Positions 1-64,000 of a stretch of DNA of 64,000 nt are shown here, in pieces. The translations under genes and the position numbers were made by a program. The stretch covers positions 1,088,001 through 1,152,000 of the forward strand of contig CBDFLE010000005.1 in the NCBI GenBank assembly GCA_965248925.1. The letters run 5' to 3'. This DNA comes from Candidatus Multivoradales bacterium (GTDB lineage: Bacteria > Acidobacteriota > Thermoanaerobaculia > Multivoradales > J023). The notes under the pieces were generated by a model. That model made no database searches and was not told the DNA's origin. It worked only from the letters and a program-made list of their open reading frames with translations. Each line of letters starts with the position of its first letter. Position 1 is the stretch's first letter.

Positions 1-519
1 GGTGGTCGCGGCTTGCGCCACGGTGCCGTTTTTCTGGTGGATCTCAAAGAAGGCGTTGACCACCGAAATGACGTGATCGCTGCCCGCCGTAAGCTCAGGA
101 TCTGGCGGGATCGAGCTCGAATTGGTGCGGTCTGGGCCCTCGAAGCTAGCCAAATTCACCGGCGCCCGGTTGACCAAGGTGGCGCTGGTGATCTGCCGCA
201 GATTCGGGTTTGGCGGCAAGAATTGCGCCGCGGCCCGCAGGTTCTCTTCCGCTTCCGCACCGATCAGCGACGGCGGACGCAAGCGACTCTTGAGCACCAC
301 TGTGTTGTCGAAATCAGCGGTTTCGCCGATGGTGGCTACCTGCCGCATGTTGATTGCCGTCGGGGCGATCGGCGCCGTGTCGAAGCCTTCTCCGCTGCCG
401 GTTACCGGAGTCGCTTCGAAGGTGGCCGGTGCCGCCGGCGCGAGGTTTGAATGATGGCTGCAGCCGATGTTCAGCAGCAGCAAGACCAGCATCAAAATGC
501 CGAGGATATTTCGCTTCAT
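1..519 (-). CDS. Secreted lipoprotein, 5' part (runs off window edge); PPDP-motif family like 59827-61584
   Basis: Not in the ORF track because there is no stop. Manual translation MKRNILGILMLVLLLLNIGC (lipobox)...SIPPDPELTAGSDHVISVVNAFFEIHQKNG; AGGAG RBS upstream. Confidence 0.8.
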   Translation of the reverse strand, partial: MKRNILGILMLVLLLLNIGCSHHSNLAPAAPATFEATPVTGSGEGFDTAPIAPTAINMRQVATIGETADFDNTVVLKSRLRPPSLIGAEAEENLRAAAQFLPPNPNLRQITSATLVNRAPVNLASFEGPDRTNSSSIPPDPELTAGSDHVISVVNAFFEIHQKNGTVAQAATT

Positions 520-605
520 CAAGTTTCTCTCCTTGGTCGAATTCAGCCAGGTCCAAGCTGGCCGCAGGCCCAGCTCTCCAAGTCTTACACAATAGAAATA
601 CGAGC

Positions 606-684
606 GTCGAGGTCGTCGTCGAGGTCGTCGTTGTGCAACGAGCAAGACTACAGAAAAACGCCACAGAAAAACGCCACAGAAAAA
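606..684. repeat. Two short tandem repeats: GTCGAGGTCGTC x2 (606-629) and ACAGAAAAACGCC x2.7 (650-684)
   Basis: Read directly in the intergenic region upstream of the lipoprotein gene. Confidence 0.85.
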
Positions 685-860
685 TCCTCAGCGCAACAAT
701 CTAGACGCCCCAGGGCAGGAAAAACCGGGACAGCCCAAACGCACAGAAGTTCATTGTACCAGTTTGCTGAATTACTTTGGTGAAAGCCCACCGCAGTGGG
801 GGCTTAAGAGTATTGAGCTTGCGCGGTAGATGCAAGCTGCGATAGGCCGGACAGGTGCCC

Positions 861-2750
861 TTACCAGCCCACGCAACCGCCCACCGCCTGGTCCTGCGCC
901 CAGGGAGCTTGCCGCGCCCACCGGCGCAAGATATCCGGCCGCTGATCGAGCAGCGCTAGCGCCGCCGGCAAGGGTAGAGCACGCTCGGTCAGCTGACGCG
1001 CCTCGCCAAGCCGTCGCCGCCACTCTGCCCGGCTCATCCTCGGTGCCAGCAAGTGGCCTTCGACCCCCTGGCCGAGCAGCAAAATATCGCGGCCAAAGTC
1101 TCCCCACAAGCTGTCGAACGACAGCAGATGAGGCCGGTAGGACAGCGGCGCCGATTCGCGAAAAAGCGCCAGGGCGGTCGCGGCATCGCCGATCTCGACA
1201 TGCTGGCGGCAGTGGCGCCAAAAAGGCGAATCGAGACGGCGGTTGAAGCGGAAATGCAGGGCCAGGAACCATCTTAGATCGTCCCAGAAATCACCCAGAT
1301 ATTGGTTTACCAAGCGCCGTCCAGCGGGTTCGTCGAGACGCCGGGGAAAGTGCCGCACCAGGGTGGTTACCGCCACCAGAACCATGTGCAGAGCGGTCGA
1401 CTCGAGAGGCTCGACAAAGCCATATGCGTTGCCCAGGGCAAAGACATTGCCGCGCCAGGCCCGCCGTCGTCGACCACTGGTGAAAGACAGCAGGCGAAGT
1501 TCGCCGACACCGGGCACGGCGGCTCGCAGCTCGCTCTCGGCAGCCGCCACGGTGGTCATCGCCTGGGCAAAGACATAACCAATGTGGTCTTCCGCCGCCA
1601 ACGAGATTCGCCAGCGCCAACCATGCCGCATGGTGCTGGCGGTGGTGAAAGCCGAGGGCGGCATGCCGCCACCGAAACTGCCAGGCACCGTGCCAAGCAG
1701 CACCGCATCGGTGGGCAAACTGCCGGCCCAAGGGTCGAAGGGCTCGCCAAGAGCCTCGCCGAGCAACCGCGAAGCAAAGCCGGAGGCATCTATCCAGAGA
1801 TCAAACTCGAACTCTTCGCCAGCGTCGGTGAGCACTGCCGCCAAGCCTTCACCAGCAGTATCCGGACGCGCCTCCACTACTTGTCGATCGATGAACCGGA
1901 TCCCGGACCGTCGCGCCACGCTTTGCAAATAGTCGACGAAAGGTCGATTGTCGAGGTGGTAGGCGAAGGGAGCCGGCAGCAGCTCGTAGTGGCCGCCGCC
2001 AGCGTCCAGCAGCGGACTACGGTCGGCTTCCATCAGCAAAGAGGCCGGACAGTAGGTGTTGAAATCACCGGAGTAGTGCAGCGCCTCGAGTAGCGGGCCG
2101 CGCTGAAACGGGTAGTTAAAATGGCCGCTCCCCGGTCTGCCCCAGTCGAAACGAATGCCCAGCTTCCACACCGGCCGCACCCGCTCGAACAGCTCCTGCG
2201 GGTCAAGTCCCAGGGTCCCGTGGAGAAAAGCCGGCATCAGAGGAGTGGTGGCCTCACCGACACCAATCACCGGAATCTGACTCGAGGCCACCACCGTCAC
2301 TTCAAGCTCGGGCAGCTTGCGACGTAGGCCCAATGCCGCCAGCAATCCGGCTGTGCCGCCCCCTAGGACACCGACGGTTCGCACCTCCGATCCCGGCGAC
2401 CGCCGTGGCCGGCCCAGGTCGAGCTGGGCGGTCACTCGGGCACTGTCGAGATTCACCGAGGGCGGCAAGTGGGGCTCGAGAACGACCCCACAAAGCTGCC
2501 ACAACACCTGCCGTACCTCGGCCTCGGCATAGCGCGACGCGGCGGCGGCGATCACTTCCCGCACCGTGCGATGACTGTCGACCAAGCCGAGCAAGAACTC
2601 TAGATCGGCTTGGACCAGGCCCGGAAAACGCAGCCGGCGGCCCTCGACCCGCACTCCCAGCGTGCCCCCGCGGTCGCTCAACTCCACACCGTCGAGGCGC
2701 CGCAAGACGAGGTCCTCGAAACGCGGTGGTTCGCCCTGCTCTGCTGCCAT
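861..2750 (-). CDS. Tryptophan-halogenase-family flavin-dependent halogenase with N-terminal RRE/PqqD-like extension
   Basis: GGGTAG FAD motif, IGVGEAT, KLGIRF, WRWRI (WxWxIP-like), GFVEPLEST; extra ~95 aa containing LVDSHRTVREVI. Confidence 0.9.
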   Translation of the reverse strand: MAAEQGEPPRFEDLVLRRLDGVELSDRGGTLGVRVEGRRLRFPGLVQADLEFLLGLVDSHRTVREVIAAAASRYAEAEVRQVLWQLCGVVLEPHLPPSVNLDSARVTAQLDLGRPRRSPGSEVRTVGVLGGGTAGLLAALGLRRKLPELEVTVVASSQIPVIGVGEATTPLMPAFLHGTLGLDPQELFERVRPVWKLGIRFDWGRPGSGHFNYPFQRGPLLEALHYSGDFNTYCPASLLMEADRSPLLDAGGGHYELLPAPFAYHLDNRPFVDYLQSVARRSGIRFIDRQVVEARPDTAGEGLAAVLTDAGEEFEFDLWIDASGFASRLLGEALGEPFDPWAGSLPTDAVLLGTVPGSFGGGMPPSAFTTASTMRHGWRWRISLAAEDHIGYVFAQAMTTVAAAESELRAAVPGVGELRLLSFTSGRRRRAWRGNVFALGNAYGFVEPLESTALHMVLVAVTTLVRHFPRRLDEPAGRRLVNQYLGDFWDDLRWFLALHFRFNRRLDSPFWRHCRQHVEIGDAATALALFRESAPLSYRPHLLSFDSLWGDFGRDILLLGQGVEGHLLAPRMSRAEWRRRLGEARQLTERALPLPAALALLDQRPDILRRWARQAPWAQDQAVGGCVGW

Positions 2751-2921
2751 GGATGGGCTCCTGTGCCGAGAATCAAAAGCTGTTCAACGTCGACGTCTAC
2801 GACCGCCGGACAGGCAAGGCTAGGCTATACCTTCGATCTGAGCTATTTGATACCATCTATTTGATCCAATCGGCTCGACTCAACCCGATCGACTCGGCGG
2901 AGGGCTTGGAGACCGTGACTG

Positions 2922-3134
2922 TCACTCGTTCGATCCACCACCAGCGCTTGCGGCGAGCCAATGAGTATGCCCCGGCGCCTCGCGCAAGAAATAGAAGCTG
3001 GCCAACTTGCGCAATTCCTCGAACACTACCGGCGGCAACTTGTCGAGGGCCTGCTCATCCCGACCACTCCAGTCGGCGAGAATCGCGGTGATCTCGGAGG
3101 CCGTGGCGGGACGAGAATCAATCCTACGGTTCAT
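2922..3134 (-). pseudogene. Truncated ECF sigma factor of the kinase-associated (TIGR02999-like) type
   Basis: EITAILADWSGRDEQALDKLPPVVFEELRKLASFYFLREAPGHT matches the family N-terminus; similarity ends there and a stop follows. Confidence 0.75.
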
Positions 3135-3148
3135 GGCCTTCTCCCAGT

Positions 3149-5131
3149 TCAGCGTTCGAGCAGAAAGAATCCGGCCGGCCGCGAACCATCGCTGCAAGTC
3201 AAGATGGTCAGCCGGTGAGCCCCGGCATCCAGCTTCACCGGCAAGGTCACTCCGGCGCCCAACACCGCTCCCAGGGTACCGGTCGAAGCCAACGCCCGGC
3301 CATCCAACCACAAGCTCGTGACACCGACCGGAGCCAACTCCCAGCGTCGCCGCTCGGCCTTGGCCAGCTGAAAATCATGCACCAAAGCCTGGCAGCGACT
3401 GGGCGGCTGCAAGCGCCCGCAGTCGACCAACCCCTCGCTGGCCCGCAGTTCAGCCGCGACTAACCGCGGGTAGGCCGGCCACTCCGGCACTGGCTGGTCG
3501 GGCATCACCGGCAGCTCGGTGCCTCGCGGTACCAAACGCCAGTCGAGCACAAAGTCCTGATTGCCTTCAGCCACTAACTCGTAGAGCAATGTGTAGCCGC
3601 CATAGCGCAGTCTAAACCGAGGGTCAGCCTCTAGCTGGCGCAGCAAGGCAGGGTGGCGATGGAACCGCGATAGGGCCAGAAAGTCGCTGTCGAGTCGCTG
3701 CCGCAAGGCCAGCGGAATATCCGCCTCACGCCCCTCCATAACGGCCCGCAGGGAGGCGTGCTCGGCAGCAAAAGGCAACGCCATGAACACCGGGTCGAGG
3801 ACGTTGAGGTAGCGTCCGTGGGGGGCAAAAAAGAAATAGTTATGAGTTGCACCCCACTCTGCCGCCACCCGAGCTCCAGGCGGTAGGGCTCGGCCAAAAG
3901 CGGTCCAGTCTTCCTCGCGCTCGAGTTCCGTGCCGCTCGACTGGCTCAGACCCGACAAGAACTCCTGACTGCGATAGCCGCCGACCAGCAGCGGCAGGAG
4001 TAAAAGCGACCACAGCGGCAAGGTGCCCCGGCCCCAGAGCGAGATCCGCGCGCCAATGCCAAATCCCCTAGCGCGCAACCCGAAGAGCAAGGCCAGGCTG
4101 AAGAAGGGAATAGCGTAGGTCGAGAATCGCAGCATCAGACAGTAAAGTCCGCACCACGCCACCGCCGCCACCGCGAAGACATCCGCCAGCTGCCGGTCCT
4201 CCACCGTTGGCTCGCTGGCCATAGGTCGCCGGGCCAACCACAGCAAGCCCAGCACCAGAGCCCAGGGGAGGTTCATCAGCAAGAGGTCGGCGGCGCTCTG
4301 CGAACCGATCTCCGTACCGACGTCGAGCACCGATTTGTAGCGGAAGAAATCGATGCTCTGCACTTTCCACACCCGCAAGTTGTGCGGCAGATGGGGGTGC
4401 AGCAGAAGTCCGCTCACGGTGCCGAGCAAGCTGTAGAGCAGCAAGCGCCAATGCCAGCAACGCCGCATCCAGCCTTGCTGTAGGAACCACAGAAAACAAA
4501 GCCCCACCAGGGCGTGAAACGCGGTGTAGGAGAGAGCGAAAAGAACCGCCACGACTCCCAACCAGCGGAATCTGCCGCTGCCGGCGCACCAGCTGGCGAG
4601 CAGCAGTAGAGCCAGCGCTAGCAACTCGGGTCGCAGGCGAACCGCCCGGCCGAGGAAGGCCAAGGAGCCAAAGTAGCTCACCCAGGGCACCAGCAAGAGC
4701 ACTCCCCAGGCCAGCCCGCGTCTCCGGCCGGCCGGCCGGCGCAAGGCCCTGGCGCCCAGGGCGGCCAGCAACCCCACCAGCAGGCCATTCCACAAAGCCA
4801 GCGCCCAGCGCCCACCGAGGCTGGCCTGCTCCCCCCCAGCGAGCGGCACCATCAAGAGGTGGAAGAGCAGCTCTTTATCGCCAAAACCATCACGCAGCAG
4901 ACTGAACCGTAGCCAGGGCAATTGATCGACGACCCCCTCTTCGGCGTACAGCCGGGCAATTCCCAAGTGGTAATAGGAGTCGGTGTCGTAGAGTACCGGG
5001 AAACTGGTAAACAGCAGGCCGAAGAGCAAGGTCGACAAGAGCGCCAGCAGGAGGACGGCGAGCCGTTGCAGCCCGGCCGCGCGCGGCGGACCTCCAGCAC
5101 TGTTCAGCCGGTGAAGACGCTCAGTCAGCAT
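3149..5131 (-). CDS. Polytopic membrane protein, probable GT-C-fold glycosyltransferase with soluble C-terminal domain
   Basis: About 10 hydrophobic segments; DTDSYYHL loop after the first TM helix. Confidence 0.6.
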   Translation of the reverse strand: MLTERLHRLNSAGGPPRAAGLQRLAVLLLALLSTLLFGLLFTSFPVLYDTDSYYHLGIARLYAEEGVVDQLPWLRFSLLRDGFGDKELLFHLLMVPLAGGEQASLGGRWALALWNGLLVGLLAALGARALRRPAGRRRGLAWGVLLLVPWVSYFGSLAFLGRAVRLRPELLALALLLLASWCAGSGRFRWLGVVAVLFALSYTAFHALVGLCFLWFLQQGWMRRCWHWRLLLYSLLGTVSGLLLHPHLPHNLRVWKVQSIDFFRYKSVLDVGTEIGSQSAADLLLMNLPWALVLGLLWLARRPMASEPTVEDRQLADVFAVAAVAWCGLYCLMLRFSTYAIPFFSLALLFGLRARGFGIGARISLWGRGTLPLWSLLLLPLLVGGYRSQEFLSGLSQSSGTELEREEDWTAFGRALPPGARVAAEWGATHNYFFFAPHGRYLNVLDPVFMALPFAAEHASLRAVMEGREADIPLALRQRLDSDFLALSRFHRHPALLRQLEADPRFRLRYGGYTLLYELVAEGNQDFVLDWRLVPRGTELPVMPDQPVPEWPAYPRLVAAELRASEGLVDCGRLQPPSRCQALVHDFQLAKAERRRWELAPVGVTSLWLDGRALASTGTLGAVLGAGVTLPVKLDAGAHRLTILTCSDGSRPAGFFLLER

Positions 5132-5234
5132 GGGCGAATTGTATCCGTGGTTTTTTGATAGATTTGGTCTACTAGTTCATCAGCGCCGACAAAGAGTCGG
5201 TATCGCAAATTTGGACGCACAGAAGGGAAGGTGG

Positions 5235-5849
5235 ATGGCCGGCGATGTGCACGAGATGCTGCAGCGGGTGCTGTCACGCGAAGCCGAGGGCTACGCTTGG
5301 CTCTACGACAGTTTCGCCACCAAGCTCTATCGCCGCCTCAGCCAGCGCTACGCTCATGCGGGAGGACTTGAGGCCGCCGACCTACTCCAGGATGCTTTTC
5401 TCTTTTTCCTACAGAATGACCACCGTGTCCTGCGTTACTTCTTAGACCGGACACCTCGCAGCGAGCAGACCGAGCAGCGCTTCGAGCGCCACCTTTGGGA
5501 TCTGGCCTGCGGTGTCGCCTCCAACCGGCGGCGGTCGGCGGCACAGCGCAAGGGTACCGTGCCTTTGGGCCATATCACCGAGGTCACCGCCTCGCCAGAA
5601 CCCGGCGCCGAACGCCGTCTGGTCGATCGCGATCGCTTGCAGAAGCTCAACGACTGCCTGGAGCGCTCGAGCGAGCGGGTCTACCTCTACTTCAAAATGC
5701 GTTTCGCCGACGGCCTGGCGCCAGAGGAGATTTGCGCGGCCACCGGTTGGTCACGGCGATCCACGTACAAGCTACGCCAAGCGCTCAACAAAGCGGTCGA
5801 CAAATGCGCGGAGGCTCTGGGCCTAGAGTTGACTGGTGGAGATCCTTGA
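5235..5849 (+). CDS. ECF-type sigma-70 factor
   Basis: Region 2 (AADLLQDAFL) and region 4 (FKMRFADGLAPEEICAATGWSRRSTY); ATG 5235 after GGGAAGG. Confidence 0.85.
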   Translation: MAGDVHEMLQRVLSREAEGYAWLYDSFATKLYRRLSQRYAHAGGLEAADLLQDAFLFFLQNDHRVLRYFLDRTPRSEQTEQRFERHLWDLACGVASNRRRSAAQRKGTVPLGHITEVTASPEPGAERRLVDRDRLQKLNDCLERSSERVYLYFKMRFADGLAPEEICAATGWSRRSTYKLRQALNKAVDKCAEALGLELTGGDP

Positions 5850-5851
5850 CC

Positions 5852-8707
5852 ATGCTCCCCAGGCGCTCATTTGTCAGCCGGCTGCCGGCACTTGCCCTGA
5901 CCGGGCTAGCAATCTGCTTGGCCAGCGCTTGCCGGCTGGCCGAGAGCGAGCCTCCGCCAATTCTCCTCAGCGCTGATCTGCGCCGTGCCCAAGAGGTCGA
6001 TATCGACGCCAACGGTCAGCTTCGTCCACGCTTTGTCGGCCGCCGAAACGACATCTACGTCTGTGTCGAGCCGGGCAAAGAAGAAAGCACCAGCCAATGG
6101 CAAGCCCGCTTCGCTCTCGGTCGCCAGCCCCGCCCAGCCGATCCGCCGCGCCCGGCGGTCCACAGTTTTCAGCAGGTTTGTTTTGGTGAGCCCATCCCGG
6201 CGGATTTACAGCCCAACCCGGCACTGATCCTGCACGGCGTGATCTACCGCCATGGCCAGCAGGTACACGAGATAGAACCCCAGATCTTCGCTTACCAGCT
6301 CGATGATCGAGACTTCGGAGAGTGGGTCAGCGAAGACCAGGTCAGCGCCTGTCAACCCATCTTCTCCAGCATCGGTCGCCGCTGTGATAGCGGCCTCGAT
6401 TGGCTTTGCTTCCAGATTTTTCTTGCCTGCCAGTCACGGCTGGCAGCTAACGACCCGCAGAACAAGGACTTGGCGGGCGACTTCGATGCTTTGGAAGAAC
6501 TGGCCAAAACCGCCAACCTGCCGTTAACCGCGGTCAAGCAGAAAGCCATCGCGGCCTTCTTTTTCCGCCAGAAGGGAAGTCCGGAAGCCTTTGCGGAAGC
6601 ACGCTCGCGACTCGCCAGCCTCCCTCCGTGGATCGAGCAACGGCCGGCGGACGAAGCTCATGGCATTGTCCATCAGACTCGCGGCGATTTAGCCGCTGCC
6701 CATGGCGACCTCAAGACAGCGCTGGGTTCATTCGAACAATCTACTCAATTGCTGCGCCGCGCGTTCAGCGTCGAACATCTTTCGAATCGTTTCAAGCGGG
6801 CCAAGATTATTGGGCTGGCGGGATCCGAGCGGGAAGCCATTGAGAGCCTGGAAGCGACCCTTGAGGATTGCACTGCCCTTACTTGCCGGCCGGCCTTGGT
6901 GGCCGCCGCCCGCGGCGACATCGCCTGGTGGACCCTGCTCGATCCGCAGAGCAGCAAGCAAGAAATCGCCGCGGAGGCCGAGTCCCTAGAGTCCGTCTTA
7001 CACCTGCTCGCCAGCGAGGGACCTGTTGCAACGGCGATTCAGCTCATCAACCTGGCGATGCTCTACTCCCGTCTCGACCAAGACCCCATGGCGACACTGA
7101 AAAAAGCCCTGAGCCTGGTCGAGGGTGACGATTCACGGCGAGCTCGCCAGGTCAAGGGGTGGTCCGAACTGGTGATCGGCCAAGAAGGCCTGAAAGCCGG
7201 AGCTCACGCCCAAGCGCTGGCGCATTGTACCCACGCCGCCACCAGCGCCAAGAATCACCAAGCAGAAACCCTGGAGGCCTTCGCTTGGACCTGCCGAGGA
7301 CGAGCTGAGCAGCAGAGGAAGAACTTCGACAGCGCCCTGGCGGCCTTCCGCCAAGCTCGCCACCTCTACGAATCGGCAAACCCCAATCAGCTGAGTCAGG
7401 ACATCTCTCAGTCTCCCGGCCCGCGTGCCGAGACTTACTACCGCGAGGCCAGTGTCTTGCTCGAGCGCGGCTCGGCGGGCGACCCGCAGCGGGCGTGGCG
7501 GCTGTTGGCGCAGCTCGACGTGCTGCCACCCATCGGTGTTCTGGTTGGCGCCAGTGACGCGGACCACGCCAAGATTGGCAAGCTGCGCGACGAGCTGGGC
7601 GACCTCGAGGGAATAGCCCCGCCCAAAGAAAGGGAGCTGCGCGAAAAGAGAAAACGTGAGCTGAGGGAGAAGATCCAGCGCCTGACTCGGGAGACCTACA
7701 ACGCGGTTCGGCGGCAGCCGAGTCCCGATCGTGAGTTGCGTTTTCGCGCCTTCACCATCGATGATCAGATCTTCCTGTTACACCGCGACAGCCAAGGCCG
7801 AGCGCGGTTGATCCGCAGTACGGAAATGGCCAGCCAGGAGCTGCGTCGGCTGACCGATCAGTTGACCCGAGCATTGGCGGGGATTGGTGAGCCGGTAGAT
7901 GATCAGTTGTGGCGGTCGTGGAGCGAGCCCCTAGCCGCTGCCTTGGTGCCCGAGACCAAGCTGCTGGAGGATCTCAGTTCTTTTGCCATGCACGGCGTTC
8001 TACAAGCAGTACCCCTCGCCGCGCTGCCTCTGGCAGAGGGCGGCTGGCTCGGCGATCTGACGACCGTCGTGGTCCGACCGGCGGGCACCAGCGAACTGCC
8101 GCCGACCGACAATCGGGGTGGCCGACCGCTGGTGGTGGTCGATCCGACCAGTGATCTGCGCAGCGGCCCGACATTGAAGAGCTTCTACAGCAAGACTCTG
8201 CCTGACGCCCACGTACTGTATCGCCAACAAGCTACGGTCGCCGCCTTCCGCAACGACCTCGCCGAGGCCAAATGGCTGCACATCGACGCCCACGGCAACT
8301 ACTTTGACTACTTCCCAGAACTGTCGAGCCTGAAGCTGGCCGATGGCGACTTCGCTATTTCCGATCTGGACGAAGTCTGGGCACGCCTCGACTTCGCCAA
8401 TCTGAGCAGCTGCCGCACTGGTAGCTGGCCGATCACTGCTAACGCCGGCCGCTACGGTATCGCCGGCCACGTGGCGAGATTGGGAAGGCCCTGGGTGCTG
8501 GCCAGTCGCACCGACCTCACCGACAAGCTGGCCAGTGCTTTCAACAAAGCCTTCTATCTGCTGATCGCCGATGGCCAGGCAGTACCCGAAGCCTACCGTC
8601 AAGCGCTGGCGCAGGTGCGCATCGAGCAACCCGCCAGCGAGTGGGCAGCGCTGCTGCTACTGCGCGCCGCGCCGACTCCTGCAGGGGTCACAGCGAGCGG
8701 TGGCTGA
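5852..8707 (+). CDS. TPR-CHAT (caspase-like) protease with Tat/lipoprotein-like signal
   Basis: Catalytic motifs WLHIDAHG and NLSSCRTG; LQAVPLAALP; EWAALLL tail; helical TPR-like middle; N-terminus PRRSFV...LASAC. Confidence 0.9.
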   Translation: MLPRRSFVSRLPALALTGLAICLASACRLAESEPPPILLSADLRRAQEVDIDANGQLRPRFVGRRNDIYVCVEPGKEESTSQWQARFALGRQPRPADPPRPAVHSFQQVCFGEPIPADLQPNPALILHGVIYRHGQQVHEIEPQIFAYQLDDRDFGEWVSEDQVSACQPIFSSIGRRCDSGLDWLCFQIFLACQSRLAANDPQNKDLAGDFDALEELAKTANLPLTAVKQKAIAAFFFRQKGSPEAFAEARSRLASLPPWIEQRPADEAHGIVHQTRGDLAAAHGDLKTALGSFEQSTQLLRRAFSVEHLSNRFKRAKIIGLAGSEREAIESLEATLEDCTALTCRPALVAAARGDIAWWTLLDPQSSKQEIAAEAESLESVLHLLASEGPVATAIQLINLAMLYSRLDQDPMATLKKALSLVEGDDSRRARQVKGWSELVIGQEGLKAGAHAQALAHCTHAATSAKNHQAETLEAFAWTCRGRAEQQRKNFDSALAAFRQARHLYESANPNQLSQDISQSPGPRAETYYREASVLLERGSAGDPQRAWRLLAQLDVLPPIGVLVGASDADHAKIGKLRDELGDLEGIAPPKERELREKRKRELREKIQRLTRETYNAVRRQPSPDRELRFRAFTIDDQIFLLHRDSQGRARLIRSTEMASQELRRLTDQLTRALAGIGEPVDDQLWRSWSEPLAAALVPETKLLEDLSSFAMHGVLQAVPLAALPLAEGGWLGDLTTVVVRPAGTSELPPTDNRGGRPLVVVDPTSDLRSGPTLKSFYSKTLPDAHVLYRQQATVAAFRNDLAEAKWLHIDAHGNYFDYFPELSSLKLADGDFAISDLDEVWARLDFANLSSCRTGSWPITANAGRYGIAGHVARLGRPWVLASRTDLTDKLASAFNKAFYLLIADGQAVPEAYRQALAQVRIEQPASEWAALLLLRAAPTPAGVTASGG

Positions 8708-8727
8708 GCTGCCGGCAGCTGTGATGC

Positions 8728-8738
8728 GGGGGGGGGGG
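8728..8738. repeat. G11 homopolymer upstream of anti-sigma-like gene 1
   Basis: TGC-G11-CAG-T7 read directly. Confidence 0.9.
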
Positions 8739-8851
8739 CAGTTTTTTTCGAGATTTCTTGCCAACCAGGGGTCAAGAACCTCTTCCCTTGACTCCTGGGA
8801 TGGTAGAGGGTGGCTTCTTCTCGACCTCTCACTAATTTATTGGGGGACATC

Positions 8852-9688
8852 ATGAGACCGATCGACCGTGAAGAACTGCTGTGGGAATTGTCCGCCAGTG
8901 CCGAGCGAGCTGGCCAAATCGCACCGATCGACAGCCTGCTGATCCGCTACCGCGAAGACGATCTCTCGGCGGGGGAAAGGCGTCGGGTCGAAGAGCTGCT
9001 AGCTCACGATGCCAAGGCCCGTGCTCGTCTGGCGGAGCTCGCCGCGGCGCGGCCGCGAGAACCGCCGAGCGAACTCCGCGCGATGCTGCTCGGCCTGGCG
9101 GCACCTCCCCAACCCAACCGCTGGCGGCGCTCGGCCCTGCTAGCCATCGCCGCCACTACCCTGCTGGCCCTCGGCGCGCTGCTACACAGCACACTGGCTC
9201 CCGGCGGCAAGCCTCTACCGGCGGAAGTCGCTTTCGAGCTGTCGTTCAAGGGCGGGCTGAGGGAAGTGCGGGGCAATAATGAAGTTCCAACCCAGGCCGG
9301 CCACGCCGAAACTTACGAAACCTATCCTTCCGACACCATCGAGCTGTGGTTAACCCCCGAGATCGACATCGCTGACGACCTCGATTTGACCTATGGGGTC
9401 TACCTGCAAGACAACAACAAGCTGATCAAGAATACCGCCGTCGAGATCCGACCCGAAGGCGGCGGCGCCAAGCTCCTGATCCAAGCCAGCGAACTGCTGG
9501 GAGGCAAGCCCGGCAATTTTGAGATCTTTGTCGCTGTCGGCGCCTGCGCCCCCAATAGCATTCCACTGCGAGGCCGGGCGGCTCTGGAAGCACTGCATGG
9601 CGGCGGCCAGCGCCGCGCCTACTCACAACCGTTGAAGCTCATTCCGGAACCCACTGCGGAGGATCCGGGTCCAGATTTAGACAGTTGA
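8852..9688 (+). CDS. Anti-sigma-factor-like single-pass membrane protein (paralog 1)
   Basis: LLIRYREDDLSAGERRRVEELLAHDAKARARL resembles a zinc-free ZAS/ASD-I domain; one TM helix; C-terminal extracytoplasmic beta domain. Confidence 0.7.
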   Translation: MRPIDREELLWELSASAERAGQIAPIDSLLIRYREDDLSAGERRRVEELLAHDAKARARLAELAAARPREPPSELRAMLLGLAAPPQPNRWRRSALLAIAATTLLALGALLHSTLAPGGKPLPAEVAFELSFKGGLREVRGNNEVPTQAGHAETYETYPSDTIELWLTPEIDIADDLDLTYGVYLQDNNKLIKNTAVEIRPEGGGAKLLIQASELLGGKPGNFEIFVAVGACAPNSIPLRGRAALEALHGGGQRRAYSQPLKLIPEPTAEDPGPDLDS

Positions 9689-9761
9689 AGCCGCGGCATT
9701 CCTGGAGCTCGATCGAGCCCCGTTCTGGCGCTATTTTGTTACCGAGAGGAATGGGGATTCT

Positions 9762-11612
9762 GTGCAGGTACGTCGAAAACCGAAAGCTTACATACGTCTA
9801 TGCGAATACGCAAGAACTAGCATTGTGGCCAGCGCCGCAATCAGCCTGGCATTGGTCGGTAGCACGGCTTCTCAGGCGTTCCAACTCGTCGAGCTACCTT
9901 TGCGCGTCGATTGGACGCTCTACTCAGCCAACTCCAACGAATGCTGCGTACCGCCACCAGCCAGCGGCGCGGTAGCCTGCGGCAACTACGGCACCTTCTT
10001 TTTTGGCGCCGATCCCGGCGGCTCGGTCGACTGTCTGGTCAAAGCCGGGGGGTCCGATCCCAGTCCGATTGGCTACAATCTACCCAAACACCAGGCCGAT
10101 CAGAATTTCTTTGCCCTCGAAGTGCCGATCGAATGGCCGAGAAAGGCCGGCTCGCAGCAAATCGGCAACGGCGACGACGGTCAAGGCGACCACGGTCAAG
10201 GCAGCGATAGCGACCAGGAGCAGCCGCCGTCCCCTCCAGTTCGTCCTCCTGGCTCACCCTGCCATGATTTCTCTTGCCTGAGCCCGGCCGGCGGTGAAGA
10301 CGGCCAGCAACCCTGGATGATGATTCTCGACTGGCAAGAAGAACCACTCGCCAAGCACGGCATGATGGTGGCGGCAATCGCCAGCCAGATGTTCCACGAA
10401 CCAGTGACCCTATTCGGTGTTGACCGTCCCGAAACCGTAACCTTGCTCGGCGCCGGCATCAGCGACGCCCACTTGATCTACAACCTCTGCGAGGTGATCG
10501 AAGAGGTGGATGCGGGTACCCTGCGAGCACCGACCAGCCTCAACATGAGCCTCGGCCGCCACCACCAGGAGGGCGAGGCCACCGATCTGAGCTGCGACTC
10601 CAACACCCTCAACTGCCAACTGGCCCAGGTCATCCAACAGCTCCGCCACAAGGGCACTATCCCCTTCGCCGCCGCGGGCAACTATCGGCAGAAGGAATTT
10701 CCCGGCATCCTGGAGCACGTCGTCGAGGTTGGAAACTTGGATATGGCCCGCTTCCAGGCCAGCCAAGCCTCCGAGCCCACCTGGGAAACCCCCCCGGACA
10801 CTCAGTTGCTAATGCCCGGCTACGGCATGTGCATCGAATACCCCGACCACGGGCAACGGTTGCTCTACGCCACTCCTGGCGGCACTTCCTTCTCCAGCAT
10901 CAACGCCGCCAGCATGATCAGCAGAGCCATGTTGGACTACGACCTGGCCGATCCGACGGGCCTTTCCTGGGCACCGGAATGGCGAGAGCACCCCGAGAGC
11001 CACGGCGGGTGTTTCGTTTTCGGCGACTTCTCACCGCCGAATTGCAACCCGGTTCTCGACCGGATGATCAAACGGATGACCAATTTCCCAGTTCCCACAT
11101 GCTGGTCGCCGGAGATCTCCGCCTCGGTACTTGATCTGGACATGCCGGCGGTGCCACCGCAGCGCAAGCTAACCCTAGATAAGCCCGGACTGTCGGAGTG
11201 CCTGGCCAACCACCTGCCAGCCCCCACCAATGACATTTGCATCCCCTGTGGCATGGGTCAGAGCGAGTCCAAATCAGCGCCGCTGGGTAAATACATCGAC
11301 CGCCCCATGGACGCTGCCAACGATTTGATTCTCGATCTCTCGGGGAGCGCTCCAGAGCAGAGCAGCAGCGCCACTCGACCGACCTCGATGTACTTGCGGA
11401 TCGGTAGTGAATTCCATCTCCTACTCGGCCCTGACAACCCGCAAGAAATCGCCGACTTGTCTGATGCCAGGTACCAAAACTTGGTGGTGCGCAACGCCAT
11501 CTCTTATGTCCCAGCGGACATCCAACCCTCCTTAGTGACGTTCTACGCCCAACCGGGTGCCAACGACCTAGGTTGTTGGCACGCTTCACCGATTCTGCTG
11601 ATGGGTCGCTAG
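9762..11612 (+). CDS. Secreted Cys-rich S8 (subtilase)-like serine protease, paralog 1
   Basis: Signal peptide; MILDW (Asp), KHGMM (His), NMSLG, AAAGN, GGTSFSS (Ser); start codon uncertain. Confidence 0.8.
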   Translation: MQVRRKPKAYIRLCEYARTSIVASAAISLALVGSTASQAFQLVELPLRVDWTLYSANSNECCVPPPASGAVACGNYGTFFFGADPGGSVDCLVKAGGSDPSPIGYNLPKHQADQNFFALEVPIEWPRKAGSQQIGNGDDGQGDHGQGSDSDQEQPPSPPVRPPGSPCHDFSCLSPAGGEDGQQPWMMILDWQEEPLAKHGMMVAAIASQMFHEPVTLFGVDRPETVTLLGAGISDAHLIYNLCEVIEEVDAGTLRAPTSLNMSLGRHHQEGEATDLSCDSNTLNCQLAQVIQQLRHKGTIPFAAAGNYRQKEFPGILEHVVEVGNLDMARFQASQASEPTWETPPDTQLLMPGYGMCIEYPDHGQRLLYATPGGTSFSSINAASMISRAMLDYDLADPTGLSWAPEWREHPESHGGCFVFGDFSPPNCNPVLDRMIKRMTNFPVPTCWSPEISASVLDLDMPAVPPQRKLTLDKPGLSECLANHLPAPTNDICIPCGMGQSESKSAPLGKYIDRPMDAANDLILDLSGSAPEQSSSATRPTSMYLRIGSEFHLLLGPDNPQEIADLSDARYQNLVVRNAISYVPADIQPSLVTFYAQPGANDLGCWHASPILLMGR

Positions 11613-11630
11613 GCCTCACCAGCACCCAGG

Positions 11631-11672
11631 GATTGAAACCACGAGATCAAAACCGCGAGATGAAGACCGCGG
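11631..11672. repeat. Three imperfect 14-bp direct repeats between S8 paralogs 1 and 2
   Basis: GATTGAAACCACGA / GATCAAAACCGCGA / GATGAAGACCGCGG. Confidence 0.7.
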
Positions 11673-11728
11673 CGCCCGGAACCACTCCAACAACAGCCGC
11701 CGTTCAGTAGCAAGCAGAAGGGGATACA

Positions 11729-13624
11729 TTGAAAAGAATTCGGCTCATGCTAAAGACTCGCTTTCGCCGGCCTCGGCTGATCGCCGCCATCGCCTGCGGC
11801 CTCCTACCGATCAGTGCCACCGCTCAAGCAGGAGTGATATTCCCGATCGTCGACCCCGACGATATCGAATGGACCCTCTACTCGTCGCAGCCCGGAGACT
11901 GCAATTCGCCTCCCCCCGACTCCTTGTCGGTAGATTGCGGCACCTACGGCACGTTCTATTTTGGCCCACCGCTACCACAGTTAGATTGCACCGATTTGGC
12001 ATCTGGAACCGAAAGTGCGCCGGGCGGCTACAATCTGCACAGCTTTGAGGTGCTAGCCAAGCGGCAGTACACCGACGCGGTCTTCACCATCCTGCCGATT
12101 CTAAAAGCCGCCGCCAATATCGGCAGCGGTACTGGCAGCGGTATTGGCAGCGGTAATGGCGAGCTGAATCAACCACTGGAGGCACCGCTCAAGCCCTGCG
12201 CCAACGGCTCGTGCCTGAGTCCGCCCGGCGGCGGCGATGGCCAGCAGCGGTGGCTGATGGTCCTCGATTGGAAGAATGGGCCGCAAGCGGATCATGGCCT
12301 GATGATGGCGGCGATCGGCTCCCAAGTATGGCAAGGAGCGGTGCATCTGGCCGGGGTCGATTCGACAGAGACCATCAGCGTGCTGGGCGAAGGGATCAGC
12401 GATGGCCACTTGATCCATCAGCTCTGTCAGATCGTCGACTCAGTAGACGACGGCATCTTGCGCGCTCCGGAAGGCCTAAGTATGAGCCTGGGACGCTACG
12501 ACGAGGGAACTAGCTCCTCCAGCAGCTGTACCGCCACTTCCAGCGAGTTGACTTGTCAGTTGCAACAGGTAATCCAGCAGTTGGCCGACGCCGGCACCCT
12601 GGTATTCGCCGCCGCGGGCAATTACCAGAAGTTGGAGATTCCCGCCACTCTGCCCAACGTCACCGATATCGGCAATCTCGACATGCCGGCCTTCCAGCAT
12701 TTCGGCGCCATCCAACCCTCCTGGGAATCACCCGCCGAGAGCACATTGGTGTTTCCCGGCTCCGGTATTTGTGTGGAATACGAAAATGCTGGCGAGCGGT
12801 TGCTCTACCCCACGCCGGGGGGTACTTCCTACGCCAACATCATCGCCGCCAGCATGATCAGCCGCGCCGCTGTGACCTACCAACTGCCAGAGCCCCTGGC
12901 CTACTCTTGGAAACCGAGCTGGCAGCAGCCGACCAACGAGCATGGGGAAGGGAATGGCGAAGGCTGTTTCGTCTACGGCAATTTTGGCTATCCCTATTGC
13001 AATCAAGCCGTGAGCCGAATGATGAAACGAATTCTCGGCTTTCCGATAACAACCTGTTGGTCGGTCGAGATCAGCAATGCGGTGCTCGAGATAGACATGC
13101 CGGCGGGTGCACCGCTGGTCGGCGTCACCGACGACGCACCAGGGCTATCCCAATGCCTTGCCAACCATCAACCAGCACCGACCAACGATCTGTGCATCCC
13201 TTGTGGCATGGGCCAGAGCAAGGCCAAGGCACAGCAGCTGTGGCGGTCGAAGGCTATCGGCAGACCGATTGACGAACGACGAGACGCGGTGCTCGACATC
13301 TCCGCCACTACTCCGCTGAACCCACCCGGTACTTCAGTCACCCTCGAGATCACCGAGCTCTTCCTGCGGGTCGGCGAAGACTTCTACCCGCTGCTCAGCA
13401 GGAGCGACCCCGGTCAGGCGTTCCAGCTGAGCCAAATGGCGAAGGCTAAGTTCGAAACCCTGGTGGTCTATGGTGCCATCCCCTTCGTGCCTGCTGGATC
13501 GCAACCCTCGCTGGTGGCTTTCTACCAGGAAACGGCTTCAGCGGGATCCATCCAAACCGACTGTTGGCACTCCTCGCCTCTGAACATGATGGGGGCCGGT
13601 GACGCGAACTCGCTATACCCCTGA
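11729..13624 (+). CDS. Secreted Cys-rich S8-like serine protease, paralog 2
   Basis: MVLDW, DHGLM, SMSLG, AAAGN, GGTSYAN; collinear with paralog 1. Confidence 0.8.
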   Translation: MKRIRLMLKTRFRRPRLIAAIACGLLPISATAQAGVIFPIVDPDDIEWTLYSSQPGDCNSPPPDSLSVDCGTYGTFYFGPPLPQLDCTDLASGTESAPGGYNLHSFEVLAKRQYTDAVFTILPILKAAANIGSGTGSGIGSGNGELNQPLEAPLKPCANGSCLSPPGGGDGQQRWLMVLDWKNGPQADHGLMMAAIGSQVWQGAVHLAGVDSTETISVLGEGISDGHLIHQLCQIVDSVDDGILRAPEGLSMSLGRYDEGTSSSSSCTATSSELTCQLQQVIQQLADAGTLVFAAAGNYQKLEIPATLPNVTDIGNLDMPAFQHFGAIQPSWESPAESTLVFPGSGICVEYENAGERLLYPTPGGTSYANIIAASMISRAAVTYQLPEPLAYSWKPSWQQPTNEHGEGNGEGCFVYGNFGYPYCNQAVSRMMKRILGFPITTCWSVEISNAVLEIDMPAGAPLVGVTDDAPGLSQCLANHQPAPTNDLCIPCGMGQSKAKAQQLWRSKAIGRPIDERRDAVLDISATTPLNPPGTSVTLEITELFLRVGEDFYPLLSRSDPGQAFQLSQMAKAKFETLVVYGAIPFVPAGSQPSLVAFYQETASAGSIQTDCWHSSPLNMMGAGDANSLYP

Positions 13625-13686
13625 CCCCGCCGCCTGGCAGTCTCCTGGTTTAAATCGCACTCGAACACCTGCCGCTGATCGGCCTT

Positions 13687-13696
13687 GGGGGGGGGG
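13687..13696. repeat. G10 homopolymer inside an inverted repeat upstream of anti-sigma-like gene 2
   Basis: GCCGCTGAT (13671-13679) ... G10 ... ATCAGCGGC (13699-13707). Confidence 0.9.
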
Positions 13697-13774
13697 CAAT
13701 CAGCGGCCCTTCAGACTCCTGAATAATCAAGGGGAGCGAACCAAAGTGACCTTTCGCAAGTCTTCGGGGGCAAC

Positions 13775-14620
13775 ATGAGACTGATTGAAAGAGACCACCT
13801 ACTATGGACCTTGGCGGATATTCGGCGGCAGAACGCCACGGAGGGGCCAAATCCGGCGCCGCAGGCAATACCGATTGACCACCTACTGCTGAGCTATCGC
13901 CACGACCAGCAGACCGCCGCGGGCCGCCGCCGCATCGAAACCTTGCTGGCCAGCAGCAGCGCGGCTCGCCGCCGTCTGTATCACCTTGCCGAGGTCAACC
14001 TATCTTCGCCGCCAGCGGAGCTGCGGTGCCAACTCCTCAGCAGGGCCCGGCAGCCGCGCCGACACCACATCCATGGGTCGGCGTTCCTCGCCCTGGCGGC
14101 AACGGCCTTGCTCGCGCTGGGTTCCTGGCAGCTGCTCGGGGGCCAGCAGCCTCTGCCGTTGCCAGCGCAGACCTCCTTCACTTTAGTGCTCGAGGGTGGG
14201 TTCGGCGCACGCCGGGCTGCTGACTCCGCGGCCGCGGCCAGCACTACCCTGGGGCTTGCTAGCGTGCATCCTTCAAGCCATTTGAGATTCGTTCTGCAGC
14301 CCGAGAGCGAGTTCGACATGGATCTTCTGTACGGCCTCTACCGCCAGGCTAATGGAGACCTCCAGCGGGTCACTCACGGACTTCACATGCAACTGGAAGG
14401 TGGCGGCGCCCAGCTAAGCATTAGCGCCGCGAACCTGCTCGGCTACCAGCCTGGGGACTACCAAGTTTTCCTGGTGGTCGGCGCGGGCAGCCTACCCAGC
14501 AGAGTCGACTTGGAGCCGCGGCGAGATCCACTCGCAAGCCTCAGCCAGGACGGCTTGCGACGCGCCTATTCACAATTACTCAGGCTGGAGGCCGAGACCT
14601 CGGCGGCAGCTACCTACTGA
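13775..14620 (+). CDS. Anti-sigma-factor-like single-pass membrane protein (paralog 2)
   Basis: Clear paralog of 8852-9688 (MRxIxRxxLLWxL, PIDxLLxxYR, EGGGAxL, RRAYSQxL). Confidence 0.7.
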   Translation: MRLIERDHLLWTLADIRRQNATEGPNPAPQAIPIDHLLLSYRHDQQTAAGRRRIETLLASSSAARRRLYHLAEVNLSSPPAELRCQLLSRARQPRRHHIHGSAFLALAATALLALGSWQLLGGQQPLPLPAQTSFTLVLEGGFGARRAADSAAAASTTLGLASVHPSSHLRFVLQPESEFDMDLLYGLYRQANGDLQRVTHGLHMQLEGGGAQLSISAANLLGYQPGDYQVFLVVGAGSLPSRVDLEPRRDPLASLSQDGLRRAYSQLLRLEAETSAAATY

Positions 14621-14693
14621 TCCATCGCGGCAGGCGGCTCTCGGCCGGTTCCGGCCAGCCGCTGCCCGTAGCGAACCCACGGAAGGGGATTCC

Positions 14694-16565
<1,872 letters not shown>

Positions 16566-16625
16566 ACCAGCGGCTGAACGAGCGGCCGAAAGAAGGTGAA
16601 GTCCGCGGGTGCTAAGGTCGGCGCC

Positions 16626-17801
16626 ATGACCAGTGCACCTCCCCTGACCGATGCCGAACTGCTAAGCCGACTAGTGGGTTTTGATTCCACTAGCCAGCAC
16701 AGCAATCTGCCGATCGCCGACTTTATCTGCACTTACCTCGACCGACCCGGTCTGCGTATCGAGCGCAACCCCTCAGCGGCCGGCGACAAGGTCAATCTGG
16801 TGATCTCGACCGGCCCCGAAGTCGACCCGGTCAGTCGCGCGGGGTTGGTACTTTGCGGCCATATGGATGTTGTGCCAGCCACCGAGCCGGAGTGGCAGAG
16901 CAACCCCTTCGAACTGGTCGAGACCAGCAGCAGCTATGTCGGCCGCGGCGCCTGCGACATGAAGGGGTTTCTCGCCTTGGCGATCAACCTGGCGGCGCAG
17001 GCTAACCCAAGTCAGCTCGACGCACCGCTGGTCTTGCTGCTGACTTACGACGAGGAGGTCGGTACCTTGGGTGGCAAACACTTCGTCGACAGCTGGCCGT
17101 TCGCCGAGCGCCCGGTGCCGCGGCGGACTATTATCGGCGAGCCAACCTCCCTCGCCGCCGTACGCCTGCACAAAGGCCACGCCAAAATGCGCTTGACGGT
17201 GCGCGGCGTCGGTGCCCACAGCGGTTACCCCCACCTGGGAGAGAACGCGATCGAGCCAGCAGCTCGCGCCATTGTCGCCCTCGGCGAGTTGCGGCAGCAG
17301 CTCGAGGACGAAGCTGGCGCCGAAGCAGAACACTTTCCCCAAGTACCCTTCGTCGCGCTCAATATCGCCACCGTCGCGGGCGGCTCGGCGGTCAACATCG
17401 TGCCTGAGGAGTGCCAAGTCGAATTGGGCTTCCGAGTGCTACCAGGAATGCAGGCCGCGGACATCGAACATCGCATTCACCAAGTAGTGACCACCACCCT
17501 GGGCGACAGTGATTGGCAGCTCGAAGCCACCGGCGAAAGCCCACCCCTGGCCCTGGCCGAGAGCAACGACCTCTACCAGATGGTGTGCCAGCTGGTGGCT
17601 CAAGAGAACACCGCCAGCGCCTCTTTCGCCACCGATGGGGGTTGGCTGCAACAAGCCGCGATGGATTGTCTGTTGTTTGGTCCTGGAACCATCGAAGTGG
17701 CCCACAAACCGAATGAGTTCCTGCCCAAAGACGAGTTTCGCCGCGCCGCCGGGCTGCTGCGCAAGCTGTGCGAGCAACTCTGCGGCAGCGCAGCTGGCTG
17801 A
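16626..17801 (+). CDS. argE: Acetylornithine deacetylase (M20 family)
   Basis: GHMDVVP, GRGACDMKGF, DEEVG, IIGEPT, AHKPNEF. Confidence 0.88.
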   Translation: MTSAPPLTDAELLSRLVGFDSTSQHSNLPIADFICTYLDRPGLRIERNPSAAGDKVNLVISTGPEVDPVSRAGLVLCGHMDVVPATEPEWQSNPFELVETSSSYVGRGACDMKGFLALAINLAAQANPSQLDAPLVLLLTYDEEVGTLGGKHFVDSWPFAERPVPRRTIIGEPTSLAAVRLHKGHAKMRLTVRGVGAHSGYPHLGENAIEPAARAIVALGELRQQLEDEAGAEAEHFPQVPFVALNIATVAGGSAVNIVPEECQVELGFRVLPGMQAADIEHRIHQVVTTTLGDSDWQLEATGESPPLALAESNDLYQMVCQLVAQENTASASFATDGGWLQQAAMDCLLFGPGTIEVAHKPNEFLPKDEFRRAAGLLRKLCEQLCGSAAG

Positions 17802-17837
17802 AATCCGCCGCCAAAATCGCGAAGCCCAAAATATCTC

Positions 17838-17867
17838 TTGCATTAACACGAACGATCGTACTATTTT
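17838..17867 (+). promoter_or_regulatory. Putative sigma-70 promoter of tetR overlapped by an operator
   Basis: TTGCAT-18 bp-TATTTT ending 6 nt before the ATG (leaderless-like); spacer holds TTAACACGAACGATCGT. Confidence 0.6.
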
Positions 17868-17873
17868 ACTCGC

Positions 17874-18476
17874 ATGGGAAAAGGTGAAAATACCCGCCGG
17901 GCGATCCTCGACAAAGCCCTGGCCTTAGCCACCCAGATCGGCCTAGAAGGATTGACCATCGGCCGTCTGGCCAAGGAGGCCGGGATGTCGAAGAGTGGCC
18001 TCTTCGCCCATTTCGCCTCCAAAGAGAATCTGCAAATCGCGGTGCTAGAGCTAGCCACCGAGAGGTTTGTCGATACGGTGGTCAGGCCAGCTCAGAGCAG
18101 CGCCCCGGGCAAACCACGTCTGCAGGCCCTGATCGAGCGTTGGATCGTCTGGGAGCAGGCGATCTTCCAGCCGGGCGGTTGCATATTTGTCGCTGTTGCT
18201 CGGGAATTTGAAGATCGCCCTGGAGCGGTGCGCGACTACATCGTTCGCGACCAGCGGCGTTGGCTCGACGCCCTAGCCGGGGCAGCTCGCAGCGCCATTG
18301 ATGAAGGCCATTTTCGCGCCGACGTAGATCCGCAGCAGATGGCCTACGACTTCTACGCGATCATCTTCGCCTACCGCCACTTCAGCCGATTGCTCAAAGA
18401 CGAGGCGGCCGAAGAGCGCGTCCACCGAGCCTTTGCAAGGCTGATGACCAGCTACAGCGCTCCAGCCACTGACTAG
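17874..18476 (+). CDS. TetR/AcrR family transcriptional regulator
   Basis: HTH GLTIGRLAKEAGMSKSGLFAHFASKE; GGCIF motif. Confidence 0.95.
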   Translation: MGKGENTRRAILDKALALATQIGLEGLTIGRLAKEAGMSKSGLFAHFASKENLQIAVLELATERFVDTVVRPAQSSAPGKPRLQALIERWIVWEQAIFQPGGCIFVAVAREFEDRPGAVRDYIVRDQRRWLDALAGAARSAIDEGHFRADVDPQQMAYDFYAIIFAYRHFSRLLKDEAAEERVHRAFARLMTSYSAPATD

Positions 18477-18543
18477 GAAAACACCAAGTGCCACCTACCT
18501 CGGAAGCGCTTCGAAAGGGACTGTCTACGCTGCCACTAAAGGC

Positions 18544-18560
18544 ACGATCGTTCGTGTTAA
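18544..18560. promoter_or_regulatory. Second copy of the putative TetR operator
   Basis: ACGATCGTTCGTGTTAA is the exact reverse complement of 17843-17859. Confidence 0.7.
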
Positions 18561-18631
18561 TTATTCAATCTTCTCGGGAACCCGCCACGTTGATCACTAA
18601 TAGGTTTCTTGTATCCATTAAAAACACGATC

Positions 18632-19390
18632 GTGCTTTTAAGCATCACTGCCCTGCTGCTGCCATCCTCCATCTTGGCCTCCACTTCATCTCTGGCGGTA
18701 CTACCAGGTGGTTGGGTTCCAGACCCCGCCGCCAGCAGCCCAGAAATGCGCCGGTGGGCCGCCCGGATGGTGTCGGAGAAAGCCGCTGCAAGAGTCCAGT
18801 TCCGGCAGCTCGCTGACGCCCTCCTCAACCCTCGCAAGCTCGGGTTGAGAGAAGATTCCAACTTTACTCCCACTGCCCTCCAGGCCTTCACCTATCGGCG
18901 TGCCGACTGTGTTGGCTTCGCCTACTTGGCGATTGCTCTCGGTCGGACGGTCGGTTTGGACCTCGACTTGGTAATCGTCGGCGAGGTATTCGCAGAGCAA
19001 CAGCAGCAAGATTTGCGCATCGAACGACGCCATGTTGCCGCCGCCCTACGACTCGACTCGGGTCTCTTGATACTCGATTTTGCCGGACTGTCGGCTGCCT
19101 ACCCGAGCGCCCTGCAGTTTGTCGACCGGGCAACGGGCCGCGGTATCTTCCTGGCCAATCGCAGCGCCCAGAGCCTGCTCGCCGGTGAAATAGAAGAAGC
19201 GCTGTTATGGGGCCGGCTGGCACTGCTCTTGGCGCCTGACCTGCGGGCGGCGCGCAACAATTTCAGCGCAGCCTGGCAACGGACCGCCCATTATCAGGCG
19301 GCGCCCGACGCTTTACCGGCGATCAGCGAAGCCGCCATCGCAGAGTGCCCAGCAATTCGTCGGCAGAGCGGGTCCTGCCACCGACAATAA
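18632..19390 (+). CDS. Secreted transglutaminase-like (SirB1-type) protein with TPR tail
   Basis: RADCVGF...RHVAA...ILDF Cys-His-Asp pattern; start uncertain (ORF open from 18488). Confidence 0.6.
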   Translation: MLLSITALLLPSSILASTSSLAVLPGGWVPDPAASSPEMRRWAARMVSEKAAARVQFRQLADALLNPRKLGLREDSNFTPTALQAFTYRRADCVGFAYLAIALGRTVGLDLDLVIVGEVFAEQQQQDLRIERRHVAAALRLDSGLLILDFAGLSAAYPSALQFVDRATGRGIFLANRSAQSLLAGEIEEALLWGRLALLLAPDLRAARNNFSAAWQRTAHYQAAPDALPAISEAAIAECPAIRRQSGSCHRQ

Positions 19391-20693
19391 AGTCATTGGC
19401 CGCATACTCGAGGGTCAGGTCGATACCACCTAGAATGCCTATCCGGACCCCGATATCAAGCTTCTCCCAAAACCATGCAAAGCTCGGAGTCGGCGTTCCC
19501 GCGGGATTGCCAAACTGTGGATCGAGTTCAGAAAATCGCACGGCCGGCTGGAGGTAAGAGAAGAGCTGCTTGCCCCCTACTCCCCAGCGCGGAGGCAGAT
19601 CCCAGCGCCAAGCCAACTCCACCTCCCAAGCACTTCGATCCAACCCGGCCAGATCTTGTTCGACCCACTGGCCAAAGAGTGAGAATCCACTCCAATAGAG
19701 CCACAAATTGGCCCCGAACTCCGACTTGTCGTCGTCGGTCAAGGCGTAGGGGATCTGATTCAGCGGGCCGCGCAGGAGATCCAGGTCGCCACCGTACAAG
19801 GTACCTTCCAAGGCCACCGTCTCGGCGAGTTTTCGGCGGTAGGCAAAAGCCATGAAGTCCACCGCCCGATCGCCGCTGGCATTGGCGAAACGCAGGCCCA
19901 GAGCCGCTCCGGTCTCCAGGTCACCGTCGCTATCGAGATCCTCGATCTCCGCATCGTAGGGAACCACCACTCCGCTGCCCAGCCTGGGCTCGCGAGTGGG
20001 ATCGAAGGTCTCTGGCACTCCGTTGTCGCCGGCCAGGGCGTTGGGGTCGCGCATGAATAGAGGATTGCCCTGCGTAGCGGTGAGCTTGGTGTAGAAGTGG
20101 CGGCCGAAAGAAGCGCCGAATTCCACCCCCAGATCTTCGAATCGATTGAACACCGTCGCCGACAAGCCATAGCTCTCCAAGTGACGATCGTCCTGGCGTT
20201 CGAATTTGGGCATCTTGCCGATCTTGAGGTACATCCCCCAGGGAACTTCGGGCAGCTCAGCCGGCTCCATCTCATGGCCGAAGCGAATCCACGCCTCGTC
20301 GACATCGATCTGCCGATCCTCGGATGTCGGATTGCGGTCGTAGAGATCAATGAAGTCGACCTTGATCCGCCCATCAATCCCCTCGGCCCAAGTCGCATCG
20401 AGAGTGAAAGTGACGGTGGAGATCTCGAGATGCTCCCCTGGATCGACCACCCCTAGGTTCGCATCAAGGAGTTCTGTCCTGCCGCCAAGGTCGAGCGGAC
20501 CCACTCGCAGAGGGTGGGAAAACGCATCGCTATCGCGAAAATGAACCTTGGCCTCGAAGCCGAAATCCAGTTCTGGTCGCCCCCGCTTCTCTTCCGCGGA
20601 GTCTCTGACCGGCCTACCGTCCGCCTTGACGGAAGTCATCGGCAGGCAGCTCAGCAAGGCAAGCACAACAACCATAGCTGTGATCCGAAACAT
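19323..20693 (-). CDS. Putative outer-membrane beta-barrel protein
   Basis: Signal peptide, alternating beta pattern, IDVDEAWIRF, LKIGKM, C-terminal LRWRLR. Confidence 0.65.
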   Translation of the reverse strand: MFRITAMVVVLALLSCLPMTSVKADGRPVRDSAEEKRGRPELDFGFEAKVHFRDSDAFSHPLRVGPLDLGGRTELLDANLGVVDPGEHLEISTVTFTLDATWAEGIDGRIKVDFIDLYDRNPTSEDRQIDVDEAWIRFGHEMEPAELPEVPWGMYLKIGKMPKFERQDDRHLESYGLSATVFNRFEDLGVEFGASFGRHFYTKLTATQGNPLFMRDPNALAGDNGVPETFDPTREPRLGSGVVVPYDAEIEDLDSDGDLETGAALGLRFANASGDRAVDFMAFAYRRKLAETVALEGTLYGGDLDLLRGPLNQIPYALTDDDKSEFGANLWLYWSGFSLFGQWVEQDLAGLDRSAWEVELAWRWDLPPRWGVGGKQLFSYLQPAVRFSELDPQFGNPAGTPTPSFAWFWEKLDIGVRIGILGGIDLTLEYAANDFIVGGRTRSADELLGTLRWRLR

Positions 20694-20831
20694 CTAGAAA
20701 ACACCTCCATATTCAGCAGCAGCGACCGGGTTCTGGCCAATCACCACGCAGACTGCGATTCCGCTATGCTCGATAGCGCAGCATAACCCGCTAACCTGCG
20801 GCGGCCAAGACCGCGAACTCTGCTCCCCGAC

Positions 20832-22241
20832 ATGCCGGAAAAGCTCACCCTCCAGATCCCCGACAACGAACTGCGTCAAGCCGGTGAGCAGATCAGCCGT
20901 CAGGTGGCGGCGGCGGGAGGGCGCGTGCTGGTGGTCGGCGGCAGCGTCCGCGACAGCTTGTTAGGGCTTCCCGCCCGAGACCTAGATCTCGAGGTTTACG
21001 GCCTGCCGCCAGAACGCCTGCGGGGACTGCTGGAGGAGAATTTCCGGCTGGACCTGGTGGGCCGCTCCTTCGGCGTGTTGAAGTTGCGCGGTCTGGCGAT
21101 CGATGTCGCCATTCCGCGCCGTGAGTCCAAGCGTGGCCTCGGCCACCGGGGCTTCGAGATTTACTCCGATCCACAACTAGGACTCGCGGCAGCGGCCGCC
21201 CGACGCGATTTTACGATCAACGCCCTGGCCTGGGATCCGCTGACCAGAGAGCTGCTCGATCCCCATGGCGGGGTTGCCGATCTCGAAGCCAATCTGCTGC
21301 GCCACGTCTCTGAGAAGTTCTCCGAAGATCCTCTGCGGGTGCTGCGGGCGATGCAGATGGCCGCCCGTTTCGACCTCGAAGTCGCTCCCGAGACCCTCGC
21401 TCTGTGCTGCTCCATCGGACCCGAGGGCTTGGCCCGTGAGCGAATCTTCGAGGAGTGGCGCAAGCTCATGCTGCAAGGCCGGAGAATCTCTCGCGGCCTC
21501 ACCTTCCTGCGTGACTGTGGTTGGCTCGGTCTCTACCCCGAACTCGAATCTCTGGTCGGCTGTGAGCAGGAGCCGGAGTGGCACCCCGAGGGCGATGTTT
21601 GGATCCACACCCTGCACGTGCTCGACGCCTTCGCCAGCGAACGCCTCGATGACCCTTGGGAAGATCTAGTGGTGGGCTTCGGCTGCCTCTGCCACGACCT
21701 GGGCAAGCCGGCCACCACGGTCTTCGAAAATGGCCGCTGGCGCTCGCCCGGGCACGAAGAAGCCGGCGCCGCGCCGAGCCGCAGCTTGCTCGCCCGGCTG
21801 ACTGAGCAGCAAGCACTGGCCGACGCGGTGGTACCGCTAGTCTGTGAACATCTGAAGCCCTTTCAGCTCTTCGCCGCCGACGCCAGCACCGCGGCGGTGC
21901 GCCGGCTGGCGCGACGGGTGCGCATCGACCGGCTGGTACGGGTCGCCCGCGCCGACCACCGCGGCCGCCCGCCCAAACCCTTCGACGGTTTCCCCGCCGG
22001 AGTTTGGTTGCTCGCCCGCGCCGAGGAACTGGCGGTAGCGGCTCAGGCGCCGCAGCCGCTGGTGCTCGGGCGGCACTTGATCGACCTCGGACTGCGGCCG
22101 GGACCGCACTTCAAACCCCTGCTAGACGCCTGCTTCGAAGCCCAGTTGGATGGCGAGTTCGAGCAGCTCGCGACCGGGATCGAATTCGCTCGCCGCTTGG
22201 CGCGACAACATCTGGCCAGCAGCAGCGTCGAAGGGGACTGA
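20832..22241 (+). CDS. cca: tRNA nucleotidyltransferase (CCA-adding/poly(A) polymerase family) with HD domain
   Basis: GGSVRD, DLDLE, RRDFTINA, EDPLRVLR, HDLGKP. Confidence 0.85.
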   Translation: MPEKLTLQIPDNELRQAGEQISRQVAAAGGRVLVVGGSVRDSLLGLPARDLDLEVYGLPPERLRGLLEENFRLDLVGRSFGVLKLRGLAIDVAIPRRESKRGLGHRGFEIYSDPQLGLAAAAARRDFTINALAWDPLTRELLDPHGGVADLEANLLRHVSEKFSEDPLRVLRAMQMAARFDLEVAPETLALCCSIGPEGLARERIFEEWRKLMLQGRRISRGLTFLRDCGWLGLYPELESLVGCEQEPEWHPEGDVWIHTLHVLDAFASERLDDPWEDLVVGFGCLCHDLGKPATTVFENGRWRSPGHEEAGAAPSRSLLARLTEQQALADAVVPLVCEHLKPFQLFAADASTAAVRRLARRVRIDRLVRVARADHRGRPPKPFDGFPAGVWLLARAEELAVAAQAPQPLVLGRHLIDLGLRPGPHFKPLLDACFEAQLDGEFEQLATGIEFARRLARQHLASSSVEGD

Positions 22242-22261
22242 TCGCAGAGACCGCTGCCATC

Positions 22262-23155
22262 ATGAATTCTCCTGCCAAGGGCAACGCCCAACTGGTGTTG
22301 AGCGCCGCTGCCTTCGCCCTCATGACTCTGCTGGTTAAGATCCTCGGCCAACGTCTGCCGAGCCAAGAGATCGTCTTTGTCCGCGCTGCCATAACCCTCG
22401 TGCTGAGCTGGGCGCTGCTGCGCCGTGCCGGAGTAGCGGCGCTGGGCAACCAGCGCGGCCTGCTCCTTCTACGGGGCCTCTTCGGCTTTCTCGGTCTGAG
22501 TTGCTTCTTCTATGCGCTGACTCGGCTGCCGATCGCCGAAGCCTCGGTGATTCAATACACCAATCCGATCTTCACTACCATCCTGGCGGCTTTAACTCTC
22601 GGCGAACGGGCCGGGCCGCGACGCTGGCTGGCCGCCCTGGTGGGCTTTGCTGGCGTGCTGCTGGTGGTGCGCCCGGCGGCTCTTTTTGGCGGCCATTCTG
22701 CCCAACTCGATCGATGGGCGGTAAGCATCGCGCTACTCGGCGCCTTGATGAGCGCCGGTGCCTACGTCACCGTTCGTCACCTGAGTAGCCGCGAAAACCC
22801 GCTGGTGATTGTGCTCTACTTTCCCCTGGTAACCCTACCGCTGTCCCTGCCCTCCATGCTGCCTGGCGCCCTATGGCCAAACGTCAATGAGTGGCTGCTA
22901 CTCGCTGCCGTGGCGCTGTTGGCACAGTGCGCCCAGGTCGCCCTGACCCGCGGCATGCGCCATGTCCAAGCCGGCGCGGCGATGACTGTGTTGTATTTGC
23001 AAGTGCTCTTTGCAACCCTCTTGGGAGCACTGATCTTGGGTGAGATCCCCGGCCTGTGGACTCTCGCCGGCTCGCTGCTGATCCTCGCCGGCACCGTCGG
23101 CGCCGTGGTCGGCACGGCTGAGGCGCGAAGCCTCCGCAGAGGAAAAACTCCCTAG
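22262..23155 (+). CDS. DMT/EamA family transporter
   Basis: About 10 TM helices, YTNPIFTTILAALTLGE. Confidence 0.9.
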   Translation: MNSPAKGNAQLVLSAAAFALMTLLVKILGQRLPSQEIVFVRAAITLVLSWALLRRAGVAALGNQRGLLLLRGLFGFLGLSCFFYALTRLPIAEASVIQYTNPIFTTILAALTLGERAGPRRWLAALVGFAGVLLVVRPAALFGGHSAQLDRWAVSIALLGALMSAGAYVTVRHLSSRENPLVIVLYFPLVTLPLSLPSMLPGALWPNVNEWLLLAAVALLAQCAQVALTRGMRHVQAGAAMTVLYLQVLFATLLGALILGEIPGLWTLAGSLLILAGTVGAVVGTAEARSLRRGKTP

Positions 23156-23159
23156 GGAA

Positions 23160-26100
23160 CTAAATCACCTCGGCCACCGGCGCTTTGCTACCCCATCGCC
23201 GGGCCAAGGCCGCCCGCGCGTCAAGTACCAAGCTGAACAGAGCCGGCACCAGGAACAGAGTGAACACCGTCGACACCGCCAAGCCACCGATCACCACGCT
23301 GCCCAAGCCACGATAGAGTTCCGAGCCGGCGCCGGGGAAAAACACCAGCGGCAGCATGCCGCACAAGCTGGTGGAAACGCTCATGAAGATCGGCCGCACA
23401 CGGGTGCGGGTCGACTCGCGAATCGCATCGACCGGTGACAGGCCGTCGGCACGCATGTGGTTCAACGCCTGGTGCACGACCAGAATGGCGTTGTTGACCA
23501 CCGTGCCGACCAAGATCACGAAACCGAGCATGGTCAGCACGTCCAGAGCTTGATAGGTCAGCAAGTTGAGCGCGCCGAGGCCGAGGAAGCCACCGAGCGC
23601 CGCCATCGGCACGCTGAATAGAATCACCAGCGGATAGAGGAAACTCTCGAACAGAGCCGCCATCAGCAGGTAGGTAATAAGGATCGCCAGCAACAGATTC
23701 CATTGCAGAGCCTGGCGGGTCTGGGTCAGCTTGTCGGCACTGCCGGCGTAAGACACCCGGTAGAGGCCACCCACGTCCCCGGCTTGGCGCATTGGCGCCA
23801 ACACCCCGGCATCGATGCGCTCCATCGCTTCCTGCAGCGGGATCTCGTCGGGAGGCGTCACCTGGATGGTGATGGTGCGCTGGCGCTCGCGGTGATCGAT
23901 CTGCACCGGCCCCTGACGTAGCTCTACCGCCGCCACCGAACCCAAGCTGACCTGGCGTCCATCGGCGGTGGCGATCGGTAGCTGCTCCAGACGGTGGGTG
24001 CTGAGCATGTCTCCAACCTCGCCGCGCAACACTAGATCGATCTCGCGTCCGTCGTGCTGATAGTCGCTGACCTTGGCGCCGTCGACCAGGACATCAACTA
24101 TTAGCCCCAGCTCTCGGTTGGAAATACCAAGCTCGGCGGCACGGCGGCGGCTGGCGCGCAAGTGCACCTCCGGATTGCCAAGATCGAGGCCCGGAATAGG
24201 GAACGCCTGCGCTCCCGGCAACACAGTGCCGATGGCGCCCATCACCCGGCCGCCGAGGGCAATCAAGCGCAGCAGGTCTGGGCCAGTGATCTCGATGTCG
24301 ATACTGCGGCCACCGGCGATGTCGGTCTGGAAGATACTAAACTGCTGGGTGAAAGCAATGGTACCGGGAATTCTCGAATTGGCGCGCTGGATCTCTGGGA
24401 TCAGCTCCCGCACCCGCAGCTCTTCGCGACTGGAAGCACCGACGAACACTTGACCATCGAAGACACCATAGAAGAACTCCGAAATTCCGCCCGCGGGCAG
24501 CTGCGTCGTGTCCTCGGCGGTCTCCTGCCAGAGGTGCCCGAGTTCCTCGGTAAACAAGTCGTAGAACGAGATCACTTCTTCGAGGTTGTAGCCCGGCGGC
24601 GGCAGCACGATGCCAAAAACGAAATTGACGTTGCCTAGAGGCAGGTACTCGGCCTTGGGAATCAACAACCAGCTGAGCAGCAGAGCACCGACGGTGAACG
24701 CCAGCACGATGGCCAATCGCCGCAAGGTAGTGCGGCAGATCCACTCCACACGATTGGCGATCCAGTCGGCGAGCCGGCCGGCCAGTGCTACTCCGCCCCA
24801 CAACTGGCGCGGGCCGCGGTGGCGAGCGGACGTTCGCGGCTCGGTATCGGCACTGCCGGCGGCATCGAGCAGCTTGGCCGCCAAAGCCGGGATCACCGTC
24901 ACCGACACCACCAAGCTCAAGGCGACACTGGCCGAGATCGCCAGGGCGATATCGCGAAACAACTGACCCGCCTCCTCCTCGACGAAGAGGATCGGCACGA
25001 ACACCGCGATGGTCGTCAAGGTGCTGGCGAGCACCGCTCCGAAGACCTCGTTGGTACCCTCTAACGCTGCCCGATAGCGCGACTTGCCGTTCTGACGGTG
25101 GCGGAAAATGTTCTCCAGCACGACAATCGAATTGTCCACCACCATGCCAACGGCAAAGGCCATGCCGGCCATCGAAACCACATTCAGGGTGCGGCCCAGC
25201 CCTTTCATGATCAAGAAGGTGCCGACCAGACTGATGGGGATAGTCAATGCCACGATCAGCGTGCTGGTACGGCTGCGCAAGTAGAGCAACAAGGCGACGA
25301 TGGCCAGCAAACCGCCGAGCAGCATGCTTTGGCGGACCAGCCCAATAGCGCTGTAGATGTAGTCGCTTTGGTCGTAGGCCAGGTGTAGACGTAAGCCGCG
25401 ATCTGCCAGCAGGTCGCGGTCCAACTCGAGGATCACCCGGCGTAGTTCGGTCATCGCATCCAGGGTGTTGGCACCGGGCTCCTTGATGATCGCCAGGCCC
25501 AACATCTCACCGCTGGCCCCGAGCATGCGGGTGTCGGCCTTGCGGTAGCCAAGTTCTACCCGGGCCACGTCGCCGATGGTCACCGGCGTGGTGCCGCGCA
25601 TCGCCACCACCACCTGCTCGACTTCCCGCGCCGAGGCATACTCCCCCACGGTCCGTACCACATAGCGCCGTTTGCCCTCGCTGAAATCACCGCCGCTGAA
25701 GTTGCGATTCTCACTCTCTAGCGCCGCCGCCAGCTGGCCGATGGTCAATTGGTGAGCAGCCAGCCGAGCGGCATCGACGATCACCTGGAGTTCGCGCTCG
25801 CGACCGCCGAACAGGTTGGCCTTGGCAATTCCCGGCACCCGTTCAAGCAACGGCTTGACCTCGTCGTCGACGAAGTCGCGCAAGGTCCACACCGGCGTTT
25901 GATCTACGGCCTCGGGGAGCCGGCCGAGAGTTAACCAGGCCATCGCGTTGATGTTGGGATCGGCGGTGAGCAACACCGGTTTCTCAGCGTTGTCGGGATA
26001 TCGCGGCACCTGTTCGAGGCGGTTCGACACCTTCAACAAGTTGGCCGCGGAATCGCTGCCCACCGCGAAACGCAAGCGAATCTCGGCGCGACTGTCAAGA

Positions 26101-26351
26101 CTCGAGCTCTCCATTTCGAGCAGCCCGTCGAGCCCCTTGAGTTGCTCTTCCTGCTCGTCAACGATCTCGCGCTCGATCTCCGCCGGGCTGGCACCAGGCC
26201 ACAGGGTTTGGACAATCACCATCGGCTGCTCGACACTCGGCGTCAGCTGCACTGGGATATTTACCAGGGCGAGGCCGCCGAAGAGCACTAGCAGCAGCAC
26301 GCCTACGGCGGTCTTGACCGGAGAACGGATGGCTGCCGCGACCCAATTCAT
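23160..26351 (-). CDS. RND efflux permease (AcrB/AcrD/AcrF family)
   Basis: GMVVDNSIVVLENI, ASTLTTIAVFVP, RVRPIFM. Confidence 0.95.
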   Translation of the reverse strand: MNWVAAAIRSPVKTAVGVLLLVLFGGLALVNIPVQLTPSVEQPMVIVQTLWPGASPAEIEREIVDEQEEQLKGLDGLLEMESSSLDSRAEIRLRFAVGSDSAANLLKVSNRLEQVPRYPDNAEKPVLLTADPNINAMAWLTLGRLPEAVDQTPVWTLRDFVDDEVKPLLERVPGIAKANLFGGRERELQVIVDAARLAAHQLTIGQLAAALESENRNFSGGDFSEGKRRYVVRTVGEYASAREVEQVVVAMRGTTPVTIGDVARVELGYRKADTRMLGASGEMLGLAIIKEPGANTLDAMTELRRVILELDRDLLADRGLRLHLAYDQSDYIYSAIGLVRQSMLLGGLLAIVALLLYLRSRTSTLIVALTIPISLVGTFLIMKGLGRTLNVVSMAGMAFAVGMVVDNSIVVLENIFRHRQNGKSRYRAALEGTNEVFGAVLASTLTTIAVFVPILFVEEEAGQLFRDIALAISASVALSLVVSVTVIPALAAKLLDAAGSADTEPRTSARHRGPRQLWGGVALAGRLADWIANRVEWICRTTLRRLAIVLAFTVGALLLSWLLIPKAEYLPLGNVNFVFGIVLPPPGYNLEEVISFYDLFTEELGHLWQETAEDTTQLPAGGISEFFYGVFDGQVFVGASSREELRVRELIPEIQRANSRIPGTIAFTQQFSIFQTDIAGGRSIDIEITGPDLLRLIALGGRVMGAIGTVLPGAQAFPIPGLDLGNPEVHLRASRRRAAELGISNRELGLIVDVLVDGAKVSDYQHDGREIDLVLRGEVGDMLSTHRLEQLPIATADGRQVSLGSVAAVELRQGPVQIDHRERQRTITIQVTPPDEIPLQEAMERIDAGVLAPMRQAGDVGGLYRVSYAGSADKLTQTRQALQWNLLLAILITYLLMAALFESFLYPLVILFSVPMAALGGFLGLGALNLLTYQALDVLTMLGFVILVGTVVNNAILVVHQALNHMRADGLSPVDAIRESTRTRVRPIFMSVSTSLCGMLPLVFFPGAGSELYRGLGSVVIGGLAVSTVFTLFLVPALFSLVLDARAALARRWGSKAPVAEVI

Positions 26352-27442
26352 GGTGCCGGGTACTCCACGTCCTGGGCCTCCACCGCCATGCCGGCCATCA
26401 GCCGCTCATTGCCACGGGTCACAACTCGGTCACCGGCCTGGAGGCCGAGAACTGCGATCCAAGCGCCAGCGCCGCTGCCGAGTTCCACCTCCACGACTCG
26501 CGCCACCGCTCCATCAGCGGTCTCCTCCAGGCGAAAGACCCGCCGCCTGGGACCTTCCCCAAGCAGCGCGTCCTTGGGAACTAAAACTGCCGCTCGCGAC
26601 TGGCTCGCGACTAGTTCGACCGTCGCCGACATACCGACCGCCAAGTTCCCGTCTGAGTTATCCACCGCCACCTTGACCGGAAAGGCCCGCGAGCCGCGGT
26701 CTGCCCGGGGGATCACCGCCACGATTTTGCCAACCAGTTCGAGACCCGGTAGAGCATCGACTCGGACCACCGCCGAGGCCCCCTCGACAGCGGTGGCGAA
26801 GTGCCGCTCAGGCACGCTGACCACCACCTCCAACCGTGACAAGTCGACAATCTCGACCACTGGCCCACCGACTTCGATCCACTCGCCTAGCTCGCAACGT
26901 TGGGCGACCACCACCCCGGAAAAAGGCGCGCGCACCCGGGCGTTTCGCAGCGCCACCTCGAGGCGGGCAATCTCGGCCTTGGCGGCATTGATGCTACCGC
27001 GCCAGACATTGACCTCCGACTTGGCGTCATCGAGCCGCTGCTGGCTCACTACTCCCGAGGCCGACAGCTCACCCATCCGGGTCGACGACTGCTCGGCCTG
27101 CTGCAAGCGTGCGGCGACCTCGGCAAGCCGCGCCGTGGCGGCGGTATGGTCCTGCTCAATATCTTCGCGGCGCAGCCGCACCAGCAAGTCGCCGCGGCGT
27201 ACGCGATCACCTTCACGAGCCAATACTTCCACCACCGGACCGGCCACCAGACTAGCGACGACGGCGCTGACCCGCGCCTCGACCGTGCCCGCCATCGTCG
27301 CGGTGCTGCGCAGCGGCGCCGAACGAGCGGCGGTGACTCCGACCGTGGCGGGGCCGGGCGGCTGGGCCGCGACCGACAATGCGGTCGCCGCAACCGCCAG
27401 CAGCAAGATGGCTCCCAACCATGATGTTGACCTTAAACCCAT
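26348..27442 (-). CDS. RND periplasmic adaptor (membrane fusion protein)
   Basis: EGDRVRRGDLLVRL, VRAPFSGVV; 4-nt overlap with the permease. Confidence 0.93.
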   Translation of the reverse strand: MGLRSTSWLGAILLLAVAATALSVAAQPPGPATVGVTAARSAPLRSTATMAGTVEARVSAVVASLVAGPVVEVLAREGDRVRRGDLLVRLRREDIEQDHTAATARLAEVAARLQQAEQSSTRMGELSASGVVSQQRLDDAKSEVNVWRGSINAAKAEIARLEVALRNARVRAPFSGVVVAQRCELGEWIEVGGPVVEIVDLSRLEVVVSVPERHFATAVEGASAVVRVDALPGLELVGKIVAVIPRADRGSRAFPVKVAVDNSDGNLAVGMSATVELVASQSRAAVLVPKDALLGEGPRRRVFRLEETADGAVARVVEVELGSGAGAWIAVLGLQAGDRVVTRGNERLMAGMAVEAQDVEYPAP

Positions 27443-27584
27443 GTTCCGTAACTCCTCAAGATAGACCTGAGCCCAGATTCATCTGGGGCACGGATCTTGC
27501 CATCTCCAGGGAGAAAGTGAAACCCGAATTATAGGTACGAGAATAGGGCCGAGGAGTTCAGCGGACCAGCAGCCTATCTACAGA

Positions 27585-27614
27585 GCAAGCCGCGGCCCCT
27601 CCGCCGCGGCTTGC
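27585..27614. terminator. Strong hairpin downstream of the carboxylesterase
   Basis: GCAAGCCGCGGC-ccctcc-GCCGCGGCTTGC 12-bp stem; no clear U-tract. Confidence 0.5.
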
Positions 27615-27639
27615 AGAGACCGGTCGATCGGCAGAAGTG

Positions 27640-29499
27640 CTAGTCCCGCGGGTCTTCGAACTCGGCGAAATCGTCGCCCGGCGGCACGAAGAGCTGGTAG
27701 TTTTGCCACTCCTCAGCGCCGGGTATCAGGGTGTTAAGGAAGCTGCAATCAAGCTCGTCGGCACCAGTGACTGTGACCGGCTGACCGGTCTTGGCCGTCG
27801 AAGTAGAAGTCCAGTTGGCGAACAGCATGTAGTCGCTGTCAGTAGTGTATTGGGGCCAGGTCACCCCTCCTGCTGTGCCCGGATCGTGAGCGCTCGAGGC
27901 GAAAGCGCCCCAGGAGCTGACCATGGCATTGGAGAGAGCACGAGTTTCAGAATTCGGGTCCGAGCACCAGTTCTGGTCGAACGAACCAAAAACATAGGCC
28001 AGCTCAGCACCGTGGCAGACTTCGTTCTTGCACTGACTGGAAGTCTTCCACAGTGGCAAGTAGAAGGGCGAGGTCGGCACCTGATCGAACTGGTAGGCGT
28101 AGACGGGTCCTGGCGAAGTCTTGGCGAAGTATTGGTTGGCGCAGGTGAAGAGGTAGTCGGTGAGCAAGCGACTGAAGTGGTCCAGGTTCTTCGTCGCATC
28201 GCCGATGTATCCGACCGTGCCGTAGACCTTCGAGCCTGCAATCTTGGTCGCCACGGTCTCATGATGCGGAAAGAGATCCTTCAGAACGTGACTGTAGACC
28301 GCGCCCCAAAAGGGGTGGCCGCTTTGGGTCTTGGCCACCGCCGCAATTCCGTCGGCAAAGATCCGGCCCTCATTGCGATTGGTACCGAACAGCATCGGCA
28401 CTACCTCGGTGCCCATTTTTTTTGCTTCGTAGATAGCGTGGATCGGCTCGTCGGTGATCATCGTGCCATCGACGATCGGCGTCCAGGTCAGGATGTCGAG
28501 ATAGCCGTCCGGCGCCTTCGCAACGTCTGGGGCAATCTCCGCTTTGACGACCAACTGCGGAGCCTGGAGCTTCAGACATTCTAACTTGCTGCTCGTGCTG
28601 CCGGTGCAGCTGAAGTGGCTCGCCAGGTTGTCGAAATACGGCCCGGCCTTTGCCCGGTTCTTGTACGGCAAACCGAGCGGATTGCTCTGCATCGCCGCGG
28701 CCTTGAACATGCCTTTGCTCTTGGGTGCCACCAAAGCGTGCAGCCCCACCGACATACCGCCAGCGCTCTCGCCGAAGATCGTCACGTTATTCTTGTTGCC
28801 GCCGAAGTTGCCGATGTAGCTCTGCACCCAGCGCAGCGCCTGCTGTTGATCGCCGAAGCCAAAGTTGCCGTCCACCGTGCCATCGCTAGAGGCCAGGAAA
28901 CCGAGGGCACCGAGCCGGTAGTTGAAGCTCACCACGATCACATTCTGGGTCGCTGCCAGGCGCGCGCCGTCATAGAGCGCGGTGGCGCTCTCGCCGGCAA
29001 TAAAAGCACCACCGTAGATGTAGACCATCACCGGCAGCTCGGAGGCCATAGTAGCCCCCGCTGGCGTCCACACGTTGAGCGACAGGCAAGACTCGCTCTG
29101 CACCACGCTGCAAACGCCCGTTGAACAGTTTTTGTTGACGGTGTTGGCAGGCTGGCTACAAGCGGCGCCAAAAGCCGTGGCATGCTTGGTTCCGGACCAA
29201 TTCGGCCCAGTCACCTGCGAGTGCTCCCAGCGCGCCGCATTGGCGAACGGGATACCCAGGTAGGCGTGGGCGGTTTGTCCGGCCACCGTCTGCGCCAGAC
29301 CGCAGACCGAAGCGCTACCTCCAAGTGAGATCTGAGTACCGACTGCACAGCTGCCGGCTGCCGGACAGGGCGGGGGCGGAGTTGAAAGAGCTAGTAAGGC
29401 TGTGCCACTGAATGCCAACAGCAAAGTCAGAAAAATCGCTCTTCGCACGGTGCTAGGCGAGCTAAAACAGGCTGAGCGATCTTTTTTTTGGTCCCACAT
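27640..29499 (-). CDS. Secreted type-B carboxylesterase
   Basis: YLGIPFA, SESCLSLNVWTP, NYRLGALGF, FGESAGG, CHGAEL. Confidence 0.93.
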   Translation of the reverse strand: MWDQKKDRSACFSSPSTVRRAIFLTLLLAFSGTALLALSTPPPPCPAAGSCAVGTQISLGGSASVCGLAQTVAGQTAHAYLGIPFANAARWEHSQVTGPNWSGTKHATAFGAACSQPANTVNKNCSTGVCSVVQSESCLSLNVWTPAGATMASELPVMVYIYGGAFIAGESATALYDGARLAATQNVIVVSFNYRLGALGFLASSDGTVDGNFGFGDQQQALRWVQSYIGNFGGNKNNVTIFGESAGGMSVGLHALVAPKSKGMFKAAAMQSNPLGLPYKNRAKAGPYFDNLASHFSCTGSTSSKLECLKLQAPQLVVKAEIAPDVAKAPDGYLDILTWTPIVDGTMITDEPIHAIYEAKKMGTEVVPMLFGTNRNEGRIFADGIAAVAKTQSGHPFWGAVYSHVLKDLFPHHETVATKIAGSKVYGTVGYIGDATKNLDHFSRLLTDYLFTCANQYFAKTSPGPVYAYQFDQVPTSPFYLPLWKTSSQCKNEVCHGAELAYVFGSFDQNWCSDPNSETRALSNAMVSSWGAFASSAHDPGTAGGVTWPQYTTDSDYMLFANWTSTSTAKTGQPVTVTGADELDCSFLNTLIPGAEEWQNYQLFVPPGDDFAEFEDPRD

Positions 29500-29713
29500 T
29501 TCACGTCTCCTTTAGGTTCGGAGCTTCCCCATTCGAGCTCCGGGTTTTGTGGATTCTTGGAGGACGCGAAATCAGCGCGGCGATCTGGTCATCGGCCGAC
29601 CTTTTTCTCATCACGGCAAAAAAATAGATACATGGCGAGATTGCTGTGACAGTATTTATGGCCAAACTGGGCCGCCACCAGGACGTGTCCATACTTTGAG
29701 GAGACGAGACCCG

Positions 29714-31177
29714 ATGAAACCAACTCCCACCGCTGCGCTGATTCTGCTGACGCTGGCCACCTCACCTCTGTGGGCAATCGACTACCATGTCGGTCCAGGC
29801 CAGCCGCTAGCCGCCATCGGCGACGCCCCCTGGGCCACGCTGCAACCCGGCGACCGGGTGTTGATCCACTGGCGGGCGGCTCCGTACCAAGAGAAGTGGG
29901 TGCTCAACCGCCGCGGTACGCCGACCGCCTGGATCTCGGTGCTCGGCGTGCCGGGACCCCAGGGTCAGCCGCCGGTGATCGACGGCCGCGACGCGGTGAC
30001 CCCGGCCGGGCTGAACTTCTGGAACGAAGAGCGCGGGGTGATCAAGATCGGCGGCTCCAACACTCCCCCCGATGGCCTGCCCGCCTATTTGCTGATCGAA
30101 GGTTTGGAAATCCGCTCCGGTCGGCCACCCTTCACCTTCACCAACGATGGCGCCGGCAGCGGCGCGTACGCCCAGAACGCCGCCTCGATCTACATTGAGA
30201 AGGCCGAGCATTTAATTATTCGCGATTGCGTGATCCACGACTCGGGCAACGGCATCTTCGCCGGCTCGTTCAATGGCCAGACCCGCGACCTGCGGATTGA
30301 GCGCAATCACATCTTCGGCAATGGCAACCTGGGCAGCGCCTTCCACCACAACACCTACACCGAGGCGATCGGCGTTCTCTACCAGTACAACCGCTTCGGC
30401 GCCCTGCGCTCCGGCGCCGAGGGCAACAATCTGAAAGACCGCTCAGCGGGCTTGGTCGTGCGCTACAACTGGATAGAAGACGGCAACCGGCAGCTCGATC
30501 TGGTCGAAGGCAGCGCCGAGGTCGCGGCCGATCCTGGCTATGGCCAGACCTCGGTCTACGGCAATGTGCTGATCGAAAGTGACGGCCAGGGCAACAGCCA
30601 GGTGATTCACTACGGCGGCGACGGCGGCAGCACATCCGACTACCGCAAGGGCACGCTGTACTTCTACAACAACACCGTCGTCTCGACCCGTAGCGGCAAC
30701 ACCACCCTGCTACGCCTGTCGACCGAGGACGAATCGGCCGATGTCCGCAACAACGTGCTCTACACCACGGCCGACGGCAGCCGCCTAGCCATGCTGTCCA
30801 CCGCTGGCGCCCTCACCCTGCGCCACAATTGGAGCAAGCCAGGTTGGCGCGACAGCCACGACAGCTTCACCGGCACCATCGACGACGACGGCTCTGGCCT
30901 CACCGGCAGTGATCCCGGCTTCACCGCCGAGGGCACTCAGGGCTACCGTCCAGCGGTCGGCTCGCCGCTGATCGACGGCGGTACTGATCTGCACCCGGCG
31001 GCCCTCTCCCTACCTCTGCTTCGCCACTACGTCCGCCACCGCTCCGACGAGCCCCGGCCAGTAGACGCTAATCTGGACATCGGTGCCTGGGAGCATTGCC
31101 CCACGGCTTGTGTCACCGTGTTTACTGACGACTTCGAGAGCGGAAATACCGCGGCTTGGTCGGCCATCCAGCCTTGA
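29714..31177 (+). CDS. Secreted right-handed beta-helix protein (pectin-lyase-like fold)
   Basis: Signal peptide, IHDSGNGIF, HNTYTE, NLKDRSAG, DIGAWE, tail VFTDDFESGNTAAWS. Confidence 0.8.
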   Translation: MKPTPTAALILLTLATSPLWAIDYHVGPGQPLAAIGDAPWATLQPGDRVLIHWRAAPYQEKWVLNRRGTPTAWISVLGVPGPQGQPPVIDGRDAVTPAGLNFWNEERGVIKIGGSNTPPDGLPAYLLIEGLEIRSGRPPFTFTNDGAGSGAYAQNAASIYIEKAEHLIIRDCVIHDSGNGIFAGSFNGQTRDLRIERNHIFGNGNLGSAFHHNTYTEAIGVLYQYNRFGALRSGAEGNNLKDRSAGLVVRYNWIEDGNRQLDLVEGSAEVAADPGYGQTSVYGNVLIESDGQGNSQVIHYGGDGGSTSDYRKGTLYFYNNTVVSTRSGNTTLLRLSTEDESADVRNNVLYTTADGSRLAMLSTAGALTLRHNWSKPGWRDSHDSFTGTIDDDGSGLTGSDPGFTAEGTQGYRPAVGSPLIDGGTDLHPAALSLPLLRHYVRHRSDEPRPVDANLDIGAWEHCPTACVTVFTDDFESGNTAAWSAIQP

Positions 31178-31274
31178 GCCATTCAGCCTCTGATCGCCCA
31201 CCTTTACGGCGCCTGGTCACCGAGAGTCTTGTGGCAGCGGTTGGCCTTGCTCACCAAGCGACGGGCGTAGATGC

Positions 31275-34200
31275 TCATCTTCGAGCGGCTGTCGTTGGCG
31301 CGACCAAACTTCCAGATCGTGCACGGCTCTGGGCTGAAGCAGTCCGCGCCGCCAGCCATGCCGCCCACTGCACAGCCAGCCGCGGATTGGCGGCGGCCGC
31401 AGCGGCCACTTGTCGAAGCCCCTCGGAGCGGGACTCGATGCTCAACGCCAGCAAGGCGCCACGGATCGCTCGCGCGTCGTCAAGGGAAGAGTCGAGGCGC
31501 AAGGCTTGGTCACAGCTAGCGATCGCCTGCTCGAGTTTCGCCAAGCTCAATCGGGCGGGCGTCTGGGAATCCACCGCGGGCAAACGAGCCTGATAAATCG
31601 CCGGATCCTGACCCGCTGAAGCCAGCAGCCAGCGAGCCGGAGCGAGCTGAATTCTGGCGTCGGTGGGTTCGAGTTCGAGGGCCTTGGCGAAAGACCTGCG
31701 CGCCGCTTGCATGGTTGACCCACTCGGCACCCTTCCCTGACCTTGCCAGATGGCCACTGCGAGCTGCGCCTGGCCCTTGGCCAGCCAGGCATCAGCGCGC
31801 TCCGCGTCGAGTTCAAGAGCACGCTCGGCATGGCCCACCGCGACGGCCGCGGCGCTCTTTGGGGAAGCGCCTCGGCGTAGGTCCCAACGCGCCTCGGTCA
31901 CCGCCAGCTCAGCCAATTCGACTTGCGGTCCTACGGCGCGGGGCAGAGATTCCAGCCCCCGGGAATAGGAGCGCCGAGCCGCTGCCATCCGGCCCACAGG
32001 ATCAAGGTCCCGCGAAACGGCGTACTGAGCCAACAGCGACAATGCGTGGCCGCGATTGAAGCCGGCGTAGGCAGCGCCGGGGTCAAGTTCGATGAAACGA
32101 TCCGAGGCCACCACCGAGGCTTGCAGCGTAGCGGTCGGGTCGGCTCCGATCTTGAGCAACCAAATACCGCGCAACAAGCGGCTCACCGAGCGGACGGAAT
32201 GCACCAAGGTTCGCTGCGGGTCCATTTCGGCGGTGACGTCCATCAACTGATCAACCTCATCGAGAGCTGGCAGCGGATCGACTCCCCAATCGAGCTGCTG
32301 CTCACTGCGGTGCACCTTCGCTTGGGAGAGGTAGAAATAGCCCACCAGCTCCTCCGGCTGGCTGGCGATCAGCTGCCGGGCATAGTGCTCGGCACGGAGG
32401 AAATCAGCGGTGCCATCGCCTCCCCGGTTGGCTTCATAGTTGGCCCGTTGGGCAAGAATCCAGGACAAGCTGGAAGCGACGAACTGAAAGCCAGGATCGA
32501 GCTCAACGGCTTGCTCAAGGCGCTCGATCGCCCGCGTCATGGCGGTGCGAGGGTCCTCCCCGGCACGCTCCAAGTAGGCCGCACGCAGGGCCTCGCCAGT
32601 CCCCAACATGGCCACCGCCTCGGCCGATCCCCGGTGATCGGCCAACACCTCCGCCAGCTCTTCAAGGGCCGCTGCCGGATCTTCGGCCAAGTCCCAAACC
32701 TGGTGATCGGCGAGCAGCTGCCACAGCCGGGCTTCTTCAAAATCCACCGCTGACAGGTCTGGGCGAATGGTCCGCACCTGGCCACAAGCGGCCATTCCAG
32801 CGGCATGAAATTCGACCGCGCCAGGGCGCAAGTAGCGCACCGCCAAAGCCAAACGATGGCTACCAATGCGACACAGCTGCAAGAAGCCCAGAGGAGCGCT
32901 ACGACCGATGACAAGCCCTTGCTGAACAGCTTGTTCGGCACTGACCAACAGCTGGTCGGCGCGATCGTGATCGCCCGCGTCCTCTGCCACCACCGCCTGC
33001 GCGCGCAACGCGCGGGCCGCCACCAGGTGGGCTTCGAATAACATTGGATCTGCCGCCACCGCCGCCCGGCTGTGGCTCAGGGCCAGCTCGGCCTGCTGGC
33101 GGTAGAGCGCCCGCCGCGCCGCCAGCAGCTCGGCGGCAGCTGGCTCATCCTCCTCGCCACGGGTCAGCATGGCCAAGGCCGCGTCGCGCAGTTCCACTTC
33201 TGCCACCAACCGCAGTTGGCCGCGGGCCAGCGGGTCTGGCAAGCGCGAGATCTCTCCGATTCGCTGCTCGTACAAGGTCGCCAGCGTCAGCCCCAGGGCC
33301 ATGGCGACTTCCGTCCGCTGCTCGCCCAAAGCCCAAGCGCGCTCCAGATGCTGCCGGGCGCTGGTCAAATCGCCCAAGCTGAGCGCCCCGCGACCCAGGG
33401 CGTAGTGCCCTTGGGCCTCCCCTAGCGAACCCAACTCGAGCATCTTCGCCTCGATGCGCGACATGCCCTCCCGCAGGCGCTCAAGCCGCGGCGTCAGGTC
33501 TTGCAGTGGCAGCAGATGGGCGACTCGTTGCTGCCACTCGATGCGCTCCGCCTCGCGGGTGATCTCGGCAGTCGCGCGGGCCAAGCGCTGGCCGCGAGCA
33601 CGCGCCCGTAGTTCCAAGACCAACCCACCCACAACCATCGCCACCAGCGCCAAGGCCGCCGCGAACGCCGCGCGATGCCGCCGCACTGCCTTGGCCAAGC
33701 GATAGGCAACACTCGGTGGACCGGCCGACACCGGCTGGTGCAGCAAGTGGCGTTCGAGATCATCCGCCAGCGCCGAGGCAGAGCCATAGCGCTGGTCCGG
33801 CTCTTTGGCAATCGCTGCCATCACCACCCAATCGAGGTCACCGAGCAGCCGCTGGCGCAGCTCCCGCGGCGAACTGCTTAAGTTGTCGGCGGCCAGTGCC
33901 CGAGTACCCTCCGTCGCGGGGCCAGCCCAGCGGCTACTAGGCTTGTCGGGATGCTCTTCCACCACCCGCCGAATCAGCTTGGCCAACGGGTCGTCCCCTT
34001 GCACGATCGGCAACTCGCCAGCGAGCAACTCGTAGAGCAAGACCCCCAAGGTGTAGACATCGGTCCGGGTATCGATGTCACGGCTGCCGTTGACCGCCTC
34101 GGGACTCATGTAGGCCAGAGTTCCGACCATCACCCCACCGGTCTCGAGGGTCGAATCGGTGAGCGGAGCAGCGAGAGATTTGGCGATACCAAAATCGATG

Positions 34201-34934
34201 ATCTTGGGCACCGCCTTACCGTCGATCTCCTGCACAAGGATGTTCGACGGCTTCAGATCGCGGTGAATGATCTGCCGGCGGTGGGCATGCTCGACGCCGC
34301 GACACACATCGATCATCAGCCGCAAACGCCGGTCAACGCTCAGCTGGCGGCGGTCGCAGTAGTGATTCAGGGGCAGCCCGTGCACCAGTTCGAGAGCAAA
34401 GTAGGGATAGCCGTCGGCGGTGGTTCCTGCATCGAGAATGCGACCGATGTTGGGGTGTTCGAGCCGCGCCAAAGCCTGCCGCTCGGCGGCGAAACGCGCT
34501 TTGGCGATAGCGTTGGGCAAGCTGTTGCGAATCACCTTGAGCGCTACCTGGCGCCGCATCGGCTCGGTCTGCTGGGCGAGAAACACCCGCCCCATGCCAC
34601 CGCTACCGAGCAGTTCGAGCAACCGATAGGGGCCCACTTTGACCCGGCGATCGAGAGAGGTGGAGGCCGCGGAGGCGGGCACCGTCGGCTGATCGACCTC
34701 GCTATTACTTAGCGGCGCTGCGCTTCCTTTGCTCGGCGGCGGCTGCAAGAACTCGTCGTCGAGCGCCAGATCCACGGCCAGCAATTCCGTCAGCTCTGCC
34801 GCCAGATGCGGTTGCCTGCCGCGCAACTCTTCGACCCACGCCTGGCGTTGGTGCTCGGGAAGCCGAAGGGCATTCTCGAATAACTCCAGCAAGCGGGCTG
34901 GGTTGGTGGGAGGATTTGTTGATGAGCCGCTCAA
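31275..34934 (-). CDS. Membrane Ser/Thr protein kinase with TPR extracytoplasmic region
   Basis: LGSGGMGRV, VALK, HRDLKPSN, DFGIAK, YMSPE, TM helix, TPR-like repeats. Confidence 0.95.
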   Translation of the reverse strand: MSGSSTNPPTNPARLLELFENALRLPEHQRQAWVEELRGRQPHLAAELTELLAVDLALDDEFLQPPPSKGSAAPLSNSEVDQPTVPASAASTSLDRRVKVGPYRLLELLGSGGMGRVFLAQQTEPMRRQVALKVIRNSLPNAIAKARFAAERQALARLEHPNIGRILDAGTTADGYPYFALELVHGLPLNHYCDRRQLSVDRRLRLMIDVCRGVEHAHRRQIIHRDLKPSNILVQEIDGKAVPKIIDFGIAKSLAAPLTDSTLETGGVMVGTLAYMSPEAVNGSRDIDTRTDVYTLGVLLYELLAGELPIVQGDDPLAKLIRRVVEEHPDKPSSRWAGPATEGTRALAADNLSSSPRELRQRLLGDLDWVVMAAIAKEPDQRYGSASALADDLERHLLHQPVSAGPPSVAYRLAKAVRRHRAAFAAALALVAMVVGGLVLELRARARGQRLARATAEITREAERIEWQQRVAHLLPLQDLTPRLERLREGMSRIEAKMLELGSLGEAQGHYALGRGALSLGDLTSARQHLERAWALGEQRTEVAMALGLTLATLYEQRIGEISRLPDPLARGQLRLVAEVELRDAALAMLTRGEEDEPAAAELLAARRALYRQQAELALSHSRAAVAADPMLFEAHLVAARALRAQAVVAEDAGDHDRADQLLVSAEQAVQQGLVIGRSAPLGFLQLCRIGSHRLALAVRYLRPGAVEFHAAGMAACGQVRTIRPDLSAVDFEEARLWQLLADHQVWDLAEDPAAALEELAEVLADHRGSAEAVAMLGTGEALRAAYLERAGEDPRTAMTRAIERLEQAVELDPGFQFVASSLSWILAQRANYEANRGGDGTADFLRAEHYARQLIASQPEELVGYFYLSQAKVHRSEQQLDWGVDPLPALDEVDQLMDVTAEMDPQRTLVHSVRSVSRLLRGIWLLKIGADPTATLQASVVASDRFIELDPGAAYAGFNRGHALSLLAQYAVSRDLDPVGRMAAARRSYSRGLESLPRAVGPQVELAELAVTEARWDLRRGASPKSAAAVAVGHAERALELDAERADAWLAKGQAQLAVAIWQGQGRVPSGSTMQAARRSFAKALELEPTDARIQLAPARWLLASAGQDPAIYQARLPAVDSQTPARLSLAKLEQAIASCDQALRLDSSLDDARAIRGALLALSIESRSEGLRQVAAAAAANPRLAVQWAAWLAARTASAQSRARSGSLVAPTTAARR

Positions 34935-35167
34935 GACGGTTCATTCTACGGCCAACGGGCCGCCGGTTCGCCGGCGCTGAGACGGCGAATCCTCTGCCCC
35001 TTCGCTGACTTCCATGGCCTGCTTGCCCGCTCGCCGAATTTGAGTGCAAGAACCGGAGTGCCGCCAACAGCGGAACTCTCTATGCTCGCTCCATGGTCGA
35101 AACAACACCCCGTCGAGTGCTCGCTCAGCGATCCAAAAACCGAGTTAATATCAGGCAGGTTACGCCT

Positions 35168-36259
35168 ATGCATGAGCCGCCCAAAACACCCGAATACGCC
35201 AGCGACGAACAACGCTGGAACGCCGTCCGCGAACGTGACCCTCGGGCCGATGGTCGCTTTTTCTACGCCGTCAAGACCACGGGTATCTTCTGCCGCCCGG
35301 ACTGCCCGTCACGCCTGCCAAGGCGCCGGAATGTGGAGTTTTTCGACAGCAAAGGCGCTGCTGCCGGCGGCGGATACCGGCCCTGCAAACGCTGCCGGCC
35401 AACCGCCACCGCGCCGCGGCAACTCCATGCCGAAATGATCGCCCGCAGCTGTCGCCGCATCGATGAAGCTGACGAATCGCCATCGCTGACTGAGCTCGCC
35501 GCGGCAGCGGGCTTGAGCCCGGCATACTTTCACCGCTTGTTCAAGCAAGCCCTTGGCGTCACGCCGCGGCAGTATGCCGCCAGCCAACGCATGCACCGCT
35601 TCCGGGACCAATTGCAAACCAGCCCGACGGTGACCGAAGCGATCTACGCCGCCGGTTTCAATTCCAGCAGCCGGGCATATGAGAACGTCACCAGTCACCT
35701 CGGCATGTCCCCGTCGACCTACCGCCAAGGGGGCCAGGGCTTGAGCATCCGTTACGTCACGGCCCCTTGCTCCTTAGGCCACGTGGTAGTCGCCACCACC
35801 GAGCGCGGCATCTGCGCCATCGAACTGGCCGACAGCGAGGCCCAGGCGGAAAGTCTGCTGGCACTGCGCTTTCCCCAAGCCCAAGTCGAACCCGCGGCAG
35901 AGCCATTCGCCGAGATGGTGCAAGCAGTGGCAGCTTTCGTCGATGCTCCCGACGGTGGTCTCGACCTACCCCTCGATGCGCAGGGAACCGCCTTCCAACA
36001 TCGGGTTTGGGACACTCTGCGGCAAATCCCCCTCGGCACCACGGTCAGCTACGGTGAACTCGCTGCCCGCCTCGGCAAGCCCCGAGCCCACCGCGCCGTC
36101 GCCAGCGCCTGCGCCGCCAATCCCCTCGCCGTGCTGGTGCCTTGCCATCGCGTCTTTCGCGCCGACGGCGGCATCGGCGGCTACCGCTGGGGCGAGCAAC
36201 GCAAACTGGCAATGCAAAAGAAGGAGCTAGAGCTGGCTAAGGCGGCAGCCGAAAAGTAA
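35168..36259 (+). CDS. ada: Bifunctional transcriptional activator / O6-methylguanine-DNA methyltransferase
   Basis: FCRPDCPSR and RPCKRC Zn site, AraC HTH, VPCHRV. Confidence 0.95.
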   Translation: MHEPPKTPEYASDEQRWNAVRERDPRADGRFFYAVKTTGIFCRPDCPSRLPRRRNVEFFDSKGAAAGGGYRPCKRCRPTATAPRQLHAEMIARSCRRIDEADESPSLTELAAAAGLSPAYFHRLFKQALGVTPRQYAASQRMHRFRDQLQTSPTVTEAIYAAGFNSSSRAYENVTSHLGMSPSTYRQGGQGLSIRYVTAPCSLGHVVVATTERGICAIELADSEAQAESLLALRFPQAQVEPAAEPFAEMVQAVAAFVDAPDGGLDLPLDAQGTAFQHRVWDTLRQIPLGTTVSYGELAARLGKPRAHRAVASACAANPLAVLVPCHRVFRADGGIGGYRWGEQRKLAMQKKELELAKAAAEK

Positions 36260-36300
36260 CTTGGTGATTAACAGCCCGGGCCGCCAAGCGCTCACCAGAA

Positions 36301-36328
36301 AAGGGTCGGGGTCAAACCCCGGCCCCTT
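36301..36328. terminator. Hairpin after ada at the left edge of the accessory island
   Basis: AAGGGTCGGGGT-caa-ACCCCGGCCCCTT. Confidence 0.5.
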
Positions 36329-36347
36329 GACCGGTTCTCGGTTTCTT

Positions 36348-36711
36348 CTACTCGTCAACGACGAAGAAGACGTCGGTCGTCAAGAGCCTCTTCAACCTGC
36401 CGTTCTCGAGTTTCCAGGCAACGCCGATGAAGGGGAAGCGATTACCAATTCGGTCCCGGCCACGCCACTCGCGGAATTCGAGACCAATGGCGACGATCCC
36501 CGCATCGTCGAGACTCTGCAACTCGTCTGCTTCCGAGTAGCCATTGTGGTTGCTCTCCACGCCCTCACCAATTTCTCGTGACTCGAGTGGCTCATTCTCA
36601 TTGGCACGGAGGGTCGCGCTGCGGGTCCAACATCGACGCTCAGCTGCCGAAGGCCGATTCGGCCAGTAACGGGAGTCCTGTGGAGAGGAGGACCAGCACT
36701 TTACTGTTCAT
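36348..36711 (-). pseudogene. Remnant of a secreted protein: signal peptide followed by a C-terminal fragment
   Basis: GAGGAGG RBS, MNSKVLVLLSTGLPLLAESAFGS-stop, then NHNGYSEADELQSLDDAGIVAIGL...DVFFV-stop. Confidence 0.5.
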
Positions 36712-36995
36712 CGTTCGACCTCCTCAGATAGGTCGCCCTGGCTCAGCTGCGCACGGGCGAAGTCGAGGAAGTGGGCCGAGTCCACCGGGCTCGACTTCGC
36801 GAAGTCCGAGGAGAAGAAAGTCGAGAAGCGGACAGGGCCGGACTGCGGCAAGACCACGACATCTATCGCCCGGACGTACAGAAACTCAGTCCGGGTTGAA
36901 AAAGGGGGATCGAGGGGGTGTAAGACCTCGCCGCGCCCCGTCTCGCCAAGCGGGCGGATCTGTTGCATGGTGATTCCTCAAAAGGAGGAACCGCT

Positions 36996-37370
36996 ATGGA
37001 ACAACGAATCGCGAGCTTTCGTCATCAGGTCGAGGTCTACTTTGGCTGCCGCCCAGGCCGCGGATGTCGGTATCCGGCTTCCCTTCGGGCAGAAGCCGTG
37101 GAGGTGGCTTTGGAGGCGCAGTCCAACGGCGATCGGTTGGGCCGGGTGGCCGCTGCTTTGGGAGTCGGTGTGGACACGCTCCGCCGCTGGATCGAGGCAG
37201 CGCCGCCGATGCCCATTCAGCTGCGGGCGGTCGAAGTCGTAGAGGCCGAAGAAGCAGCAACCATCAATCGAGGCCATCGAGAGGGCTTGGTCCTGGTGAC
37301 TGTCGCTGGCCACCGCGTGGTGGGGCTGGCTCTGGCCGACGTGGCATTGCTTCTGGAAGCGCTCGGATGA
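36996..37370 (+). CDS. tnpA: IS66 accessory protein TnpA
   Basis: HTH VAAALGVGVDTLRRW; AGGAGG RBS. Confidence 0.85.
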   Translation: MEQRIASFRHQVEVYFGCRPGRGCRYPASLRAEAVEVALEAQSNGDRLGRVAAALGVGVDTLRRWIEAAPPMPIQLRAVEVVEAEEAATINRGHREGLVLVTVAGHRVVGLALADVALLLEALG

Positions 37371-37741
37371 TCGGCTCGACCCGCCGGGTCAGCGTCTACG
37401 CCTTCGGTGCGCCTGCCGACCTCCGCAAGGGGCTCGACGGTCTCTCGGGTCTGGTGACCGGCGAGCTTGACCAAGACCCTCTCTCAGGCGATCTGTTCCT
37501 ATTCGTCAATCGGGCGCAAACCCTCGCGAAGGTTCTGGTCTGGGACGGTACCGGGCTCTGTGTCTACAGCAAGCGGCTCGAGCAGGGGCGGTTTGCCTGT
37601 CTGTGGCGCGAACGGGAAGAGGACCGGCTGCGGCTGACTATGAGTGAGCTGACCTTGTTCTTGGAGGGCAGCAAGCTGATCGGAAAGATGAGGCTCTCGC
37701 CGCCCCTATTTGTGAGGGAAAAGGTTGCTGACGCAGCCTGA
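37367..37741 (+). CDS. tnpB: IS66 accessory protein TnpB
   Basis: DLRKGLDGL, LFLFVNR, WDGTG, KRLEQGRF; ATGA overlap with tnpA. Confidence 0.92.
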   Translation: MIGSTRRVSVYAFGAPADLRKGLDGLSGLVTGELDQDPLSGDLFLFVNRAQTLAKVLVWDGTGLCVYSKRLEQGRFACLWREREEDRLRLTMSELTLFLEGSKLIGKMRLSPPLFVREKVADAA

Positions 37742-37760
37742 ATTCTGCTCTATAATAGAC

Positions 37761-39033
37761 CACTGCTGTCCCGTTAACTTCGCAGAAAAATAGGCTCAAA
37801 CCTCCCTGGTCTTGATAGAATCAGTCATCGCTAAACGGCTGAATCAAAGGGAGATCTGAGCCTTGGCACATCATAGCACCGTCTTCGCCCAGCTACTGCA
37901 ACTGATTTCGAGACATGAATTCGAGGCCCTCGCAAAACGCCACCACGCCGGTCGCCAGTTCCGCACTGCGAGCCGCTGGTCGCAGCTGGTGGCTCTGATG
38001 ATGGCCCAGCTGTCCGGGCGTTCTAGCTTGCGCGACATCGTTGACAATCTACGAGCGCAGCGGCACAAGCTCTACCATCTCGGCTGCCGAGTCCTGTCGC
38101 GATCCAACTTGGCACGGATCAACGAAGAGAAGCCCTATCTCCTTTTTGAAGAGCTATTTGGGAGACTTCTGGGCCGTGCTCAAGCAGTGGCGCCCAAGCA
38201 TACGTTCCGGTTCAAGAACCGCTTGTTCTCGCTTGACGCCTCGGTGATAGACCTTTGTCTGTCGATATTCCCGTGGGCGAAGTTTCGTACGACCAAGGGA
38301 GCGATCAAGCTGCATGTGGGGTTGGATCACGGTGGCTACTTGCCTGCCTTCGTTGCGATCTCGGATGGAAAAACAGGTGACATCGCGGGCTGCAAGAGCC
38401 TGACGCTGCCACGAGGAAGCATCGTAGCTTGTGATCGTGGTTACAACAGCTACAGCTGGTTTCGTCAGCTGAGCGAGAAGGGTCTTTTCTTTGTGACCCG
38501 TCTGAAGCGCGGGGCCAAGTACCGCGTGACCGAACGTCGAAGAGTCAATCGTTCCAAGGGTTTGATGAGCGACCAAACGATCGAATGGACCGGTGTGAAG
38601 GCGTGTCGTGACTGCCCGATGCCTCTGCGGAGAGTAGGCTATCGCGACCCTGAGACCGGCAAGATCTACTATTTCTTGACGAACCTGTTCCGCCTGTCAC
38701 CTCAGACCATTGCCGATATCTACCACGAACGTTGGCAAATTGAACTCTTCTTCAAGTGGATCAAGCAGAATCTGAAGATCAAGACTTTCGTCGGCACCAG
38801 CCGCAACGCCGTGCTGACTCAGCTTTGGATCGCCATGTGCGTCTACCTATTGCTCGCTTTCATCAAGCACAAGCACCGTCTTTCCAGTAGTTTACGGGAG
38901 GCCTTGCGCCTCCTTCAATTGAACCTCTTTGAGCGCCGCGACCTCATGGCCCTCTTGAAACGAGAGCCGCCGCCGATCCCAGGACTAGACGAAAGACAAC
39001 TGGTAATGGTCGGAAGTTAACGGGACAGCAGTG
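37761..39033 (+). mobile_element. IS4-family element, copy 1 (1273 bp)
   Basis: 20-bp perfect IRs CACTGCTGTCCCGTTAACTT; 9-bp TSD ATAATAGAC (37752-37760, 39034-39042). Confidence 0.97.
37863..39020 (+). CDS. IS4 family DDE transposase
   Basis: SLDASVI, IKLH, DRGY, YHERWQIELFFKWIKQ (YREK motif). Confidence 0.95.
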   Translation: MAHHSTVFAQLLQLISRHEFEALAKRHHAGRQFRTASRWSQLVALMMAQLSGRSSLRDIVDNLRAQRHKLYHLGCRVLSRSNLARINEEKPYLLFEELFGRLLGRAQAVAPKHTFRFKNRLFSLDASVIDLCLSIFPWAKFRTTKGAIKLHVGLDHGGYLPAFVAISDGKTGDIAGCKSLTLPRGSIVACDRGYNSYSWFRQLSEKGLFFVTRLKRGAKYRVTERRRVNRSKGLMSDQTIEWTGVKACRDCPMPLRRVGYRDPETGKIYYFLTNLFRLSPQTIADIYHERWQIELFFKWIKQNLKIKTFVGTSRNAVLTQLWIAMCVYLLLAFIKHKHRLSSSLREALRLLQLNLFERRDLMALLKREPPPIPGLDERQLVMVGS

Positions 39034-39044
39034 ATAATAGACGC

Positions 39045-40595
39045 ATGCTTCGGATCGAGAACGAACAGCGCCCCGACGTTCTGCGTCAAATTGCGCTGCT
39101 GCTCGATCGCGAGAATCGACACCTGCACGAGCGCATCAAGAATCTGATAGTTAGCAACGCACATCTTGCAGGGGCCGGCGCTGCTACCCTGCAACTTGAG
39201 CTTGAGCAACTGCAGGAGATTCTCGCTCAACGCGAGCGTAAGATCTTCGGCCCGTCCTCGGAGAAACGCCCCAGGACGCGGACCCCAGCGTCGGAGCGTA
39301 AGCCGCAGACCGGCCACGGGCCGACTCCGCAGCCCTTGCTGCCAGTGGTCGAGAAACTCCTCGAGCTACCCATTGCAGAGCAGGTTTGCCCGACCTGCGA
39401 CGGCTCCCTTCAGCCGATGGGTGATCAGACGGAAGATTCCGACGAGATCTCCGTAGTCCGGCGACACTTCATCATGGTCAAGCACCAGCGTCAGAAGTAT
39501 CGCTGTCGCTGCAACGCGGCAGTGGTCACGGCGCCAGCGCTGCCAAAGCTGATCCCTGGAGGCCGCTACGCTCCAGAGTTCGCGGTTGAGGTGGCGATCG
39601 GTAAATACCTTGATCATCTACCTCTTGAGCGCCAGAGCCGAAGCATGGCGCGGGAAGGGCTGAACGTCAGCTCGCAGACGCTGTGGGACCAGATCGAAGC
39701 TTTGGCCAGGGTGCTGACGCCGAGCTACCTGGCTCTGCATGACAAGGTGCTCATGGCTCCGGTGGTCCACGCCGACGAGACTCACTGGCGGCTGGTGACT
39801 CGTCAAGAAAATTCCAAGTGGTGGGTGTGGAGCGTGGCCAATCGGCAGGCGGTGTTCTATCGATTGTGCGGAACTCGCTCGGAAAAATCTGCCAGGTCGA
39901 TCCTCTCTGGTTATCAGGGCATCGTGGTGTGCGACGGATACTCGGCCTACAAGGCTCTGGCCAAGAGTGAGGCCAAGAGGGACGATCAGTCGGCATCCCG
40001 CGCCGGTCCTGGATTCACACTGGCCCACTGCTGGGCACACGCACGAAGAAAATTCGCCGACGCAGAGCACAACTACCCGAAACACTGCGGTCAAGCGCTG
40101 GACATGATCAGCGATCTTTTCAAAGTGGAGCGGAAGGTACCGGCTATCCAAGTTCCGGAGCCGCAAGAGCTTCTGGATCTGCGCCTGAAGCTGCGCGCCG
40201 AGCACTCCGGGCCCATTCTCAAAAAGCTGCAAGCTTGGGCTATGGAGACCAGACCCGTAGCCCTGCCGCGCAGCGGATTGGGCAAGGCAGTCAACTACCT
40301 GCTCGGCCATTGGAAAGGGCTAACGCGTTTTCTTGAAAACCCCCTAATTCCCCTCGACAACAACCTTGCCGAGCGGGAGCTGCGAGGCGTCGTCATCGGA
40401 CGCAAGAACCACTACGGGTCGCGCTCCAAGCGGGGAACCGAGGTCGCGGCGATCCTCTACAGCCTCACCGAGAGCGCCAAGCTTGCCGGCGATGAGCCCT
40501 ACGCCTACCTGCTCAAAGCAACGCGGGCGGCTCTCGAGAATCCCGGCACTGTCACCTTGCCGGCCAGCCCCGGCGATTCACCCCCACCAAACTGA
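39045..40595 (+). CDS. tnpC: IS66 DDE transposase TnpC
   Basis: FGPSSEK, CPTC...CRC, HADET, CDGYSAY, CWAHARRKF, DNNLAERELR. Confidence 0.95.
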   Translation: MLRIENEQRPDVLRQIALLLDRENRHLHERIKNLIVSNAHLAGAGAATLQLELEQLQEILAQRERKIFGPSSEKRPRTRTPASERKPQTGHGPTPQPLLPVVEKLLELPIAEQVCPTCDGSLQPMGDQTEDSDEISVVRRHFIMVKHQRQKYRCRCNAAVVTAPALPKLIPGGRYAPEFAVEVAIGKYLDHLPLERQSRSMAREGLNVSSQTLWDQIEALARVLTPSYLALHDKVLMAPVVHADETHWRLVTRQENSKWWVWSVANRQAVFYRLCGTRSEKSARSILSGYQGIVVCDGYSAYKALAKSEAKRDDQSASRAGPGFTLAHCWAHARRKFADAEHNYPKHCGQALDMISDLFKVERKVPAIQVPEPQELLDLRLKLRAEHSGPILKKLQAWAMETRPVALPRSGLGKAVNYLLGHWKGLTRFLENPLIPLDNNLAERELRGVVIGRKNHYGSRSKRGTEVAAILYSLTESAKLAGDEPYAYLLKATRAALENPGTVTLPASPGDSPPPN

Positions 40596-40694
40596 TCTTC
40601 GCTGCTCGAATCTGAGGACCCTGTCAAGACGTGCCAGGGCGAGGTCTTACGAGGGGGTTGGGCTGCTGCCTCTTGCCTCGGTCTTGAATCCACC

Positions 40695-40878
40695 TAACTC
40701 CATGAGATGCCAGTGTTTATCCCTTGAGTACCGGCGACGTGTGAAGCTTACCACGAGCACCTCCACACGCGTCAAGGGGGGCTCATGGGGAAGCACTGGC
40801 CAATCCTCCCCCACGGTCTTCAACGGTGGGCCACAACGAAACCGGCTAGTGCAGAAGTTTGCTAGGTTCCCGGCGCAT
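40695..40878. repeat. Dispersed non-coding module, copy A
   Basis: Shares CAGTGTTTA, AGCTTACC-/-GTCAAGG, TCAACGG and CGAAACCGG..AGTGCAGAAG with copies B and C. Confidence 0.8.
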
Positions 40879-40893
40879 CGAAACGCGTCAAGC

Positions 40894-40993
40894 GCTCGGC
40901 TATCGGCGGAATCTGCCGATTCCGGTGGCACCTTAATTGGCTTGCTCGGCTATCGGCGGAATCTGCCGATTCCGGTGGCACCTTAATTGGCTT
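40894..40993. repeat. Perfect 50-bp tandem duplication with internal hairpin
   Basis: GCTCGGCTATCGGCGGAATCTGCCGATTCCGGTGGCACCTTAATTGGCTT x2. Confidence 0.95.
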
Positions 40994-41037
40994 GGCCGAA
41001 AGGCCACGGCTTGGTTCTCACTGTACGCCCCTGCCTC

Positions 41038-43185
41038 TCACCTATAGTCGAGTGCGCCATCGAAAACTCTTAAGTCGATGAATTCTAGGCCAGTATCATT
41101 GCTATCATAAATCTTGATATAGAGGTTGCCGTTGATCACATGGGTGATGGTGTCCGATGAAAAGACATGGAAGTCCTCGATGGCTATGCTCTTGAAAATA
41201 TCATCAACTACGGCCGAATAGAGATCGGCGGCCTTGCTCCTCTGTGTACGGTCGTCTGCAATTAGAGTATATCGGAACCCAAATCTACTTAGATGACCCT
41301 CAAGAAACTCAGCCTCAAAACCACTAGCGACTTCTATCCCTTCGACTCGAAATTGCTCCTTGCGACAGTATGTTTGGCCGCAGAGTGATATGGCTCCTTT
41401 GTCCAGGAGAGAGGCCATGTGCTCCTGATAGTCGTTCACGGACATGCCGAATTCAAGGTCTAGATGGATTTTGCTCTTGGCGACGGTCCTCGTTCTTCCT
41501 TGGTCGATTGCATGGCGAAATAGACGCTCATTGTCCTGAAACTGCACTCTTGATGAAACATCTACCGTGAAGTCATCTGGCCTGAGAGTCATAAAGAGAA
41601 CTTCCCCGTCAAGAGTTCCTTTCAGCCAGAACCTCTTGCCGTTATTCTTGAAGGGCCAGAAGCTCCTCTTGTTCTCATGAGGATAGGTTTTTATTATCGA
41701 ATATTCCCTGCCCTGTAAGTAGAGGAGAAACTCATCAAAAGACTCATGAGAAGTAGTTGAAAGTCTAATTTTTGTGTAATCCTCAAGGAGGGAAACGTCG
41801 AAGCGAAAAGAGCGACCTTCTACGCCCGAGAGCCAGACATTACCATTCGGCTTGATTGCAATGACACCATTCTGCTTTCTTACATCCCAGGAAAAGTCGT
41901 CTTCTGGGAACACCTCGTTCAGGCATCGCTCATCCTCACAATTCTTACCCTGCATCAATAGATCCAGGAGGTCATAATCGGAAACATTTGGGGGGTTCAA
42001 GGCCAAGCTCACGGAGTTGACGCGATATTCTGGACTTTCTAGCACCTCTCCGAGGTAGCGAGATTTCGACATGTAGATCATGTCTAGCTGAGCAAAAAAT
42101 ATGGTGTCGCTATCATGATCGAAGGACATCTTGAAGGTGGCATCGGCGTCAAGCTTGTATTGTGTCGGAAAGACGAACCGAGACAAGGTGCCATGAGTGG
42201 TATCCAGGATGTAGTAACTGATCCGGTTGTGTTCCAGTAGCGAATCGGCCAATTGTCGGCGCTTGATTCGAAGTATCAACTTGTCGCCCATGCATGCCAA
42301 TATGCTTGTTTCGGAGATGTCAAAGTCAGGGTCTTCGAACAAGTCAACTCTTGAGAAGTGAGCTTCGTCTCCGTTGGATTTCCACAGGAAAGGATTGCGC
42401 TTCATGGGGCTGGTGTGGTATGCCGTACCAAACATCTTACCATCGGCCACCTTGAAGACCTCGGAGAGCCTCAAGGTGTCTTCTGGTGTCGATGTCCCAC
42501 TTCTTAGTACGCTATCGTAGCGAAGGTAGTACGAGTTATTCAGGCTACTGCCCGATGGGGCATACCAATACTGCTCATTTTGATAGATCGGGGTCAAATG
42601 CTGTTTCGATTGAGCTACATCAGAATTGGAGGGGCGACGACTTGCGTCTTCAGGTGCCGGCTGTATCAGTGTCCAACTGGCGCCATTATCGAGACTGCGA
42701 TATAAATTACCACCAATGAACATCTGGATAGAACCGTCACCGCTAGTGATTTGAGTGAACTTTGCGCCATCTGAATACAATAGAGGGCTCGCCAGATTCT
42801 TTGCGGTCTTTGCCCAGCGCGCGAAGAAGAAATCCGGAACGTTGTCGAGCTTATCTCCTTTGATTAGCGCATTCTGTTCAGACATTGCCGGGGTCGAAAC
42901 CTCCTCCCAAGATAGGCCGCTATCTAGCGACCTGTACACTCGGAATGGTTTGCATCTAAAGGCTGGAAGAAGGCCGTCCGTACCGCAGTCAACATCTTCG
43001 TTGTCAAAGTACCCGATTGCGATGAGGGCTCCACTAGTTGCTCGATGTAGATTAAGGATATTTAGCGATATGGAGTCAGCGTTGCGGATTGTGCCTAGGT
43101 CGACCCAGAGAGAAGAGTCCTCTTTGACACAGCCAAGCACTAGCACCAGCAGTGTAAGAAGCACGGGGTGATGTAGTCGTTTCAT
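41038..43185 (-). CDS. Low-GC lipoprotein with BNR/Asp-box repeats
   Basis: Lipobox VLGC; YRSLDSGLSW and YRSLDNGASW. Confidence 0.7.
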   Translation of the reverse strand: MKRLHHPVLLTLLVLVLGCVKEDSSLWVDLGTIRNADSISLNILNLHRATSGALIAIGYFDNEDVDCGTDGLLPAFRCKPFRVYRSLDSGLSWEEVSTPAMSEQNALIKGDKLDNVPDFFFARWAKTAKNLASPLLYSDGAKFTQITSGDGSIQMFIGGNLYRSLDNGASWTLIQPAPEDASRRPSNSDVAQSKQHLTPIYQNEQYWYAPSGSSLNNSYYLRYDSVLRSGTSTPEDTLRLSEVFKVADGKMFGTAYHTSPMKRNPFLWKSNGDEAHFSRVDLFEDPDFDISETSILACMGDKLILRIKRRQLADSLLEHNRISYYILDTTHGTLSRFVFPTQYKLDADATFKMSFDHDSDTIFFAQLDMIYMSKSRYLGEVLESPEYRVNSVSLALNPPNVSDYDLLDLLMQGKNCEDERCLNEVFPEDDFSWDVRKQNGVIAIKPNGNVWLSGVEGRSFRFDVSLLEDYTKIRLSTTSHESFDEFLLYLQGREYSIIKTYPHENKRSFWPFKNNGKRFWLKGTLDGEVLFMTLRPDDFTVDVSSRVQFQDNERLFRHAIDQGRTRTVAKSKIHLDLEFGMSVNDYQEHMASLLDKGAISLCGQTYCRKEQFRVEGIEVASGFEAEFLEGHLSRFGFRYTLIADDRTQRSKAADLYSAVVDDIFKSIAIEDFHVFSSDTITHVINGNLYIKIYDSNDTGLEFIDLRVFDGALDYR

Positions 43186-43363
43186 GAGAGGTGAACCCTT
43201 TTCGTTGGACAGGCTATTTCCTTTGCTAAGGTGGACTCATAGTCCATCAGTTCAGGCTGCGGTATTTCCGGGTTTCTTGTGGATCCGATATTTGCGACCT
43301 CTGCGGACCTAGCCAGTCAAACTTCTCCCTAAAATCCTCTGTCTCCACCTCTTCAGAGGATAC

Positions 43364-43465
43364 ATCCGCCAAGCCTTGCTGGACGGTACCTACTCGCCGC
43401 AGCCTGTGCGGCGAGTAGAGGTCCTGAAGCCCCCGGGGCATGAGCGAGATGCTGCGTGGGATTGT
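43364..43465 (+). pseudogene. N-terminal fragment of a group II intron reverse transcriptase
   Basis: Translates IRQALLDGTYSPQPVRRVEVLKPPG, matching the Y.P.PVRRV.IPKP.G motif. Confidence 0.8.
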
Positions 43466-43511
43466 TGGTGTCTTGCCTCCGCTCTCCGAATCTTTCCCAA
43501 CAAACAAGCCA

Positions 43512-45119
43512 CTAGCCTCTCCAATCCTTGACGTAAAGAACATTAGTGTTATTCAACTGAATCACACTCTGTTTCCGCAACATCGCGGACGCCTCTTTTC
43601 CATACTTGTCAATCTCATCAATAGCGACGAAGGACTGTTTCTCAATCGATAGATAGAAACGAAAAAGGTTCGCGACGGAGTCATTCTCGACATTCTTAAA
43701 GAGAAGCGAGTCATGCGCAATGAATGGTAGAATCGTTGCCTGGAACACCGCCAAATCTAAGACGATCAGACTTGCGTATGCCGTGCCAGTCCCAGTATCT
43801 TCGAAAACCTCGTACGTATAACTATTCTCCTCGATTCCGATCTCAGGACTCTTTCGCTCAGGCCCAAAAATCAAGGTAACAATCCTGCGAAGCGTATCAT
43901 TCAATATGTTCTTGATAAGCTCGATCTCTTCGGCCTTCCTGGCAGAGAGGCTTTTCTTAAGTCCCTTGATATCTTCTCGAAGGCACTGGTTGTTCTCGAA
44001 ATGAAGATTCTCGTGTCTCGCTTCGCCTAGATCCACTGCTAGGTCATACACACGGTCTACTATGACTGTAGGCTGATCGATAGTCGATAATGTCTTGGCC
44101 ATCCGAGCTTCGATATTCGCGATCTCAGCATCGATTCGAGCCAAGTTTTCCTTCAGGTTTGCCTCAGATCCTCGAAGCTCTGTTTTCAACAGCTTCGCAA
44201 CGCCGCTATGGAACTCCTCGACTCTCGTCAAACGCCCCTTGTCAATTTCTGGAAAAAATCTGCTTAACGCAGCAAAGTGTCGACTCTTGATATGGCGATT
44301 GCCTGTGATATTCCCTTGAATTCGAGCCAATTTGCTTTCAAGATCCAGTTTAACAGAAAGCAGTTTATCCTTATGAAGCTTCAACTCTAATACTTCACGG
44401 TTGACTACTTCCGAGATATTAGTCGCGTACTTTGCCAGGTTAACTTTAATGTCATCGATTTCAGTCTCAATCGCAGCAATCCGACTTTCATTGGCTTTGG
44501 CTTTCCGCTTGTCGATTTTCGGAATAATCTGAGTCTTGAACGCGGCGTTCAGCGCCTTCCGCTCTTCTTCTCTAACTTTGAGGCTATTGGCAAGTTTCTT
44601 GATGGGTCCAAATCGATCAAATGTCTTAATCAAGTTGTCGACGCACTCTCGACCAGGCTTGACTTGCACCACATGAAGAGGTTTTTGCACGCTTAGGTTG
44701 TCTTTGCCCCACACCCTGAAGTACAAACCAACCAAAGACCGAAAACTTATTTCCTCAAGCTGGATTCCGTAGGCTGCCTTAAGAATGGCTGTGTATTCTT
44801 CAATAGGGATCGGCGTCGTTGGCTGATAATCTTCGCTGCACTTATATACCAAATCGGGCTGAAACGTCCCTCGCCGAAAGCGCATAAGTTCCCGGTTGAA
44901 CGTGAAGGAGAAGAAATAGTCGTGGTCCCCCAGCTCGGCGACCAGATCAATATTATGCTTTAGTAATGAATTGCCGCCAAAGGCGAAGTCGATGACCATC
45001 AGGAGGGTCGACTTGCCTATGGAGTTCGTACCGTTCTCATCTCCAAGCACTACATTCAGGCCAGGGCGAAAAGGGATCCGGTCGGTGCGAAATTTGTCGC
45101 AACGAACTTCAGTCAACAT
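43512..45119 (-). CDS. ABC/SMC-like ATPase of a Lamassu / ABC-three-component system (DUF2326-type, LmuB-like)
   Basis: GLNVVLG..NSIGKST, central coiled coil, DTGTGTAY, IAHDS. Confidence 0.88.
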   Translation of the reverse strand: MLTEVRCDKFRTDRIPFRPGLNVVLGDENGTNSIGKSTLLMVIDFAFGGNSLLKHNIDLVAELGDHDYFFSFTFNRELMRFRRGTFQPDLVYKCSEDYQPTTPIPIEEYTAILKAAYGIQLEEISFRSLVGLYFRVWGKDNLSVQKPLHVVQVKPGRECVDNLIKTFDRFGPIKKLANSLKVREEERKALNAAFKTQIIPKIDKRKAKANESRIAAIETEIDDIKVNLAKYATNISEVVNREVLELKLHKDKLLSVKLDLESKLARIQGNITGNRHIKSRHFAALSRFFPEIDKGRLTRVEEFHSGVAKLLKTELRGSEANLKENLARIDAEIANIEARMAKTLSTIDQPTVIVDRVYDLAVDLGEARHENLHFENNQCLREDIKGLKKSLSARKAEEIELIKNILNDTLRRIVTLIFGPERKSPEIGIEENSYTYEVFEDTGTGTAYASLIVLDLAVFQATILPFIAHDSLLFKNVENDSVANLFRFYLSIEKQSFVAIDEIDKYGKEASAMLRKQSVIQLNNTNVLYVKDWRG

Positions 45120-45333
45120 AGGAAATGATCCGGGTGTCGAAATCTATTTCGATACATCCCAAGAGGTAGAGCACATCGATCGCCAGGAGAAATTGATCAA
45201 CGCTTTCCAACTTCTTGGCGGTTTTATTGTACAGTTTTATAAGGTCGATTGAGCCCGGTCGCTGCTCAAGGATGAGACCTACAGCGCCTAAAGCAGAGTC
45301 CTTCAGCGCCACCATCTTGTTCGGTGTGATCAT
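45109..45333 (-). CDS. ABC-3C middle component (LmuC-like)
   Basis: 74 aa, MITPNK...LAIDVLYLLGCI; overlaps both neighbours. Confidence 0.8.
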   Translation of the reverse strand: MITPNKMVALKDSALGAVGLILEQRPGSIDLIKLYNKTAKKLESVDQFLLAIDVLYLLGCIEIDFDTRIISYVD

Positions 45334-45587
45334 TCGAATACCTCGCAGTTTTGAACGAAGAATGACGTCACGATCTCGGCCGCTTCTAGGGTATCTGGCT
45401 CAGTTTTGATGTACAACCAGTCGACGATGTTCGAAAAGACCTCGTGCTGTGGTAATCCAAGACTCTTCTGTTTAAGATAATAAACTTTCACCTGTGTCGC
45501 GATTAGGTCGGACACTGCAGGGCTCAAGCGCTCCATCTCCAGGAACTTACTCCGGATATATTGATAATAATCAGCAACATTATACTT

Positions 45588-46860
45588 CACTGCTGTCCCG
45601 TTAACTTCGCAGAAAAATAGGCTCAAACCTCCCTGGTCTTGATAGAATCAGTCATCGCTAAACGGCTGAATCAAAGGGAGATCTGAGCCTTGGCACATCA
45701 TAGCACCGTCTTCGCCCAGCTACTGCAACTGATTTCGAGACATGAATTCGAGGCCCTCGCAAAACGCCACCACGCCGGTCGCCAGTTCCGCACTGCGAGC
45801 CGCTGGTCGCAGCTGGTGGCTCTGATGATGGCCCAGCTGTCCGGGCGTTCTAGCTTGCGCGACATCGTTGACAATCTACGAGCGCAGCGGCACAAGCTCT
45901 ACCATCTCGGCTGCCGAGTCCTGTCGCGATCTAACTTGGCACGGATCAACGAAGAGAAGCCCTATCTCCTTTTTGAAGAGCTATTTGGGAGACTTCTGGG
46001 GCATGCTCAGGCAGTGGCGCCCAAGCATACGTTCCGGTTCAAGAACCGCTTGTTCTCGCTTGACGCCTCGGTGATAGACCTCTGTCTGTCGATATTCCCA
46101 TGGGCGAAGTTTCGTACGACCAAGGGAGCGATCAAGCTGCATGTGGGGTTGGATCACGGTGGCTACTTGCCTGCCTTCGTTGCGATCTCGGATGGAAAAA
46201 CAGGTGACATCGCGGGCTGCAAGAGCCTGACGCTGCCACGAGGAAGCATCGTAGCTTGTGATCGTGGTTACAACAGCTACAGCTGGTTTCGTCAGCTGAG
46301 CGAGAAGGGTCTTTTCTTTGTGACCCGTCTGAAGCGCGGGGCCAAGTACCGCGTGACCGAACGTCGAAGAGTCAATCGTTCCAAGGGTTTGATGAGCGAC
46401 CAAACGATCGAATGGACCGGTGTGAAGGCGTGTCGTGACTGCCCGATGCCTCTGCGGAGAGTAGGCTATCGCGACCCTGAGACCGGCAAGATCTACTATT
46501 TCTTGACGAACCTGTTCCGCCTGTCACCTCAGACCATTGCCGATATCTACCACGAACGTTGGCAAATTGAACTCTTCTTCAAGTGGATCAAGCAGAATCT
46601 GAAGATCAAGACTTTCGTCGGCACCAGCCGCAACGCCGTGCTGACTCAGCTTTGGATCGCCATGTGCGTCTACCTATTGCTCGCTTTCATCAAGCACAAG
46701 CACCGTCTTTCCAGTAGTTTACGGGAGGCCTTGCGCCTCCTTCAATTGAACCTCTTTGAGCGCCGCGACCTCATGGCCCTCTTGAAACGAGAGCCGCCGC
46801 CGATCCCAGGACTAGACGAAAGACAACTGGTAATCGTCGGAAGTTAACGGGACAGCAGTG
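45588..46860 (+). mobile_element. IS4-family element, copy 2 (1273 bp)
   Basis: Same IRs as copy 1; 9-bp TSD ATTATACTT (45579-45587, 46861-46869). Confidence 0.97.
45690..46847 (+). CDS. IS4 family DDE transposase
   Basis: Near-identical to 37863-39020 (R/H and M/I differences). Confidence 0.95.
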   Translation: MAHHSTVFAQLLQLISRHEFEALAKRHHAGRQFRTASRWSQLVALMMAQLSGRSSLRDIVDNLRAQRHKLYHLGCRVLSRSNLARINEEKPYLLFEELFGRLLGHAQAVAPKHTFRFKNRLFSLDASVIDLCLSIFPWAKFRTTKGAIKLHVGLDHGGYLPAFVAISDGKTGDIAGCKSLTLPRGSIVACDRGYNSYSWFRQLSEKGLFFVTRLKRGAKYRVTERRRVNRSKGLMSDQTIEWTGVKACRDCPMPLRRVGYRDPETGKIYYFLTNLFRLSPQTIADIYHERWQIELFFKWIKQNLKIKTFVGTSRNAVLTQLWIAMCVYLLLAFIKHKHRLSSSLREALRLLQLNLFERRDLMALLKREPPPIPGLDERQLVIVGS

Positions 46861-47381
46861 ATTATACTTGATCTTTCTTTGAGTTGGAATCGGCATCGAT
46901 TCGTCCAATTTTGCTTCTAGACTTCTTGGGTCATACTCAAGATCTGGCTCATCGGGATAGTCCGCGACTGTGTAGAGCCCCTCAATAACAACCCGGATGT
47001 CTCTCTCGATCTTGTAGGAAGATTGAAGTGTTTGCTGCTCCTCCTGTCGAAGCAGGGATCGTTTTTTCCGCACGAGCGCCCTGTACTCGTCAGCGATTCT
47101 TGGCTTGTCAAATTTCTTATGGCATGTCGCACACAATGGAATCAAGTTGTTTGGATGATTCACGTCAGCGTGCAGCTTTACCTCATTTCTCAGCTCATAC
47201 AGTTCGCTTTTACTTGGGTTGACGGGATAGATGTGGGCTAGGTCGTACATCTTATATGACCTTAAGTTCTTGACGTAGAAGAGATCACGTCCACACAGCG
47301 GGCAAATGCCTCTAGTTTGCGTGGTTAATGCCAACTCTTCGGCAGGGCTGTATTTCCGGCGATCATTTGTCATAGGATTTC

Positions 47382-47783
47382 CGAGGTTGGATGAACTACT
47401 TCGGCATTTCGGACTATTACCGACCTGTCGCAGAAATCGACAAGTGGATCCGAAGACTCATCTGAATGTGTTACTGGAAACAGTGGCGCTGGGTGCGCAC
47501 GAAGGTCCGTCATCTGCTCGCTTTGGGAACGAGTCGTCGTCAAGCAATTTTCACCGCGCTCAGTCGCAAGAGCTACTGGGACTTGTCGAAAACCTTGGCG
47601 ACACAGACCGGAATGACGAACAAATTGCTTCAAAGTCAGGGGCTGATCAGTTTCCGCGATCTGTGGATGAAAGCCCATGGCTATGCTTGAAACGATCGTG
47701 TGCTCCATCATTGTGAATCGCCTAGTGCGGACCCGTATGCTAGGTGGCGTGTTGGCCGGGGTTAGATCCCCCGGCTACCCGAT
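47382..47783 (+). mobile_element. 3' part of a group IIC intron: maturase domain X remnant plus ribozyme domains V and VI
   Basis: RGWMNYF...WIRRLI*MCYWKQWR; DV GAATCGCCTAGTGCGGACCCGTATGCTAGGTGG (from 47715); DVI ending CCCGAT. Confidence 0.88.
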
Positions 47784-49120
47784 TAGCCGTCTGCACCGGT
47801 TTGCCTAACTGCATTCCGGATGGGTGCCGGAATTGCGTTGTCGTATAGTCGGTCATCTCCGACTGACATGCCTTGTTCTAGGATGAAGTCTGCCAGAATC
47901 ATCGCCTCATCGTCGTCCACTTCGCCAGACTCTAGGATTCCAAGCAGGGAACTCTGCGCCCCCCATTGATCTGCGCCGTACGCCACTGACCACATTCCAA
48001 CAAGGCAACCGCCTCGACTCTCGGTATCGACGACAGCGTGGAACAGTCGGCCTAAGAAGCTAGCAAATCCATTCATTGCGCTGAAGGGCCATCCCACAGT
48101 TCCGAGGCACTTCTCCATTTCATCCAAGAAGACACGCACGAACCTCGCAGACTCTGCTCCTACTGCATCGCAATAGGGCGCGAGCCGATCATCGGAAGAA
48201 AAGAAGTCAATTACTGGCTCTATGTAACCGCTGTAGACGTGATCTCTATACTCGGGCTCTGCGAGTGCTCTGTGCACCTGATCCCAGTGAGGTGCCGATC
48301 CATTGTCGGCTAACAGCACCTTTAGCGCGTCATTGCGAGGCGGCGTATCGGTTCGTAATGCCTCGATTCGATCAAAGTGCTCGGCAAAGTGAGCCGCAGA
48401 TGGATAGCGCTCAGTAGCGCTTGGCCGAGTAGCCCTTTGAATTACAGGAGAGTACGAACAACGATGGTGGTGATCTGGGTCTCTGCCGGTCATGACAAAG
48501 TTGAGCAGCTTCCCTAGCGAGTAGATGTCACTCTGAACCGTAGCACTTTTGAGGCTGTCCCGCTGCTCGGGCGCAACGTAGTACGCATGGCCGTAGTTGT
48601 CGACACTGCTCCGCGTGCGGTTCGACTGAGCACTGAGGTCCCTGCCCAGGCCAAAATCGCACACGACCACAGAATTGCAGTCGCGAGTGTCCAGGACTAA
48701 TGCATTGGATGGACTGATATCCCTATGCAGGATGCCGAGCTCGTGCGCCGACTGGATTGCACTCAGAATTCGGCGGAACATTACGACGCGCTCCGGTTCC
48801 TCCAGTGCAGTGTTGTTCCTCTTAATGAACCGATGAAGATTCATAGCTGCCACAGGCATGGCGTACCAGATGCCAGGCCCAACCAAGTTTCCCGAGTGGC
48901 CTAGGAGATCAACTACGCCCGCCACGCCCCTAAGACGTTCAAGCAGTGTGATTTCCCGCTTGAGCCGTGCTTGATAGACAGGATTGTTGTTGACTGAACT
49001 CCTTAAGCTCTTCACAGCAATGCCGTCGCCAGTCTTACGGTGACTGAATCTCTTTACGAGCGCGAATGCACCCTCGCCCATGACAGCGGTAGTTTCGTAA
49101 TCGCGAAGCTCAATACTCAT
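47783..49120 (-). CDS. Cytoplasmic Ser/Thr protein kinase carried as an integron-type gene cassette
   Basis: GEGAFALV, AVK, HRDISPSN, DFGLG, YVAPE, DIYSLG; begins after GTTAGCC and ends in GGCTAA. Confidence 0.9.
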   Translation of the reverse strand: MSIELRDYETTAVMGEGAFALVKRFSHRKTGDGIAVKSLRSSVNNNPVYQARLKREITLLERLRGVAGVVDLLGHSGNLVGPGIWYAMPVAAMNLHRFIKRNNTALEEPERVVMFRRILSAIQSAHELGILHRDISPSNALVLDTRDCNSVVVCDFGLGRDLSAQSNRTRSSVDNYGHAYYVAPEQRDSLKSATVQSDIYSLGKLLNFVMTGRDPDHHHRCSYSPVIQRATRPSATERYPSAAHFAEHFDRIEALRTDTPPRNDALKVLLADNGSAPHWDQVHRALAEPEYRDHVYSGYIEPVIDFFSSDDRLAPYCDAVGAESARFVRVFLDEMEKCLGTVGWPFSAMNGFASFLGRLFHAVVDTESRGGCLVGMWSVAYGADQWGAQSSLLGILESGEVDDDEAMILADFILEQGMSVGDDRLYDNAIPAPIRNAVRQTGADG

Positions 49121-49129
49121 TGCGAATCC

Positions 49130-49220
49130 GGCTAACAATAAAGGTTCTATCTGAACTCCAAGCCAAGATCTCCCATCGTGCGGACGCGCCTCCCCGAGTT
49201 CAGATGGAAGCGAGTTGTAC
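49130..49220 (-). other. attC-like integron recombination site
   Basis: Minus strand: GTACAAC - TTCCATCTGAACTC - loop - GAGTTCAGATAGAA - GTTAGCC. Confidence 0.7.
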
Positions 49221-49347
49221 GAAGCCGCCGCCTGGCACGGACGTTGCGTTTAGGGGTTTGTATCCCTCAGCCGGGGACGAGCCCCGAGCCATCGTGGCAG
49301 TCGAAGGCAGGTGAGATCGCGGCATAAGTAGGGGGGGATTAGAGCGC

Positions 49348-49557
49348 CTCAGAGGTCGAAAAATTCCGCCGATTTCTTCCCCGCACACGCTCTGTAAGTG
49401 CTTGACCGGTCAGTGTTTAATCCCGTCGTGCCCATAATGGAGACAGCTTACCATGCGGGGGCACTGCGATGTCAAGGGCACTGTGGGGGCAGCACTCTGC
49501 CCCGCTGCCCCGTGCTTCTCAACGGCTGACCGCACGAAACCGGTTAGTGCAGAAGGT
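49348..49557. repeat. Dispersed non-coding module, copy B (cut on the right by IS21)
   Basis: Collinear with 53994-54221. Confidence 0.85.
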
Positions 49558-49710
49558 TGTGTCAGTGACCGCCCATATGGAGCCAAAGCGGGATCGCCGT
49601 AATGGCGCCAGTAGAAGATCGCCGTAATGGAGCTAGTAGCTGCTCTGTTCGAGGATCTCGGGCCTCTCCCGGGGATACCTTACTGCCAGTCGAAATGGCA
49701 GGAGGTGTCC

Positions 49711-51243
49711 GTGGGGAATCGGAGGTTCGAGATGTACGAGTACCGTCATGTGCTGGTCCGAATGCGGGCTGGCGACTCAGATAGAGAATTGGCTCGTGCG
49801 GGCCTGATGGGGCGTCGCAAGTCTGGTGAATTTCGTCGTTTGGTGACGGAATTGGGCTGGCTGAAGCCGTCGCGGCCGTTGCCCGAGGTGGCGACGTTGG
49901 CGGCGCAAGCGGTCCCGAAACGACCGAAACAGTCGTCGACATCGTTGGTAGAGCCACACGCTGAGATGGTTCGTCAGTGGGCGTCCCAGGGCGTTGACGG
50001 GACGACAATCCACCAGGCGCTGGTGCGCAAGTTCGATTTCCCAGGCAGCTACTCGTCGGTGCGGCGCTATCTGCGCCGGCTGGGCAGGTCGCAGCCTCGG
50101 CGCACGGTGATCCTGGACTTTGCACCCGGCGAGGCAGCGCAGGTGGATTTCGGCTCGGGGCCGCGGCTGGTCGAGGGCGGCAGTGAGATCCGCACGTGGT
50201 TCTTCGTGATGACGCTGTGCTGGAGTCGGCACCAGTAGGCGGAGCTGGTTCTCGACCAGAAGGTGGCGACGTGGCTGGCCTGCCATCGCCGAGCCTTCGA
50301 GTTCTTCGGCGGGGTGCCCCTGCGGGTGACCATCGACAACGCCAAATGTGCGATCACGCGAGCCTGCTGGCGAGATCCGGAGGTGCAACGATCCTACGCC
50401 GAGCTCGCCGAAGGCTACGGCTTCAAGATCGACCCGTGCCCACCTCGGGATCCCCAGAAGAAGGGGCGAGTGGAGTCGGGTATCAAGTACGTGAAGCGGA
50501 ACTTCCTGCCTCTGCGGGAGTTCCGAAACCTGAGCGATGGCAATGGTCAGCTCGAAGCCTGGGTGCTCGGCCGGGCAGGCAATCGGATCCACGGCTCGAC
50601 CCGTGAGCGGCCCCTGACGCGCTTTGCCGAGACCGAGCGTGATCTGCTCCAGACCTTGCCGGCTGCCGCCCCGGAGCCTTCGACCTGGGCCCGTGCGATC
50701 GTGCCTGCAGATCACCATGTGCGCCTTGAGCATGGCCGCTACTCAGTGCCCTACACACTGATCGGTGAGCGGTTGTGGCTGCGGGCAACACCGACCGCGG
50801 TTCAGGTCTACGAGGAGTACACGATGGTGGCGGCGCACCCGCGCATGAGACCTGGAAAGCGCTCGACGGTCGATGACCACCTACCGCCGGAAGCTCTGGC
50901 GCACAAACGGCGGACACCGGATTGGTGCCGCTCGCAGGCCGAGTCGATTGGCCCTTCCTGCCAGGGGCTGATCGACGCCCTATTCGCCGACCGCGTGCTG
51001 GACAACCTGCGGGCTGCGCAAGGTGTCATCCGGCTCGCAGAGCGCTACGGAGAGGACCGATTGGAGGCCGCTTGCGAGCGGGCGCTGGCCTTCGAGAATC
51101 CGCGCTATCGGTGCGTCAAGACGATCCTCGAGCGGGGGCTCGACCAGCACTGCGTCGAGCCCCCGGAGTCCGTCCAGCTTGCCGCGAGTTACACCGGCTC
51201 GGGCCGCTTCTGCCGTGACACCCGAAATCTGTTGGCGCACTGA
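49711..51243 (+). pseudogene. istA: IS21 transposase with in-frame TAG at 50236-50238
   Basis: PGEAAQVDFG, WSRHQ*AE, DNAK, KGRVESGIKYVK all in one frame. Confidence 0.9.
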
Positions 51244-51256
51244 TGTGGAGGCCCCA

Positions 51257-52060
51257 ATGAATCCTGTACCCGAGATCGCCCCGCTGCTCAAGCGACTCCG
51301 TCTGTCGGGAATCCTCGAGAGCCTCGAGGAGCGCAATCGTCAGGCGATCACCAAGAAGCTCCCGTACACCGACTTCCTCACCCTGCTCATCCAAGACGAA
51401 GTAGCGCGGCGCGACCAGAAGAAATTCGACCTGCGCCTGAGGCGTGCGGGTTTCCAGTCGAACAAGACGATCGAGAGCTTCGACTTCGACTTCAATCCGA
51501 GCGTCCACCGCGAGCTGCTCCAAGAGCTTGCGGCCTGCCGTTTCCTCGACGAGCACGTCTGCGTGCTGATCGCCGGACCGTGCGGGACCGGCAAGAGCCA
51601 CATCGCCCAGGCGCTGGGTCACTGCGCCGTACGCGCTGGCCACGACGTGCTCTTCACCACCACGAGCAAGCTCCTCGGCTCGCTCAACGCGGCGCGCGCC
51701 ACGGGCACCTTCGAGCGTCGCTTCCAGGCCGTCGCTCGCGTCGACCTGCTGATCCTCGACGACTTCGGCCTCAAGCCCTTACGGGCACCGCAGGACGAGG
51801 ATCTCCACGATCTGGTCGCAGAGCGTTACGAGCGCACCTCGACCGTCGTCACCAGCAACCTCGATTTCACCGAGTGGGGCGACGCCTTCACTAACCGCCT
51901 GCTAGGCGCCGCCACACTCGACCGTCTGCGAGACGCCGCATACCGCGTCGTTCTCGACGGCGAGAGCTACCGAAAACCCAGGCCCATGCCGAAAGCCAGA
52001 AAGGTCGCCGAGGCCGCAAGCAAGGACCAGAAGACGAAGAAGGGAGGCCACACGGCTTGA
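51257..52060 (+). CDS. istB: IS21 helper AAA+ ATPase
   Basis: GPCGTGKSH, LLILDDFG, VTSNL, LDRL. Confidence 0.95.
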   Translation: MNPVPEIAPLLKRLRLSGILESLEERNRQAITKKLPYTDFLTLLIQDEVARRDQKKFDLRLRRAGFQSNKTIESFDFDFNPSVHRELLQELAACRFLDEHVCVLIAGPCGTGKSHIAQALGHCAVRAGHDVLFTTTSKLLGSLNAARATGTFERRFQAVARVDLLILDDFGLKPLRAPQDEDLHDLVAERYERTSTVVTSNLDFTEWGDAFTNRLLGAATLDRLRDAAYRVVLDGESYRKPRPMPKARKVAEAASKDQKTKKGGHTA

Positions 52061-52346
52061 GCATCCGCGAGCCGGACCGGATGGGCTATGGAAGCTGCCA
52101 CTCCTACGGAAATCGCTACGCGATTACCGCATCCGTTTGGAAAACGCTGCGCGTTTCCCACAGCTCCCACAGCCCCGACGACGGTTTGGTTGCGATGGAT
52201 CAGGATAAGGAAGAAGAGGAAAGGCAGAGCTTGCCAACTGCCTCCTCACACGATAGACACAAACCGCCTGAGATCCTCGAACGAGCACTTCTGGGTGGCT
52301 CCATTACGCCGATCATGGGTGGCTCCATTAGGGCGGTCAGTGACAG

Positions 52347-52655
52347 CTATAGGCCAGCGAACTCTTCAAGCCAAAAGGCGGAGCCCAGCTTGGCGTTAGT
52401 CGCGTCAAGAAGGCCCACTTCGGGGTGGGTGACAGAGCCAAGATTCTCGCGCTCGGGCTCTCCATTGGCCAGCATCGGGCAAGAGATCAACGTTCCGTCT
52501 GGTGCGATGGCGACAAAACAGCCGTGGTCTTTCAGCGGTTGGAGCTGCACGCAGTTATTGCACGGGTCCAAGCCGGGACGACTTGCTGGCGGATAGTAGC
52601 TCTTGGAATAGCTGTGGTGGCAGGACGGGCATTCAAAGCCTTTGTCGTTGCTCAT
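52347..52655 (-). CDS. Small Cys-rich hypothetical protein
   Basis: GGAG RBS; CPSC and CNNC motifs; directly downstream of the integrase. Confidence 0.6.
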   Translation of the reverse strand: MSNDKGFECPSCHHSYSKSYYPPASRPGLDPCNNCVQLQPLKDHGCFVAIAPDGTLISCPMLANGEPERENLGSVTHPEVGLLDATNAKLGSAFWLEEFAGL

Positions 52656-52742
52656 TTTGGATAGCTCCTAGTAGGGTGAGATTTTAATTCTTGGCTTGGG
52701 ATCTGGCAAAGGACGCTCGCATGAGCGGGCGTCCGGCATCTT

Positions 52743-53801
52743 CTAGGCTGCAAGGAAGTTCGCAGTCATGCGAGCGACTACGCTGGCGGTATGGCCGTCT
52801 GTCAGGTGGGCGTAGCGCTTGACCATGGCCAGCGTCTTGTGGCCCATAGCCTCGGCGAGTTCGGCCAACGTCGCGCCGCTCATCGCGAGGTAGCTGGCAA
52901 ATGTGTGGCGAAGATCATGGAACCGGAAATTTTTGAGGCCAGCTGCCTCACAAGTCCGCTGCCATTCGCCCTGGGGGAAGGACGTTGAGCCGGTACGGCT
53001 GGGAAAGACGAGATCGGTTCCGAGGCGTCGGGCGGTCTTCCACTGTGACAGTACCTCTTCGGCTAGCCCGCTGATGGTCAGTGAGCGGCGCTCGCCGTTC
53101 TTGGTGTGGTGGATGAGTGCCACTCCGCGATTAAAATCCACATCCCTCCATTTGAGGTTCAACAGCTCGCCGCGCCGTGCTCCGGTGCAAAGGGCCATCG
53201 CCACCAGCGGATAGAGACGGGGCTCGGTGCTGTCCTTACAGGCGGCAAGTAGCCGGCGCTTTTCGTCTTCGTCGAGGAAGCGAGCACGGCCACGTCCTTG
53301 AGCGGGTTTGACGACTCTCAGACAGGGGTTGTCGTCCATCCAGAACCATTCCTTGACACCAGCGCTGAACGCTCCGCTCAAGATGGTGAGGTAGCGATGC
53401 ACGGTACCCGCCGCTAGTTGCTTGCCAGAGATCCCCTTGCCGCTGGTCAGGCCGTCTCTTGCCTCGGCGATGATGGCGGGGGTGACCTGGCTGAGCCGTG
53501 TATTTTCTCCCAGCGCCTGGCACCACCACCGAAGATTACGGGCGGTGTCCTTGGCTCGTGCCAGCCGGGGGACTTTCACTTCGATGTAGCGATCGATAAG
53601 ATCGCCCACGGTGTGCTGTTCGGCTTCGGCTTCCGGCTGATAGCGGCGTTGCCGTATCGCCTCAGTCGTACTATCGCCCCATCGTTGGGCTTCGCGCCGC
53701 GTGGAAAAAGTCTCTGAAGCCCGAGGATGCCCCTTCAAGAAAATCTGTGCCCGATACCGGATCTTGCCCTTCGCCGTCGTACGCTTTTCGATGTGTGCCA
53801 T
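52743..53801 (-). CDS. Phage/ICE-type tyrosine integrase
   Basis: Arm-binding N-terminus, TGARRGEL, TKNG, FHDLRHT, MGH, RYAH. Confidence 0.95.
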   Translation of the reverse strand: MAHIEKRTTAKGKIRYRAQIFLKGHPRASETFSTRREAQRWGDSTTEAIRQRRYQPEAEAEQHTVGDLIDRYIEVKVPRLARAKDTARNLRWWCQALGENTRLSQVTPAIIAEARDGLTSGKGISGKQLAAGTVHRYLTILSGAFSAGVKEWFWMDDNPCLRVVKPAQGRGRARFLDEDEKRRLLAACKDSTEPRLYPLVAMALCTGARRGELLNLKWRDVDFNRGVALIHHTKNGERRSLTISGLAEEVLSQWKTARRLGTDLVFPSRTGSTSFPQGEWQRTCEAAGLKNFRFHDLRHTFASYLAMSGATLAELAEAMGHKTLAMVKRYAHLTDGHTASVVARMTANFLAA

Positions 53802-53934
53802 GAGTTCCTCCAAACAGGTCGTCCCCGTGGGACGGATTTCTGTGGGGTACTCAAGGGGAAGCACTGGCCAACAACGCCCCACTGCATACAAAACGTCGCG
53901 AGACGTAAGTTATTGCATTTGCAGTGGTTAAGCA

Positions 53935-53943
53935 TGGTGGAGC
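53935..53943 (-). other. Possible att core resembling a tRNA 3' end (GCTCCACCA)
   Basis: Upstream of the integrase, next to TAAGTTATTG..CAGTGGTTA; only 9 bp and no partner site found. Confidence 0.35.
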
Positions 53944-53993
53944 GTTGTCGAGTATTGGGTTATCTCACTTTGAAAAGGAGAGAATCACCGGGT

Positions 53994-54221
53994 CTCAGAG
54001 CCCAAAAATCCCGTCGATTTCTTCCAAGCGCACACTCTGTAAGTGCTGGACCAGTCAGTGTTTAATCCCGTCGTACCCATGATGAGAGTAGCTTGCCACT
54101 TCGCGTCTTCTGGGTGTCAAGGGGCACTGGCGGCGCAGCACTCTGCCCTGTTGCCCCATGGTTCTCAACGGCGGGCCACACGAAACCGGTTGATGCAGAA
54201 GTCTGCCAGCTTCCGGCGCAT
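53994..54221. repeat. Dispersed non-coding module, copy C
   Basis: Collinear with copies A and B. Confidence 0.85.
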
Positions 54222-54271
54222 GTCGGCAGCGTGGACCGTATGTCCAGGTTTGTTAGGATGTCCAACATGGG

Positions 54272-55549
54272 ATGTCCAGCTTGATCGACCTTGGAGATGA
54301 GAAGCTCGCGACGACGCTGGTCATGATGCCTACGCGGCTCATGACCTGGATCGCCGTCGGGTTGAGTTCTGTTCTACTCTGTGCCGCCGACGGCGGAACC
54401 TGGCCCGGTCTGCAGACGGATCGCTTCGAGCTGGTCGAGAGCGAAGGCGAATTCTACTTGAAGGAAGCTCGCGAGCTGCCGATTCCGATTCCCCGAGAGT
54501 GGTTGATTCCCGAGGCGGAGTTGGCCCAGGCGGAGCATCGCTTTGTGGCGGGATTCGACTACGCGGAGCAAGTGAGCTCTTTCCCCATGGGCGACGGCCT
54601 CCTCGGCCTGCACTTGTCTTCCTACGAGATCCAGAGGTCGGGTTCGGCCATGGCCACGGACGGACGGGATGTCTTCTTGATCTTCGATCCCGCCAGCCGG
54701 GAAACCCGATTCGGGCTCGCCCTGCCCAGTTCCAAGTGGCGGGTGCGCGTCGGCGGCTGCTTTGCCGCTTATCACACCCGGCTCCTGGTCGGCGACGTCG
54801 ACTGTGACCGTCGCCTGGACCTGGCGACTCTGGTGACGCGCCGCGACTGTGATCCTAGTCCGGGGGAGAGCGGCGTCTACAGCGGGTACCTCCGGAGCGG
54901 GCCTTTGCACTGGTACCTGCAGACCGAGACAGCCTGGAGCCACGACTCGAGCTACGACGAGCGTCTGCCGTGCGCCGGCCACAGAGACCTGCCCCTCATC
55001 GGCTTGGTGAAACATCCAGTGCAATATGTCCTGGAGCGAATCCAGAGCGAGGCGCCTCTCCTCAATCGATCGGTTTTCATCCCCGCCGCCGGCCTCGCGA
55101 TGTCGATTCCCGCCGAGTGGCGCCTCGACCTGGAGCCGAAGGTGTCGGAGATGCGAGCCTACGGGCGGGCGGCACGTTTGCGAGTCCGGCTCACCCGAAA
55201 TGAGGAGGGAGTCGACCTGAGGACTTGGTTGGACGGCTACCTCGCCAACGAGAGATTCATGGCAGCGACGGTCAAGGACAATCTCCACCGGTTCGAGATC
55301 GAAACCGAGCCCTTCCCCTCATCGACCCGTATCGCGGGGTATCGGAGCCTCTTCGGCTGGGCGGCATCGGACCCTTCCCGGATCACCTACTTCCTCGCCA
55401 ACCTCGATGGCGACTTCGTCCAGATCCATCTCGAGCTGTCTCAGGACAAAACCGCCGATGTCTGGAGAGACCATGATCGCCGCATTCTCGGCAGTCTCGA
55501 GCTCAGGCCGGCAAGCCAGCAACATGCGGCTTCCGAGGCGCCTCCGTAG
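54272..55549 (+). CDS. Hypothetical secreted protein
   Basis: Long ORF, signal-like MTWIAVGLSSVLLCA, one VGDVDCD (VCBS-like) motif; start uncertain. Confidence 0.65.
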   Translation: MSSLIDLGDEKLATTLVMMPTRLMTWIAVGLSSVLLCAADGGTWPGLQTDRFELVESEGEFYLKEARELPIPIPREWLIPEAELAQAEHRFVAGFDYAEQVSSFPMGDGLLGLHLSSYEIQRSGSAMATDGRDVFLIFDPASRETRFGLALPSSKWRVRVGGCFAAYHTRLLVGDVDCDRRLDLATLVTRRDCDPSPGESGVYSGYLRSGPLHWYLQTETAWSHDSSYDERLPCAGHRDLPLIGLVKHPVQYVLERIQSEAPLLNRSVFIPAAGLAMSIPAEWRLDLEPKVSEMRAYGRAARLRVRLTRNEEGVDLRTWLDGYLANERFMAATVKDNLHRFEIETEPFPSSTRIAGYRSLFGWAASDPSRITYFLANLDGDFVQIHLELSQDKTADVWRDHDRRILGSLELRPASQQHAASEAPP

Positions 55550-55656
55550 GTGACGCCGTTCCCTACACTCCGGGCGAGGCTCACTCACGACCGAACGAGC
55601 AGAGCAGTCTTGTCCTTCCTGCTCTCTAGAAGTACGCTCGAAGCCAGGAGACAGTC

Positions 55657-56749
55657 ATGAGACAGGGCAAGGTGTTCGCGATCGTCGTGCTGGCCACCGC
55701 TTTGCCGGCGGCCGGTCAGTCGCGCCTTGATGCTAGAACCGGCTATCCGGGGGCGGCGGACGATAGCGCAGCCGTGCAGCGATTCACCACCGAGCCGACC
55801 ACCCAAACCATCGTCGGCGGACCCCGCCGGGGCTGGCCGCGGTCTCCTACGCTTCCGCCTTGGGTTCGGCGCTGATCAGCCACCCGGTCGATCGGAGCAG
55901 CCAAACCACGTCTACGCCGGCATCTTTCGCGCTCTGCCCTACGAGTCGGCCGCCATTGCCATCGACGGTGGTCGTGATCGCTACTGGGCTTCGCGCCTGG
56001 TGCGCTTTGTCGATCCTTTTGCCAGCGCTAAAGAACAGAGTTTCGTGCTCACAGCCGGCGCCCCGGCCGCCGAGTTGATGGTGGCGGAGTGACGGCCGTT
56101 GGCCAACCTACGGCTCAGTGTCGAGGTAGATCGAGTGGCGGCAACTTTGCATTTCTCGGACCGCGACCGAAACCAGAGCATCCTCCTCGAGACTGCCGAG
56201 GCCCCGGTGCTGTGGGATATCGAGCTCGCCCTCGCCTGGCGTCGCCACCCCTTCAGGTGGGATCACGCCACCGACTACGACATCCGTACTTTGCGCCTCT
56301 CCCTCACCACCCCGAACGGCAGCCCGGCGAAGGCTCGCTTGCACTACCTTGGCGATCCCCTACTGGCTGAAGAATCGGCCGCCTGCAAGGTGGTGGCGGC
56401 CAGCTTTCCTGAGAATCTACTCAACGGCGACCGCGCCGTGGTCAAGTTCCGCCCGCGCAACACCAGCCGCCGAGCCTGGGAGATCGAGGATCCCACTGCC
56501 CTGCAGCTGCGCTATGTCATCTTCAAAGATCAAACGCCGGAGAAGATCTTCAATCGTGAACTCATCGCCCTGCCCGAGCGAGTCATTCCCGGCCAGGAAG
56601 TCGACCTGCGCCTCGACATCCAATGCCCACAAACCCACGGCGTTTACCGCCTGGATTTCGACCTCGGGGCCGTCGGCCAGGAGTTTTTCAGCCACTGGCG
56701 GGGCAAACCGGTGCTCAGCAAGCTGATGCGGCTGCGCCGCCGCCGATGA
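55657..56749 (+). pseudogene. Disrupted secreted protein with C-terminal Ig-like (NBR1-type) domain
   Basis: Signal peptide in one frame, frameshift near 55800, in-frame TGA at 56090-56092, then RNTSRRAW...VIPGQEV...GVYRLDFDL. Confidence 0.6.
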
Positions 56750-56803
56750 CGGCGGTTAGAATCAATCCGTTCACAAATCTCAAACCCAACCGGGAGGATC
56801 ACT

Positions 56804-57478
56804 ATGGCCGCTATCAGCTTCCCCAACGAATCGGCGCAATACCGCCAAGCCCGCAACGCGCTGCTCGACAAAGAAATCGAAGTGCGCGAGCAGGTAGCGC
56901 AGCTGGGCGCCCTGCGACGCCGGCTGCCGTTGGGCGGCGAAGTGCCCCAGGATTACATCTTCGAAGAGCTGGCCGATGGCGAGGTGCGGCAAGTGCGCCT
57001 GTCGCAGCTCTTCCGGGCCGATCAGGAAGCGCTGTTTCTCTATGGATTCATGTACGGAGCGGAGATGCAGCAACCCTGCCCACTGTGCGCCTCTTTCATC
57101 GACGGCTTAGAAGGCAACGCACCGCAGCTCGGCGAACGTATGCAGATGGCCATCGCCGCCCGCTCGCCGATCCATCGGGTCGCCGAGTTCGCCACCCAAA
57201 GGGGGTGGAAGAGCCTCCGCGTCCTGTCCTCGGCCGACAGTGATTTCGCCCGCGACTATCGGGTCGAAACCGACGGCGGCGGCCAGATGCCGATGGCCAA
57301 CGTCTTCATCCGCCGTGACGGCGTCACCTACCACTTCTGGGGCAGCGAGATGCTCTACGCCGACCTCGAAGGCGATGCCCGCCACATCGACCTGATGTGG
57401 CCGCTGTGGAATCTCCTCGACACCCTGCCCGAGGGCCGTGGCGAGAGCTGGTATCCACCCTTGTGGCCAGCGGTCTGA
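56804..57478 (+). CDS. DUF899 thioredoxin-like protein
   Basis: LRRRLPLGG, PCPLCASF, DLMWPLWNLLDTLPEGRG. Confidence 0.9.
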   Translation: MAAISFPNESAQYRQARNALLDKEIEVREQVAQLGALRRRLPLGGEVPQDYIFEELADGEVRQVRLSQLFRADQEALFLYGFMYGAEMQQPCPLCASFIDGLEGNAPQLGERMQMAIAARSPIHRVAEFATQRGWKSLRVLSSADSDFARDYRVETDGGGQMPMANVFIRRDGVTYHFWGSEMLYADLEGDARHIDLMWPLWNLLDTLPEGRGESWYPPLWPAV

Positions 57479-57564
57479 GGAACCGAAAGCCGCTCAATCC
57501 CGCGGCGGGTAGACTCGCAGCCCACCGCCCACTCCACCGGTCAGAGAACCCCAGAGGGGACCCG

Positions 57565-59118
57565 ATGAACTCACGCAGGCTTGCTTTACCCGTTTTCGGC
57601 CTAGTTTCGTTCGCCGTCTTGCTGGTGCTGGGGCACGGTGGTGGTCTGCGAGCCACCGACCTACACTTTGGCCCCTGGTCGCTAGTGCCGCCGATCGCGG
57701 CGGTGCTACTGGCAGTTCTGACTCGCCAGGTGATCCCCTCGTTAGCCATCGGCATCGCCCTGGGTGGAGCCATCGCCGGCAAACCCAATCTGGTGCAGGA
57801 TTTCCTGATTCCGTCGATCGGCAACGCTGACTATGCCTTGATCTTACTGGTTTACCTCTGGTGCCTGGGAGGACTGATCGGCCTGTGGACGCGCACCGGC
57901 GGTGCTCGCCACTTCGCCGAGGGGGCCGCGGCTCGATTCGTTTTCGGACCGCGCTCGGCGAAGCTCTTCAGCTGGGTGCTAGGGATGATCTTTCACCAAG
58001 GTGGCACCATTAGCACGGTGCTCACCGGCACCACCGTGCGGCCAATCGCCGACCGCTACCGGGTGTCGCATGAAGAGCTGTCTTACATCGTCGATTCCAC
58101 CGCCTCACCGGCGGCCACCATCTTGCCATTCAACGTTTGGCCGTTGTATGTCGGTGGCCTGATTGTCGGCACGGTGCCGATGATCGACACCCTCGGCGAT
58201 GCGGTAGGCTTCTTTTTCCGCGCCGTACCGCTGAACTTCTACGGCTTGTTCGCCATCTTGCTGACTCTCTTATTCGCCCTCGATCTTATTCCCTTCATGC
58301 CCGGAGGGCGCTGGGGCCACCGGCCGTGGGTGGTTGGACGGCGAATGTCCGCGGCGATCGTGCGCTCCCGCGACAGCGGCCAGCTCGACCGCCCCGGCTC
58401 GCAGCCGATGGCAGCGACTGAACTCTCAGAACTCAAGGTGGCGCCGGGCTACCGGCCCGGCTTGATCGACTTCTTCGGCCCGATCGGGGTGCTGCTGGGG
58501 GTGGCGATCATCCCCTTCGTCTACAGCAGTTGGATCGTCGGCGCCGAACGCCCCTCCCTACCCATCGCCGAAGCTTTTGCCCTGGCGCTGCTGGCCGGTG
58601 TCGCCATCGCCCTGGTCAAGGGCATGTCGCTCGGCGACACCGTCGATGGGATCGTCGACGGCTGCAAGGGAGTGACCATCGGCGCGCTAATCCTGGCCCT
58701 GGCTGTAACTCTCAAGCGAGTTGCCGACCAACTCGGCACGGCTACCTACATTGTCGATGTGGCCCAGGGAGTCTTGGTGCCGATTCTTCTACCCGCCTTG
58801 CTGCTGCTGCTGGCGATGGTGGTCGCTTTTGCCACCGGCACCTCCTGGGGCACCTACGCGGTGGTCTATCCAGTGGCCATGCCGCTGGCCTGGGCGATCC
58901 ACCCTGACCCCTTCTTTCTCAGCTTATGCTTTGGCGCGGTGCTCGGCGGCAGCACCTTCGGCGATCAATGCTCACCCATTTCCGACACCACCATTCTGTC
59001 GTCGATCGCCACCGGCGCCGACTTGATGGACCACGTCTACACCCAACTGCCCCTGGCACTGACCGCCGCCAGCGCTGCAGCCGTGCTCTACACACTGTTA
59101 GCTGGGTGGGTGCTGTAG
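57565..59118 (+). CDS. Na+/H+ antiporter NhaC-family protein
   Basis: YIVDSTASP, FATGTSWGT, GDQCSPISDTTILSS. Confidence 0.9.
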   Translation: MNSRRLALPVFGLVSFAVLLVLGHGGGLRATDLHFGPWSLVPPIAAVLLAVLTRQVIPSLAIGIALGGAIAGKPNLVQDFLIPSIGNADYALILLVYLWCLGGLIGLWTRTGGARHFAEGAAARFVFGPRSAKLFSWVLGMIFHQGGTISTVLTGTTVRPIADRYRVSHEELSYIVDSTASPAATILPFNVWPLYVGGLIVGTVPMIDTLGDAVGFFFRAVPLNFYGLFAILLTLLFALDLIPFMPGGRWGHRPWVVGRRMSAAIVRSRDSGQLDRPGSQPMAATELSELKVAPGYRPGLIDFFGPIGVLLGVAIIPFVYSSWIVGAERPSLPIAEAFALALLAGVAIALVKGMSLGDTVDGIVDGCKGVTIGALILALAVTLKRVADQLGTATYIVDVAQGVLVPILLPALLLLLAMVVAFATGTSWGTYAVVYPVAMPLAWAIHPDPFFLSLCFGAVLGGSTFGDQCSPISDTTILSSIATGADLMDHVYTQLPLALTAASAAAVLYTLLAGWVL

Positions 59119-59137
59119 GGAATAAGCCAAGAGAAGA

Positions 59138-59512
59138 TCAGTTGACCGAGTCTTCGGTCGAGTCGCCATCGGCAGCGTCAGATTCAGAGTCTTTGACGAT
59201 CTCCAAGTGCCCCTTGCCCGCCAGTTTTGCGAGATCTAGATCGGCAACGCAGCGCACCTTGACATAGTCCAACGACAAGGCACCCACCAAGCGTACCTTA
59301 CCTTCGCCTTTTTCGAAATCGGCCGCGGAGAGGTCTGACAATTCGCGGTCCAGCTCGAAACCGAGTTCCGTCCCCCCACGAGTACCGGTGAACAAGATAT
59401 GCACGTAGTCGCGCTCGATGCACTCACCGAGTTCGGCCGTGCCGTCTTCTTGGATCGAGCGGAATACCACCGGGTGGTCTCCTTGGGACAGTTTCTCAAC
59501 CAGCTCACTCAT
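59138..59512 (-). CDS. Conserved small protein (domain recalled from MbtH-domain fusion proteins)
   Basis: LVEKLSQGDHPV, FTGTRGGTELG, YVKVRCVADLDL; GAGGAG RBS. Confidence 0.65.
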   Translation of the reverse strand: MSELVEKLSQGDHPVVFRSIQEDGTAELGECIERDYVHILFTGTRGGTELGFELDRELSDLSAADFEKGEGKVRLVGALSLDYVKVRCVADLDLAKLAGKGHLEIVKDSESDAADGDSTEDSVN

Positions 59513-59826
59513 TTCAGCTCCTCGCAGGATAAACCGCCAAGGCCTGATGACAGCCCTGGGGAATTATTACGGCCAAAGTATAGCCGGTGGGGCCCTCTGC
59601 ACCAGCTTGGTTGTCAGCCATCCTACTCAGCAAAGACAATTTAGCGCTAACAGAGAACTTCTTTCTCAGGCCATTGGGCGAATCATTGGCGATCTCGATG
59701 GCAGCTCTTAGCCACGGATCTGGTGTCAAGGAATGGAGACCACTCAGCAGCCCCGAGAATGGAGAAATGCAAAGCTGCCCGAGGAATAGGAACCGCTTGC
59801 CCACACACACGGCGCGCGGGCAAGGT

Positions 59827-61584
59827 TCACAGCCTAGACAGGCCTAGGCCCAAGGTGAAGGACCAGGCGGAGGTGTCCCCGGTTTCGAAACCTTCGCAGA
59901 AGATAGCTGCCTCGATACAGCCCGCGAATTCGAATTTACACACCTGAGTGACCCAGCCAGCACCGCTGGTGGCCGGCAAATATTCGGTGGCGTAGTAGAA
60001 GGTACAGCCATCGGCCGGATCGACACTCATCGAGGAATAGTCGCCCCAGCGGGAAGTGCCGGTCTGGGCGCCTGTGCCGTTGATGCAAGTGATCTCGCCC
60101 TTCAGGGTGCTAGCAGAATCTGCCGGCCGGCGACCGGCCATGCGGATCGAGGGGAAGATCGCGGCGCTACCCAACGAGTAACCGATGCCGAGGTTGCCGA
60201 GGTTGTCGGTGGCGGCAGAAGGAACCCAGCGATTCTCTCCATCCGGCGCATAAACCCCCTGATCAATCACCGTCGGCCCACCGAGCAGATCGATCTCGGT
60301 CCAACGGATGCCCGCCTGGTCGCCACCGACATCTACCGTGTGGACAACTACCGCGTTCAAGGTGCCCGCTCCCAGGTGGTAGCGCACCGTCGTGCGGTGC
60401 ATGGTGAACTGGCCAAGCACGTCGAGCAGCTGGCCGGTGCCGGGCTGCGGAATGCAGGGGCCAAAGCCGCACAGCTCAGCGTCATACTCCACCCCAACGT
60501 CCATGTAGGTGGGTCCGGTGGCAGTCGAGGTTCCCGGCCAGTCGGGGCAGATCTCGAACAGCTGGTAGCCATCGGTGGGCAAGAAAGGCATGCTACCGAA
60601 CTGTTCGTCGTCCCACATCTGAATAAAGGTCGGACAGGTACCGGCCGGCGCCGGTTTGGGTCCCAACAAGCTGGGTACCGAGACGGCGAAGAAGGCATCG
60701 TCCGCCGTTACTGCGAAGAAGAACCGGTCCTGCTGCGGTGGTGGCAAGGCAGCGGGGTCGAGCATCACGTCGCGCTCGAAAACGCTCAGCGAAGCACCGA
60801 CGAAGCCACCCGAAAATTCGTTGACGCTCAGGGTGTAGGAACTGCGAGTACCACTAGCGTCCAGCCACAGGCCCAGCTTGGGGTAGTCGTTGAAATTGGT
60901 AAAGGGGAACTGGAAGCGATGGTAGGGCCCCAGCGGATTGCTGGTGGTCGAGATAGCAAAGCACTGGTTCGGCGTGCCACTGCCGGTGAACTGGCTGAAC
61001 ACCCAACGATCGGCAAAGTGGTCGTAGAGCACGATCGGATCGCCACTGTTGTTGGTCTGGCAGGGACCACCGAAGCCGGCCCAGAAGGTGTTGCCAGCAA
61101 ATGGACCGCCACCGGCCGTCGGCGTCAGGGTGTTCTTGTCGAGGATGATCCAGCCGAGGTTGGCGTAGACGATGTAGAAATTGCCGCCGACATCGCCGAC
61201 GGTATCCGGCGGCGCCACCAGGCCCGGGTTATCGCTGTTGGAATAAGCCAAGCCAGTACCCAGCAGGCCGAGCGAACGCTGTTCATCGGCGAATTCGCGC
61301 TGCACTAGATCGGTGCCGTCGGAGACCCTTTGGATATGTTGCTGCAGAGCTGCCGGCAGCTGGTGATTCTCGATCTCACGGATTACGTTCTGCGCTTGCG
61401 GCTGTAGCTGATTGGCCTGTTGCCGCGCTAGCTCGATGAGTTCGGCCAACGGCGGCGAGGTGTCTTGGCGGATAGCGTGATGGACTGTTTTTTCAAACGC
61501 AGGCGCAGTTTCGGCGTTTACCGCCACCCCAGCAAATAGACACAGCAGGATGGTCGCAAGCACAATGGACGCACTCTTTAACAT
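59827..61584 (-). CDS. Secreted beta-rich protein (PPD / GDP / DYP / RWGDYS family)
   Basis: Signal peptide, APPDTVGDVG, GDPIVLYD, DYPKLG, RWGDYS, tail IFCEGFETGDTSAWS. Confidence 0.8.
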   Translation of the reverse strand: MLKSASIVLATILLCLFAGVAVNAETAPAFEKTVHHAIRQDTSPPLAELIELARQQANQLQPQAQNVIREIENHQLPAALQQHIQRVSDGTDLVQREFADEQRSLGLLGTGLAYSNSDNPGLVAPPDTVGDVGGNFYIVYANLGWIILDKNTLTPTAGGGPFAGNTFWAGFGGPCQTNNSGDPIVLYDHFADRWVFSQFTGSGTPNQCFAISTTSNPLGPYHRFQFPFTNFNDYPKLGLWLDASGTRSSYTLSVNEFSGGFVGASLSVFERDVMLDPAALPPPQQDRFFFAVTADDAFFAVSVPSLLGPKPAPAGTCPTFIQMWDDEQFGSMPFLPTDGYQLFEICPDWPGTSTATGPTYMDVGVEYDAELCGFGPCIPQPGTGQLLDVLGQFTMHRTTVRYHLGAGTLNAVVVHTVDVGGDQAGIRWTEIDLLGGPTVIDQGVYAPDGENRWVPSAATDNLGNLGIGYSLGSAAIFPSIRMAGRRPADSASTLKGEITCINGTGAQTGTSRWGDYSSMSVDPADGCTFYYATEYLPATSGAGWVTQVCKFEFAGCIEAAIFCEGFETGDTSAWSFTLGLGLSRL

Positions 61585-61676
61585 ATTTTCCCCAAGGTCG
61601 ATCGTTCCGGCACCGCCGCTTCGAGGGCTTCGGGTGCCAGGAGAAGTTGGTCGGGCTATTTGCAGCGGGCTAGAGC

Positions 61677-62741
61677 TTACCCCTGAAGGGCCGGCTTAAG
61701 CAAGGGCAAGACCGGCAGCCTGCCAGCGCTTGGTGGCGGCGACTCGGCGGCCCCCTGAGTTTGCTGGTGCTGACGCAACACAGCACGGCTGGTAGCTGGA
61801 AGATCAGCGCTGGCCAAGGCCCGTTCGATCGCTGCCGCCAGCCGCCGTCGATCAAGAGCCCCCAAGGCTTTCACCGCGCCGCGCACCAAACCGCCGTGCG
61901 GCGAGTGCAGCCAACGGGCCGCGAGGTCAAAATCCTCCACCTCGGGATGCCGTGGCAGCGCCCGCAAGGCAGTGCGGATCAGCTGGGGTCGGGGGGAGAT
62001 CGGATCGAGGTCGAGCTCGCTGCTCCTTAGCAGGTGGCGGGCGCTGCGCGACCACCAACTAGCGCCGAGCGAATGCGGCGGCCGCTGCGCCGTCGCCAGC
62101 AGATATTCGCGCGCCTCGGGGTCGACATGAGGATCGCTACCGAAAGCAGCCAACGCCGCCAGGCGCCGCTCACCCAAGGCTGCGTGCAACTGTCGGCGCG
62201 GCATCAGATCGGCAATGAACAGCCGCTGGGTTGCCGGATCAGCCTGCTTCAGCCCCTTGATCAGCAGATCGAGTAAGGCTTGGTCATCGAGTTCCGAAGA
62301 CTGAGTCAACAGTCGGCGAGCCACTCTGCTGGGCGCAAACAGCGCCTGCCCCACCCCCGGCACTCGCAGCACCTGCGGCCCCTCGGGATCCTTGCCGCTG
62401 CGGCCGGGGAAGCGCACCTTGTACCAATCCGAATAGGCGATCAGGCAGCGTTGGCCAACCTCGAGAGCGGCCACTGAACGCGGCTCCAAGCGCACGGTCA
62501 CCGCGGCCGCTGGATGCCCGTAGAGCTTGCGCTCGCGACGCAGAGTCACCCGATCCGCTGCCGGGATAGCCACCACCGTGGCTTCCATGATCTGGTGGTG
62601 TTCGCCGCGCAACGCTTGCGACGCTGGTAGCAGCAGCTTGGCGGCAATCGGCGCGACCGGGGCAAGGACCATGGCGAGCAGCAATACAGAGATCGTCGAA
62701 GGCCGTAGCAAGGTATTGGTGACGGTGGCTGGCTGGCTCAT
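61677..62741 (-). CDS. Hypothetical secreted protein with HEAT-like helical C-terminus
   Basis: Signal-like N-terminus, Leu/Ala-rich helical repeats. Confidence 0.6.
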   Translation of the reverse strand: MSQPATVTNTLLRPSTISVLLLAMVLAPVAPIAAKLLLPASQALRGEHHQIMEATVVAIPAADRVTLRRERKLYGHPAAAVTVRLEPRSVAALEVGQRCLIAYSDWYKVRFPGRSGKDPEGPQVLRVPGVGQALFAPSRVARRLLTQSSELDDQALLDLLIKGLKQADPATQRLFIADLMPRRQLHAALGERRLAALAAFGSDPHVDPEAREYLLATAQRPPHSLGASWWSRSARHLLRSSELDLDPISPRPQLIRTALRALPRHPEVEDFDLAARWLHSPHGGLVRGAVKALGALDRRRLAAAIERALASADLPATSRAVLRQHQQTQGAAESPPPSAGRLPVLPLLKPALQG

Positions 62742-62897
62742 TTGATCGCCGATCCTACACCGCTGGCCCCCCTTCGCTGGTTGCAGATCGTCACTTCTTC
62801 CACCATGGCGACACCTACAGGCGATCCACCTAACCATTACCGCCGAAGGCGATAGACTGGGAAGCTAACGCTTCGGCCCAAAAAAGAGGAAACCCGC

Positions 62898-63458
62898 ATG
62901 CGTAAGCACCCCGGCTTTTGGATCCTGCCTTTGTGCCTGCTGCTCGCTTGCTCCGCCAGCGGCTCTGACCGTGGTTCGGAGGATGGCTCAGGCAGCAATT
63001 CTGACGGCAACTCGCTGGCCGGCACTCCGGCTCTGGTCGCCGCTGGCCAGCAAATCTCCCTCGACCTCGAGGTGATCAAATCAGAAGAGGAATGGCGCCA
63101 ACTACTGTCCGCTGAACAATTCCACATCCTGCGCCAAAAGGGCACCGAGCGCGCCTTCACCGGCGAATATTGGGATCACAAGGAAGACGGCATCTACCTC
63201 TGTGCCGCCTGCGGTCAAGAGCTGTTCGACTCACAAACCAAATTCAAGTCCGGCACCGGTTGGCCGAGCTTCTGGGATCCGAGCGTTGAGGCTCACGTAG
63301 ACACAGAGACCGATCGTAGTTTCGGCGTTAGCCGCACCGAGATCGTTTGTAGTCGCTGTGGCGGCCATCTCGGTCACGTCTTCACCGACGGTCCCCAGCC
63401 CACCGGATTGCGCTACTGCGTCAACTCCGAGTCTTTAGTCTTCGCACCGCGCAAATAG
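62898..63458 (+). CDS. msrB: Peptide-methionine (R)-S-oxide reductase with lipoprotein signal
   Basis: GTERAF, SGTGWPSF, HLGHVF, RYCVNS; LLAC lipobox. Confidence 0.97.
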   Translation: MRKHPGFWILPLCLLLACSASGSDRGSEDGSGSNSDGNSLAGTPALVAAGQQISLDLEVIKSEEEWRQLLSAEQFHILRQKGTERAFTGEYWDHKEDGIYLCAACGQELFDSQTKFKSGTGWPSFWDPSVEAHVDTETDRSFGVSRTEIVCSRCGGHLGHVFTDGPQPTGLRYCVNSESLVFAPRK

Positions 63459-63475
63459 GCGAGAAGGAACTTCAG

Positions 63476-64000
63476 ATGATCCCCAAGACCTCATTTATCA
63501 CCTCACTCAAGTTCGCCGCCGGCTTACTCTTGCTCAGCCAATGCAGCGGCGCCGAAGCGCCGGCGGCCAAGGCCGCTGCGGCCGTCAACTTCGACGGCCC
63601 AACCGCCGAGGCGATTTTCGCCGGCGGCTGCTTCTGGTGCATGGAACCGCCTTTCGACAAGCTCGATGGCGTCCTCGCCACCATTTCCGGCTACATCGGC
63701 GGTAGCAAAGACGACCCGACTTACAAAGAAGTCTCGGGCGGTAGCACCGGCCACACCGAAGCGGTGCGGGTGACCTATGACCCCGAGCGCATCGACTACT
63801 CCCAGCTGCTCGAAGTCTTCTGGCACAACATCGACCCGACGGTCGAGAACCGCCAATTCTGCGATTGGGGCGACCAATACCGCACCGGCATTTTCTACCT
63901 CGACGAGACCCAGCAAGCTCTCGCCACCACCTCCAAACAGCAAGTGATCAACTCCGGCCGCTTCGCCCAGGTCTTCACCGAGGTCACCCCGGCGGCTACC
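63476..64000 (+). CDS. msrA: Peptide-methionine (S)-S-oxide reductase, runs off window edge
   Basis: Manual translation: signal peptide, FAGGCFWCME, SGYIGG, TGHTEAV. Confidence 0.95.
   Translation, partial: MIPKTSFITSLKFAAGLLLLSQCSGAEAPAAKAAAAVNFDGPTAEAIFAGGCFWCMEPPFDKLDGVLATISGYIGGSKDDPTYKEVSGGSTGHTEAVRVTYDPERIDYSQLLEVFWHNIDPTVENRQFCDWGDQYRTGIFYLDETQQALATTSKQQVINSGRFAQVFTEVTPAAT

Follow-up and report, generated by a model that had tools for sequence, protein, structure and literature searches.

The ABC-3C defence operon found in a window of 64,000 nt from a Candidatus Multivoradales genome does not lie inside an intron, and the two group II intron relics on either side of it are ordinary dead scraps in the spacers of an array of foreign genes. 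An initial annotation of this DNA had proposed that the shell of a hollowed-out group II intron acted as capture site or vehicle for the operon. Since the 5′ ribozyme domains and the reverse transcriptase (RT) core are missing, the maturase is interrupted by a stop and DV/DVI is so degenerate that it fails Rfam, we are highly confident that both relics are dead and passive and that the intron is no vehicle. The proposed shell also fares poorly in other respects, as the 5′ splice site is gone, just 75 nt survive on the left, the operon is antisense and none of the related copies examined holds cargo. The features of the locus are listed in Table 1.

Table 1. Features of the ABC-3C islet, in window coordinates
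Feature	Position	Strand	Details
Predicted lipoprotein gene, 715 aa	41038–43185	−	GC3 0.55; same foreign composition as the operon
Stem-loop	43334–43361		8-bp stem, 12-nt loop; 1 nt ahead of the left relic
Left intron relic	43363–43437	+	75 nt of group IIC intron RT; residues 80–104, intron nt 715–789
ABC ATPase, 535 aa	43512–45119	−	Pfam DUF2326 1.9e-15 (above cut-off), C-terminal
Middle component MC7, 74 aa	45109–45333	−	Pfam MC7 4.8e-15, 55.8 bits (cut-off 27)
Effector gene, C-terminal part (CTD11)	45330–45587	−	Pfam CTD11 1.3e-20
IS4-family insertion sequence, 1273 bp	45588–46860	+	Perfect 21-bp inverted repeats; transposase ORF 45690–46847
Effector gene, N-terminal part	46861–47373	−	About 168–171 codons; HNH_2 nuclease domain and start of CTD11
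Right intron relic	47374–47783	+	Last ~410 nt of the intron; maturase domain X, then DV/DVI
Ser/Thr kinase, Stk2-like, 451 aa	47783–49138	−	Full length against two homologues

Two pieces of one group IIC intron family

The left piece had correctly been recognized as RT-derived, but its extent, given as 43364–43465, is shorter at its 3′ side, although the relic might reach to ~43450. It contains the motif IRQALLDGTYSPQPVRRVE and matches the intact intron of the related genome G017 (locus L020, 4247–4321) with 82.7% DNA identity in blastn and residues 80–104 of the G017 RT with 88% amino-acid identity in tblastn (E 2e-8 against the window, 3e-6 against the whole 8-Mb genome). Its GC content is 68%, compared to 49–54% in the flanks, and the sequence on either side shows no intron similarity, nor is a 3′ end present. 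The stem-loop ahead of it, which is followed by TTTT on the − strand, is weak (DNA fold z −2.0; 10 of 200 shuffles fold equally well) and missing from the list of a terminator scan that accepts loops of up to 8 nt; it is a possible candidate both for the operon terminator and for a IIC-type target hairpin.

The right piece, annotated as maturase X plus DV/DVI from 47382, was confirmed and is slightly longer. It covers RT residues ~348–451 and the intron from nt 1518 to its end, and positions 47374–47742 are 93.2% identical over 369 nt to the G017 intron (L020 5050–5418), domain X reaching 91%, while 47383–47789 are 86.6% identical to a relic in genome G010. Positions 47376–47687, read with an X at the stop, match Pfam GIIM (E 1.4e-9). 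This stop is an in-frame TGA in domain X (47463–47465), position 47463 reading C in relatives from other runs. Behind the ORF stop at 47688–47690, a degenerate DV/DVI ends with CTACCCGAT at 47783. This stretch (about 47703–47783) and the DV/DVI of G010 can be aligned base for base; the G010 sequence scores 44.9 bits in Rfam, whereas the window sequence stays below every Rfam threshold applied (gathering score over the whole window, E ≤ 10 over 9 kb and E ≤ 10 over 201 nt). Its DV keeps a compensatory pair, but the basal DVI helix is damaged, with TT where G010 has GG. The entire 410-nt spacer between the kinase and HNH genes is intron-derived: the last base of the relic is also the last base of the kinase's TAA stop (47785–47783), and the distance between the relic and the HNH start codon at 47373, previously put at 8 nt, is 0 nt (±2).

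Both pieces match the same intact intron in BLAST rather than unrelated ones, and both are collinear with this ~1.93-kb (about 1927 nt) element, so that the annotated strand, order and common family hold. They are the only two pieces of the intron family in the 8-Mb genome and lie 3.9 kb apart on the same strand, the 5′ piece before the 3′ piece. Relative to the G017 intron, the losses amount to about 714 nt in the 5′ ribozyme and 728 nt in the RT core, which leaves only the two named segments of the 451 RT residues. The window lacks the intron 5′ end, which the initial annotation had been unable to locate: blastn with the G017 intron found nothing 5′ of intron nt 715, and DI–DIII, DIVa and the 5′ splice site are lacking. 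The proposed check with Infernal-type models likewise spoke against an intron shell, as no Rfam group II model matched anywhere in the window, including group-II-D1D4, on whose models the G017 intron scores 130 and 69 bits.

These losses bear directly on the idea that the operon is cargo of a hollowed-out intron which is still mobile or can be mobilised in trans. Nothing but the collinear order of the two pieces speaks for it, and an element without DI–DIII, 5′ splice site and RT core, with a stop in domain X and a DV/DVI below every Rfam threshold, would have to carry an antisense cargo of 3.9 kb. In addition, the unit has no second copy in the genome and was not found in 60 relatives. The check for other cargo between such flanks gave none among the related copies examined, namely the intact G017 intron, the internally deleted G010 copy, those of G001 and G021 and the inspected relic loci of G002. 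We rejected this candidate as exceedingly improbable, and an intron that acts as an active vehicle is very unlikely.

Third codon positions differ from G017 in 9 of 24 codons on the left and in 9 of 104–105 on the right (Fisher 0.001), with synonymous to non-synonymous codon changes of 9:3 and 7:11, respectively. This difference is only suggestive because the third-position divergence between G017 and G010 is itself very uneven along the ORF (2 to 14 per 24 codons). The alternative mentioned in the initial annotation, in which two separate relics flank the operon, fits the data at least as well.

The operon is of the ABC-3C type and is split by an insertion sequence

The three-gene operon on the − strand is confirmed, judging from its domains, as an ABC-3C/Lamassu-type system consisting of an HNH_2–CTD11 effector, an MC7 middle component and a DUF2326 ABC ATPase. 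While its parts had been described correctly, the insertion sequence (IS) that cuts the effector gene had gone unmentioned. The N-terminal part of the effector matches Pfam HNH_2 (1.9e-8) and positions 4–119 of the PADLOC profile PDC-M68A and is collinear with intact homologues, and the C-terminal part aligns with residues 176–260 of the intact homologue in locus L023. The MC7 start codon overlaps the effector stop (ATGA), as it does in homologous loci. The ATPase gene is apparently intact, its homologues measuring 535–547 aa at 45–51% identity. Here PADLOC gave PDC-M68B as the best family; both PDC-M68B and LmuB match the N-terminus only, and the LmuB match is not full-length but covers residues ~8–94 (best E 8.5e-10). 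The order effector, MC7, ATPase with overlapping junctions is identical in all seven homologous loci.

The effector is not one intact gene, since the IS splits it after about codon 168–171, and the 9-bp target duplication ATTATACTT stands at 45579–45587 and 46861–46869. The genome holds 11 further full-length copies of this IS, six of them 100% identical, and one interrupted copy. We consider the IS4-family element to be active in its present host and to have split the effector recently. With the effector split, the defence system is therefore probably inactive. Our literature searches found no tested member of this ABC-3C subtype.

Genes on both sides of each relic share a foreign composition

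The kinase, the operon and the lipoprotein gene are co-directional, and the relics lie antisense in the two spacers of this array. The 715-aa lipoprotein has no Pfam, PADLOC or NCBIfam match. GC3 is 0.53–0.63 for the kinase (both halves), HNH, CTD11, MC7, ATPase and the 715-aa gene, compared to 0.72–0.74 for native genes and 0.68–0.72 for IS and integrase genes (genome GC 62.4%). Therefore, the genes on either side of each relic have one foreign composition. None of the tested genes was found in relatives: the ATPase occurs in its own genome only (1 of 61 genomes), as does the 715-aa gene (1 of 41), and the C-terminal domain of the kinase was equally confined (1 of 41 and 1 of 401).

All seven homologous ABC-3C loci lack a kinase ahead of the operon (L023, L040–L043, L077 and L078), of which L040 and L043 offer only 557 and 292 nt of upstream sequence, respectively. 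In one of them, the metagenomic locus L041, a DV/DVI relic of the same intron family lies antisense, 10 nt behind an AbiTii gene that comes after the ATPase. This second islet raises the question of whether antisense IIC introns behind stop codons may serve as portable homology that helps ABC-3C-like operons move between islands. Two full-length intron copies in direct orientation would then let recombination move or capture the operon as a cassette, with the scraps as leftovers, which extends the cassette-formation idea of Leon-Roy for IIC-attC introns to defence islands. The direct orientation of the relics on either side of the operon would agree with this, as would the proposal that IIC-attC introns join genes and attC sites (PMC3001079). 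However, a relic accompanies only one of the seven homologous loci, where it lies on a single side, no hybrid or recombinant intron or circular form was seen, the contigs of the source sample show the present arrangement only, and the nearby tyrosine recombinase (52743–53891) fails the integron-integrase model TIGR02249 with 43.7 bits against a cut-off of 265. We judge this scenario improbable; if it were true, the relic at L041, an unrelated ABC-3C islet, would be no coincidence.

The intron family inserts behind convergent stop codons

The family belongs to group IIC, since the G017 RT (451 aa, En-less; TIGR04416 at 377 bits) is closest to the GsI-IIC RT (best PDB match 6AR1, E 6.6e-130). 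Eight of the ten other relics have, no more than 34 nt from their 3′ end, the stop codon of an opposite-strand open frame with 100 codons or more, whereas such a stop accompanies just 7.2% of the control positions taken from these loci (676/9410; binomial 3e-8). Pfam supports two of the convergent frames, as AbiTii in L041 and as a trypsin-like protein in L011. Relics with a common 3′ end and differing 5′ ends are frequent in relatives, with 33 matches in G002 alone. In the 5′ exon of the G017 intron, strong hairpins with a T run occupy the region from about 90 to about 40 nt ahead of the 5′ splice site (z −3.0).

Origin of the arrangement

The order of events that we favour, tentatively and at slightly less than even chances, is that the foreign array came first and that intron copies inserted later and decayed. 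A co-directional − strand array of the Stk2-like kinase, the ABC-3C operon and the 715-aa lipoprotein gene would have been acquired horizontally; it sits in an island rich in integrases and IS. Group IIC introns of one family, which settle antisense to a gene and immediately past its stop codon, would then have entered both spacers, so that one copy followed the kinase gene and another the ATPase gene. Of these, the right copy may have been 5′-truncated at insertion or later, and the left copy would have been worn down to 75 nt. More recently, the IS4-family element split the effector. Both this sequence of an array followed by two insertions and the mechanism of truncation are inferred. That the GC3 of the kinase and the 715-aa gene equals that of the operon argues for the array being present first. 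Excising 47374–47783 makes the kinase stop and the HNH start overlap as TA|ATG, and the other junctions of the operon overlap too. As none of the homologous loci has a kinase ahead of the operon, a pre-existing tight kinase–HNH junction is nevertheless an assumption, which counts against the array-first order. The same holds for the left piece, which has neither a 3′ end nor intron-like flanks and requires at least one extra deletion, and for the 5′ flank of the right relic, which lacks a hairpin (z −0.23) and shows no resemblance to the sequences that precede the introns of G017 and G010 as 5′ exons (rank 9012 of 127958). Moreover, a single ancestral intron copy explains two collinear, same-strand and genome-unique pieces most simply.

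Such a single copy, a IIC intron probably already 5′-truncated at nt 715, would have lain between the kinase stop and the hairpin at 43334–43361. The operon would have landed in it later, together with 60–74 nt of its 3′ flank, and replaced the 728 nt of RT core via illegitimate recombination, the intron being a passive landing place. Collinearity (nt 715–789 and 1518 to the end), shared strand and uniqueness in the genome are thereby accounted for with fewer events than two insertions and several deletions. The outer edges resemble natural insertion junctions, as the 3′ end at the kinase stop fits the family habit and the left edge lies 1 nt past a hairpin with TTTT on the − strand, and the kinase and ABC-3C occur as separate modules elsewhere. 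However, the operon has the same GC3 as the two genes outside the supposed intron, and the silent divergence from G017 differs about four-fold between the pieces. The incoming DNA would also have had to end precisely with the A of the HNH start codon, to come without a promoter and to land in the orientation of its neighbours. The operon has neither transposon ends nor a target duplication or recombinase, and no other examined copy of the family holds an insert. We regard a later landing of the operon in one intron as rather unlikely, though it is the leading rival.

Comparison with known systems and significance

FRE652, an RmInt1-like remnant in Sinorhizobium, is a fragmented group II intron that keeps DI–DIII and part of DIV (PMC5894124). 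As in that case, dead pieces of a mobile intron persist here in intergenic DNA of an accessory region, at 83–93% identity to the intact relative; unlike FRE652, the window has lost the 5′ ribozyme, and its remnants are 75 nt of RT and the 3′ end (X, DV and DVI). IIC-attC introns such as S.ma.I2 are described as sitting antisense between co-directional cassettes (PMC3001079), and the family found here similarly inserts in antisense, immediately past a gene and between genes that run in one direction. In contrast to integrons with IIC-attC introns, no integron integrase above the cut-off is present in the window, and an outward promoter in DI/DII is impossible in the relics because DI/DII are missing. 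The intact relative resembles GsI-IIC (RT, PDB 6AR1) in being an intron of ~1.93 kb with an En-less RT.

ABC-3C is counted within the Lamassu superfamily in a review (PMC10586767). The operon shares with such systems (Pfam MC7, CTD11 and DUF2326; PADLOC candidate PDC-M68) the gene order and the overlapping junctions, but differs in its IS-split effector and in that LmuB profiles match just the first 40–80 ATPase residues.

Abortive target-primed reverse transcription gives 5′-truncated copies of non-LTR retroelements. The family relics in G002, with a constant 3′ end and variable 5′ ends, resemble such copies, and so does the right relic, which meets the start of the flanking gene without spare bases. 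Truncation at insertion may apply here, and a later deletion would look identical.

A group II intron that truly carried a defence operon would give immune genes a new kind of vehicle, but the evidence says otherwise. The habit of the intron 3′ end to abut a convergent stop codon is useful for annotating such IIC relics. The locus itself represents a well-resolved case of a small foreign defence islet worn down by mobile elements of its host, with intron copies in its spacers and its nuclease cut by an active IS.

A foreign gene array with a probably inactivated ABC-3C operon

Five genes on the − strand extend across 41.0–49.1 kb of the window, among them the three-gene operon that had been labeled Lamassu/ABC-3C in the initial annotation. 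In PADLOC, PDC-M68A and PDC-M68B are the top families for the operon; LmuB profiles cover just the first 40–80 residues of the ATPase. Since passages of a review place ABC-3C within the Lamassu superfamily (PMC10586767), the label is acceptable on that basis. The effector gene is interrupted by an IS4-family element of 1273 bp (NF033592, 287.6 bits), whose 21-bp inverted repeats are perfect and whose insertion duplicated 9 bp of the target. Both effector halves align collinearly with intact homologues. Elsewhere in the genome this element is present in 11 full-length copies and one interrupted copy; because six of the full-length ones are 100% identical, the insertion is recent.

Features of the window at the ABC-3C locus (window coordinates)
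Feature	Position	Strand	Remarks
TnpB-like ORF	37064–37741		IS66 element
IS4-family element, second copy	37761–39033		adjoins IS66 element
Transposase	39045–40595		IS66 element
~230-nt repeat	40710–40860		degenerate copy
50-nt unit, exact tandem duplication	40893–40992		
715-aa gene	41038–43185	−	
Hairpin	43334–43361		
Left intron relic	43363–43437	+	intron nt 715–789
ABC ATPase	43512–45119	−	DUF2326 C-terminus
ABC-3C middle component	45109–45333	−	MC7
Effector gene		−	HNH_2 nuclease domain, ABC-3C C-terminal domain CTD11; IS-split
IS4-family element	45588–46860		within effector gene
Right intron relic	47374–47783	+	intron nt 1518 to end
In-frame TGA	47463–47465		X domain of right relic
Ser/Thr kinase	47783–49138	−	Pfam Pkinase; PADLOC Stk2 4.5e-45
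~230-nt repeat	49330–49555		
istA, two successive ORFs	49627–50238, 50263–51243		IS21 element
istB-like ORF	51023–52060		IS21 element
Tyrosine recombinase gene	52743–53891		
~230-nt repeat	53968–54223		

The kinase is full length when compared with its homologues. Its C-terminal domain of ~225 aa is rare: at E ≤ 0.001 only two relatives, apart from the protein itself, were found among 5.8 billion proteins, none was found in the 400 genomes of the phylum searched, and kinases of Bacillus plasmids match it at 24–31%. The viral contigs searched contained no relative of the kinase or of the ATPase. The 715-aa gene had no family match in Pfam, PADLOC or NCBIfam; its product carries a lipoprotein-like N-terminal signal (…LVLGC) and two S-x-D-x-G-x-x-W stretches, which we take to be Asp-box (BNR) repeats. 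Promoter and terminator scans of 43100–49400 returned fewer sites than shuffled sequences and none within the relics.

Mobile elements are dense across 37–54 kb, and the second IS4-family copy is 99.4% identical to the one in the effector gene. The division of istA into two ORFs points to a stop codon or a frameshift in this copy of IS21. The ~230-nt repeat occurs three times in direct orientation in the window and a fourth time at C6:5021149–5021405, the copies being 82–91% alike. Two copies bracket the IS21 element together with the tyrosine recombinase gene, and the foreign array lies within the outer pair. The tandem duplication separates the degenerate copy from the end of the 715-aa gene. 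The repeat, which had no Rfam match and no tRNA nearby, possibly represents the attachment site of islands that have stacked here.

The flanking relics belong to one family of group IIC introns

A query with the X domain found matches in 9 of 61 related genomes, the best at 91% identity within an open 489-aa frame of genome G017. The G017 intron is intact (Rfam group-II-D1D4-3, 130 bits; D1D4-1, 69 bits), and its reverse transcriptase (RT) of 451 aa passes TIGR04416 with 377 bits and is nearest to the GsI-IIC RT (6AR1, E 6.6e-130). Alignment with the copy in genome G010 puts its 5′ splice site at position 3533 of the G017 locus (L020), not at 3343, and its length at ~1927 nt. A partial ~230-nt repeat (L020 3150–3280) lies ~250 nt upstream.

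The intron pieces reported on either side of the operon were confirmed with corrected borders, and both are collinear with this single intact intron: they lie on one strand and in the correct order, with 728 nt missing in between. The right relic shares 93.2% identity with the G017 intron over 47374–47742, while its match to G010 extends to 47789 at 86.6%. The left relic is 82.7% identical to the G017 intron, and its translation matches RT residues 80–104 at 88% identity (E 2e-8 for the window, 3e-6 for the whole genome), the first 19 residues being identical to the G017 RT. Intron sequence 5′ of nt 715 was not found in the window, nor anything intron-like in the flanks of the left relic. Local alignments of the gaps 43186–43362 and 43438–43514 to five intron references were no better than those of shuffled sequences (p 0.17–0.98), so that the DV-like look of the second gap, beside the left relic, is due to chance. 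A search of the window with Rfam models yielded no group II match at any of three settings, the DV/DVI stretch of the right relic failing each; YrlB, sRNA-Xcc1 and similar matches (E 0.5–6) reflect a chance likeness to the DVI hairpin. Its homology to the DV/DVI of G010, which Rfam does recognize, is nevertheless clear.

The in-frame TGA is common to the window relic and the G010 relic (L021), G017 has CGT, and relatives from three other sequencing runs have C at its first base. Since the window sequence is nearer overall to G017 than to G010, the shared stop codon goes back either to C-to-T changes that occurred in parallel or to the spread of a dead sub-lineage.

The three intact group II RTs of the host genome belong to another lineage (31% identity), and further pieces of this intron family are missing from the 8-Mb genome. 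Among 24 genomes of the host family there was no closer relative of the left relic; short matches at loci L025, L075 and L076 were discarded since none carries an RT. In a sample of the class, RTs were present in 34 of 401 genomes (a tally that counts one unpublished genome, G221, on which nothing else here depends), all at ≤51% identity. Among the runs searched, the whole stretch is present solely in those of one sample, and three other runs yielded contigs in which only the IS and the 3′ part of the intron have relatives. No joined form lacking either the IS or the relic was seen, which has no bearing on the absence of such forms. No RNA run was listed as containing the stretch.

Insertion next to stop codons as a probable reason for the position of the relics

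At 8 of 10 other relics, the intron 3′ end lies no more than 34 nt from the stop of an opposite-strand open frame with 100 codons or more (L011, L021, L030, L031, L033, L036, L037 and L041; distances 0–34 nt), compared to 7.2% of control positions (binomial 3e-8); the relic in the window itself and a duplicate locus are excluded from this count, and the G002 copies are possibly non-independent. All ten relic ends have …GAT and then T, as does the one in the window. This habit of the family accounts for the strand and place of the window relics. The G017 and G010 introns are alike at 15 of the last 20 nt of their 5′ flanks, and the flanks of the window relics do not match this 5′-exon motif (they rank 9012th and 48075th among 127958 positions).

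Order of arrival of array and intron

The kinase has a GC3 of 0.58, the operon genes have 0.54–0.61 and the 715-aa gene has 0.55, compared to 0.72–0.74 for native genes (genome GC 62.4%), and the array genes were not found in the relatives searched. The common GC3 and this restricted occurrence place the relics in two spacers of one foreign array. We tentatively favor the reading that the array came first and that intron copies inserted later and decayed. The kinase stop codon overlaps the last base of the intron by one base, and the 410-nt kinase–HNH spacer is intron sequence throughout, up to the HNH ATG; its removal thus leaves TA joined directly to ATG. A 5′-truncated intron copy would have dropped between two coupled genes, the kinase and the HNH effector, which fits this junction, the full-length kinase and the intron-only spacer. 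Third-position divergence from G017 (left 9/24, right 9/105; Fisher 0.001) hints at two source copies, although divergence between G017 and G010 is also very uneven (2–14 per 24 codons).

Several observations weigh against the array having come first. Two collinear insertions 3.9 kb apart would be a coincidence for a family with no further member in the genome, and the left relic lacks a 3′ end. A kinase lies upstream of the operon at none of seven homologous loci, two of which show <600 nt upstream, and the 5′ flank of the right relic has neither an IIC-type hairpin nor likeness to known 5′ exons. Alternatively, a dead intron may have lain between the kinase stop and the hairpin beside the left relic, with the operon later taking the place of its core. 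A single ancestral copy would remove the coincidence. We regard this alternative as somewhat less likely.

The intron as a vehicle for defense genes

Under both orders of events the intron is passive. The proposal that a hollowed-out intron served as a vehicle found no support: the intron has lost its ribozyme body and RT, the operon runs antisense to it, and the unit is single-copy and was not found in the 60 relatives searched. Nor did the inspected intron copies of relatives enclose cargo; in G010, 67 nt of the 5′ region are fused directly to RT residue 229, and the G001, G021 and G002 copies are 3′ fragments, all without insert. The literature search returned no title or abstract describing a group II intron with a defense operon as cargo.

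One of seven homologous ABC-3C loci, the metagenome contig L041, carries a relic of this intron family that consists of DV/DVI only (4419–4485; ~82–88% identity, one compensatory change within DVI, no Rfam score). There the ATPase gene is followed by an AbiTii gene, and the relic lies 10 nt beyond the latter, again in antisense orientation. It is situated at the edge of an islet between serS and housekeeping genes. This relic keeps alive the improbable idea, modeled on the IIC-attC intron proposal as outlined in parts of PMC3001079, that IIC introns of this family may help to shuffle defense cassettes. The locus itself is unexceptional: decayed mobile elements surround an ABC-3C system that has probably been inactivated.

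Follow-up and report, generated by a model that had tools for sequence, protein, structure and literature searches.

The window, the whole 64,000-nt stretch of DNA that we analysed, carries an intact Ser/Thr protein kinase gene that lies between an intron-like stretch and a sequence homologous to the end of an insertion element, next to an ABC-3C defence operon (Table 1). On the + strand, the intron-like stretch ends in ...CTACCCGAT at 47783 and is followed directly by TAGCC (direct reading). The kinase ORF runs on the - strand and ends in a TAA at 47785-47783; the terminal T of the intron supplies the final base of this stop codon, and GGCTA(A) therefore overlaps the kinase stop. The ORF listing gave ATG at 49120 as the start codon and TTG at 49138 as an alternative start, and GTTAGCC was found on the - strand 9 nt 5' of the ATG. 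Upstream of the gene, an inverted repeat has two arms of 14 nt each (49145-49158 and 49196-49209), which are 93% complementary and spaced 37 nt apart. It was one of only two inverted repeats of at least 11 nt within 150 nt in the region scanned (40600-49600). All the sequence features described in the initial annotation (the hairpin, GTTAGCC before the ATG, the stop in GGCTAA and the junction CCCGAT/TAGCC) were present.

Table 1. Coordinates of the features at the kinase locus and, in the last line, of the attC bodies at related elements (locus coordinates).
Feature	Position	Strand	Evidence
ABC-3C defence operon (context)	43512-47373	-	Pfam, PADLOC
Decayed 3' remnant of a group IIC-attC-lineage intron	47374-47783	+	Translation, maturase relatives, DNA identity
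Residual 3' exon TAGCC, equal to GGCTA of an R''-type box on the - strand	47784-47788	+	Sequence, 3' exons of relatives
Ser/Thr protein kinase gene, intact, 445 aa	47783-49120	-	Pfam, PADLOC, alignment A4
Putative cassette 5' boundary: GTTAGCC (49136-49130) and 9-nt leader	49121-49136	-	Sequence; end of IS91-type homology
Probable IS91-family element end, ~195 nt	49134-49326	+	Homology to G133, G158, G179, G117 and G108
Far-end attC bodies	L300 2747-2803; L299 3524-3581; L307 3035-3091; L311 913-973		

The ABC-3C operon encodes an HNH_2-CTD11 effector, MC7 and a DUF2326 ATPase (Pfam, PADLOC). Its first start codon adjoins the intron breakpoint, and its effector gene is interrupted at 45587-46861 by an IS4-type IS that has 13 further full-length copies (96-100% identity) and one split copy. 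The promoter and terminator scan of 47300-49600 showed nothing exceeding the shuffled expectation. Neither a group II intron nor any other family of relevance came up in Rfam, searched at gathering thresholds over the whole window and at E values up to 10 over 46800-49700. In the host's own genome, the intron stump, its maturase and the hairpin were each found only once.

The stump represents ~410 nt of an intron of ~1.94 kb (~1940 nt). It is decayed and truncated at the 5' side, and retains the C-terminus of the maturase (~104 codons), domains V and VI, and the 3' end CCCGAT. Translation in frame showed a stop codon at 47463-47465 within the maturase remnant. Maturase relatives were confirmed at 303 loci, of which 80 were kept, with 64-86% amino acid identity over 74 aa; the 3' end ...CTACCCGAT was conserved among the maturase-related introns. 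Longer introns in three related genomes (G158, G179 and G133) showed 87-93% DNA identity to the stump and placed its breakpoint at ~47374-47376. Domain V of the stump departed from 39 aligned relatives at two places (CGC to CGT and GGGG to GTTGG). With the truncation, the stop codon and these substitutions, the stump has neither the intact ribozyme nor the intron-encoded protein of a mobile copy.

We compared the exons of 28 full-length relatives. The 5' exon ended in GT in 26/28 and in TTGT in 16/28, and many of the relatives had 5' exons with RYYYAAC-hairpin bodies, which are attC bottom strands. The 3' exon began with T in 28/28 and matched RRRY at three or more of the four positions in 23/28 (82%, against ~31% by chance). 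TAGCC itself was the 3' exon in two relatives (L044 and L051). In Ca. Accumulibacter phosphatis (NC_013194), the relative at L042 has an IntI ~11 kb away. NC_013194 and CP001715 are accessions of the same record. For CP001715, PMC3001079 records an IIC-attC intron, which may be the one at L042. Introns of this type insert at R'' in TTGT/T, antisense to the cassettes (PMC7923331, PMC3001079), and can also target terminator-like hairpins (PMC7923331); Table 3 of PMC3001079 marks some members of the lineage as not inserted in an array. At the stump, the 3' side reads T and then AGCC, antisense, on the kinase stop. The 5' exon with TTGT and its hairpin is deleted, and an attC at the stump is therefore not visible.

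The maturase identity and the exons of the relatives bear out the initial annotation, which had placed an intron of the IIC-attC lineage antisense at the kinase stop; its 3' exon is of the T+RRRY type. On these homologies, the stump is the truncated and mutated 3' end of such an intron. Its likeness to the known IIC-attC introns (S.ma.I2 lineage) lies in the position of its maturase relatives in attC bottom strands at TTGT/T, in its orientation antisense to a cassette gene and in the parting of a gene from its attC by an intron, as described for aadB and S.ma.I2 (PMC3001079). Truncated 3' fragments in arrays have also been reported (PMC7923331). However, here only the final ~410 nt are present, in a decayed state, the 5' exon and attC would have been deleted, and the stump runs straight into the start codon with which the ABC-3C effector gene begins.

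The kinase contains a Pkinase domain (Pfam PF00069, 7.4e-28) and a ~220-aa C-terminal domain without a Pfam match. The PADLOC profiles Stk2 (4.8e-45), mad6 (1.1e-38) and PD-T4-6 (1.6e-36) matched the protein, the Stk2 match being partial (kinase residues 10-259 against profile positions 128-361 of 500). The catalytic residues K37, HRD132-134, N139, DFG155-157 and APE were invariant in alignment A4. Homologues of the kinase had defence-island neighbours at 13 loci, and these neighbours included pAgo-SIR2, AbiTii, AAA_21-RloB and helicase-nuclease genes. The protein thus resembles the anti-phage kinases of the Stk2, PD-T4-6 and MAD6 type in its Hanks-type domain, its catalytic residues, its profile matches and the defence-gene neighbours of its homologues, but the match is confined to the kinase domain and the C-terminal domain is family-specific. 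Of these, the neighbours of the homologues are the one hint at a role of the kinase in phage defence.

The nearest proteins (P0002, P0003 and P0005) showed 50-56% identity to the kinase. No copy of the gene was found when 200 further genomes of the order were sampled, and the metagenome scan showed no homologue above 38% identity. Among genome contigs, the single-query pattern method returned no relatives, whereas the alignment query found them.

A search for the kinase cassette in other arrays found homologues in cassette context at 2/32 loci (L102 and L213), with a third locus (L098) ambiguous. By the tests used, 30/32 loci had no cassette context, and most of these were ordinary defence islands. 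In L102, the homologue is flanked by E4 and E5, two elements of a six-element array in which the complementarity between the 5'-TTNNNN and the cassette's own R'' was perfect in 5/5 cassettes. In L213, an attC was detected at 94-215 (21.5 bits, E 1.8e-4 in the locus and 6.8e-3 over 12 loci), ACCTAACAAGCA lies 17 nt 3' of the stop of the homologue, and the boundary boxes are GTTAGGT and ACCTAAC. A complementary heptamer pair was present around 3/31 homologue ORFs (31 ORFs from the 32 loci, one locus having no start), against roughly 0.2 expected by our own estimate. Defence cassettes in integrons are already in print (bioRxiv 10.1101/2024.07.02.601719).

No IntI was found in the window, in agreement with the initial annotation, or elsewhere in the genome, where the best stretch reached 72 bits against TIGR02249 (cut-off 265). 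For the 382-aa integrase encoded in the window, the score was 43.7 bits. IntI above the cut-off was present in 10/23 other genomes sampled from the family, with 0 matches in the host genome (G000). The genome-wide search thus came up empty for intI. It did recover attC sites, in a three-cassette array without IntI on contig C6 and as a solo attC.

Two home-made covariance models (R1 and R2) were used for attC detection. R2 detected its positive controls (13 independent class 1 attC sites and four sites in G000, the host's own at 57-59 bits), and both models missed all six elements of the L102 array. The window held no detectable attC: with default filters, the best match had an E value of 1.7 to 2.8 and was located elsewhere, and with the filters off all 12 matches in 40600-49600 stayed at or below 5.8 bits. 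A CALIN is defined by two or more attC sites without a nearby IntI; with no attC detectable, the locus falls outside this formal definition. Like CALINs and solo cassettes, the locus has cassette-type boundaries and its genome lacks IntI; contig C6 of this genome carries a model-supported three-cassette CALIN. It differs in being a single cassette, apparently stripped of its attC.

The hairpin at 49130-49220 had been read as the attC of a preceding cassette. With the filters off, it reached at most 2.1 bits with R1 and at most 1.2 bits with R2. The two boxes (GTACAAC and GTTAGCC) each fit three of the four degenerate positions of attC boxes. The 14-bp stem is continuous, with one T.G and no bulges, and thus has no extrahelical bases; its spacers are 8 and 4 nt, against about 5-6 nt for the unpaired central spacer of attC. 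A rule-based scan (RYYYAAC-like box, perfect stem of at least 10 bp and GTTRRRY-like box within 50-150 nt) of both strands of the 8.0-Mb genome (16 Mb) showed 10 matches, two of which were the hairpin site on its two strands, and the attC-like arrangement is therefore rare. The fold of the region was not exceptional in overall energy (+ strand -15.8 kcal/mol, z -1.38, 18/200 shuffles as good; - strand z +0.37). The stem covaried in nine copies, with 96.8% of cells paired, compensatory changes at 4/14 pairs and 0/500 shuffles reaching the score. A scan of genome contigs for the exact pattern of both arms gave 22 matches, against ~17 expected by chance (own estimate), and none of them shared the flanks.

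Homology to a mobile element was found for the hairpin and its flank. The stretch 49134-49326 showed 74-84% DNA identity to five related genomes (G133, G158, G179, G117 and G108), in which it forms the first ~195 nt of an element of ~2.76 kb. A block of ~2755 nt was conserved in G133, G179 (two copies) and G158; G117 carries a head-to-tail tandem of the element, cut by the contig ends, and G108 a copy with an internal deletion. In the relatives, the element encodes an IS91-family Y2 transposase (NF033538, 436-438 bits, cut-off 125; Pfam domains Y2_Tnp and Zn_Tnp_IS91) and a 289-aa Xer/IntI-like tyrosine recombinase that scored 195 bits against TIGR02249, below the cut-off of 265. The transposase gave no tblastn match in the window. 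The surviving stretch holds GTTGTACGAAGCCGC (49214-49228), which is repeated in inverted orientation at the far end of the element in relatives, and the conserved motif TGGCAC-N5-TTGC at 49233-49247. Homology to the element ends at AAC/GTT, past which the next 4 nt differed in 8/8 flanked copies. In the same eight, the hairpin end adjoins xxxxAAC (GTTRRRY-like), read as GTTA in three, GTTC in three and GTTG in two.

Some IS91-family members carry an integrase ORF. The family has subterminal palindromes at oriIS with a GTTC-type target alongside, and IS801 and IS1294 use 5'-GTTC (PMC13181058). The present element is like IS91, IS801 and IS1294 (HUH Y2 rolling-circle elements) in that the hairpin is contiguous in relatives with an IS91-family transposase gene, that a subterminal palindrome lies at the end downstream of that gene, that GTTN stands directly outside the hairpin end and that a head-to-tail tandem occurs. 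It differs in carrying the tyrosine recombinase, in having GTT at both ends and at least 4/9 far ends exactly at the R' box of a canonical attC, in the 15-nt terminal repeat ~85 nt inside the hairpin end, which gives a cassette-shaped unit, and in surviving in the window as ~195 nt alone. Homology identifies the hairpin as the palindrome at the end of an IS91-family element; judged on the models, the stem and this homology, it is a real and covarying structure but not the attC of a neighbouring cassette. A reading as a terminator or operator was dropped because of the same homology. The window's 382-aa integrase was likewise rejected as a partner of the hairpin, the adjoining ~380-aa ORF of the relatives being the IS91 transposase.

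We weighed against this the possibility that the hairpin is a genuine attC after all, belonging to a preceding cassette with the IS91 transposase and the tyrosine recombinase, which would make the locus a two-site CALIN remnant. The architecture, R'' (GTACAAC), 4 nt, a 14-bp stem, loop and stem, 8 nt and R' (GTTAGCC), is compatible with it. So is the far end, where TTGYAC complements GTACAAC as in a circular cassette (perfectly in G158, with one mismatch in six other copies). Both element junctions lie at the GTT of attC sites, and the T.G, invariant in 9/9 copies, pairs only on the would-be bottom strand. Since the six attC-like elements of L102 were missed as well, the failure of the models at the hairpin is not decisive. 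Nevertheless, R2 does detect known attC sites, extrahelical bases are absent, the hairpin belongs physically to an element whose transposase is bona fide IS91-family, a family with such palindromes and a GTTC-type target (PMC13181058), and the G117 tandem fits rolling-circle transposition. We consider a genuine attC unlikely on this balance.

The far end of the element adjoins model-positive attC bodies in 4/9 ends examined (Table 1), while 5/9 are without a model-supported attC. In L299, the genes after the element are cassettes with attC sites. The element in related genomes is thus located, as judged from these flanks, at the G/TT point of attC sites. IS91-family elements are expected to leave no target-site duplication; the GTT at both ends may belong to terIS, represent a duplication of 3 bp or mark the crossover point of a recombination. 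Our literature search found no description of elements with an IS91 transposase and a tyrosine recombinase at attC sites, which is not proof of their absence. Tentatively, and with more doubt than confidence, we suggest that the element may be an undescribed attC parasite, a cassette-built IS91-family element with a tyrosine recombinase that inserts precisely at the attC G/TT crossover. As a unit, it would start with TTGYAC and end in an R''-hairpin-G site with a stem that folds only on the bottom strand. If this suggestion is true, the element would join the IIC-attC introns and the IS1111-attC elements as a third class of attC-specific mobile element, and the kinase cassette would be a fossil between two attC parasites.

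The intact defence-type kinase gene looks like a stranded integron cassette. At its 5' boundary, GTTAGCC precedes the ATG by 9 nt, and TAGCC is the 5 nt left after the intron; the boundary TAGCC is identical to the intron's 3' exon on the other strand, and thus complementary to the R'' remnant. In place of the cassette's own downstream attC stand the intron stump and the ABC-3C operon. With a probability that we estimate at about three in four, the ~1.95 kb from 47374 to 49326 derive from an integron cassette array of the past and are now immobile in a mosaic low-GC defence island. The reasons are the TTAGCC/GGCTA complementarity, the attC-associated elements at both boundaries, the homologues in cassettes and the IntI in sister genomes. 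The initial annotation is supported in part: the kinase has cassette-like boundaries and homologues that sit in arrays, but no more than 5 nt are left of the attC that it would have had. The initial annotation would have been undermined by the lack of an attC covariance match together with kinase homologues never found in arrays; the window indeed gave no such match, whereas L102 and L213 supplied the homologues.

Some observations point away from a cassette. Only 5 nt survive of the supposed attC, and TAGCC matches RRRY at 3/4 positions, for which chance gives 31%. IIC-attC introns can enter terminator-like hairpins (PMC7923331). GTTAGCC could be a plain IS target, since the IS91 family needs only a GTTN-type tetranucleotide by oriIS (PMC13181058). 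The lack of an attC match in the window, the 30/32 homologue loci without cassette context and the failure to find the gene in the other sampled genomes of the order count against a cassette as well.

An explanation in which the kinase was never a cassette would have the intron in a terminator-like hairpin, the IS91-type element at a chance GTTA and the shared TAGCC as a coincidence. It draws on the ability of these introns to target terminators (PMC7923331), on the lineage members marked outside arrays (PMC3001079 Table 3), on an IS91-family target of 4 nt only (PMC13181058) and on the far ends without a model-supported attC. We regard it as improbable: beyond the forced T/GTT, AGCC matches at 4/4 positions (about 1 in 256) exactly at two gene boundaries, 82% of the lineage insertions have attC-type 3' exons, the homologous kinases of L102 and L213 are cassettes, and the heptamer pairs exceed expectation. 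A further alternative takes the locus as an intermediate of cassette formation under the model of Leon and Roy (PMC7923331). The intron would then stand behind the terminator of the kinase, poised to recombine with an intron copy borne on an attC and so to link the gene with an attC, and the geometry of gene and intron is identical to that expected from the model (PMC7923331). However, the upstream TTAGCC already complements the 3' box, which is unpredicted for an uncaptured gene, and the intron is truncated and mutated, and this alternative appears very improbable indeed.

For the former array, we infer the following order of events. The kinase would have moved as a cassette of the form TTAGCC...kinase...GGCTAAC-attC. 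A IIC-attC intron, antisense to the gene, would then have retrohomed at R'' (TTGT/TAGCC) of the attC bottom strand and cut off the gene from its attC. An IS91-family element with the Y2 transposase and the Xer/IntI-like recombinase would have inserted so that its palindromic end adjoined the GTT of the cassette 5' boundary, as it does at attC sites in related genomes. Later rearrangements may have removed the 5' three quarters of the intron together with the attC, joined the stump to the ABC-3C operon and left no more than ~195 nt of the IS91-type element. Because the genome has no integron integrase, the locus would no longer be able to recombine.

Our verdict is that the locus is a relic of an ordinary kind, with one part, the hairpin, mislabelled. 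The stakes are modest, as the literature already describes truncated IIC-attC introns, stranded cassettes and cassette-borne defence genes. What the locus adds is a family of Stk2/PD-T4-6-like kinases to the genes seen as cassettes (here, in L102 and in L213), and a probable route by which a cassette becomes fixed in a defence island after integron loss. Two lessons follow for annotation, namely that a hairpin may look like an attC, AAC/GTT boxes included, and yet form one end of an IS91-type element, and that attC covariance models built from proteobacterial sites miss entire arrays in other phyla, as in L102. The IS91/tyrosine-recombinase element at apparent attC crossover points in several genomes of the order bears on how cassette arrays are colonised and rearranged.

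Every sequence feature described in the initial annotation was found at its place when the sequence was read directly. The last bases of the + strand intron-like sequence are ...CTACCCGAT, reaching 47783, with TAGCC directly behind them, and the stop codon of the kinase gene is overlapped by GGCTA(A), the final A being the complement of the intron's terminal T. At the other boundary GTTAGCC lies 9 nt 5' of the kinase ATG and adjoins a hairpin. This is one of two inverted repeats of such kind in the 9-kb low-GC segment, and a rule scan for box, stem of at least 10 bp and box gave 10 matches on both strands of the 8.0-Mb genome, two of which are the hairpin site. The total folding energy was ordinary (z -1.38 on the + strand, +0.37 on the - strand).

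Coordinates of the features at the kinase locus, in its genome (G000) and in loci of other genomes (L296 to L308)
Feature	Location	Strand	Details
715-aa ORF	41038-43185		no Pfam match; N-terminus signal-peptide-like; left edge of low-GC segment
ABC-3C defence system	43512-47373		DUF2326 ATPase, MC7, HNH_2-CTD11 effector
Kinase ORF	47783-49120	-	445 aa counted from ATG; stop TAA at 47785-47783
14-nt inverted repeat adjoining GTTAGCC	49145-49158 / 49196-49209		arms 37 nt apart
G000 array	C6 4952518-4955144 (L204 10019-10083, 11338-11402, 12550-12645)		model 59.3, 21.0, 15.3 bits
G000 solo attC	C6 4373276-4373336 (L205 9977-10037)		57.7 bits; overlaps end of 603-aa ORF
IS91-type copy	L300 1-2755
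IS91-type copy	L296 1937-4662
IS91-type copy	L307 306-3043
IS91-type copy	L297 112-2806
IS91-type copy, tandem	L298, junction 1884-1886
IS91-type copy	L299 3573-5301	-
IS91-type miniature copy	L308

The hairpin had been taken for an attC site. Two attC covariance models were built from sites in the loci of intron relatives, R1 from nine sites and R2 from 22. R2 generalises beyond its training sites: on four unseen class 1 integron plasmid regions it detected 13 attC sites (E 1.4e-9 to 8.2e-3), and it also detected canonical attC sites in the window's own genome. With filters off, the hairpin scored at most 2.1 bits with R1 and 1.2 bits with R2, and no position within 40600-49600 rose above 5.8 bits. 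Extrahelical bases are missing from the hairpin, whose spacers measure 8 and 4 nt. None of the six attC-like elements in the array of L102, a Sediminibacterium locus, was detected by R2, so a model miss is no proof against an attC. Given the low scores, the absence of extrahelical bases and a homology to the end of an IS91-family element, we no longer read the hairpin as an attC, and it is unlikely to be a functional one itself.

This homology came from a search across the host's order (201 genomes, including G000) with 47376-49330 as the query, which recovered 49129-49326 in five genomes at 74-84% identity. Similarity begins exactly at AAC (49134), and the 4 bases leftward differ in every copy. 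In the relatives a ~2755-nt block opens with the ~195 nt that start at 49134; the block comprises the hairpin end, ~250 nt, a 380-aa IS91-family Y2 transposase (436-438 bits against NF033538, cut-off 125), a 289-aa tyrosine recombinase (best families integron integrase at 195 bits and XerA-like at 192 bits, each under its cut-off) and terminal ...GCGAAGCGGCTTNGTRCAAC. Among the related genomes, G179 has two copies, G117 a head-to-tail tandem with the AAC common to both units, G108 a copy with an internal deletion and G133 a miniature copy of the ends only. A conserved, inward-pointing TGGCAC-N5-TTGC, at 49233-49247 and at the same place in all copies, resembles a sigma-54 promoter. In the nine copies compared, pairing in the 14-bp stem is 96.8%, compensatory change occurs in four pairs, and the covariation score is reached by 0 of 500 shuffles; an invariant T.G in the stem pairs solely on the window's + strand. 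Passages of PMC13181058 describe for the IS91 family subterminal palindromes at oriIS, a tetranucleotide target 5'-GTTC or 5'-CTTG directly outside, and single-stranded intermediates. Homology to the transposase-bearing block, the palindrome and these described features indicate that 49134-49326 is probably the truncated end of an IS91-family element. The remainder of the element was not found in the window or the genome.

The ~2.76-kb element with its extra Xer/IntI-like recombinase occurs in several genomes of the order, and a literature search found no description of such an IS91/tyrosine-recombinase element at attC. Its hairpin end adjoins xxxxAAC in all eight copies with flank, the other-strand readings being GTTAGCC, GTTCGGC (twice), GTTATCC, GTTGTAC (tandem copy), GTTCGCC, GTTATGC and GTTGGGC. 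The far end lies against a model-positive attC body at four of the nine ends examined, a fifth resembles attC by eye, and in L299 the genes beyond the hairpin end are cassettes with attC sites behind them. The flanks of both ends and the L299 cassettes place the element at the G|TT of attC sites. Its termini, TTGYAC ... GTACAAC-hairpin-G, look like those of an integron cassette. Candidate movers are its HUH transposase, acting at a GTTN target, its tyrosine recombinase and an integron integrase (IntI).

At the opposite boundary, 47376-47690 translates into a group II maturase C-terminus interrupted by a single in-frame stop. When genomes were scanned, one for each species, 303 related maturase loci were confirmed; the 80 retained are 64-86% identical to the window's copy over 74 aa. 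Intron tails aligned from 39 of the 80 share the 3' end ...CTACCCGAT, beyond which likeness ceases, and 28 of the 80 contain full-length ~1.94-kb introns with both junctions. The 5' exon of these ends in GT in 26 and in TTGT in 16; the 3' exon begins with T in all 28, and RRRY is matched at three or more of four positions in 23. Bottom strands of attC are recognisable in many 5' exons of intron relatives. The same signature is described in passages of PMC7923331 and PMC3001079 for IIC-attC introns, which insert in R'' at TTGT/T, on the bottom strand and antisense to cassettes, including those of CALINs (attC clusters without IntI); the assignment of the window's intron to the IIC-attC lineage stands. 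Three of five genomes bearing intron relatives showed an IntI above the NCBIfam cut-off. The window's own copy is dead. Longer copies from related genomes match it at 87-93% DNA identity from ~47374-47376 onward, a breakpoint that directly adjoins the ABC-3C effector's start codon, and its domain V carries substitutions. Rfam gave no match for the stump.

Integrons occur widely in the bacterial family, with IntI above cut-off in 10 of 23 other family genomes sampled. The lack of IntI noted for the window holds for the whole genome (96.9% complete), in which none scored above cut-off. A search for similar attC sites, with 150 of 9968 first-look candidates scored genome-wide, found an array of three units and one solo site on contig C6, and nhmmer found no others in the genome. 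Each array site lies just 3' of a co-oriented ORF, without an integrase, and the third is weak (E 0.12); the array is a genuine integrase-less one. Contigs C4, C5 and C6 also carry a 372-aa tyrosine recombinase gene in ~14 near-identical copies with weak TIGR02249 matches, several clustered within ~55 kb on C5 (e.g. 923173-976324).

The low-GC segment (~40.9-49.2 kb, 45-56% GC vs 62.5% for the genome) is a mosaic, ordered 715-aa ORF, ABC-3C system, intron stump, kinase and IS91-type stump. An IS4-type element (45587-46861) interrupts the ABC-3C effector gene and is present elsewhere in the genome as 13 further full-length copies and one split copy. A ~160-230-nt repeat, without a match in Rfam, recurs in the same orientation at 49330-49555, 54045-54201 and ~40700-40870, and on C6 at 5021157-5021383; one copy lies just upstream of a 382-aa tyrosine integrase (52743-53891). 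These repeats could represent attachment-site copies belonging to stacked integrative elements. A 50-nt unit present as a perfect tandem pair (40896-40995) lies between the repeat and the 715-aa ORF. An IS21-family element (istA, istB; ~49556-52083) is single-copy in the genome, its istA frame broken by a stop that separates ORFs 49627-50238 and 50263-51243.

Five lines converge on a cassette history for the kinase, which we put at roughly 75%: the intron, the IS91-type element, box complementarity, homologues and family integrons. The kinase stop codon carries an IIC-attC-lineage intron with a T+AGCC exon, and the other boundary is a GTT against an element favouring attC crossover points. However, passages of PMC7923331 and PMC13181058 indicate that both flanking elements could in principle use non-attC sites, and only 5 nt of the kinase's supposed attC remain. 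The 5' TTAGCC and the 3' GGCTA are complementary, a rule also seen in all five L102 cassettes. Homologous kinases (33-36% identity, full length) were found as cassettes in other arrays, at two loci. In L102, elements E4 and E5 flank the homologue; in the metagenome contig L213, a 21.5-bit attC ends 24 nt before the kinase ATG and the complementary ACCTAAC lies 17 nt past the stop. Of 31 homologue ORFs scanned, 3 are flanked by a complementary heptamer pair, where our own estimate puts the expectation at ~0.2. Cassette context was absent at 30 of 32 homologue loci, many being ordinary defence islands, and the kinase was found in none of 200 other genomes sampled from the order.

The L102 array (1423-8830, in a Sediminibacterium MAG) has six long attC-like elements of ~130-200 nt, and its cassettes include the kinase homologue, AAA_21+RloB and ArsR+MerT. 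A 335-aa tyrosine recombinase ~2 kb upstream has two TIGR02249-matching stretches, scoring 92 and 91 bits (under cut-off), and lacks a match to model positions 180-239.

We read the locus as a stranded cassette of a known kind in which one part, the hairpin, has been re-identified. Its kinase keeps all catalytic residues, and the kinase domain matches PADLOC Stk2, mad6 and PD-T4-6, which suggests a role in abortive-infection-type phage defence.
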